20,000 nucleotides of DNA from an uncultured virus (IMG/VR IMGVR_UViG_3300020595_000014). Its lineage: Duplodnaviria > Heunggongvirae > Uroviricota > Caudoviricetes. The notes under the pieces are model-generated. The model was not told where the DNA came from, ran no database searches, and saw only the letters and a list, made by a program, of their open reading frames with translations. Made by a program: the position numbers and the translations under genes. The stretch lies in IMG/VR virus record IMGVR_UViG_3300020595_000014, one strand, 5' to 3'. This document shows positions 1 to 20,000 of the stretch, piece after piece (the first letter of the stretch is position 1; every line of letters begins with the position of its first letter).

Positions 1-168
1 AATAGATCAACGACTGATCGTTACGTTGATGATAAAGAGTGGATCAATAGAGATTGGGACTCACTAACACCATGGCAAAGAATTCTTATTACAAAGATCG
101 AAGCTCTAACATACTTTGCTGGCGGGGCACTTATTGCCGCTGGTTTAGTTATAATTATTAATGTATAA
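1..168 (+). CDS. 3' part of a small membrane protein (possible holin-like), truncated by the window edge
   Basis: Frame 1 is open from base 1 to TAA at 166-168 (...DWDSLTPWQRILITKIEALTYFAGGALIAAGLVIIINV*). It has a hydrophobic C-terminus and overlaps the lysozyme start by 8 nt. Confidence 0.6.
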   Translation, partial: NRSTTDRYVDDKEWINRDWDSLTPWQRILITKIEALTYFAGGALIAAGLVIIINV

Positions 169-835
169 GCTCCTTGCATGCCTTGCGTGTCTCCTCCTAT
201 TAGCCTTTGCTAACCGCGGGCTAATAGGAGGCCCGACACCACCAAAGAGACATAACCCTCTCACGCATCACGAGGAGTTGTGGGATAGTGTTGAGATAAA
301 AGGCTCACAAGTATTTCGAATCGATAAGGCTATCTCACTATATGTCGACAGCAAACCTACGTATGTGGCTATTGAGAAAATGAGAACTGGAGGGGTACCC
401 TCTGCAGTCGTCTTTGTTTTACATGGTAGAGAGTCCACGTGGAGCTTCAAGAAGCATCTACATGAAGGGTCACCGCTAACTACAAGGACAAGATGGGTCC
501 CCAAGGGGAGACCTAAGGCTCCACCAGCCAACGGTATGTCTTATACGTTCTTAGAGTCAGCAGAAGATGCTCTATATAAGTTAAAAGATCTTGAAAGTAT
601 CGATTGGACAATATGTAACGACGCCCTATACAATATTGAGAAGTATAATGGATTAGGCTATCTTAAATACAGACCAATACACTCGCCTTACCTATGGGCT
701 GGTACAAACCATTACACTAAAGGTAAATATGTTGCCGATGGTAGGTACTCATCTACAGCTATCGATAAGCAATTAGGCACATGCGCCATTCTTAAGAGAA
801 TGTCGGATAGAGGTATTGATATAGGGTTTAAGTAG
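161..835 (+). CDS. Lysozyme-family protein (COG5526-like), probable endolysin with an N-terminal hydrophobic signal/SAR-like segment
   Basis: Motifs HGRES, LHEGSPL..RT..VPKGRP, EKYNGLGY, SPYLWAGT..Y..GKYVADG and DKQLG are typical of this family. N-terminus is MYKLLACLACLLLLAFA. Confidence 0.8.
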   Translation: MYKLLACLACLLLLAFANRGLIGGPTPPKRHNPLTHHEELWDSVEIKGSQVFRIDKAISLYVDSKPTYVAIEKMRTGGVPSAVVFVLHGRESTWSFKKHLHEGSPLTTRTRWVPKGRPKAPPANGMSYTFLESAEDALYKLKDLESIDWTICNDALYNIEKYNGLGYLKYRPIHSPYLWAGTNHYTKGKYVADGRYSSTAIDKQLGTCAILKRMSDRGIDIGFK

Positions 836-845
836 TTAAACTCAC

Positions 846-2474
846 TTACATCATTCCACTCATGGGTGAGCCCATTTCATGAGGTGCTTCGGCGCTAGCT
901 GATGTGGGTTCATTTACAATTAAACATTCAGTAGTTAATAGCATTCCGGCGACTGATCCTGCATTCTGCAGAGCCGATCGCGTTACCTTTGTAGGGTCAA
1001 CAATACCAGCTTCAAGTAAATCGACGTACTCATCTGTCGCTACATTATAACCTAGTCCTAATTCGAGAATCTTAAGAACAATTTGCGACCCATCGACGCC
1101 AGCATTCTTGCATAGCTGTCTAATTGGAGCCTCAACAGACTTCTCAACTAATCGAGCGCCGATAGCTTCATCACCTTCAAGGCGAGTAGCTGCCTCAGCA
1201 ATGGCGCCCTTAGCTTTAAGCAGTGCAGTACCACCACCAGGTACAATACCCTCTTCTACAGCCGCTCTTGTTGCTGCGAGTGCATCATCGACTCTATCCT
1301 TCTTCTCCTTCATTTCAGGTTCTGTTTGAGCACCTACATTAATAACACCAATACCACCCGTTAGTTTAGCTAACCGCTGTTGTAGTTGATCACGGTCGAA
1401 ATCAGATCCTGATTGCTTAATCATTTCTTTAATTAGATCGACACGTGCTGCAATAGCTGGTGTATTACCTCTACCGTCTACTATAGTGGTAGCTTCGCGA
1501 GTGATCGTTACCTTCCGAGCTTTTCCAAGATGTTCGAGTTTAATGTTTTCAAGTCGAAGTGTATCATCACCAGTTACAACGGTGCCATCTGTAAGTGCTG
1601 CAATATCGTAGAGTGAGTCGCGGCGACGGTCTCCGAACCCGGGTGACTTAACTGCAGCGACGTTCAATGTACCTCTTAACTTATTTACAACTAGTGCCGA
1701 GAGAGCTTCACCTTCAACATCCTCCGCGAGAATGAGTAGAGGCTGATTCTTCTTAGCAACAAGCTGTAGCAGTGGTAGTAGTTCATTTAGGTTAGTGATC
1801 TTTTTTTCGCATAGCAGAATTAGAGCATTATCAAACGCTACATCCATACTCGCCTCGTTTGTTACGAAGTGCGGACTAAGATAGCCTCTATCGAATTGCA
1901 TACCCTCGACAACGTTCAATGTAGTTTCTAACCCAGAGCCTTCTTCTACAGTAATAGTACCGTCACTACCTACCTTCTCCATAGCATCAGCGATAATATC
2001 GCCAACGTCTTTATCCCAGTTAGCAGATACAGTCGCAATCTGGCGAATGTCATTCATATCTTTAACCGGCTTGCTAATTGCTTTAATGCTCTCAACAGCT
2101 GCAGCTACTCCTTTATCAATGCCTCTTTTAACAAATACCGGGTTAGATCCAGCTGCTACGCTCTTGAGGCCTTCCTGGTATATTGCCTCGGCAAGTACCG
2201 TAGCAGTTGTCGTACCATCTCCAGCACTATTAGCAGTACGGCTGGCGACCTCATGTACCATTTGTGCGCCCATGTTTTCAAACGGGTCTGCTATAGAAAC
2301 CTCCTTAGCGACTGAAACGCCATCCTTTGTAACAGCCGGTACACCAAAGGATTTTCCAATCATTACGTTTCGACCTTTTGGTCCAAGCGTGACCTTTACG
2401 GCCTTAGCTAATGTCTTAACACCAGCCAGGATCTTTCTACGACCTTCATCGTCGAATAAAATTTGTTTACTCAT
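846..2474 (-). CDS. groEL: Chaperonin GroEL (Cpn60)
   Basis: 542 aa with [67 protein letters not shown] and a G/M-rich tail. Confidence 0.99.
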
Positions 2475-2483
2475 ATATATAGT

Positions 2484-2511
2484 ATTTTATGGGTAAAAAT
2501 CAAAAAATCAA
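2484..2511 (-). promoter_or_regulatory. Possible sigma70-type promoter for groEL
   Basis: Minus strand TTGATT (2511-2506), 16 nt, TAAAAT (2489-2484), 9 nt before ATG. No Shine-Dalgarno sequence. Confidence 0.4.
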
Positions 2512-2541
2512 TAGTACACCCTTATATTTTATGGTAAATAA

Positions 2542-2549
2542 CATAAATA
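2542..2549 (+). promoter_or_regulatory. T4-like late promoter variant (CATAAATA)
   Basis: CATAAATA, 5 nt, ATG at 2555. Same spacing as three other copies in the window. Confidence 0.55.
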
Positions 2550-2554
2550 ATAAT

Positions 2555-3424
2555 ATGGCTAAATTATGGACTCCTATTTTCCTACCCTTCGGTTCTTTAA
2601 CGAACTGGTACGACTCGACTGATACTACTACATTAACTCTCTCAACAGGCGATACAGTTGCAGATTGGAGAGATAAGAGTTATGATGCTAACAATCTTTC
2701 AGAAGCTGATTTTGCTGATTTACCTATTTACGGCACTACAAATATCAATGGCTTATCAACAGTTGACTTTGATGGTGGTACTGCTGTTAACTTAGATGAT
2801 AATAGTGTTAATACACCTACTGATAGTAATTCTAATTTATATATAATATATGTAGGTTTTAATAACACATGGACGTCGACATCAACGATGTTTAACTTCA
2901 CCAACGTAGCCGGCGACAGTATGCTTTTGAGAAATGGCGGCGCGACAACCACACAATTGTTAATAAAAAAGGGCGCTGCCTTTAATTTAAATACGAATTT
3001 AACCAAGCCTAGTGATAACCGAACTGTTATATATACAATCGACTGTACAGATAGTAGTGATGTGACACTGGAGCTGAATTACACTAATGCACAAACTAGT
3101 CCTCGCAACCTCGCGAACAATCCAGGCTTATATACCAATCTTACATTAGGTGCGCAAAGTATTGATCTCAATGGTCTTAATGGACAAGCTGGTGAATTTG
3201 TTGTTGTACAACAAGCCAACATGACACTTGAAGACAAACAAAAGCTTGAAGGCTATACAGCATGGAAGTGGGGCCAGGTAGCTAATCTACCAGGTGGCCA
3301 TCCTTACGAGACTGCAGCACCTACTGTTACTGATGTAGAGTTTAGAAACAAGCTGTACGAAACATCAACCGAAGAAGGTTCTTCTAGATTCCGTAGATTG
3401 TTCGAACTTGGATTCGTTGGCTAA
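2555..3424 (+). CDS. Putative virion protein with a LamG/ConA-like domain
   Basis: Likely start is ATG 2555 (MAKLWTP). Motifs WYDSTD...V.DWRDKS and EGYTAWKWG...LP..HPY are typical of phage ConA-like structural proteins. T/N-rich. Confidence 0.65.
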   Translation: MAKLWTPIFLPFGSLTNWYDSTDTTTLTLSTGDTVADWRDKSYDANNLSEADFADLPIYGTTNINGLSTVDFDGGTAVNLDDNSVNTPTDSNSNLYIIYVGFNNTWTSTSTMFNFTNVAGDSMLLRNGGATTTQLLIKKGAAFNLNTNLTKPSDNRTVIYTIDCTDSSDVTLELNYTNAQTSPRNLANNPGLYTNLTLGAQSIDLNGLNGQAGEFVVVQQANMTLEDKQKLEGYTAWKWGQVANLPGGHPYETAAPTVTDVEFRNKLYETSTEEGSSRFRRLFELGFVG

Positions 3425-3428
3425 TTGA

Positions 3429-4226
3429 CTACAGTTGATTTATCCAATCAAAGCTCTGTTTTATCTGCTCTGAGAACTCCTTACCTAAGACGTTATGCCA
3501 ATCTGGCTTTAACGGCTTGACCACGTTACGGATCTTATGCTCACCGTAAGGCCAACCAAGTTCATGTTCATCTGTATACTGTTCTACGTTTAGCGGATTG
3601 ACCTCAAACCTATCCATTTCTAGATAATCCCAGACTGCATTCATTGCTTCGACAGGATTGGCGGTGAGATCCTCTGCATGGACAAAGTGTAGTTTATCTT
3701 TATGTGTTTTTATTGCATCATGCAATCTCTCTACTGCAATACCAAGTGGTGGAGTATTGAGCCATCCCTGCGACCTCTTCTCAATGGTTGTCCAGTTCTG
3801 TGGATTCTGCTTTTCAATACCAACAAATCTTGACGGGTGCTTCATTCTTAGCTTCTCAAAACTAGAAAGAATGCCTCTTACATCTCTAACTGGCACTAAT
3901 ACTTTAGCATCTGGAAATACTTTATACAATTGATCCAAATGACCAATCCATGATCTGCACTTATCAACAACTACTGGTCTATCTGTGTCGCCATCAAATG
4001 CGCTTTTAATACCACCTCTAAGGAAATTGTGGTATTGTCTTTCACCATCTAGTGGGTTTTTAAATGTTTTAAATTCCTCTGTTTCAAAAAAGTCTCTAGC
4101 AATATATCCTATTTCATGAACACCAGATGTAGCAGTTGCATGTACCTCAGGGTTTTGTGCTAATAGATTTTGAAGAAGAGTAGAGCATGCTCTAGGAAGA
4201 CCAGATGTGAAATGAACTGTTTTCAT
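3429..4226 (-). CDS. Sulfotransferase family protein
   Basis: 5'-PSB loop SGLPRACSTLL, DKCRSW, 3'-PB motif VRDVRGILSS and a C-terminal AEDL...P..AM..VWDYL pattern. Confidence 0.85.
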   Translation of the reverse strand: MKTVHFTSGLPRACSTLLQNLLAQNPEVHATATSGVHEIGYIARDFFETEEFKTFKNPLDGERQYHNFLRGGIKSAFDGDTDRPVVVDKCRSWIGHLDQLYKVFPDAKVLVPVRDVRGILSSFEKLRMKHPSRFVGIEKQNPQNWTTIEKRSQGWLNTPPLGIAVERLHDAIKTHKDKLHFVHAEDLTANPVEAMNAVWDYLEMDRFEVNPLNVEQYTDEHELGWPYGEHKIRNVVKPLKPDWHNVLGKEFSEQIKQSFDWINQL

Positions 4227-4234
4227 ATACTAGT

Positions 4235-4262
4235 ATTATATATACTAATAATAAAAAGTCAA
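4235..4262 (-). promoter_or_regulatory. Sigma70-type promoter for the sulfotransferase gene
   Basis: Minus strand TTGACT (4262-4257), 16 nt, TATAAT (4240-4235), 8 nt upstream of ATG 4226. Confidence 0.65.
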
Positions 4263-4269
4263 GAAAGAA

Positions 4270-5349
4270 TTATGGTATGTTAGGGTAGTTTGCCCAATCT
4301 ATTACGGTTACTCCAGATTTACCGCCAACTGTTTGACCAGCGCCTAATGTCCAGCCATTGGCTACTGCGTCATTAGCATAGACTGTGGTTAATCCAGAGT
4401 TGTTAAATGCATCACTACCAACGTTTGCTAGTGGCGGCGCTAGATATGCTGTAGTTAAGCCAGAGCAATTATAAAAAGCATAAGTCCCAATACTCGTAAC
4501 ACTATTTGGAATCACTAAACTAGTAAAGCCAGAGCAACTATCAAACGCATAATTTCCAATAGTAGTAACACTATCTGGAATCACTAAATCACCAGTAAAG
4601 CCAGAGCAATCATTAAAAGCATACTGTCCGATAATCGTAACACTATTTGGAATGACTAATGAACCAGTTAAGCCAGTGCAAAAATCAAAAGCATAACTCC
4701 CAATAACCTCTACTGTATTAGGTATACTTAATTCACCCACAACCCCACTTGCCTCAAATGGACCATAAACGGAGTCGATTGCACCAAGGTTAACAACACT
4801 TCCTAAATCTAAAGTAAACTGTGATCCCTGTGTATCGTAAAATATTGGACCATAAATATTCTTACAACTATCCAACAAAGTAACACTCTCTATACTACCA
4901 CAGGCTTCAAACGCACCATACCCATCTGCTGGATCACCGAGGGTCTCCATTTCTATAGTTATATCAGTGATATTTGTACCATAAAAGGCACCTACGCCAA
5001 GGGACAGGGTACTAGGCAGAAATATGCTGCCGGTTATAGGTGTATCAACAAAGGCATAATCCCCTATACTCGTTAAAGTAGAGGGCAGGGGATTAATAGG
5101 ACCGAGCTCAGTAAGGCTGCTATTATAACCAAAGGCGTAACTACCTATACTTGTGCATGATGTTCCAATCTGTAATTGTTTAATGTCACTTTCCTTCTTC
5201 CAATCATCAGGTATATCTCCCTGCACTTGACCAATCTCACCATTCGTTGTGCTACTCCAAACAATCGTAGGTGTTTTAAACTCCTGCTCATCTTGGAGGG
5301 TGAGTTCTACTACATTGTTGGTAATTTGTCCTTTGTATGTTTTGCTCAT
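4270..5349 (-). CDS. BspA-like leucine-rich repeat (LRR_5) protein, putative adhesin/receptor-binding protein
   Basis: Repeats such as LVIPNSVTIIGQYAFNDCSGFTG and LVIPDSVTTIGNYAFDSCSG. Lies in the virion gene cluster. Confidence 0.85.
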   Translation of the reverse strand: MSKTYKGQITNNVVELTLQDEQEFKTPTIVWSSTTNGEIGQVQGDIPDDWKKESDIKQLQIGTSCTSIGSYAFGYNSSLTELGPINPLPSTLTSIGDYAFVDTPITGSIFLPSTLSLGVGAFYGTNITDITIEMETLGDPADGYGAFEACGSIESVTLLDSCKNIYGPIFYDTQGSQFTLDLGSVVNLGAIDSVYGPFEASGVVGELSIPNTVEVIGSYAFDFCTGLTGSLVIPNSVTIIGQYAFNDCSGFTGDLVIPDSVTTIGNYAFDSCSGFTSLVIPNSVTSIGTYAFYNCSGLTTAYLAPPLANVGSDAFNNSGLTTVYANDAVANGWTLGAGQTVGGKSGVTVIDWANYPNIP

Positions 5350-5353
5350 GAGT

Positions 5354-6001
5354 CTATACTAAATCCTTTATAACTTCTATACCATAAATACCACCAATGT
5401 TCTGATTAGTTCCAGCAGTCCATGTACTGTCACTCACTCTAGCATGAATAGTGGCTAAGTTACTTGACCCGATAAACACTTCTGTATTTTCATCAATAAC
5501 TGTTTTAGATATATAACAATTAACATTAGTGAGGTTACTATTTATGCCAAAAGACCAATCTCCTATAAGCTGAACATTTCTACCTATGGTGAGGTTAGGG
5601 CCATATGTACATCCTGCAAAAACAGCAGAATAATCCAAATTATCCCCGATAGTTGTAACACTATCTGGTATAACTAAGTCACCTGTTATATTAGTTGCAA
5701 AATAAAACGCACCGCTTTCAATTGTTGTAACACTGTCTGGAATTACTAATTGGCAGTTGTATCTGTTGCCACCTAAACTGTTAAAACCGATTTTTGTACA
5801 AGATGTACCTAAAACGATTGCTTCACTGTCAGCTCCGTACCCGGCAAACCCACCAGTTGTTGCTTGGTCTATATCACCAAATATCTGGATAACTTCATTC
5901 ACCCCAGTATTCTTTGTAATAACAGTAGGTGTGCCAACAGGATCAAGCAAGTTAAGCTCAACTACATTATTAGTTACATTGCCTTTAAATAACTTGCTCA
6001 T
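5354..6001 (-). CDS. Short BspA-like LRR protein
   Basis: LVIPDSVTTIESGAFYFA and LVIPDSVTTIGD repeats. N-terminus shared with the other two LRR proteins. Confidence 0.8.
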   Translation of the reverse strand: MSKLFKGNVTNNVVELNLLDPVGTPTVITKNTGVNEVIQIFGDIDQATTGGFAGYGADSEAIVLGTSCTKIGFNSLGGNRYNCQLVIPDSVTTIESGAFYFATNITGDLVIPDSVTTIGDNLDYSAVFAGCTYGPNLTIGRNVQLIGDWSFGINSNLTNVNCYISKTVIDENTEVFIGSSNLATIHARVSDSTWTAGTNQNIGGIYGIEVIKDLV

Positions 6002-6007
6002 ATTAAA

Positions 6008-6574
6008 TTACCATGTGATTGCCTGTAACTCCACTATAGTAGTTGCGGCAGTGATTTCGTCATTGATTGCCTTTTCTCTTGCGAAAGAAGTTTGAATGTG
6101 ACTTGTGATTGCATCTGCTATTGAAGCAATCAATGTAGCATCAACAGTAATGAATGATCCATCACCGATCTTCCAATCAGTAGTGAATGCAGGGTCTGCA
6201 ACTGCTAGTGAATTTGCTTGATAAATCCTTGCTACTGTAAGTCTATCAGTTCTTACTGGCAAACCACCAACATCAATACCTCCGACTTCTACATTGTATC
6301 TTTTATCGGCGTAATGATCTCTTGAATGTTTCTTTGCACCATCAATATCTGCGCCAAAGTCTGTGAGTTGTTGATTGAATCTTTCTGTTTGTTTTTGCTC
6401 TCTAAATTCATCTTGTGTCAGTAGAGTACCGTTAACAATAAAGTATGTTTCATCAGAGGCATCAACAGTAGCTGCATCTGCATCTGAAATTTCGCTATAG
6501 TGTGGAGCTTCTGTCGGCTCTACATCTTCTATTCTGCGGATTCGTCCTTGAGGACCTGTGATTGCGTATTTCAT
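6008..6574 (-). CDS. DUF4376-like tail-fibre-associated protein
   Basis: C-terminal RYNVEVGGIDV.G.PVRTDR...WKIGDGSF..VDA...HIQTSFARE...I.AA.T..EL.AITW pattern matches DUF4376 as I recall it. Confidence 0.75.
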   Translation of the reverse strand: MKYAITGPQGRIRRIEDVEPTEAPHYSEISDADAATVDASDETYFIVNGTLLTQDEFREQKQTERFNQQLTDFGADIDGAKKHSRDHYADKRYNVEVGGIDVGGLPVRTDRLTVARIYQANSLAVADPAFTTDWKIGDGSFITVDATLIASIADAITSHIQTSFAREKAINDEITAATTIVELQAITW

Positions 6575-6594
6575 TTTTTTGTTTTAGTTAAAAT

Positions 6595-7599
6595 TTATGG
6601 TATGTTAGGGTAGTTAGTCCAAGGTAGCACTGTCATACCAGATCCTCCTTGGAATGTGGCACTATATTGACCAATGACATCAGGTCCTTCGTATATATTA
6701 ACAAGTGCAGTTGTGTTCAATAAAGCACCCGTTCCAACCCACGATGCTGCTGGTGTGTTGGTGTAAAGAGTAGTAATGGAAGAGCAATAACGAAAAGCCT
6801 GACTCCCAATACTCGTCACACTATCTGGAATCACTAAATTGCCAGTTAAGGCAGTGCAACCTTTAAAAGCAAACCCCCCAATACTCGTAATACCATCTGG
6901 AATCACTAATTCACCAGTTAAGCCAGAGCAATTATAAAAACCATTACCCCCAATAGTTTCAACACTATCTGGAATGACGAGCGAGCCAGTAAGAGAAGAA
7001 CAATCCGCGAAGGTATAGCTATAGATTGTATTTATATTATTAGAGATAGTTAATGATCCGTTGAAGCCTGTGCAGTCCCAAAAAGCACCTTCGCCGAGAC
7101 TTGTAACACTATCGGGGATTACCAAATCACCTGTAAACCCTGGATCAAAAGCAAAGGCATTGTTACCAATACTAGTAACACTATCTGGAATGACTAAGTC
7201 GCCAGTAAAACCACATTCACCCAAAGCATAGTCGCCGATGCTCGTAACATTACTTCCAATAGTTAGCGAACCGTTAAGGCTACTACCACAGTAATAAAAT
7301 GCGTAAGATCCGATGTTCGTAACACTATCTGGAATTACTAAATCACCAGTTAATTGATTGCAATAGTAAAAAGCATAACTCCCAATACTTGTGCAACTTG
7401 TTCCAATAGCAAGCCCCTTCATGTCATTGCGAGCATCATAAAACCCACTACCCTGAACAATATCTCCATTATGAACTACTTTGATTTCACCATTATTAGT
7501 TCCACCAATACCATAGGACAATGTGCCAGCATCTCCATCCAGTAAGTTTAATTCAACTACACTGTTAGTGACTTCACCTCTGAATGATTTACCTGCCAT
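6595..7599 (-). CDS. BspA-like LRR protein, putative adhesin/receptor-binding protein
   Basis: About 9 tandem ~24-aa repeats (LTGDLVIPDSVTSIGxxAFxxC). C-terminus WTNYPNIP is shared with 4270-5349. Confidence 0.85.
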   Translation of the reverse strand: MAGKSFRGEVTNSVVELNLLDGDAGTLSYGIGGTNNGEIKVVHNGDIVQGSGFYDARNDMKGLAIGTSCTSIGSYAFYYCNQLTGDLVIPDSVTNIGSYAFYYCGSSLNGSLTIGSNVTSIGDYALGECGFTGDLVIPDSVTSIGNNAFAFDPGFTGDLVIPDSVTSLGEGAFWDCTGFNGSLTISNNINTIYSYTFADCSSLTGSLVIPDSVETIGGNGFYNCSGLTGELVIPDGITSIGGFAFKGCTALTGNLVIPDSVTSIGSQAFRYCSSITTLYTNTPAASWVGTGALLNTTALVNIYEGPDVIGQYSATFQGGSGMTVLPWTNYPNIP

Positions 7600-7605
7600 G
7601 ATACG

Positions 7606-8064
7606 TTATGATGCCTCTGTTTTATTAACTGTTACTTCCCAAACTACACTGTCTGCAGAATCACCAGTTACTTTAAACACTAATGCATCATTTGTATCGT
7701 CTGCTTCGACTGTAATATCCCATGTTGCATCTTCTTCTGCGAAAACTGTCTTCACTGCAGTACCTACTAATGAGGTTGTACCTCCATCATTTTTAATAAC
7801 GCCTTCGATCTTATAACCAGCACTCTCTGTAGCTGATCTTGCAGCAACCATAGCTGAGAACATCCATGTTGTGTTAGTCGCTATAGTCATACGACTGTTA
7901 GCAACTCCATCAACAAAAATTTCAACGTCCGCAGTAGCGTCTGTGGTTGTACCTGATAGTGTAGTACCGCCACTGGGAGTAATTCCTAAAACTGTTTTTG
8001 CTGCATCTGCATCTGCAGCTTGCATAAAATTATCGATTGTAGTTGATACTGTAAAATCTGCCAT
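7606..8064 (-). CDS. Putative virion/tail-associated beta-rich protein
   Basis: Likely start is ATG 8064 (MADFTVSTT), 5 nt after ATTAAATA. T/A/V/D-rich beta-strand pattern. Confidence 0.6.
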   Translation of the reverse strand: MADFTVSTTIDNFMQAADADAAKTVLGITPSGGTTLSGTTTDATADVEIFVDGVANSRMTIATNTTWMFSAMVAARSATESAGYKIEGVIKNDGGTTSLVGTAVKTVFAEEDATWDITVEADDTNDALVFKVTGDSADSVVWEVTVNKTEAS

Positions 8065-8069
8065 ATTAT

Positions 8070-8077
8070 TATTTAAT
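8070..8077 (-). promoter_or_regulatory. T4-like late promoter variant (ATTAAATA)
   Basis: ATTAAATA, then ATAAT, then ATG 8064 on the minus strand. Confidence 0.5.
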
Positions 8078-8108
8078 ATATATTCTACAATAACCACGCC
8101 ATTCTATC

Positions 8109-8753
8109 TTATAGATCCGCGTATTGTACATAATTACCACCGTTGTGGAACGCATCTACATGTTCTTGTGTCCAAGGTATATTCGCCCTACCCCAAATTG
8201 CAAAAGATGTCTGCTGACAATCCCAGCACCTCCACCAACTTGTATGTGGGTTGCTTGTGCCAGTTATCGTGTTAATAAGAATACCATTTTTATAAACCTC
8301 CATTGTGAACCCGCTCTTAGAAAACACGAACGTGTCCCATTGTTGATTAATATGTGTTATTCGTCTAAACGAACTGCTTGAGGCACTTACATTTATTCCT
8401 GAACTTGTCGTCTCTTTGATGTTCTCCCCTACGTTTGTAGATCCTGTGCCAGCCCAATTTCGATAACCGTTAGCACTTTTCCTCCCCGCCAAAGCAAATA
8501 TTGTATAGGATGTAAAATCAGTAGCAGGGTTGTTCATATGTAATGTAATTGAACCCGGGTCTCGGCTAGGGTTGAATGTATCGGTAAAGGGAGATGGTGG
8601 AGCTAAACTTTTAGATCCTCGCAATCCACCGATAGTGGCTGTACCGCCTACCTTGTCTACTTTGTCACCATCTTCCCACCAATGTACAAGACCTTCTTTA
8701 AGATCAATTCCACCTCTCTTACCAGCTAATGATATTGGAAAATTAATACTCAT
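8109..8753 (-). CDS. LamG/concanavalin A-like domain protein
   Basis: LKEGLVHWW...DKVG, QWDTFVFSKSG..MEVYKNG and final V.AFHNGG..VQYADL patterns. Confidence 0.65.
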   Translation of the reverse strand: MSINFPISLAGKRGGIDLKEGLVHWWEDGDKVDKVGGTATIGGLRGSKSLAPPSPFTDTFNPSRDPGSITLHMNNPATDFTSYTIFALAGRKSANGYRNWAGTGSTNVGENIKETTSSGINVSASSSSFRRITHINQQWDTFVFSKSGFTMEVYKNGILINTITGTSNPHTSWWRCWDCQQTSFAIWGRANIPWTQEHVDAFHNGGNYVQYADL

Positions 8754-9256
8754 TAGACCTCAATGGCATACGCTTGCTGGAAAAGAGAATCTAAATCTTG
8801 ATCAGATAAACCTAGTGATGTGGCTAGGGTAATGAGTAGCGTTGAATCTCTCCTAAGAGTGTTACCTCCAAAGAATACTTCTTTCGCGACAGCTTTTTCG
8901 AGCGGATCAGCTATAGAGTCGATAGTTGTAGCTACATAATCAATCAATAGACCATCTGCATGCGGAGTAACATCAGCAATAGCTCTAACACGCCAAGCTG
9001 GTACTTCATACCATTCTGGTTCTAATTCATCATCCGAAATAGCCACTTGAGTCCATCCATATTGCTCTGTGGTAAGTTCACGTGACCACAAAAACCCTTC
9101 TGCAGGCTCTTCTTCCGGAATGTCAAGTTCTTCTACATATGCGTAGCCTGCAGGAGTCGGTGGAGCAGCTACATCACGTACTAACGTAGAAGGGAGACCA
9201 TTTATACTCTTATTATATAAGGCTAACGGGTCAAGTTGTATTAAACGATATTTCAT
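8753..9256 (-). CDS. Hypothetical tail-associated protein
   Basis: 167-aa ORF overlapping the next gene by 1 nt. C-terminal RRDSTLLITLATSLGLSDQDLDSLFQQA resembles phage tail-fibre accessory proteins. Confidence 0.6.
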   Translation of the reverse strand: MKYRLIQLDPLALYNKSINGLPSTLVRDVAAPPTPAGYAYVEELDIPEEEPAEGFLWSRELTTEQYGWTQVAISDDELEPEWYEVPAWRVRAIADVTPHADGLLIDYVATTIDSIADPLEKAVAKEVFFGGNTLRRDSTLLITLATSLGLSDQDLDSLFQQAYAIEV

Positions 9257-9274
9257 AAGTCTTTTTATAAATTA

Positions 9275-9673
9275 TTAGCTACTAACTTCACTTGTAAAGT
9301 ATAGCATACTCGGACTACCTGGCACGCTCGTACTCTCTGAATGATAAAGCCAACCAACGATACATACATCGCCTGCTACCATTGTTGCTATGTCAGCTAC
9401 ATCTCCTGCCAAATACTTATCATCAGGACTACCTCCAAAGAAGGTCCAGGGACCATTTCCATCCTGTGTGATGCATATCGAGCCACTATCACCTGGAGAT
9501 AAGTCCATGAATAATGACCAATCGACTGATGATACATCCTCTGTTAAGTCTAAGGACGTATTGTACGCTGTTATACTCACAGTGTTAGAAGATACCAGCA
9601 CTGGCTCTGGTGCAAGGTCTGGGTCTAGTTTATGCCAATTACCAGCTGTTGCGGTAGTAAGTTTATATTTCAT
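9275..9673 (-). CDS. Hypothetical protein (possible virion component)
   Basis: 132-aa ORF co-oriented and closely packed in the late operon. Confidence 0.6.
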   Translation of the reverse strand: MKYKLTTATAGNWHKLDPDLAPEPVLVSSNTVSITAYNTSLDLTEDVSSVDWSLFMDLSPGDSGSICITQDGNGPWTFFGGSPDDKYLAGDVADIATMVAGDVCIVGWLYHSESTSVPGSPSMLYFTSEVSS

Positions 9674-9686
9674 TGTATGTCAGAAT

Positions 9687-9896
9687 TTATGGTGAACCTG
9701 GCCTTTTAAATAGATCCCCAGCATTAGGTGCAGAGCGTAGATAATTGAACCCTGCATTCGGAACTGGTCTGAGGTATAGATCTGGATCAACCGGTGGAGG
9801 TCCTCCAGGCTGAGGCTGTGCTCCATCAACATTCAGAGACCCTGACGGGTTTACTGTTGGGAATATATGATTACCTATGGAGGGTATAGTTATCAC
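9687..9896 (-). CDS. Small proline-rich hypothetical protein
   Basis: GTG start directly after the stop of 9897-10181. Fills the gap in the operon. Confidence 0.55.
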   Translation of the reverse strand: MITIPSIGNHIFPTVNPSGSLNVDGAQPQPGGPPPVDPDLYLRPVPNAGFNYLRSAPNAGDLFKRPGSP

Positions 9897-10181
9897 TTAT
9901 CTAGATGGTGAGTTACTATAAAATTGCGTTCTAATATATACATCACCAGTACCGGTTGCGCTTAGTTGATCACTATTAGTAACACCTCTAAATGTAAAGC
10001 TTTCTTTATCACCTAATACAAATGCATTTGCTGCATCACTATAACCACTATCATTAATAGTAATATCAGCACCGGTTCTATTAATAACAACAACTTCAGA
10101 GCAACTTTGATCTACAAGTTTAGTTAGACCAGCGATTGCAATCTTATATGATCTACATTTGTTTAAATTGACATATTCCAT
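9897..10181 (-). CDS. Hypothetical protein, first gene of the late operon
   Basis: 94-aa beta-rich ORF starting 5 nt after TATAAATA. Confidence 0.7.
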   Translation of the reverse strand: MEYVNLNKCRSYKIAIAGLTKLVDQSCSEVVVINRTGADITINDSGYSDAANAFVLGDKESFTFRGVTNSDQLSATGTGDVYIRTQFYSNSPSR

Positions 10182-10186
10182 GTTAA

Positions 10187-10194
10187 TATTTATA
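10187..10194 (-). promoter_or_regulatory. T4-type late promoter TATAAATA
   Basis: Exact T4 late consensus, then TTAAC, then ATG 10181. Heads the minus-strand structural cluster. Confidence 0.7.
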
Positions 10195-10232
10195 CAATCT
10201 TGTCTCTCTTATCAGCTAGTATGTAGGATTTT

Positions 10233-10240
10233 TATAAATA
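10233..10240 (+). promoter_or_regulatory. T4-type late promoter TATAAATA
   Basis: Exact consensus, then TACAT, then ATG 10246. Divergent from the copy at 10187-10194. Confidence 0.65.
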
Positions 10241-10245
10241 TACAT

Positions 10246-10473
10246 ATGGACAAAGGACTATTAATACTATTGTCATTAGCTGTAATACTAACTATAACGA
10301 TATTACTTGAGATTTTAGGTATCGTTACGCACGCGTACATCCAAGCTACTATGATGATAAGTCTCGGTTATCATATATGTTATGCTATCTATGCAGTCTG
10401 TGAGTGGAGGGGAAGAACACGCATACGCAATGTAAGGAGAGCTAACTTGAGGCCACCTGGTAGAGATTTATAA
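10246..10473 (+). CDS. Small two-TM membrane protein with a basic C-terminal tail (holin-like topology)
   Basis: MDKGLLILLSLAVILTITILLEILGIV...MMISLGYHICYAIYAVC followed by an R-rich tail. Start reassigned to 10246. Confidence 0.6.
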   Translation: MDKGLLILLSLAVILTITILLEILGIVTHAYIQATMMISLGYHICYAIYAVCEWRGRTRIRNVRRANLRPPGRDL

Positions 10474-10632
10474 CTAAGCTTGCTGAGCTAATATAAGACC
10501 TACATTAGCGGCACCATATGATAGCCAAGTAATGGCCCATGGCAGATTGCCCTTAAGAAGATAGGATGTACCTACCACTATATAGCCTACCATACACACG
10601 GCGACCACTATGTTCTCTAGCGTTAATTGCAT
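10474..10632 (-). CDS. Small membrane protein, 52 aa (not in ORF track)
   Basis: MQLTLENIVVAVCMVGYIVVGTSYLLKGNLPWAITWLSYGAANVGLILAQQA*. ATG is 6 nt after a minus-strand GGAAC-TCTAA-TATAAT element. Confidence 0.7.
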   Translation of the reverse strand: MQLTLENIVVAVCMVGYIVVGTSYLLKGNLPWAITWLSYGAANVGLILAQQA

Positions 10633-10707
10633 CCCATAATTATATTAGAGTTCCTGTTGATAGCTAGTATATCTTTTGCCTATACGGGAACACCGGTATA
10701 ATAATGT

Positions 10708-11049
10708 ATGAGCAAACAAAAGCCAAGCCATATGGATGAGCTGACCTTGCAATTATTTGACGAGGTTAAGATTAAACCGGACTTATACCCAGGCTATGCT
10801 ACAGGCGATGCCTCTGTACAGCATAGCTATTTCATCATTAAGAAATACGACGTTGAGTTAGGAGGGCATACAGTACCGTTCGTGGATATTCTTAGACACT
10901 CAGAGCAAGAAGAGATTGATTTGCACAACCAAGCATGGCAATATGTTATGGCAATGCCGCGGTGGACTAAGCCTTTTATACTTTCTTTCCCAGCTGAGAG
11001 TGTGCGTCGTGTGCCGACCCTTACCGTCCGGTTGAACAAACTCGACTAG
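10708..11049 (+). CDS. Hypothetical protein
   Basis: 113-aa ORF starting 5 nt after the element at 10687. Confidence 0.75.
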   Translation: MSKQKPSHMDELTLQLFDEVKIKPDLYPGYATGDASVQHSYFIIKKYDVELGGHTVPFVDILRHSEQEEIDLHNQAWQYVMAMPRWTKPFILSFPAESVRRVPTLTVRLNKLD

Positions 11050-11053
11050 AACA

Positions 11054-11191
11054 ATGAAGCTCACAACAATAATAGCAATAGGCGCTAGTGTAGCAGTTGT
11101 CTTGAATGGTATTGGCGCCACAGATCAAATATTCGAGTTCATAGTCAATTTATTACACCTTCACACTTTATCCCAGATAACGCCGCCATGA
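11054..11191 (+). CDS. Small hydrophobic hypothetical protein, 45 aa (not in ORF track)
   Basis: MKLTTIIAIGASVAVVLNGIG...TPP*. ATGA overlap with the next ORF. Confidence 0.5.
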   Translation: MKLTTIIAIGASVAVVLNGIGATDQIFEFIVNLLHLHTLSQITPP

Positions 11192-11397
11192 TATTAAATA
11201 TACAAGTGGAACCGCATAATAATCACTTTAAATCAGAAGAGGATTGGAGCGCGCCAGTAGTCAACCGGATTATTCCTAGAGAGAAGAGAACACTAAGGAA
11301 GGCATGCGTTACAGCTCTCGGGGTAGTCTTCTATATAACACTCGTAGTAGGCAGCATCTTAGGAGCAATAATAACTATAACAAGCAATCGCGATTAA
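11188..11397 (+). CDS. Small membrane protein
   Basis: C-terminal TM segment (ACVTALGVVFYITLVVGSILGAIITI). Translationally coupled to its neighbours. Confidence 0.6.
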   Translation: MILNIQVEPHNNHFKSEEDWSAPVVNRIIPREKRTLRKACVTALGVVFYITLVVGSILGAIITITSNRD

Positions 11398-11399
11398 TC

Positions 11400-11585
11400 A
11401 TGAAGCCTATAGGAGAGTTGACACAACAGAATATATCTGACCGGTTAGAGTGCCTTGAGTGGTACCTGAAATATTATAAGAAACAGAACACTGAACTAGT
11501 GCATGCGTATGAAGAGTCGCAAGTAAAGATGGTTAAGGTTCTAGAGTCAATTGAGATGTATGAGAGCATGCAAGAACAAACCTGA
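11400..11585 (+). CDS. Hypothetical coiled-coil protein, paralog of 13885-14064
   Basis: Start reassigned to ATG 11400 (MKPIGEL). Shares RLExLExxLKYxK...EES with 13885-14064. Confidence 0.7.
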   Translation: MKPIGELTQQNISDRLECLEWYLKYYKKQNTELVHAYEESQVKMVKVLESIEMYESMQEQT

Positions 11586-11590
11586 CGATA

Positions 11591-11755
11591 ATGTATACCG
11601 TTGAAGTAAAACATGATGGAAAGTGGAAGGAAGTAGACTCCGGAGAGTCATACCGGAATGTTAGGTTTACGGTAGATCTGTTTGTTGAGGCATTCGATAC
11701 GGACAGGGTACGCGTGAGGGCACCAGATGGGAGCTATATAGAGCTAGAGAAATAA
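11591..11755 (+). CDS. Hypothetical protein, 54 aa (not in ORF track)
   Basis: MYTVEVKHDGKWKEVDSGESY...RVRAPDGSYIELEK*. Stops 1 nt before the element at 11757. Confidence 0.65.
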   Translation: MYTVEVKHDGKWKEVDSGESYRNVRFTVDLFVEAFDTDRVRVRAPDGSYIELEK

Positions 11756-11778
11756 CGGAACACTGATATAATAACAGT

Positions 11779-11928
11779 ATGAAACCAGAAGAAAGAATGC
11801 AAGCATGGAAATCAATCAAAGGAGCTAAGCCAACATGGGAGGAATTCAAGCGCTTACTATCAGCTAGCGAGTACGATGTAGAGAAAGCCTTAAAGAAATG
11901 GAAGAAGAAACATCCGTTCCTGAAGTAA
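11779..11928 (+). CDS. Small basic hypothetical protein, 49 aa (not in ORF track)
   Basis: MKPEERMQAWKSIKGAKPTWEEFKRLL...KKKHPFLK*. ATG is 6 nt after TATAAT. Confidence 0.7.
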   Translation: MKPEERMQAWKSIKGAKPTWEEFKRLLSASEYDVEKALKKWKKKHPFLK

Positions 11929-12186
11929 TATCATAAGAAGATATAAGAAAACATATAAGGATAATATAAAAAGACACAAAATTCCTGTATAGTTACTATA
12001 TAACACTATGATAAAGAGACAATAGAGAATCTAAGAGAGAACATAGAAGAGACGGGAACTTCCGGAGAGAAGAGCTTTTACGAAATAGCTAAATGCAAAG
12101 GGAACACGATCGAAATAAGCGAATACAATTGTTCTAGAATCGAAATAGTCTGAGACCAATGAGAGACAATCTATCTGCACAGTTTA

Positions 12187-12236
12187 AAGCTATATCTGCC
12201 TAGGTGGAGGGCTTTGCTAAGCTATATCTGCCTAGG
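12187..12236. repeat. 18-bp direct repeat AAGCTATATCTGCCTAGG, two copies
   Basis: Copies at 12187-12204 and 12219-12236 in a non-coding stretch. Confidence 0.85.
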
Positions 12237-12374
12237 CGCTGCGGTTGAACTAGATAATATAAACGTGTGGAGATTATTACCTCGACTATATATCTCCCCG
12301 GGGCTCTGAGCTCTGCACCTCGGAATGCTACGCGCTTAGAGAGATGGGAACACTATTATAATAAGTAATAGCAT

Positions 12375-12602
12375 ATGAATAAAGGACCATTTGAATCAAA
12401 GAAGTTTACAGCCCTGATCTCTGGGATTGTCTTTAATGCTATTTTCGCAGGCCTCTCATTGTACTTCATTGCAGGTAATCCAGAGTCTGCTGTATCTATA
12501 GTAAACCTTATGACGGTATCATTAGCCTCTGTTAATGGTCTCATCTCTCTATATGCCATCGGCCAATCTGCGGTCGACTGGAAGATCAATACACCGAAGT
12601 AA
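12375..12602 (+). CDS. Two-TM membrane protein (holin-like)
   Basis: ESKKF, then two hydrophobic helices, then YAIGQSAVDWK. Confidence 0.65.
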   Translation: MNKGPFESKKFTALISGIVFNAIFAGLSLYFIAGNPESAVSIVNLMTVSLASVNGLISLYAIGQSAVDWKINTPK

Positions 12603-12606
12603 CTAC

Positions 12607-12765
12607 ATGAAGAAGAAGAACGCCATTAGGCTCGAGCTATGCCAGCTGATATCAGACGGGCTACTGGATAAGGACCTGGTACTGCTAGAGTTAATTTCTA
12701 GAACACCTCCTGGTAAGATTAGGGAACTAATCGAGATACTCAGACCATCAGAAGTGGTTGAGTAG
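12607..12765 (+). CDS. Hypothetical protein
   Basis: Start reassigned to ATG 12607 (MKKKNAIRLEL...), 4 nt after the upstream stop. Confidence 0.6.
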   Translation: MKKKNAIRLELCQLISDGLLDKDLVLLELISRTPPGKIRELIEILRPSEVVE

Positions 12766-12992
12766 AGGGAACTATTCTCATTATACTTTAGTTCCTATAC
12801 ACACAAAAAGGGAACTACTTTATAAAAAAAGAGTTCTCCCCAGACCTATAGTCTCATTGTTAGTCAGCTTGTCTGTAGGTCATACCCTCCCTACATCTAT
12901 ATTATATCGGTGTTCCTCTTTAGTGTAATTTGTACACTATACATCAAAGCTCCGAAGCCTATTATAAAAGGAACACTAATATAATAAAGGTG

Positions 12993-13178
12993 ATGAAAGA
13001 GATAAAGAGATGGATAGTAGCATACGACGCCGATGGTGAGACAGATATCTGCAGACATATAATGGCTGAAACGAGAGAGGAAGCAGAGAAGGAGTTAGCT
13101 AATCAGGTTAATTTAGAATTCTGTACTAATGTAGAGATGTTCGAAGATACACTCGCTCCTACGTGGCAGGAACTGTAA
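12993..13178 (+). CDS. Acidic hypothetical protein
   Basis: Starts GTG-ATG after element 12970. Ends WQEL* inside the next element. Confidence 0.75.
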   Translation: MKEIKRWIVAYDADGETDICRHIMAETREEAEKELANQVNLEFCTNVEMFEDTLAPTWQEL

Positions 13179-13189
13179 TATAATTAGGT

Positions 13190-13351
13190 ATGTTAAAAGT
13201 ACTACTAGAGATGTTGGATCAAGTTGAAGCAGCTTGGAAGGCTGGCCACCTCACAAGAAGAGAGGCACAACGCGAGTGTGTGTGGATTGGTGCATGTATG
13301 GATGCTTATGAGCTTGAGCAACAGATCGCTGCGAACCCTCTGAGGGGCTAG
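13190..13351 (+). CDS. Hypothetical protein, 53 aa (not in ORF track)
   Basis: MLKVLLEMLDQVEAAWKAGHLTRREAQREC...PLRG*. Flanked by elements 13169 and 13356. Confidence 0.7.
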   Translation: MLKVLLEMLDQVEAAWKAGHLTRREAQRECVWIGACMDAYELEQQIAANPLRG

Positions 13352-13375
13352 TATAGGAACACTAATATAATAAAG

Positions 13376-13588
13376 GTGATGAAAGATAATAACCATAAAG
13401 TCAGTGATGAGGTCCACTATAACATCCCAGTTAAGGTCAGAGAGATTGTCAATGGGCACCTGTTGATAAATGAGAGGCTTCAGTGTCAGCACAACAGAGA
13501 GATACTAGATGAGATCATTGCTGATCTACAGCAGTATGCTTCTGAGTTACCATCAGTCTCTGATCTAGAAACCTGTAATGTCCTCTAG
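13376..13588 (+). CDS. Hypothetical protein
   Basis: GTG-ATG start after element 13356. Confidence 0.7.
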   Translation: MMKDNNHKVSDEVHYNIPVKVREIVNGHLLINERLQCQHNREILDEIIADLQQYASELPSVSDLETCNVL

Positions 13589-13589
13589 T

Positions 13590-13847
13590 ATGAATGTTAT
13601 TAAAAGAAGAACGAGATGCGCCTTAGATCTAATGAAGGAGGGCGGTCTAACATCTGATGGTGAGTTAGATACACATAACAACTATATGATGGAAGACCTT
13701 AAGGATAAGGTAGATGATCTAGATAACTGGCTCAATGGAACTGATGGTGGGTTTGATCAAGATAACTCTTTACATATGAACATGTTGGCTGATATTGTCA
13801 TGTGCTATGATAAGCTTGAAAGTATATGCGAGAGGGTAGTCCAATAG
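13590..13847 (+). CDS. Acidic hypothetical protein, paralog of 18186-18476
   Basis: Start probably ATG 13590. Shares Y..E.L..K...D.W...FD.DN..H....A...M..D.L..I.E with 18186-18476. Confidence 0.7.
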   Translation: MNVIKRRTRCALDLMKEGGLTSDGELDTHNNYMMEDLKDKVDDLDNWLNGTDGGFDQDNSLHMNMLADIVMCYDKLESICERVVQ

Positions 13848-13884
13848 TTGGACTACGAAAAAGTAACACTGATATAATATACAC

Positions 13885-14064
13885 ATGATAGATTACCAAC
13901 ATTACGTAGCTGAGCGGTTAGAGAGTCTAGAGTTAGACCTGAAGTACCATAAGATGAGAAGCACACACCTTGCGCGCAAGCTAGAAGAGAGTGAGGACAA
14001 GCTATCAGAGATCTTAAAAGAGATTCGCGACCTTAAGGTTAACTATAAACAGCCAGTACAGTAA
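13885..14064 (+). CDS. Coiled-coil hypothetical protein, 59 aa (not in ORF track), paralog of 11400-11585
   Basis: MIDYQHYVAERLESLELDLKYHKMRSTHLARKLEESEDKL... follows the variant element GTAAC-ACTGA-TATAAT. Confidence 0.7.
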   Translation: MIDYQHYVAERLESLELDLKYHKMRSTHLARKLEESEDKLSEILKEIRDLKVNYKQPVQ

Positions 14065-14065
14065 C

Positions 14066-14227
14066 ATGACTAACTACATCACATATACAACAGACGGTAG
14101 ATACTTCGTTATCGATAATACATCCCTGCAGCAAGACGGTATCCTTGCTCATGCTATTAAGTGCGAGTGTACGTCGAATTGGGACGCTCAGGAGATCGCA
14201 GATAGTCTTAACGGTGAAGTATTATAG
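14066..14227 (+). CDS. Hypothetical protein, 53 aa (not in ORF track)
   Basis: MTNYITYTTDGRYFVIDN...WDAQEIADSLNGEVL*. Starts 1 nt after the previous stop and ends just before element 14232. Confidence 0.65.
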   Translation: MTNYITYTTDGRYFVIDNTSLQQDGILAHAIKCECTSNWDAQEIADSLNGEVL

Positions 14228-14253
14228 AAAGGGAACACTTATATAATAATAGT

Positions 14254-14442
14254 ATGAGCAGTTGGATTTGGAAATTTGAGCAAGGTGATGAGGTCATTGT
14301 CGATGGTGAGCTTCTGTATGTAGAGAAGAAGGCTAAGAAGAAGTGGTACCTACCGCTAGCGCCAGACACCTGGTGGTGCTATAATGGCTACGGCGAGGAT
14401 CAATTAGTTAAAGAGAGTGACATGACGCATAAGGAACTCTGA
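14254..14442 (+). CDS. Small beta-rich (SH3/KOW-like pattern) hypothetical protein, paralog of 14737-14922
   Basis: Follows element 14232. GDEVIVDGELLYVE...W...GED...SD..HKEL*. Confidence 0.75.
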   Translation: MSSWIWKFEQGDEVIVDGELLYVEKKAKKKWYLPLAPDTWWCYNGYGEDQLVKESDMTHKEL

Positions 14443-14452
14443 TATAATAAAG

Positions 14453-14716
14453 GTGATGAAGACACAAACTATGACACCCACCACGCCTGCTAACATCTAC
14501 GACTTCAATGAAGAGGTTGTGAGCATTCCTTTAATCAGCCTGACCACACTAGTGAGTGGGCTTAAGCTGAGTGTTAAGTTCAATGAGGACTTTAAAGGAT
14601 GTGTAAAGACAGCTCGACATCTACTATCAACTCCTAAGGGCTATAGGACAGAAGACATCCTGCACCACCTGGAGACATCACTAGCTGACACTAAGGCACA
14701 CTATGGCATAGAGTAA
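14453..14716 (+). CDS. Hypothetical protein
   Basis: Bounded by elements 14433 and 14717. Confidence 0.75.
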   Translation: MMKTQTMTPTTPANIYDFNEEVVSIPLISLTTLVSGLKLSVKFNEDFKGCVKTARHLLSTPKGYRTEDILHHLETSLADTKAHYGIE

Positions 14717-14736
14717 GGAACTCTGATATAATTAAG

Positions 14737-14922
14737 GTGATGAAAAATAAAGATATAAAGAATGGTGACTTTGTTCTCTACACGCAAGGAGACAAGAGTG
14801 TCATCCTGTACGTAGAGTTCTACAATGAGAGTGACGACGTCTGGTTAGGAACAGACTCTGACGGGGAAGATTACTTCTTTCAAGCTAGCGATATTGACCC
14901 ATGTGACCATAAGGAACTCTGA
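14737..14922 (+). CDS. Small acidic beta-rich hypothetical protein, paralog of 14254-14442
   Basis: Bounded by elements 14717 and 14913. Ends HKEL*. Confidence 0.75.
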   Translation: MMKNKDIKNGDFVLYTQGDKSVILYVEFYNESDDVWLGTDSDGEDYFFQASDIDPCDHKEL

Positions 14923-14934
14923 TATAATAATAGT

Positions 14935-15225
14935 ATGATGAATATAAAACCGACAATTCGCGAGGTAAAGGTAATCCTTAACGCACTAGGAATCGATAGA
15001 GACGCAATCTCACACCATTGGAATGATACAAGAGTTCGGGGAGGGCGTATTAAGTTCTATTCTAGGAACAATATTGACAATGTCTTACCGAAACTAAATG
15101 ATCATTTAGTATCATTGTTCCCAGACTTTAAAGTCGAATCGACTAGTTATGGTAGGAACGTATATACAATTCACTTCAAGGAGATGGATGCAACGTTTGA
15201 CTTCTTCGGAGTCAACCCTTCTTAG
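14935..15225 (+). CDS. Hypothetical protein
   Basis: Bounded by elements 14913 and 15225. Confidence 0.75.
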   Translation: MMNIKPTIREVKVILNALGIDRDAISHHWNDTRVRGGRIKFYSRNNIDNVLPKLNDHLVSLFPDFKVESTSYGRNVYTIHFKEMDATFDFFGVNPS

Positions 15226-15246
15226 GAACCCCGATATAATAATAGC

Positions 15247-15486
15247 ATGAACAACAACGAGATGAAGAACATAACACTCTCCCGGATCACGTCCGTTCTA
15301 GATACAGTGAGCTGTAAACTAGTACTCCTAGAGGCACTCGATCGCGATCAGAGCGATAGTGGTTACGGTGATCTTATCGATCAGATAGCTACAATGCGAG
15401 CAGGTCTCGCTACTCTTCAAGGAGCTGTCTCACGAGCAGAATCAGTAGTACCATCAACTATTAGCAGCTCTAGACATCTCGTTTAA
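15247..15486 (+). CDS. Helical hypothetical protein
   Basis: Follows element 15225. Confidence 0.7.
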   Translation: MNNNEMKNITLSRITSVLDTVSCKLVLLEALDRDQSDSGYGDLIDQIATMRAGLATLQGAVSRAESVVPSTISSSRHLV

Positions 15487-15493
15487 ACACTCT

Positions 15494-15553
15494 CTCGAAG
15501 AATACTCTTCGAGCGCTACCGAGGAGTGCTCGTACAAAAAAACGAGCACTCCT
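15494..15553. terminator. Two adjacent perfect hairpins (possible terminator or processing signal)
   Basis: CTCGAAGA-ATAC-TCTTCGAG (15494-15513) and AGGAGTGCTCGT-8 nt-ACGAGCACTCCT (15522-15553). No clear U-tract. Confidence 0.45.
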
Positions 15554-15583
15554 TACATAAAGGAACACTGATATAATAATAAT

Positions 15584-15805
15584 ATGAACGCAAATAAAAA
15601 GCAAGTAAACGTCGAAAGCCGCACCCGTCAACCAAACCTATTCTCGGTTGTACTAGAGCGCGACCCATCCACCGGTGACTTCACCGTGGTAGGTCATCAA
15701 GCAAAGCGCCTGGTAATGAAGAATCAGTTTAAGGGTGACTGGGTAAAAGTAGCGCCGCGAGCCATCGCTAAGGCACTCCGCAATAACAAGATCAAAGCTG
15801 CATAG
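15584..15805 (+). CDS. Basic hypothetical protein
   Basis: Follows element 15562. Confidence 0.75.
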   Translation: MNANKKQVNVESRTRQPNLFSVVLERDPSTGDFTVVGHQAKRLVMKNQFKGDWVKVAPRAIAKALRNNKIKAA

Positions 15806-15823
15806 CACCTACGATTTTCATCA

Positions 15824-15850
15824 GTCCCTGGACATGGGCCTAAACTGTCC
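15824..15850 (+). ncRNA. Candidate H-type pseudoknot motif, copy 1
   Basis: GTCC-CT-GGACA-T-GGGC-CTAAAC-TGTCC. P1 is GUCC/GGGC and P2 is GGACA/UGUCC. Confidence 0.6.
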
Positions 15851-15881
15851 GATCTTTTACAGTTTGAAGAAGAATGATCTG

Positions 15882-15969
15882 TGGCCTGTGCGCCGAGCGG
15901 TCGAAGGCGCCGGACTCATAATCCGGGACGTAAGATACATCGTGGGTTCAAATCCCACCGGGCCGACCA
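15882..15969 (+). tRNA. tRNA with CAU anticodon (Met or Ile2) and a long variable arm
   Basis: Acceptor TGGCCTG/CGGGCCG plus A-CCA. Anticodon arm CCGGA-CTCATAA-TCCGG with CAT at 15917-15919. T arm GTGGG-TTCAAAT-CCCAC. Variable region 15 nt. Confidence 0.92.
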
Positions 15970-16004
15970 TTCTTCACAAATAGGAACACAGATATAATAA
16001 TAGT

Positions 16005-16184
16005 ATGGCCGACAGTATACAACTACAATCTTTAGAAGAGAGCTTAGCTCGAATGTTTGAGAAAGAACTCGACAAGCTACATACTATTATAGCTGAGCTT
16101 GAGAGCAACATCTCTACTACTATGTCGGAGGTAGAGAAACTTAAAGCAGCAGCTAATCGAGGTAATACGCCTTACGATTGGTAA
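16005..16184 (+). CDS. Coiled-coil hypothetical protein, 59 aa (not in ORF track)
   Basis: MADSIQLQSLEESLARMFEKELDKLH...TPYDW*. ATG is 6 nt after TATAAT of element 15983. Confidence 0.7.
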   Translation: MADSIQLQSLEESLARMFEKELDKLHTIIAELESNISTTMSEVEKLKAAANRGNTPYDW

Positions 16185-16315
16185 CCCTTTTCGATCGAGT
16201 GCGTCAAAGAACAACATGTCCTTATCACTACTAAATTAAGACGCCAGGCATAGCCTACGATCATCACATTGATCCCCGAGTATAATGTAAACTGGATCGT
16301 TAAACAAACTGCTCT

Positions 16316-16343
16316 AGGACCTTAGCATGTCTTTAAACTGCTA
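16316..16343 (+). ncRNA. Candidate H-type pseudoknot motif, copy 2
   Basis: AGGAC-CT-TAGCA-T-GTCTT-TAAAC-TGCTA. P1 is AGGAC/GUCUU and P2 is UAGCA/UGCUA. Confidence 0.6.
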
Positions 16344-16373
16344 CCACTTTCTAAGAACCCCGTCATAATAATA

Positions 16374-16499
16374 ATGAGACACGACCAAGATCCAATTGAA
16401 GAGATGATGCAATGGCTGCTGATGGGAGTCTGTATAGCGGCAGGGGGGCTAGCGCTAGCAGTATTTGTATGTATCGTACTACGTGCCATCATTAGTTAA
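16374..16499 (+). CDS. Small single-TM protein, 41 aa (not in ORF track)
   Basis: MRHDQDPIEEMMQWLLMGVCIAAGGLALAVFVCIVLRAIIS*. Follows the variant element at 16354. Confidence 0.6.
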   Translation: MRHDQDPIEEMMQWLLMGVCIAAGGLALAVFVCIVLRAIIS

Positions 16500-16506
16500 T
16501 AAAGAT

Positions 16507-16734
16507 ATGAGAAGTAAAAAGAAGACCAATTGGGAGTTCGTTATAACGTTGATGTGTATTGCCGCCCTAGGCTCTATGATGTGCTACGTAGGTAAGTACA
16601 TTGATATGCAGGCTCAACGAATCGACTATCTAGAGATCGAGAACCTTAAGCACAGCGAGGCACTACACATCCTACTACCTTCAGCCAGAGAGGAGGTTAA
16701 GGCTGGCGTTAGCTGGCACGATATGGAACCCTGA
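16507..16734 (+). CDS. Single-TM hypothetical protein
   Basis: Start reassigned to ATG 16507 (MRSKKKTNWEFVITLMCIAALG). Its stop TGA lies in element 16725. Confidence 0.65.
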   Translation: MRSKKKTNWEFVITLMCIAALGSMMCYVGKYIDMQAQRIDYLEIENLKHSEALHILLPSAREEVKAGVSWHDMEP

Positions 16735-16749
16735 TATAATATAGGTACG

Positions 16750-16947
16750 ATGAAGTTAAAAGGACCACTAAAGCTGGATAAGATATATGATGTTGATGGT
16801 ACGGATATGTATGGAGTACTGCTAGAGGATCATGGACTAGAGGAGGTAGTAGATGAGATGAATGTTCTGATGGATTACATTAGAGAGCTTAGTGGTAGGG
16901 TAGAGGAGCTTGAGTTTGCTTATGAGCGTGGAAGAGAGGAACTCTAA
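16750..16947 (+). CDS. Acidic hypothetical protein
   Basis: Bounded by elements 16725 and 16938. Ends REEL*. Confidence 0.75.
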   Translation: MKLKGPLKLDKIYDVDGTDMYGVLLEDHGLEEVVDEMNVLMDYIRELSGRVEELEFAYERGREEL

Positions 16948-16959
16948 TATAATAATAGT

Positions 16960-17043
16960 ATGACAATTATTGAATGGAGAGAGATGGTAGATGCAGGTCT
17001 TATTCAATTGGATGAGGATGGTAATGAAATAAAGGAACTCTGA
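16960..17043 (+). CDS. 27-aa acidic peptide (not in ORF track)
   Basis: MTIIEWREMVDAGLIQLDEDGNEIKEL* exactly fills the space between elements 16938 and 17034. Confidence 0.6.
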   Translation: MTIIEWREMVDAGLIQLDEDGNEIKEL

Positions 17044-17054
17044 TATAATTAGTT

Positions 17055-17309
17055 ATGATGAAAGTAAAAAATGTTATTGGATATAATGAAGTTGGGTTGG
17101 ATTATAAATTATGTGAAGAGATTTATGAGAATGGAAGTGGGAAAGATATTGAAGGAAGGTTTTTAGATGTTGAGTTTTTGAAGATTATTCTAGAAAGTAC
17201 TATTGAGTGGGTTGAAGAGAATAGTGAATATTGTTGGTGGAAAGACAAATGTGTAATAATGCTTAATAGTCTTGAGAAGTTTGATGATGAGGTGTTAGTA
17301 GAGTTTTAG
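17055..17309 (+). CDS. Acidic hypothetical protein, paralog of 17331-17600, C-poor gene
   Basis: Bounded by elements. Only 5 C in 255 nt by my count. Confidence 0.8.
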   Translation: MMKVKNVIGYNEVGLDYKLCEEIYENGSGKDIEGRFLDVEFLKIILESTIEWVEENSEYCWWKDKCVIMLNSLEKFDDEVLVEF

Positions 17310-17330
17310 GAACTCCAATATAATAATAGT

Positions 17331-17600
17331 ATGATGAAAGTAAAAGGTTATAAGGTAGTTGAGTTTGGCGATACAAATGTTGATTTTGATGTTTGTAGTT
17401 CTTTATATGATATGTGGTCAGGATTAGACTTAATAGGTCGAGTTGTTAAGGTAAGTTTTTGGAAGGAACAGATTACAGACTTTATAAAAGATATGAAGGA
17501 TGATGGAGATTATGATAGTAAGGATGATTGGACTATTAAAGTAGAGAAGGTATTAGAAGAAGTTAATAAGTTGGAAGAGGGTTTGTATATTCAATTTTAG
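17331..17600 (+). CDS. Acidic hypothetical protein, paralog of 17055-17309
   Basis: Shares MMKVK...D...C...Y...SG.D..GR...V.F.K with 17055-17309. Confidence 0.8.
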   Translation: MMKVKGYKVVEFGDTNVDFDVCSSLYDMWSGLDLIGRVVKVSFWKEQITDFIKDMKDDGDYDSKDDWTIKVEKVLEEVNKLEEGLYIQF

Positions 17601-17621
17601 GAACTCTAATATAATATAAGT

Positions 17622-17786
17622 ATGATGAATTATAAAAGTGTTTGTGAAAAATATGGAGATGAAGTTGGTTTAAAAGTACTAGACTTTATTGAAGAAGGTT
17701 GGGGCGAGAATGGAGCTGATGAGTTCAAATTTGATGATGGAAGTGTCTTTAAAGAGGTAGTTGAGGAATTTATTAAGGAACTCTAA
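17622..17786 (+). CDS. Acidic hypothetical protein, 54 aa (not in ORF track)
   Basis: MMNYKSVCEKYGDEVGLKVLDFIEEGW...VVEEFIKEL*. Bounded by elements 17600 and 17777. Confidence 0.7.
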   Translation: MMNYKSVCEKYGDEVGLKVLDFIEEGWGENGADEFKFDDGSVFKEVVEEFIKEL

Positions 17787-17798
17787 TATAATAATAGT

Positions 17799-17942
17799 AT
17801 GATGAAAGATATATTAGAAGTTGGTAAGAAGTATAGAGGTGAGTTGTTGAGAGTTGATTATGGATATGAGATTGATGATTGTGAAGATGATTGTTGGTTT
17901 TATATTCTAAAGGGTGGTGAGATTATTAAGGAGGAACTCTAA
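17799..17942 (+). CDS. Acidic hypothetical protein, 47 aa (not in ORF track)
   Basis: MMKDILEVGKKYRGELLRVDYGYEIDDCEDDCWFYILKGGEIIKEEL*. Bounded by elements 17777 and 17933. Confidence 0.7.
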   Translation: MMKDILEVGKKYRGELLRVDYGYEIDDCEDDCWFYILKGGEIIKEEL

Positions 17943-17954
17943 TATAATAATAGT

Positions 17955-18164
17955 ATGATGAATGATTGTTTAGGAAAAGAGCAGGACGAGTTGGTAGCAG
18001 CAATTGCCAAGAAGCATATGCATATTAAAACACTTAAGGAACAAAAGTCAGATAGTCTTGATTTTCATGATGTGAGTGTTTGGCGGCTTGAAGGCGCTCT
18101 TAAAGAGGCACTTCGAACTGGTATTGATATTGGTATTAAGATGACAGTAAATCATTTGAAGTAG
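17955..18164 (+). CDS. DUF6900-like protein
   Basis: IAKKHMHIKTLKEQKSDSLDFHDVSVW.L..AL..A...G matches the DUF6900 signature (SDSLDFHDVSVW) as I recall it. Confidence 0.75.
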   Translation: MMNDCLGKEQDELVAAIAKKHMHIKTLKEQKSDSLDFHDVSVWRLEGALKEALRTGIDIGIKMTVNHLK

Positions 18165-18185
18165 GAACTCTAATATAATAATAGT

Positions 18186-18476
18186 ATGATGAATATAACA
18201 TATAACAAACTAAGCAAGATTCGCGCAACAAGATACTTCAATGATATGGAGAGAGATGATAAGGAAACTGCTTTATTATATCTCGGAGAGGAACTTGTCC
18301 AGAAGATTAAGAGAATCGATTCATGGATGAGTGATGAGAAGGGATTTGAAGGAACTAAGTTTGATGTAGATAATAATAACCACTCTAGATTATTCGCTAA
18401 GTTAGATATGTTAAATGACGAGTTAATGGATATTATTGAGAAGGCTGGATTAGATCTAGTGGCAGAGATTCACTAA
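18186..18476 (+). CDS. Hypothetical protein, paralog of 13590-13847
   Basis: Follows element 18164. Shares the FD.DN..H motif. Confidence 0.75.
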   Translation: MMNITYNKLSKIRATRYFNDMERDDKETALLYLGEELVQKIKRIDSWMSDEKGFEGTKFDVDNNNHSRLFAKLDMLNDELMDIIEKAGLDLVAEIH

Positions 18477-18502
18477 CAGGAACACCAATATAATTAGTCA
18501 CG

Positions 18503-18838
18503 ATGAATATACAAGACCTAATCCAAGCACTAGAAGAAATCGCTGAGCAGTCACCTAACGCTGAAGTTCGATTTGCGAGTCAACCTAGCTATCCATTTGA
18601 GTACTCCATTGCAGAAGTAGTCCCATGGGATAAGCATACAATGATCGACAATGAGATTGAAGAGATCCGACAATCGATTGACGAAAATAATCAAGAGCCT
18701 ATGTCACATAAAGATATGAAGGCATTGGCTGAGCAGAATTTAGAAGACGAAGGAGTGCTCGAGGATGTGGTATATCTCGAAGAAGGTACACAGCTAGGCT
18801 ATCTCCCAGAAGGTCCAAGGCATGCCTTAGGCTGGTAA
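18503..18838 (+). CDS. Conserved-looking acidic hypothetical protein
   Basis: AEVRFASQPSYPFEYSI...VVYLEEGTQLGYLP...ALGW resembles a widespread uncharacterised phage/mobile-element family. Confidence 0.8.
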   Translation: MNIQDLIQALEEIAEQSPNAEVRFASQPSYPFEYSIAEVVPWDKHTMIDNEIEEIRQSIDENNQEPMSHKDMKALAEQNLEDEGVLEDVVYLEEGTQLGYLPEGPRHALGW

Positions 18839-18852
18839 AGATTTCATCATAA

Positions 18853-18879
18853 CACCTAGGTAAGTGCCTAAACTGCCTA
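18853..18879 (+). ncRNA. Candidate H-type pseudoknot motif, copy 3
   Basis: CAC-CT-AGGTA-A-GTG-CCTAAAC-TGCCT. P1 is CAC/GUG and P2 is AGGUA/UGCCU. Confidence 0.55.
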
Positions 18880-18909
18880 CTATATTAGGAACTCCGATAT
18901 AATAATAGT

Positions 18910-19227
18910 ATGATGAATAAGAACTATAAAATAATCCACACGATGAAGGTCCTAATCAAGACACAATACAAGGAGTGGTATGGTTGTGAAGACCATATAG
19001 GCGATGAAGCCTATGGTCGTTACAAGAACAAAGGAGGCATGGACTATGTCTTAGAGGTCGACGAGCATGTGTTTATGTATGATGAAGAGTCTGTTCGCAA
19101 GGCCTTCCATGATGTGTATGATGTACCTGGATCGTTCACTAGATGTACTATTGTCGATATCGAGCCCTGCTATAGAGAGCCAAGAGAGATTAAGCTAGAC
19201 ATTAAGAGTGATGCTCTAGTGCACTAG
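18910..19227 (+). CDS. Hypothetical protein (alternative start 18943)
   Basis: Bounded by elements 18888 and 19227. Contains I.TQY.E.YG...YKNKGG.DY. Confidence 0.75.
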   Translation: MMNKNYKIIHTMKVLIKTQYKEWYGCEDHIGDEAYGRYKNKGGMDYVLEVDEHVFMYDEESVRKAFHDVYDVPGSFTRCTIVDIEPCYREPREIKLDIKSDALVH

Positions 19228-19247
19228 GAACACTGATATAATAAGTT

Positions 19248-19463
19248 ATGGACAAAAGGATAAACTACCCATATGCATATGGGCGCTTGAGCTCTTCATT
19301 GAGTGGCTTCGCCCTAATGAAGAAGATGAAGGAGAAGGGCCTCGACCTAAAGAATTGGGACCTAGAATGCGCAATCCAGGAGTTGTTGGACCAGGCCCTA
19401 GATGACCTGAAGAAAGAAACTCATGATGCAGCTGCAGTAGAGCACGAGAAGTACGGATCATGA
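19248..19463 (+). CDS. Hypothetical protein
   Basis: Follows element 19227. N-terminus INYPYAYGRL. Confidence 0.75.
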   Translation: MDKRINYPYAYGRLSSSLSGFALMKKMKEKGLDLKNWDLECAIQELLDQALDDLKKETHDAAAVEHEKYGS

Positions 19464-19627
19464 AGACACATCCCATACAAGAAGTCCTAGACGACCTAGA
19501 CAAGAAGATAGAGCTAGAGAGGATCAAGCAAGACCTCCACTCAGTAAGAAATCTATTCGTTATCTTTGCAGCATCAGTAGTAGTATGGTCAGCTGCTATC
19601 ACACTAACCATCCACCTAATCAAGTAA
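19460..19627 (+). CDS. Small protein with a C-terminal TM segment, 55 aa (not in ORF track)
   Basis: ATGA overlap upstream and TAATG overlap downstream. Ends ...VRNLFVIFAASVVVWSAAITLTIHLIK*. Confidence 0.65.
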   Translation: MKTHPIQEVLDDLDKKIELERIKQDLHSVRNLFVIFAASVVVWSAAITLTIHLIK

Positions 19628-19884
19628 TGCCTCTCCCAGAAGATGTACCGAAAGACCTACTCTATATGCAGAGATGCTACAATTGGCTATATAGTAAGGC
19701 CGGAAGCGATCTACAAGCAGCAGCTACAGAGGGTAGTAAGGAGTGCCAGCGCCTGATGGATAAGCTTAACCTCAGCATCAACACGATAGAGTACTGGCAA
19801 CTGGAGGGAGACTTCGGTAGGGCACACTATGAGGTAGAGCAATTGAAAGCTTGGTTCTGTCCTATCATGGACTTAAAGTATTAG
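19627..19884 (+). CDS. Hypothetical protein
   Basis: Start reassigned to ATG 19627 (MPLPEDVPKD). Stop TAG abuts element 19884. Confidence 0.7.
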   Translation: MPLPEDVPKDLLYMQRCYNWLYSKAGSDLQAAATEGSKECQRLMDKLNLSINTIEYWQLEGDFGRAHYEVEQLKAWFCPIMDLKY

Positions 19885-19905
19885 GAACTCCGATATAATA
19901 AGAGT

Positions 19906-20000
19906 ATGGAAAAGCTAAACAATCGTTATCATTTCGCATACAGTCAGGATGAACAAGATAAGCAGCTCTGGATCGATGCTGATGGATTCGCTAGAGCATA
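19906..20000 (+). CDS. Hypothetical protein, truncated by the window edge
   Basis: MEKLNNRYHFAYSQDEQDKQLWIDADGFARA... starts 6 nt after TATAAT of element 19884. Confidence 0.65.
   Translation, partial: MEKLNNRYHFAYSQDEQDKQLWIDADGFARA

Follow-up and report, generated by a model that had tools for sequence, protein, structure and literature searches.

The micro-gene array

The window (the whole 20,000 nt stretch analysed, from IMG/VR record IMGVR_UViG_3300020595_000014) comes from a large marine myovirus, uncultured and carrying T4-type genes. Between 10.6 and 20 kb it holds a hyperplastic array of about 36 orphan micro-genes. Twenty-five cassettes on the plus strand are headed by the putative promoter GGAAC-N5-TATAAT (the element), and there are two degenerate copies, GTAAC (13863) and AGAAC..CATAAT (16354). 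Another 11 or so small ORFs lack the element; they begin no more than a few bases from the stop of the preceding gene, and coupling probably accounts for their translation. Where the element heads a gene it abuts or overlaps the upstream stop, so that stop, candidate promoter and start are packed into 20-30 nt. The first-pass annotation had counted about 28 cassettes and placed nearly every small ORF behind the element; 28 is the number of exact element copies, but three of these point leftward, and the ORFs lacking an element narrow the second claim. Of the leftward copies, one heads an ORF and two do not. The features are:

10474..10654, minus: leftward cassette; element 10639-10654 (GGAACTCTAATATAAT on the minus strand), ORF 10474-10632 (52 aa)
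10687..11049, plus: cassette; element 10687-10702, ORF 10708-11049 (113 aa)
11054..11755, plus: four ORFs without element, 11054-11191, 11188-11397, 11400-11585 and 11591-11755; starts near or overlapping the upstream stop suggest translational coupling
11757..11928, plus: cassette; element 11757-11772, ORF 11779-11928 (49 aa)
12347..12765, plus: cassette; element 12347-12362, ORF 12375-12602 (75 aa, membrane-like), coupled ORF 12607-12765
12780..12795, minus: leftward element without ORF, antisense to ORF 12607-12765
12901..12916, minus: leftward element without ORF; ATG then immediately TAG
12970..13178, plus: cassette; element 12970-12985, ORF 12993-13178
13169..13351, plus: cassette; element 13169-13184, ORF 13190-13351
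13356..13847, plus: cassette; element 13356-13371, ORF 13379-13588, overlapping ORF 13578-13847
13863..14227, plus: variant cassette; GTAAC-N5-TATAAT 13863-13878, ORF 13885-14064, coupled ORF 14066-14227
14232..14442, plus: cassette; element 14232-14247, ORF 14254-14442, stop TGA within the next element
14433..14716, plus: cassette; element 14433-14448, ORF 14456-14716
14717..14922, plus: cassette; element 14717-14732, ORF 14740-14922
14913..15225, plus: cassette; element 14913-14928, ORF 14935-15225 (96 aa)
15225..15486, plus: cassette; element 15225-15240, ORF 15247-15486
15494..15554, plus: two strong hairpins (-33.4 kcal/mol, z -6.8), the sole stem-loop ahead of an element
15562..15805, plus: cassette; element 15562-15577, ORF 15584-15805
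15983..16184, plus: cassette; element 15983-15998, ORF 16005-16184
16354..16734, plus: degenerate cassette; AGAAC-N5-CATAAT 16354-16369, ORF 16374-16499, coupled ORF 16507-16734
16725..16947, plus: cassette; element 16725-16740, ORF 16750-16947
16938..17043, plus: cassette; element 16938-16953, ORF 16960-17043 (27 aa)
17034..17309, plus: cassette; element 17034-17049, ORF 17055-17309
17309..17600, plus: cassette; element 17309-17324, ORF 17331-17600
17600..17786, plus: cassette; element 17600-17615, ORF 17622-17786
17777..17942, plus: cassette; element 17777-17792, ORF 17799-17942
17933..18164, plus: cassette; element 17933-17948, ORF 17955-18164 (DUF6900 match)
18164..18476, plus: cassette; element 18164-18179, ORF 18186-18476
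18479..18838, plus: cassette; element 18479-18494, ORF 18503-18838
18888..19227, plus: cassette; element 18888-18903, ORF 18910-19227
19227..19884, plus: cassette; element 19227-19242, ORF 19248-19463, coupled ORFs 19460-19627 and 19627-19884
19884..20000, plus: partial cassette; element 19884-19899, ORF from 19906 running off the window

The leftward cassette and the first rightward element are placed back to back, and the ORF of this cassette has homologs at 43-46% in three motif-bearing contigs. Among the 36 array ORFs only 17955-18164 gave a significant family match, and DUF6900 is a family of no known function; host takeover or anti-defence, as the first-pass annotation proposed, may be among the roles of these genes.

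Sequence and geometry of the element

Exact copies in the window lie 25 on the plus strand (spanning 10687 to 19884) and three on the minus strand (10654, 12795 and 12916). With at most one mismatch there are 32, against 0.59 expected (sd 0.79), a count reached in 0 of 200 shuffles. The first-pass annotation described the geometry accurately. GGAAC-Nx-TATAAT with x = 0-4 or 6-20 has no copy on either strand of the window; only x = 5 occurs. In the 24 cassettes whose element has at most one mismatch, TATAAT is followed by ATG after 5 nt (4 cases), 6 nt (14), 7 nt (4), 8 nt (1) or 9 nt (1), that is, after 5-7 nt in 22 of 24; the cassette at 12347 is a further case, with 12 nt between TATAAT and the ORF start. 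Outside the window the 5-7 nt distance recurs in 225 of 297 unique instances. The reported 32 bp repeat is exact (12969-13000 and 13355-13386), and doubled starts are present among the 25 plus-strand copies as ATGATG (8), GTGATG (4) and ACGATG (2).

The absence of a -35 hexamer was likewise borne out, with 0.09 bits or less at that position across 297 related instances and no systematic TTGACA in a consensus scan. By eye, no Shine-Dalgarno sequence precedes any gene of the window, large ones included, in agreement with the earlier statement. Element RNA folds no better than shuffles in four of five cases.

Of 568 AGGAAC sites, 301 have TATAAT at the fixed offset; variant hexamers there are TACAAT (24), TAAAAT (15), TAGAAT (8), TATCAT (3) and TATACT (3), so that positions 1, 2 and 6 are kept (a TAnnnT pattern). 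Three close relatives of the window (L234, L235 and L236; 93-99% identical) have 0 substitutions in 420 positions of GGAAC plus TATAAT, compared with 9/190 in the N5, 9/228 in the 6 nt before ATG and 218/10181 (2.1%) in the rest.

Cassette exchange and distribution in related phages

Compared with the window, the same three relatives show cassette-sized deletions and replacements, at 13 junctions, 10 of them distinct. Breakpoint ends fall within -8..+34 of a GGAAC start in 23 of 26 cases, with three elsewhere; by our own estimate, ~14% of the compared DNA lies in such stretches. L236 lacks 13001-13354 (cassettes 12970..13178 and 13169..13351) and 13880-14227, L235 lacks 16510-16719, L234 lacks 17339-17591 (flank overlap 38 nt) and 19228-19437, and all three lack 14461-14713 (flank overlap 31 nt). 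In four distinct pure deletions the flanks share 21-38 nt, and this overlap is the element itself. At four junctions (three distinct boundary pairs) the ORF body alone is replaced between two elements; thus 16964-17032 is replaced by 213 nt in L234, and 17812-17931 by 369 nt in L234 and 189 nt in L235.

A role of the element as a recombination joint for cassette gain, loss and swap, which the first-pass annotation had proposed, is thus directly supported. With the same 20-40 nt returning every 100-400 nt, homologous recombination between copies would delete, duplicate or replace whole cassettes and leave genes unbroken, an outcome that the relatives show. Nearly every gene boundary in the array is an element, however, so selection for intact genes would also put surviving breakpoints there. 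The shuffling had been called integron-like; cassettes are indeed exchanged at the element, but this is not new in kind, since promoter-mediated cassette shuffling is described for the PeSLs of T4-type phages (PMC2839356). The logic of the joint is the same as in PeSL cassettes, while the element here is different and smaller. What is new is the set of cassette indels and replacements in three relatives with breakpoints at the element.

Further comparisons concern the contigs G002 and G004, where homologs are shared by 4 of 61 array ORFs, in scrambled order, and by 80 of 102 core ORFs. One array cassette encodes a protein 90% identical, above the core level, and its homology stops 2 nt past the shared element. 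Matches of at least 80% identity end at 19 of 232 gene junctions with an element and 20 of 675 without. Relaxed sites are 43 plus and 2 minus in G002 and 34 plus and 2 minus in G004, nearly all ahead of plus-strand small ORFs; one conserved copy precedes a helicase gene in both.

The same arrays are found in more than 100 IMG/VR contigs, and at least two copies occur in 75 of 153 viral loci versus 0 of 59 bacterial loci. No arrays were found in 81 Bacteroidota genomes, in five other genomes or by one strict 19-mer scan; within this coverage the element is not an ordinary host promoter, though the host may lie outside it.

Other promoter classes are present in these phages. Canonical TTGA-N18-20-TATAAT with ATG 3-10 nt behind was counted 6 times in G002 (0.5 expected) and 12 times in G004 (0.8 expected), and the GroEL and sulfotransferase genes of the window carry this class as well. 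T4-type TATAAATA boxes lie 5 nt before ATG at 10187 and 10235. As these classes also sit near the ATG, the leaderless layout would extend across all of them.

How the element may be read

We favour, with a probability of about 0.7, a promoter that does without a -35, has a sigma-70-type -10 box and yields leaderless mRNAs, in a cassette array with the element as recombination joint. The promoter role is supported at the sequence level by the canonical -10 with its TAnnnT variants, the fixed geometry, the strict co-orientation with genes and the unsubstituted core. Each copy would be a self-sufficient promoter of ~22 bp, in which TATAAT acts as the -10 hexamer for the sigma-70 family and the upstream contact is made at the invariant GGAAC (-22..-18), there being no -35 box. 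Transcription would start on or beside the A of ATG, 5-7 nt downstream of TATAAT; an mRNA starting there has no leader and does not need a Shine-Dalgarno sequence. Terminators in the array are at shuffle level (5 versus 4.7), so each gene would also be carried on longer read-through transcripts and would not be leaderless on those. The unusual promoter class suggested earlier fits every sequence test run, and the element, as had been stated, matches none of the sigma-70 -35, ECF, TGn or MotA designs.

For the reader of GGAAC we give about even odds to RNA polymerase itself, somewhat less to a phage protein, and a small chance to something else. Polymerase could read it through the beta-prime zipper or sigma domain 3, as a natural -10/Z promoter. 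GGAAC occupies the same position as the Z-element of T7 A1/A2, which at -22..-18 is described as able to substitute for a -35 given a strong -10 (PMC3173786). That account also has the Z-element as loose, with effects under 2-fold, whereas GGAAC is invariant, and this is the weak point of polymerase acting alone. Neither the Z-element match nor the PeSL precedent had been noticed in the first-pass annotation.

It is possible, though we would bet against it, that GGAAC is instead the box of a phage-encoded factor (a MotA/AsiA-like activator or sigma adaptor, or a phage sigma), the elements then being a phage-specific, middle-like temporal class that host polymerase does not read unaided. An invariant box unsubstituted in relatives agrees with this, as do the restriction of arrays to viral contigs and the absence of the class from seven deposited phages (DAC16, immuto, Mosig, C48C1, S-N03, P-SSM2 and PA-SR01). 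The class also coexists with canonical promoters in a mutually exclusive manner (only 13 of 270 GGAAC sites have TTGA where a -35 would lie), the pattern expected of two classes whose reading differs in time. However, MotA, AsiA and sigma families were not found among 126 ORFs of G002 (Pfam) and 105 small ORFs (PHROGs), the contig being 58% complete; a box centred at -20 sits under polymerase, where no known activator binds; and the first genes of a T4-type phage need the unmodified host enzyme. T4 orphan-gene arrays, moreover, are early in the account of PMC2839356, and by this analogy we infer early timing for the array promoters.

A signal acting at the RNA level, on a long polycistronic transcript, either a non-Shine-Dalgarno ribosome-loading site or an RNase processing site freeing 5'-AUG ends, would suit an array without terminators, the general lack of Shine-Dalgarno sequences, the fixed distance to ATG and the unstructured RNA. 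It is improbable, as the conserved core matches the bacterial -10 hexamer exactly and varies as sigma-70 -10 boxes do, while the N5 and the 6 nt beside ATG vary freely, the opposite of a ribosome site. Two leftward copies have no ORF, eleven array ORFs manage without the element, and in these phages the distance to ATG is no different for canonical -35/-10 promoters and T4-type late boxes. A sigma-54-type promoter is hardly credible. Its architecture, TGGCAC-N5-TTGC, shares the GG at -24 and the layout of two blocks with a 5-nt gap, but every copy here has TA in the -12 block in place of the near-invariant GC, the start site would land inside the ORF, and no enhancer-binding ATPase was seen.

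Cassette-sized indels that break within the repeat could also point to a dedicated site-specific recombinase, with the repeat as an integron-like attC analogue. We consider this very unlikely: integrase and recombinase families were not found among the 58 window proteins scanned, and neither an inverted repeat nor a fold is seen in the element. The crossovers show plain-homology overlaps, as in unequal homologous exchange, and related phages carry UvsX.

Element geometry and gene layout

The element GGAAC-N5-TATAAT occurs in exact form 28 times in the window, 25 times on the plus strand (10687 to 19884) and three times on the minus strand (10654, 12795 and 12916). Allowing up to one mismatch raises this to 32 copies where 0.59 are expected, a number reached in none of 200 shuffles. 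The gap between GGAAC and TATAAT is always 5 nt; gaps of 0–4 and 6–20 nt yielded no copies on either strand. In 24 cassettes, each an element with at most one mismatch and the small ORF behind it, TATAAT is separated from ATG by 5 nt (4 cassettes), 6 nt (14), 7 nt (4), 8 nt (1) or 9 nt (1). The hexamer thus lies 5–7 nt 5′ of the ATG in 22 of these 24 cassettes, and it does so in 225 of 297 instances elsewhere. Across 297 related instances the positions expected for a −35 box carry at most 0.09 bits. No Shine-Dalgarno sequence was seen before any window gene when the upstream sequences were read by eye, not by formal test. Starts are doubled in 14 of the 25 plus-strand copies (ATGATG in eight, GTGATG in four, ACGATG in two), and 12969–13000 is identical over its 32 nt to 13355–13386. 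The first-pass annotation's description of the elements held for the fixed 5-nt spacing, the identical pair, the doubled starts and the lack of −35 and Shine-Dalgarno sequences.

Its further statement that nearly every small ORF of the array (10.6–20 kb) is headed by an element needs narrowing. Some 11 additional small ORFs lack an element, three of the copies face left, and two more are degenerate (GTAAC at 13863 and AGAAC..CATAAT at 16354). The start codons of ORFs lacking an element coincide with the upstream stop or lie a few bases from it, and translational coupling would serve these ORFs. Family matches are significant for only one of 36 array ORFs.

Stops and starts are packed tightly around the element, the stop of the upstream ORF lying within or abutting it at 20 of 25 copies. 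In nine cassettes the upstream ORF runs across GGAAC and ends at a TGA or TAA inside N5 (14440–14442, 14920–14922, 16945–16947, 17784–17786 and 17940–17942, among others), so that several proteins end in ..KEL. In seven others the initial G of GGAAC is also the last base of a TAG. A general role for the element as a three-frame translation stop was dropped, since only 13 of the 28 window copies and 83 of 317 elsewhere have this property, against about 20% in shuffles.

The element appears unstructured. Of five elements folded as RNA, four were no better than shuffles and one reached a z of −2.4. Terminator-like sites in the array number five against 4.7 expected, and hairpins beside elements are confined to 15494–15554 (one of 25 copies has a stem-loop nearby).

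Two non-coding gaps interrupt the window, at 11929–12346 and 12766–12969. In the former an 18-nt sequence, AAGCTATATCTGCCTAGG, recurs exactly and in direct orientation (12187 and 12219); the latter contains the leftward elements at 12795 and 12916, neither with an ORF, together with two degenerate rightward ones. The repeat and these elements could belong to antisense or small RNAs.

Proposed promoter classes and possible readers of GGAAC

At a fixed offset from AGGAAC, 568 sites carry the hexamer TATAAT (301), TACAAT (24), TAAAAT (15), TAGAAT (8) or another sequence. Because the variants keep T1, A2 and T6, the hexamer behaves as a −10 box of the sigma-70 family. Relaxed sites are co-directional with the genes in G002 (43 plus, 2 minus) and G004 (34 plus, 2 minus), two IMG/VR contigs of a second lineage bearing the element, and one element before a helicase gene is conserved between the two contigs. 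In three relatives 93–99% identical to the window, GGAAC and TATAAT show no substitution at 420 aligned positions, against 9 of 190 in N5, 9 of 228 in the six bases before the ATG and 218 of 10181 in the rest. A core so fixed must be under selection, and the combination of a fixed GGAAC and TATAAT with variable bases before the ATG is the reverse of the pattern of a ribosome-binding signal. The earlier proposal of a promoter, made from the window by itself, gains sequence support from all three observations (the −10-type variation of the hexamer, the co-orientation with genes and the unsubstituted core). With 6 nt between, the A of the ATG is the seventh base after the −10 box, the usual start position, a geometry that would fit a leaderless mRNA. 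The most likely reading is that the element is a −35-less leaderless promoter that doubles as the joint of a cassette-shuffling system. We found no description of a GGAAC-N5-TATAAT class in the literature covered, that is, outside subscription journals.

Two metatranscriptome runs contain 0.90 and 0.81 of the sampled words of 10600–20000 (assembled contigs only), and their RNA contigs span the early and the late parts equally and gave no site where many molecules begin. RNA contigs do end or join at elements, but this was rejected as evidence of transcription starts or of recombination. Breaks in DNA contigs coincide with these places and the sides of the joints are only 23–31 nt, which indicates an assembler stopping at a repeat.

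Two more promoter classes accompany the GGAAC class. A canonical class, TTGA-N18–20-TATAAT with an ATG 3–10 nt behind, occurs six times in G002 (0.5 expected) and 12 times in G004 (0.8 expected), and it and the GGAAC class are mutually exclusive, only 13 of 270 GGAAC sites having TTGA at the −35 place. Sites of the canonical class and of a T4-type late class in the window are as follows.

Canonical and late promoter sites in the window
2484–2511, minus strand: canonical promoter TTGA-N-TA(T/A)AAT, 8–9 nt before the GroEL gene
4235–4262, minus strand: canonical promoter TTGA-N-TA(T/A)AAT, 8–9 nt before the sulfotransferase gene
10187, minus strand: T4-type late box TATAAATA, 5 nt before the ATG at 10181
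10235, plus strand: T4-type late box TATAAATA, 5 nt before the ATG at 10246, back to back with the box at 10187

The late genes also appear leaderless from this spacing, so that the GGAAC, canonical and T4-type late classes are all predicted to be leaderless. This layout, together with the coupled ORFs that lack an element, suggests that the whole system works without Shine-Dalgarno sites. In the leaderless genes of ‘group C’ bacteria the Pribnow box likewise lies 6–8 nt before the start codon, and internal genes use Shine-Dalgarno sequences (GeneMarkS-2, PMC6028130); the distance from −10 box to start is shared, whereas here no window gene has a Shine-Dalgarno sequence and all three classes are predicted leaderless. 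Gene finders based on Shine-Dalgarno sequences will misplace starts in these phages; for dozens of micro-genes the exact start can be read from the element.

Several known promoter types were compared with the element and do not account for GGAAC. In an ECF promoter GGAAC would be the −35, 16–17 nt from a CGT-type −10 box; here the gap is only ever 5 nt and the −10 box is TATAAT. A sigma-54 promoter (GG at −24, GC at −12) is rejected because the second block is TATA in all copies. Like the element, an extended −10 (TGn) promoter is independent of a −35 box, and TG stands at −15/−14 in 10 of 28 copies; the other copies, however, have TA, CA or CG there, N5 varies in the relatives, and the conserved part lies farther upstream. 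The middle promoters of T4 offer a closer arrangement, a sigma-70 −10 box with a phage-specific box in place of the −35, standing beside canonical early and T4-type late classes. Their MotA box is of the TGCTT type. A MotA-dependent middle promoter was nevertheless rejected, since the MotA box is centred at −30 and GGAAC at −20, nothing is conserved at −30, and MotA and AsiA were not found in the partial G002.

With +1 at the A of the ATG, GGAAC occupies −22 to −18, which, if transcription does start there, coincides with the Z-element in T7 A1 and A2. According to the available text of the source paper, the Z-element of T7 A1 (AACCT) and A2 (AACAT) acts via the beta-prime zipper and can replace the −35 where the −10 is strong, and a ‘−10/Z’ promoter class was predicted; the same text describes a loose sequence with weak single-base effects, and reports tests of engineered T7 A1/A2 derivatives only, with Z-like sequences of other promoters left untested (Yuzenkova et al. 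2011, PMC3173786). On that start site the element would resemble it in position, and it has an AAC core in common with AACCT and AACAT; it differs in having five invariant bases, of which AAC only is in common, with AACWC 2 bp further downstream.

Who reads GGAAC is therefore a matter of weighing two readings. That polymerase alone does so, as at a −10/Z promoter, we hold to be an even chance: the position of GGAAC and the perfect −10 box suit it, and a T4-type phage must first use the unmodified host enzyme, but a loose Z-element is a poor precedent for an invariant GGAAC, and the coexistence of two sigma-70-type classes is the expected product of a switch that a phage factor times. That coexistence and that invariance speak in turn for a phage factor acting in the manner of T4 MotA/AsiA, a reading to which we give somewhat under an even chance. 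No sigma, MotA or AsiA family was detected in the ORFs of G002, a partial genome.

A broader proposal takes in either reader. GGAAC at −20 may represent an undescribed recognition mode. The polymerase core or sigma domain 3 might read it as a −10/Z class that is natural and sequence-specific, or it might be the box of a phage adaptor. Abundant marine T4-like phages would have combined it with genome-wide leaderless translation into a 20–30 nt stop-promoter-start unit, which would serve a rapidly changing pool of orphan genes both as expression signal and as recombination joint. We give this proposal a probability of roughly 0.35. If its account of GGAAC recognition is true, there are hundreds of natural sites at which a 5-bp box one helical turn 5′ of the −10 replaces the −35, and these sites could make recognition of the −20 region testable.

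Cassette exchange between close relatives

A protein search of metagenome contigs gave four close relatives of the window (L233, L234, L235 and L236). L233 matches the window at 99.9% identity along 12 kb without any indel. The other three, at 93–99% identity, are set apart from the window by 13 junctions, of which 10 are distinct. Twenty-three of the 26 breakpoint ends fall within −8 to +34 of a GGAAC start (17 of 20 when only distinct events are counted), and by our own arithmetic such intervals account for about 14% of the DNA compared. The three remaining ends are at 19438 inside an ORF, at 16509 at the ATG of an ORF lacking an element, and at 18460. In pure deletions or insertions the overlap of the flanks is exactly the element, and four junctions exchange only the ORF body between two elements.

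Pure deletions or insertions, and replacements, between the window and its relatives
14461–14713: pure deletion/insertion, flank overlap 31 nt, in all three relatives
17339–17591: pure deletion/insertion, flank overlap 38 nt
13001–13354: pure deletion/insertion, flank overlap 32 nt, the identical pair noted in the first-pass annotation
13880–14227: pure deletion/insertion, flank overlap 21 nt
16964–17032: replacement by 213 nt
17812–17931: replacement by 369 nt in one relative and by 189 nt in another
16964–17597: replacement by 212 nt

Overlaps of plain homology at the breakpoints point to unequal homologous exchange between element copies. The same breakpoints would be favoured by selection for intact genes, nearly every gene boundary in the array being an element. 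The proposed role of the element as a recombination joint is upheld by the 23 of 26 ends in the element and the element-sized overlaps.

More distant genomes agree with this. Between G002 and G004, 80 of 102 core ORFs have a homolog and keep their order, against 4 of 61 array ORFs, whose order is scrambled. One cassette is 90% identical in protein between these contigs, exceeding the core level, and its nucleotide homology begins at the ATG and stops 2 nt past the shared element. Of the HSP ends between different contigs, 5.1% are no more than 10 nt from an element, compared with 1.7% of random places; this excess is weak and confounded with gene boundaries, and the close relatives are the better test.

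The nearest known system is the promoter-early stem-loop cassette (PeSL) of T4-type phages. In the available text of the two papers describing them, PeSLs are repeated early promoters in hyperplastic regions; recombination between copies shuffles orphan genes, can form mini-circles, and produces the insertions, deletions and replacements by which close relatives differ (Arbiol et al. 2010, PMC2839356; Comeau et al. 2014, PMC4122927). A PeSL is described there as a complete sigma-70 promoter (−35 and −10) with an AT-rich part upstream, a stem-loop terminator and a Shine-Dalgarno sequence (PMC2839356; PMC4122927). The array shares with them crowded, repeated promoters directly 5′ of orphan genes in a T4-type setting, an upstream stop and next start within the motif, and indel breakpoints in the motif between close relatives (the 23 of 26 ends). 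Unlike a PeSL, the element has no −35, no stem-loop and no Shine-Dalgarno sequence, places GGAAC 5 bp from the −10 box, and has a predicted leaderless start. The element is a variant on this known principle with different parts. It extends the use of promoter repeats as gene-shuffling joints to a marine lineage that is distant, uncultured and widespread and whose element is much smaller, and makes the breakpoints of such shuffling visible in natural populations.

An integron-like shuffling without attC sites had also been suggested. Single-gene modules are indeed gained, lost and reordered as in integrons; here, however, each cassette has its own putative promoter and exchange is by plain homology. 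An integron proper was rejected, as the window has no integrase or recombinase family and no folded attC-like site.

Phage lineages, spread of the element and host

The left half of the window (1–10.2 kb, mostly minus strand) encodes GroEL, a virion protein, a sulfotransferase, three BspA-type leucine-rich-repeat proteins and a DUF4376 tail-fibre protein. T4 hallmark genes were not found within the window itself. Megablast of both window halves against the phage collection returned no close deposited phage, and a 33-nt blastn search of that collection only chance matches of 17–26 nt. In marine metagenomes 10600–20000 is nearly complete: 16 entries hold at least half of its sampled words, and 20 entries from 13 studies hold some part of it.

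IMG/VR contigs with a GroEL 96–99% identical to that of the window extend the phage. One, G091, encodes a T4-type baseplate wedge subunit, a clamp loader, a dUTPase and fibre domains. Another, G090, carries a second array of eight exact elements (G090:C1:13435–21365), about 2–10 kb left of the first base of the window, with a fragment of a DnaB-like helicase inside it. Between window 4270–7599 and G090 27200–30524, the BspA-type repeat and tail-fibre region is 66–82% identical or unalignable, and its flanks are 93% identical; it looks like a faster-evolving host-range module.

The second lineage (G002 and G004), with 11–23 exact copies per contig, is clearly T4-like, having a gp23-type head protein, portal, gp43 polymerase, UvsX, gp32, gp41- and gp61-like proteins, gp46 and gp47. 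It is far from cultured phages, its head protein being at most 35% identical to cyanomyovirus proteins and its polymerase at most 33%.

A strict 19-mer of the element matches at least 153 IMG/VR stretches, and among the matches listed 75 hold at least two core copies. One genome per prokaryote species gave 59 single matches and no arrays. These were rejected as phage-type elements: 27 of the 59 belong to a single, identically flanked repeat in two Arcobacteraceae MAGs, and the remainder lie inside genes. The repeat (L174–L227, Arcobacteraceae and Halarcobacter MAGs), with 22 copies in one MAG and five in the other, is probably an insertion sequence, given its identical flanks, and unrelated to the phage element. 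Element copies number at most seven in each of 81 Bacteroidota genomes and one to three in five other genomes. Seven deposited phages (Bacteroides DAC16, Flavobacterium immuto, Pelagibacter Mosig, C48C1, S-N03, P-SSM2 and PA-SR01) have the element at control level or not at all. Among 78 viral loci with a relative of the GroEL, elements occur in six of the eight loci at 75% identity or above, and the other 70 (939 kb) hold one copy in total. This distribution makes the element a feature of particular lineages of uncultured marine phages. A scan of related phages and of the host, proposed with the first annotation, has thus yielded arrays in related phage contigs; on the bacterial side, where no arrays were found, it covers the 81 Bacteroidota, the five other genomes and the one 19-mer scan.

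GroEL and the BspA-type repeats first suggested a Bacteroidota host. The Bacteroidota-type TAnnTTTG motif is not enriched in the window (9 against 20.7), which together with the canonical TTGA/TATAAT class argues against one. Atlas look-alikes of the sulfotransferase are viral or from Pseudomonadota, a host lead only. A fully leaderless layout free of Shine-Dalgarno sites also gives a hint of how the host translates its genes.

Six consecutive micro-genes at 16750–17942 have 2–9% C on the coding strand, against 13–26% in other array ORFs, and bear the most uniform element copies; GC skew is 0.75 and GC 30% at 17001–18000. The genes may have been acquired recently from another phage, their non-template strand may have been deaminated under heavy transcription, or they may avoid some nuclease.

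A tRNA gene lies at 15882–15969 (88 nt, Rfam tRNA 48 bits), with anticodon CAT, a long variable arm and a D arm that we take to resemble those of serine tRNAs. A type-II tRNA reading AUG or AUA would be unusual.

Follow-up and report, generated by a model that had tools for sequence, protein, structure and literature searches.

Islands of nearly cytosine-free small genes behind promoter-like repeats in uncultured phages

Four consecutive small genes of an uncultured virus (IMG/VR record IMGVR_UViG_3300020595_000014) are almost devoid of cytosine on their coding strand. They occupy positions 17055-17942 of the 20,000-nt stretch of DNA analyzed here (the window), where a base count gives 32 C in 888 nt (3.6%), against 3943 in 20,000 (19.7%) for the whole window. 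The C bias exceeds both amino acid and codon nulls, and the trait belongs to a gene class rather than to a single family. The explanation that we favor, tentatively and at somewhat less than an even chance, is that selection keeps these messages C-free so that they can be made, or can survive, when C is vulnerable.

The cytosine-poor block and its genes

The C counts given for the four genes and for the block in an earlier note on this DNA, made by eye from the letters, were exact on recount, and G is abundant in the block (238/888, 26.8%), as was claimed there. The nearby cassette 15584-15805, put forward in the same note as having ordinary C content, does so (57/222, 25.7%). Together the four ORFs hold 27 C. 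Merging all sliding windows of 150 nt in which C does not exceed 5% gives a C-poor zone broader than the block, spanning 16943-18006, with 43 C in 1,064 nt; no 150-nt window that is comparably poor in A, G, or T (≤5%) occurs in the full 20 kb. The flanking genes are graded in C content, with 8.6% and 7.1% on one side (16750-16947 and 16960-17043) and 11.9% and 11.0% on the other (17955-18164 and 18186-18476). The features of the region are as follows, with genes of very low C content called C-less:

16750..16947, + strand, flanking gene, putatively early, of intermediate C content (8.6%)
16938..16967, + strand, junction repeat, promoter-like (GGAACTC..TATAAT..ATG), 3 mismatches
16960..17043, + strand, mini-ORF of 27 aa with its own junction repeat upstream, 7.1% C
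17034..17054, + strand, junction repeat before gene 1, GGAACTCTGATATAATTAGTT-ATG, read from the sequence
17055..17309, + strand, C-less gene 1 ("family A"), 84 aa, C 5/255 (2.0%)
17309..17338, + strand, junction repeat before gene 2, 1 mismatch
17331..17600, + strand, C-less gene 2, 89 aa, distant paralog of gene 1, C 11/270 (4.1%)
17600..17629, + strand, junction repeat before gene 3, 2 mismatches
17622..17786, + strand, C-less gene 3 ("family B"), 54 aa, C 8/165 (4.8%)
17777..17806, + strand, junction repeat before gene 4, overlapping the ..KEL-stop end of gene 3, exact
17799..17942, + strand, C-less gene 4, 47 aa, C 3/144 (2.1%)
17933..17962, + strand, junction repeat 3' of gene 4 and before the DUF6900 gene, exact
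17955..18164, + strand, flanking DUF6900 gene (Pfam PF21841, E=5.9e-19) of intermediate C content (11.9%)
18164..18193, + strand, junction repeat before gene 18186, exact
18186..18476, + strand, flanking gene, putatively early, of intermediate C content (11.0%)

Each C-less gene lies directly behind a repeat with the consensus GGAAC(T/A)C..(T/C)(G/A)ATATAAT-6 nt-ATG. The 30-nt repeat has eight copies in the window at ≤3 mismatches, where none is expected by chance, and between 10.7 and 19.3 kb, where ~35 small ORFs lie on the + strand, most have a looser form in front of them. With its TATAAT, in many cases following a TGn, the repeat resembles a sigma70-type early promoter; it has no -35 hexamer. 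The genes behind it would be expressed early, and the spacing between repeat and ATG indicates that the messages are probably leaderless, starting at the ATG itself. No terminator-like site was found within 16400-18600. The four ORFs fill the space between junction repeats, and arithmetic from base frequencies shows that a random frame of 84 codons would stay open about once in 10,000 at the composition of the block.

The codon choice in these genes cannot be attributed to the proteins that they encode. With the proteins held fixed and synonymous codons drawn according to the usage of 26 other putatively early genes, 94.3±6.8 C are expected against the 27 observed, and none of 20,000 simulations gave ≤27; the lowest count possible for the four fixed proteins is 7, and the per-gene z-scores for genes 1 to 4 are -5.0, -4.4, -1.9, and -3.3. 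This amino-acid-matched comparison had been proposed in the earlier note, and its result is that composition and codon usage do not explain the bias. Several of the note's further observations also stood: Ala, Pro, His, Gln, and Thr are nearly absent (7 of 270 codons in the block, vs. 21.4% of 1,873 codons in the 26 other genes), and the preference for TTR, AGT, and AGR codons holds for 15 of 22 Leu, 9 of 11 Ser, and 3 of 4 Arg in the four genes. Only 8 of the 117 NNY codons counted in the block are NNC. From normal to C-less genes, third-position frequencies change from.188 to.020 for C,.339 to.457 for T,.267 to.211 for A, and.206 to.311 for G, and the four valine codons move in parallel (GTC.13 to.01, GTT.35 to.48, GTA.36 to.20, GTG.16 to.31). 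All three codon positions are depleted alike, C falling from.167,.177, and.188 at positions 1, 2, and 3 to.023,.021, and.020.

At the residue level, C-less clusters are richer than normal ones in Glu (9.4% to 16.1%), Asp (7.2% to 10.7%), and Val (6.6% to 10.0%). The products are acidic, as had been noted for gene 17055 (20 D+E vs. 9 K+R), with 20/12, 15/6, and 13/7 in genes 2 to 4; this acidity partly follows from the rise of G-initial C-free codons. Homology searches gave little for these proteins: across 17 C-less proteins, Pfam and PHROGs returned nothing below E=0.002, and the ESM Atlas had no usable match. The AlphaFold2 model of the gene 17055 protein is confident (pLDDT 90.7). Searched with that model, Foldseek against the PDB found nothing at E≤0.001 (DMP12 appeared at E=3.1, probability 0.08), the BFVD likewise yielded nothing at E≤0.001, and in a VIA-wide comparison the best Z was 5.7, to an unrelated chain and within the noise range.

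C-less genes as a class in related phages

Gene 17055 has 14 homologs at 69-99% identity, and a more distant one at locus L054 (53% identity) is likewise C-less and sits inside a block of 840 nt that contains 28 C. A C-poor block, of 150-1,607 nt, is present at each of the 35 metagenome loci where family A occurs, and none of the 35 contains an A-, G-, or T-poor one; these loci were retrieved via family A, and the sample is therefore biased. The earlier note had proposed looking for the same bias in homologs; it is present there and also in unrelated neighbor genes of the relatives. Within family A, C remains at 2%-6% despite dS values of up to 0.5-0.9 between members, and dN/dS is 0.09-0.26 over the dS range 0.4-0.9. 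The family is under purifying selection, and these dN/dS values together with the confident model establish that the proteins are real. Gene 2 (17331, whose representative is P0015) aligns with the family-A member of L054 at 35% over 43 aa (BLASTP, E=4e-5), within A1. The homolog of gene 3 in L036 (89% identity, on the promoter strand) is C-poor too, at 5.5%. Of the flanking genes, homologs of gene 18186 have 10%-14% C whatever the context seen, and the DUF6900 homolog in L006 (62.5% identity), far from any C-poor block, has 23.8% C.

Five remote homologs of family A (P0030, P0034, P0025, P0031, and P0033) contain Ala, Pro, His, Gln, and Thr and have normal composition. In the conserved DI-A-GK motif, Ala is found in two remote homologs, and E, I, V, M, N, or Y in the C-less members. 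Because the remote homologs use these five residues, the reduced alphabet is not required by the family-A protein.

With a minimum length of 35 codons and <7% C as limits, 79 distinct C-less ORFs fall into 25 BLASTP clusters, ~20 of them promoter-led (that is, behind the promoter-like repeat). Among 361 promoter-led ORFs, weighted by cluster, 22 C-less clusters stand beside 194 normal ones. In an unbiased set derived from the motif, 14 of 188 promoter-led ORFs have 0%-6.5% C, with a median of 16.8% for the set, and no low tail like that of C is seen there for A, G, or T. C is absent altogether from 18 ORFs (150-399 nt) among 76 C-less ones; the pooled C content of 1.75% predicts, by arithmetic, about one. 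Residual C in C-less ORFs stands in ACA, GCT, and ACT contexts. C-less genes of unrelated families are contiguous in every case, forming what we call islands, and the identical promoter sequence also fronts neighbor genes with 11%-12% or normal C. At L054, the C-poor zone begins at the promoter right behind the end of a C-rich gene and ends at the ATG of the next gene. Inside islands, C is at 5.9% in 32 spacers (77/1306) vs. 1.75% in ORFs (301/17193), and the spacer C is located in the GGAACTC motif and in stem-loops; C is thus retained where a signal requires it. Stem-loops of this kind occur in island spacers of some relatives, for example L056, L083, L084, and L091.

Gene content and island length (150-1,607 nt) vary among the 35 loci, and the units are shuffled as modules: in the public variant P0003, gene 17799 follows gene 17055 immediately, and in P0014 gene 17055 is joined to one resembling 17331. 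The setting, ORFans in a shuffling array of promoter cassettes, is typical of accessory host-takeover genes. It resembles the PeSL (promoter-early stem-loop) cassettes of the hyperplastic regions of T4-type phages (Arbiol et al. 2010, PMC2839356), likewise many small, non-essential ORFan genes, each behind a repeated strong promoter-type element. Here too, units at the repeats have been gained, lost, or replaced between relatives. Unlike PeSLs, which are described as promoter plus terminator stem-loop, the repeat in the window abuts the ATG and has no stem-loop, and some units are without C, a compositional rule that the PeSL account does not include.

The lineage is one of uncultured marine phages, and those relatives with enough sequence appear T4-like. 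The one complete genome among the relatives, of 184,542 bp (G001), encodes the T4 core proteins Gp23, gp32, gp44 lid, PolB, prohead protease, sheath, and gp25. It has C-poor blocks only at 2793-3337 and 3401-4098, within an array of 48 promoter motifs, and about four of its ~48 promoter-led genes are C-less; its four island promoters are themselves without C (GGAAAGTT/GGAAAATT). In two of five records searched (G007 and G008), one contig carries both Gp23 and a C-less block. No T4 core gene lies within the window, which shares with G001-G004 just the motif and one 94-aa gene (41%-44% identity), and with G004 also one cassette gene. For the Gp23 of G001, the closest cultured phages are cyanophages, at only ~34% identity; window proteins have weak tblastn matches to cyanophage and Pseudanabaena phage records (26%-28% and 54%), which do not name the host. 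Positions 16400-19000 had no blastn match among 50,697 phage records, and the exact 30-mer repeat had no match in IMG/VR. Other candidates for C-less sequence were rejected. In G001, the G-poor positions 4744-4926, which might have been the complement of a C-less gene, form a divergent regulatory region rich in AT; in G002-G004, additional short stretches poor in C or G belong to larger genes, to non-coding DNA, or to Gly-rich repeat proteins.

The island is covered by contigs of four marine metatranscriptome runs, in which DNA carry-over is possible. In run X4 the word depth is higher over 17005-18006, a measure that cannot rank genes, and some metatranscriptome joints fall at the repeats (17063>17625, 17634>17931), with short sides and possibly as effects of assembly.

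Selection on messages and its alternatives

We propose that a C-less island would be a contiguous, exchangeable set of small early genes, each behind a promoter-like repeat, in which selection at the nucleic acid level would keep the sense strand and the mRNA nearly or wholly C-free. C would be removed by synonymous choice (NNT for NNC, TTR, AGR, AGT) and by exclusion of Ala, Pro, His, Gln, and Thr, and the benefit would be fail-safe expression of first-responder host-takeover or counter-defense proteins when C is the weak letter. In its most general form, in which early genes are written in three letters (A, G, and U) so that their messages require no CTP and present no cytosine to factors of the host, the proposal is possible but doubtful; such messages could still be expressed in a cell where C is starved, poisoned, or attacked. 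We infer both that selection, not mutation bias, is the cause and what its benefit might be. Of the three candidate mechanisms put forward in the earlier note, transcripts proof against CTP depletion, ddhCTP, or RNases remain the best class of explanation.

Within that class, an escape from C-dependent host factors that bind or cut RNA (Rho; MazF/ChpBK/MqsR-type RNases) is rather unlikely as the specific benefit. Rho loads on C-rich RNA, and the sites of MazF/ChpBK/MqsR-type RNases contain C. Against an RNase, the residual C shows no visible motif avoidance in its ACA, GCT, and ACT contexts, and known toxins relevant to T4, ToxN among them, cleave at sites without C; with a putative promoter for each short gene, little effect of Rho polarity is expected, and an excess of G over C alone would probably suffice against Rho. 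A touch less likely still is that transcription of these messages can run to the end when CTP is scarce or absent, or when a C-analog chain terminator such as ddhCTP is present. Strict CTP-free synthesis would fail in the window, since its C-less genes retain 3-11 C each (in two of them, the codon preceding the stop holds two). Among 145 G001 ORFs of at least 120 aa, none matched a phage RNA polymerase family in Pfam (E≤1e-5), so these phages presumably use the host polymerase, which argues against this variant; a search of four records with PF00940 (T7-type polymerase) gave no match, but its control was likewise without any match. In published work, viperin activity was assayed on T7, a phage with its own polymerase, and host-polymerase-dependent phages are said to dominate. 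No CTP-depleting defense was found in a search of the published literature, and the CARF-HAD phosphatase is reported to show no activity on CTP. A literature search on cytosine-free phage genes, or on viperin together with cytosine content, found nothing relevant. The rest of the weight that we give to selection falls to some other RNA-level reason.

Several observations speak against selection generally and are what a mutational origin predicts: unrelated C-less families are always contiguous, the flanks of the window are graded (8.6%/7.1% on one side, 11.9%/11.0% on the other), at 12% C, the DUF6900 gene that adjoins the island is poorer in C than its homolog elsewhere (23.8%), and synonymous sites lose C and A and gain T and G, the signature of single-strand deamination. 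The sense strand might lie single-stranded unusually long (in transcription, R-loops, or replication) or be hit by a deaminase, so that C>T and A>G changes accumulate. Strand asymmetry from single-strand deamination is familiar from vertebrate mitochondrial DNA and from transcription-associated C>T change, and the islands resemble it in the direction of their silent-site shifts; however, known asymmetry is gradual and genome- or replichore-wide, whereas an island reaches 0%-2% C in single genes and has its borders at gene ends. Several further findings lead us to consider a mutational origin improbable. Genes beside an island with the same promoter sequence hold 11%-20% C, family g18503 stays at 16.4% even where it adjoins a block (L077), both L054 borders fall on gene borders, and C persists in island stem-loops and in the GGAACTC motif. 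Codon positions 1, 2, and 3 are equally depleted despite a dN/dS of about 0.1-0.2, and there are 18 zero-C ORFs of up to 399 nt vs. ~1 predicted in 76. A rough estimate from general deamination rates puts the C>T rate required for a C:T equilibrium of ~1:20-1:100 far beyond that attainable if the strand is single-stranded for minutes per infection. Of the neutral deamination alternative raised in the earlier note, then, the direction of the synonymous shift fits, and the normal-C neighbors behind the same promoter, the zero-C ORFs, and the equal depletion of codon positions do not. Parsimony over 21 family-A genes counts 10 third-position T>C changes on terminal and 2 on internal branches, vs. 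42 and 38 for A<>G, a pattern equally expected from fast C>T reversion, so that it does not separate selection from mutation.

A C-free sense strand is also a G-free template, on which the polymerase would never meet G, 7-deazaguanine, or 8-oxoG; that the template is what matters we regard as quite unlikely. Genes for 7-deazaguanine precursors do occur in the T4-like G001-G004 (FolE, PTPS/QueD, QueE-like, QueC, QueF, and an amidotransferase in G001, parts of the set in the others), and the C-free island promoters of G001 would fit. However, the window itself has no 7-deazaguanine genes, only ~4 of the ~48 promoter-led G001 genes are C-less, and 7-deaza-G is generally read well by polymerases. 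DpdA, the enzyme that inserts 7-deazaguanine into DNA, was not found, as TGT family PF01702, in any of five related records searched, with a control positive in 14 of 14 genomes; a very divergent DpdA might still be present. Neither PHROG nor PDB matches were found for the ORF that separates QueC from the amidotransferase (L061:5510-6550), and the homologs of this ORF are unnamed. With DpdA not found and this ORF unmatched, the pathway may serve tRNA queuosine. The product of the ORF, a Lys/Glu-rich protein of unknown family, gave no indication of a transglycosylase function. An R-loop element, for example a transcript-primed origin like T4 oriF/oriG in which a G>C skew is selected to stabilize the RNA-DNA hybrid, would be compatible with the GC skew of +0.65 to +0.80 just 3' of the promoter-like repeats, the single island in the complete genome G001, and the increase of G at synonymous sites. 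We nevertheless hold it very unlikely: T4 origins use promoter-driven R-loops and comprise ~100 bp with an A+T-rich unwinding element (PMC3016281), as against 0.6-1.6 kb of coding sequence in islands. Most of the lost C was replaced by T, so that the hybrid would contain weak rU:dA pairs; the ORFs evolve under purifying selection; and the cumulative GC skew of G001 tracks the orientation of its genes, without an origin-like turning point where the island lies. Runs of GGG, the seeds of R-loops, are rarer than in shuffled sequence (7 vs. 18.2±4.6 in the window, 17 vs. 41.1±6.7 in L085, and 31 vs. 43.2±7.0 in G001).

The other idea raised in the earlier note, that a C-free strand lacks G/C palindromes and so escapes most type II restriction sites, with acidic products acting as Ocr/Arn-like mimics, we find scarcely credible. 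Its shortage of palindromes is real, with 6 four-base and 3 six-base G/C palindromes in the 888-nt block vs. 49 and 15 in an equal-length control, yet this is an automatic result of composition; AT-richness would do the same without sacrificing five amino acids, and the ~1 kb protected is a small part of a ~150-200 kb genome in which a cut elsewhere is still lethal. The products are indeed acidic (D+E vs. K+R 20/9, 20/12, 15/6, 13/7), but in part this comes with the G-initial C-free codons, and the mimic idea is unsupported, the gene 17055 model having no significant structural match in the PDB (DMP12 only at E=3.1), BFVD, or VIA, although a mimic might lack such a match.

Known systems and significance

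Published descriptions of one-letter-poor gene islands such as these C-less early genes were searched for, and none was found. Among the first-expressed anti-defense genes of lytic phages are T7 gene 0.3/Ocr, T4 Arn/Dmd, and the T5 pre-early genes; to our knowledge, none of these has been described as devoid of any one nucleotide. The island genes are like them in encoding small, often acidic, putatively early proteins in variable regions and unlike them in lacking one nucleotide, and no relation in sequence or fold was found. Messages without one nucleotide have been made artificially. The synthetic G-less cassette of Sawadogo and Roeder for in vitro transcription reportedly yields RNA without G; like an island unit, it is without one nucleotide, and it is transcribable without that NTP, stopping at the first occurrence. 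That cassette is artificial and non-coding, whereas the island units are natural, protein-coding, and without C, and for them NTP supply is a candidate reason only. In the single-protein-production system of Suzuki and Inouye, ACA-less mRNAs are said to survive MazF, so that recoding protects a message from a sequence-specific mRNA interferase, and this is its likeness to the C-less genes; it removes one triplet by design, whereas the island avoids every C, and its residual C stands in ACA as often as elsewhere.

If the C-free state is selected, it would be a new kind of genomic information, a rule on which letters are permitted in a message, that overrides codon preference and amino acid choice (with five amino acids given up) in defined early genes. 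It would point to an unrecognized single-nucleotide-dependent vulnerability of transcription or mRNA in marine bacteria, with CTP supply, C-analog chain terminators, and C-dependent RNases or Rho as candidates, and to a passive, cis-encoded route by which phages get around it. Composition alone would then flag candidate counter-defense genes in uncultured phages, and natural C-less genes would serve as ready constructs for comparing native with C-restored forms. If the state is instead mutational, it would be the most extreme local strand-specific mutation pressure known to us in a DNA phage.

A further point in favor of selection on the messages is that the C-less ones fold more weakly, at -0.11 to -0.18 kcal/mol/nt vs. 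-0.18 to -0.27 for the remaining genes of the window for which folding was computed (-0.21 to -0.27 where C is 16% or more).

Cytosine depletion in four neighbouring genes

Four consecutive small genes of the window are almost free of cytosine on the sense strand:

17055-17309, + strand, gene of family A, 5 C in 255 nt
17331-17600, + strand, C-less gene, 11 C in 270 nt
17622-17786, + strand, gene of family B, 8 C in 165 nt
17799-17942, + strand, C-less gene, 3 C in 144 nt

The hand counts of an earlier note on this DNA were exact, as was its pooled value of 32 C in 888 nt (3.6%); G makes up 26.8% of this block, and C 19.7% of the window. Merging 150-nt windows in which C is 5% or less delimits 16943-18006 (43 C in 1,064 nt), and at this window size no A-, G- or T-poor stretch of comparable depth occurs anywhere in the window. 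Genes flanking the block are intermediate in C (8.6% and 7.1% upstream, 11.9% and 11.0% downstream), with 16-26% farther out. When the four protein sequences were fixed and synonymous codons taken from a set of 26 further early genes in the window, 94.3±6.8 C were expected against 27 observed and a possible minimum of 7; none of 20,000 draws was as low, and the z-scores of the genes, in order, were -5.0, -4.4, -1.9 and -3.3. Ala, Pro, His, Gln and Thr account for 7 of the 270 codons, vs 21.4% in other early genes. Because the bias strikes synonymous sites and amino-acid choice alike, composition plus ordinary codon usage, the explanation that the earlier note thought would dispose of it, does not account for the loss of C.

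The left half of the window holds phage genes (846-7599: a full-length GroEL of 542 aa, a sulfotransferase, and three BspA-type leucine-rich-repeat proteins beside a DUF4376 tail-fibre-like gene). From 10.7 kb on, about 35 small ORFs follow one another on the + strand, most of them behind a conserved unit, GGAAC(A/T)C..(T/C)(G/A)ATATAAT, six bases and ATG. The 30-nt unit recurs eight times in the window at up to three mismatches, where chance predicts no copy; about 25 copies of GGAACnCnnATATAAT-6 nt-ATG abut start codons at 10700-19300 (+), and no Shine-Dalgarno sequence is visible at those ORFs. The unit carries a perfect -10 hexamer, often with the extended -10 TG, and lacks a -35 hexamer; a scan of 16400-18600 gave no terminator-like sites. 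Since the start codon lies at the transcript start expected of the -10, the genes read as leaderless, and this spacing suggests one-promoter units; promoter activity and early expression, like the leaderless state, we infer from sequence alone. The GGAACTC of the following unit runs into the 3' end of many of the small ORFs, which for this reason terminate in ..KEL-stop. Assembled RNA-library contigs depart from the window sequence at 14500-14744 and around 15892-15959, which points to strain variants in which cassettes outside the C-less island have been exchanged.

Among published arrangements, the array comes closest to the PeSL promoter cassettes that T4-type phages carry, as described in the abstract of PMC2839356, and it is a variant of this known kind. 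Our literature searches turned up no account of phage genes that lack one nucleotide, and three-letter coding of a subset of cassette genes is without known precedent.

A class of C-less genes across related loci

A degenerate form of the unit identified 53 stretches, examined at up to 6 kb each, on 34 IMG/VR contigs. Seven contigs (loci L001, L016, L031, L036, L038, L040 and L043/44) carry C-poor blocks on the promoter strand, and two more are marginal. This motif-derived set, made up of the window and L001-L055, has 188 distinct promoter-led ORFs; 14 of them contain 0-6.5% C, and the others mostly have 8-26%, with one at 30%, few in between and a median of 16.8%, and none of the other three nucleotides has such a low tail among the 188. 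BLASTP groups the 79 distinct ORFs that have at least 35 codons and less than 7% C, counted over all loci, into 25 clusters, of which about 20 are promoter-led. The sole links within the first C-less set were between gene 17055 and L054 (53%), gene 17331 and the family-A member of L054 (weak), and gene 17622 and L036 (89%). C-lessness is a property of a gene class, not of a single family.

The 76 retained C-less ORFs hold 301 C in 17,193 nt (1.75%), and 18 of them, 150-399 nt long, have none. Some of these ORFs are second genes that follow a Shine-Dalgarno site and have a C-poor spacer (for instance L038 2179-2562, 1 C in 384 nt). The three codon positions share the stray C about equally (96/110/95); with cluster weighting, C at positions 1/2/3 drops from.167/.177/.188 to.023/.021/.020, and no avoided sequence context is apparent around the residual C of the 76 ORFs. 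Island spacers (32 distinct) contain 5.9% C (77/1306) vs 1.75% in the ORFs; the spacer C is found at the GGAACTC positions and in G-C stem-loops downstream of stop codons, with none between the -10 hexamer and ATG. Such stem-loops, for instance GGAGTTCC-GAAA-GGAAC and GGCAGCAG..CTGCTGCC, separate some C-less genes of relatives (L054 6246-6290; L056 3352-3431; L083 430-505); they hold most of the C of those islands and are PeSL-like terminators or processing sites. In a tally of 351 promoter-gene units from the window and all loci, a sample that is not independent, TA or CA precedes ATATAAT in 41 of 62 C-less genes, which thus lack the extended -10 G, and TG, CG or AG in 190 of 289 normal genes; this could reflect a separate promoter class or shared cassette descent.

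Homologues share the bias at every locus recovered by a family-alignment scan: all 35 metagenome loci have a C-poor block (150 to 1,607 nt) over the family-A gene, and 0 of 35 an A-, G- or T-poor one. These loci were picked via family A and are a biased sample of phages; their neighbour genes are independent families. The protein of gene 17055 has 14 relatives at 69-99% identity, likewise poor in the five amino acids, and its 53%-identity relative sits within an 840-nt block holding 28 C that starts at the promoter right behind a C-rich gene end and ends at the ATG of the next gene. Among family-A members C stays at 2-6% despite dS of 0.4-0.9, and dN/dS is 0.09-0.26; the AF2 model of the 17055 protein (pLDDT 90.7) has a beta-alpha-beta-alpha-alpha-beta order. 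Family-A proteins are real. A profile search of 1.8 billion representatives returned 22 relatives, of which the distant P0030, P0034, P0025, P0031 and P0033 have ordinary composition, and the DI-A-GK motif has Ala in two distant relatives and E, I, V, M, N or Y in C-less members. Hence all five missing amino acids are compatible with the fold, and the restriction to fewer amino acids is imposed from outside the protein.

Public gene calls for three relatives (P0003, P0013, P0014) translate the TAG that ends gene 17055 as Q and join the gene to the next cassette, which looks like a gene-caller artefact, an alternative code having been chosen for C-poor, TAG-ending sequence. Within gene 17055, another frame holds a C-free 31-codon ORF (17071-17166, +) with a counterpart at L054 6026-6109 (48% over 25 aa), probably a by-product of the conserved gene that it overlaps.

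Selection, mutation and the proposed benefit of C-free messages

Strand-specific mutation, in which single-strand deamination empties the sense strand of C, ranks second among our readings and seems improbable. Silent-site shifts have its direction (T3.339 to.457, G3.206 to.311, A3.267 to.211), G gains in five of six NNR pairs, the C-less genes form contiguous islands, C is graded in the window's flanks, and one gene family has 12% C adjoining an island vs 23.8% elsewhere. However, neighbours with the identical promoter keep 11-20% C, C-poor borders coincide with gene ends, constrained and silent positions are equally depleted despite strong purifying selection, zero-C ORFs are far commoner than a uniform 1.75% predicts, and C is retained wherever a signal requires it. 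By parsimony over 21 family-A genes, new third-position C arose on 10 terminal and 2 internal branches vs 42 and 38 for A<>G, a picture that fast reversion would also give. An R-loop or G-quadruplex element is unlikely: GGG runs are fewer than in shuffles of the window (7 vs 18.2±4.6), most lost C turned into T, and T4 R-loop origins are ~100 bp and A+T-rich (PMC3016281). Restriction-site avoidance, proposed in the earlier note, does follow as an automatic by-product, but covers only ~1 kb. A G-free template strand, which would spare the polymerase modified G, has one point in its favour, the preQ1-synthesis genes of the related records G001-G004; however, the TGT/DpdA transglycosylase that would insert the base into DNA was found in 0 of 5 related records, with a working control.

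With the R-loop, restriction and template readings set aside, the message itself is left as the candidate cause, and our leading reading, tentative and a little short of an even chance, is that C-free messages were selected for fail-safe early expression. This confidence divides roughly evenly between a nucleotide-supply version, in which such RNA would need no CTP and could not incorporate a C-analogue terminator, and a version in which it would present no cytosine either to RNases with C-containing sites or to Rho, a factor that loads onto C-rich RNA. C-less messages are ~40% less folded. Against nucleotide supply, no own polymerase is apparent in G001, the viperin study we draw on was done with T7 and remarks on the predominance of phages that use the host polymerase, we found no CTP-depleting defence in the literature, and the C-less genes of the window retain 3-11 C, some right before the stop codon. 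Against RNases and Rho, no motif is visibly avoided, and Rho should do little harm to short genes that each have a promoter.

T4-like relatives

G001 is a complete record of 184,542 bp whose coordinates have no physical meaning, because the 127-bp 'terminal repeat' in it appears to be an overlap left by assembly. Its only C-poor blocks, 2793-3337 and 3401-4098 (four genes), lie within an array of 48 + strand promoter motifs, and the phage is T4-like, encoding Gp23, prohead protease, gp32, clamp loader, PolB, UvsX-type RecA, sheath and gp25. Gp23 is also on the contigs of L031 and L038, both carrying C-less genes. The phage of the window is probably T4-like, although no T4 core gene occurs within the window and it has few other features in common with G001-G004; no cultured relative was found (best Gp23 identity ~34%).

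The preQ1 genes of G001-G004 are FolE, QueD, QueE-like, QueC, QueF and an amidotransferase (L058, L059 and L061 in G001). The pathway may raise tRNA queuosine, which reads NAU codons; the AT-rich phage genes use NAU codons, the C-less genes exclusively. G001 also encodes DUF1501, PSCyt2/PSD1, a Tad3 Thoeris inhibitor, and PNKP with RNA ligase 1, a tRNA-repair pair (L061 7983-9242, 14864-16651 and 16660-17895; L064 19481-19933 and 17475-18365; L065 12886-14061). These are hints of host and counter-defence load, DUF1501 and PSCyt2/PSD1 being families that we take to be typical of Planctomycetes and Verrucomicrobia. In G002, two adjacent genes (92853-93416, -) encode Gly-rich GDG/GYG repeat proteins at ~9% C and 31% G, and this low C stems from amino-acid repeats and is distinct from the C-less island.
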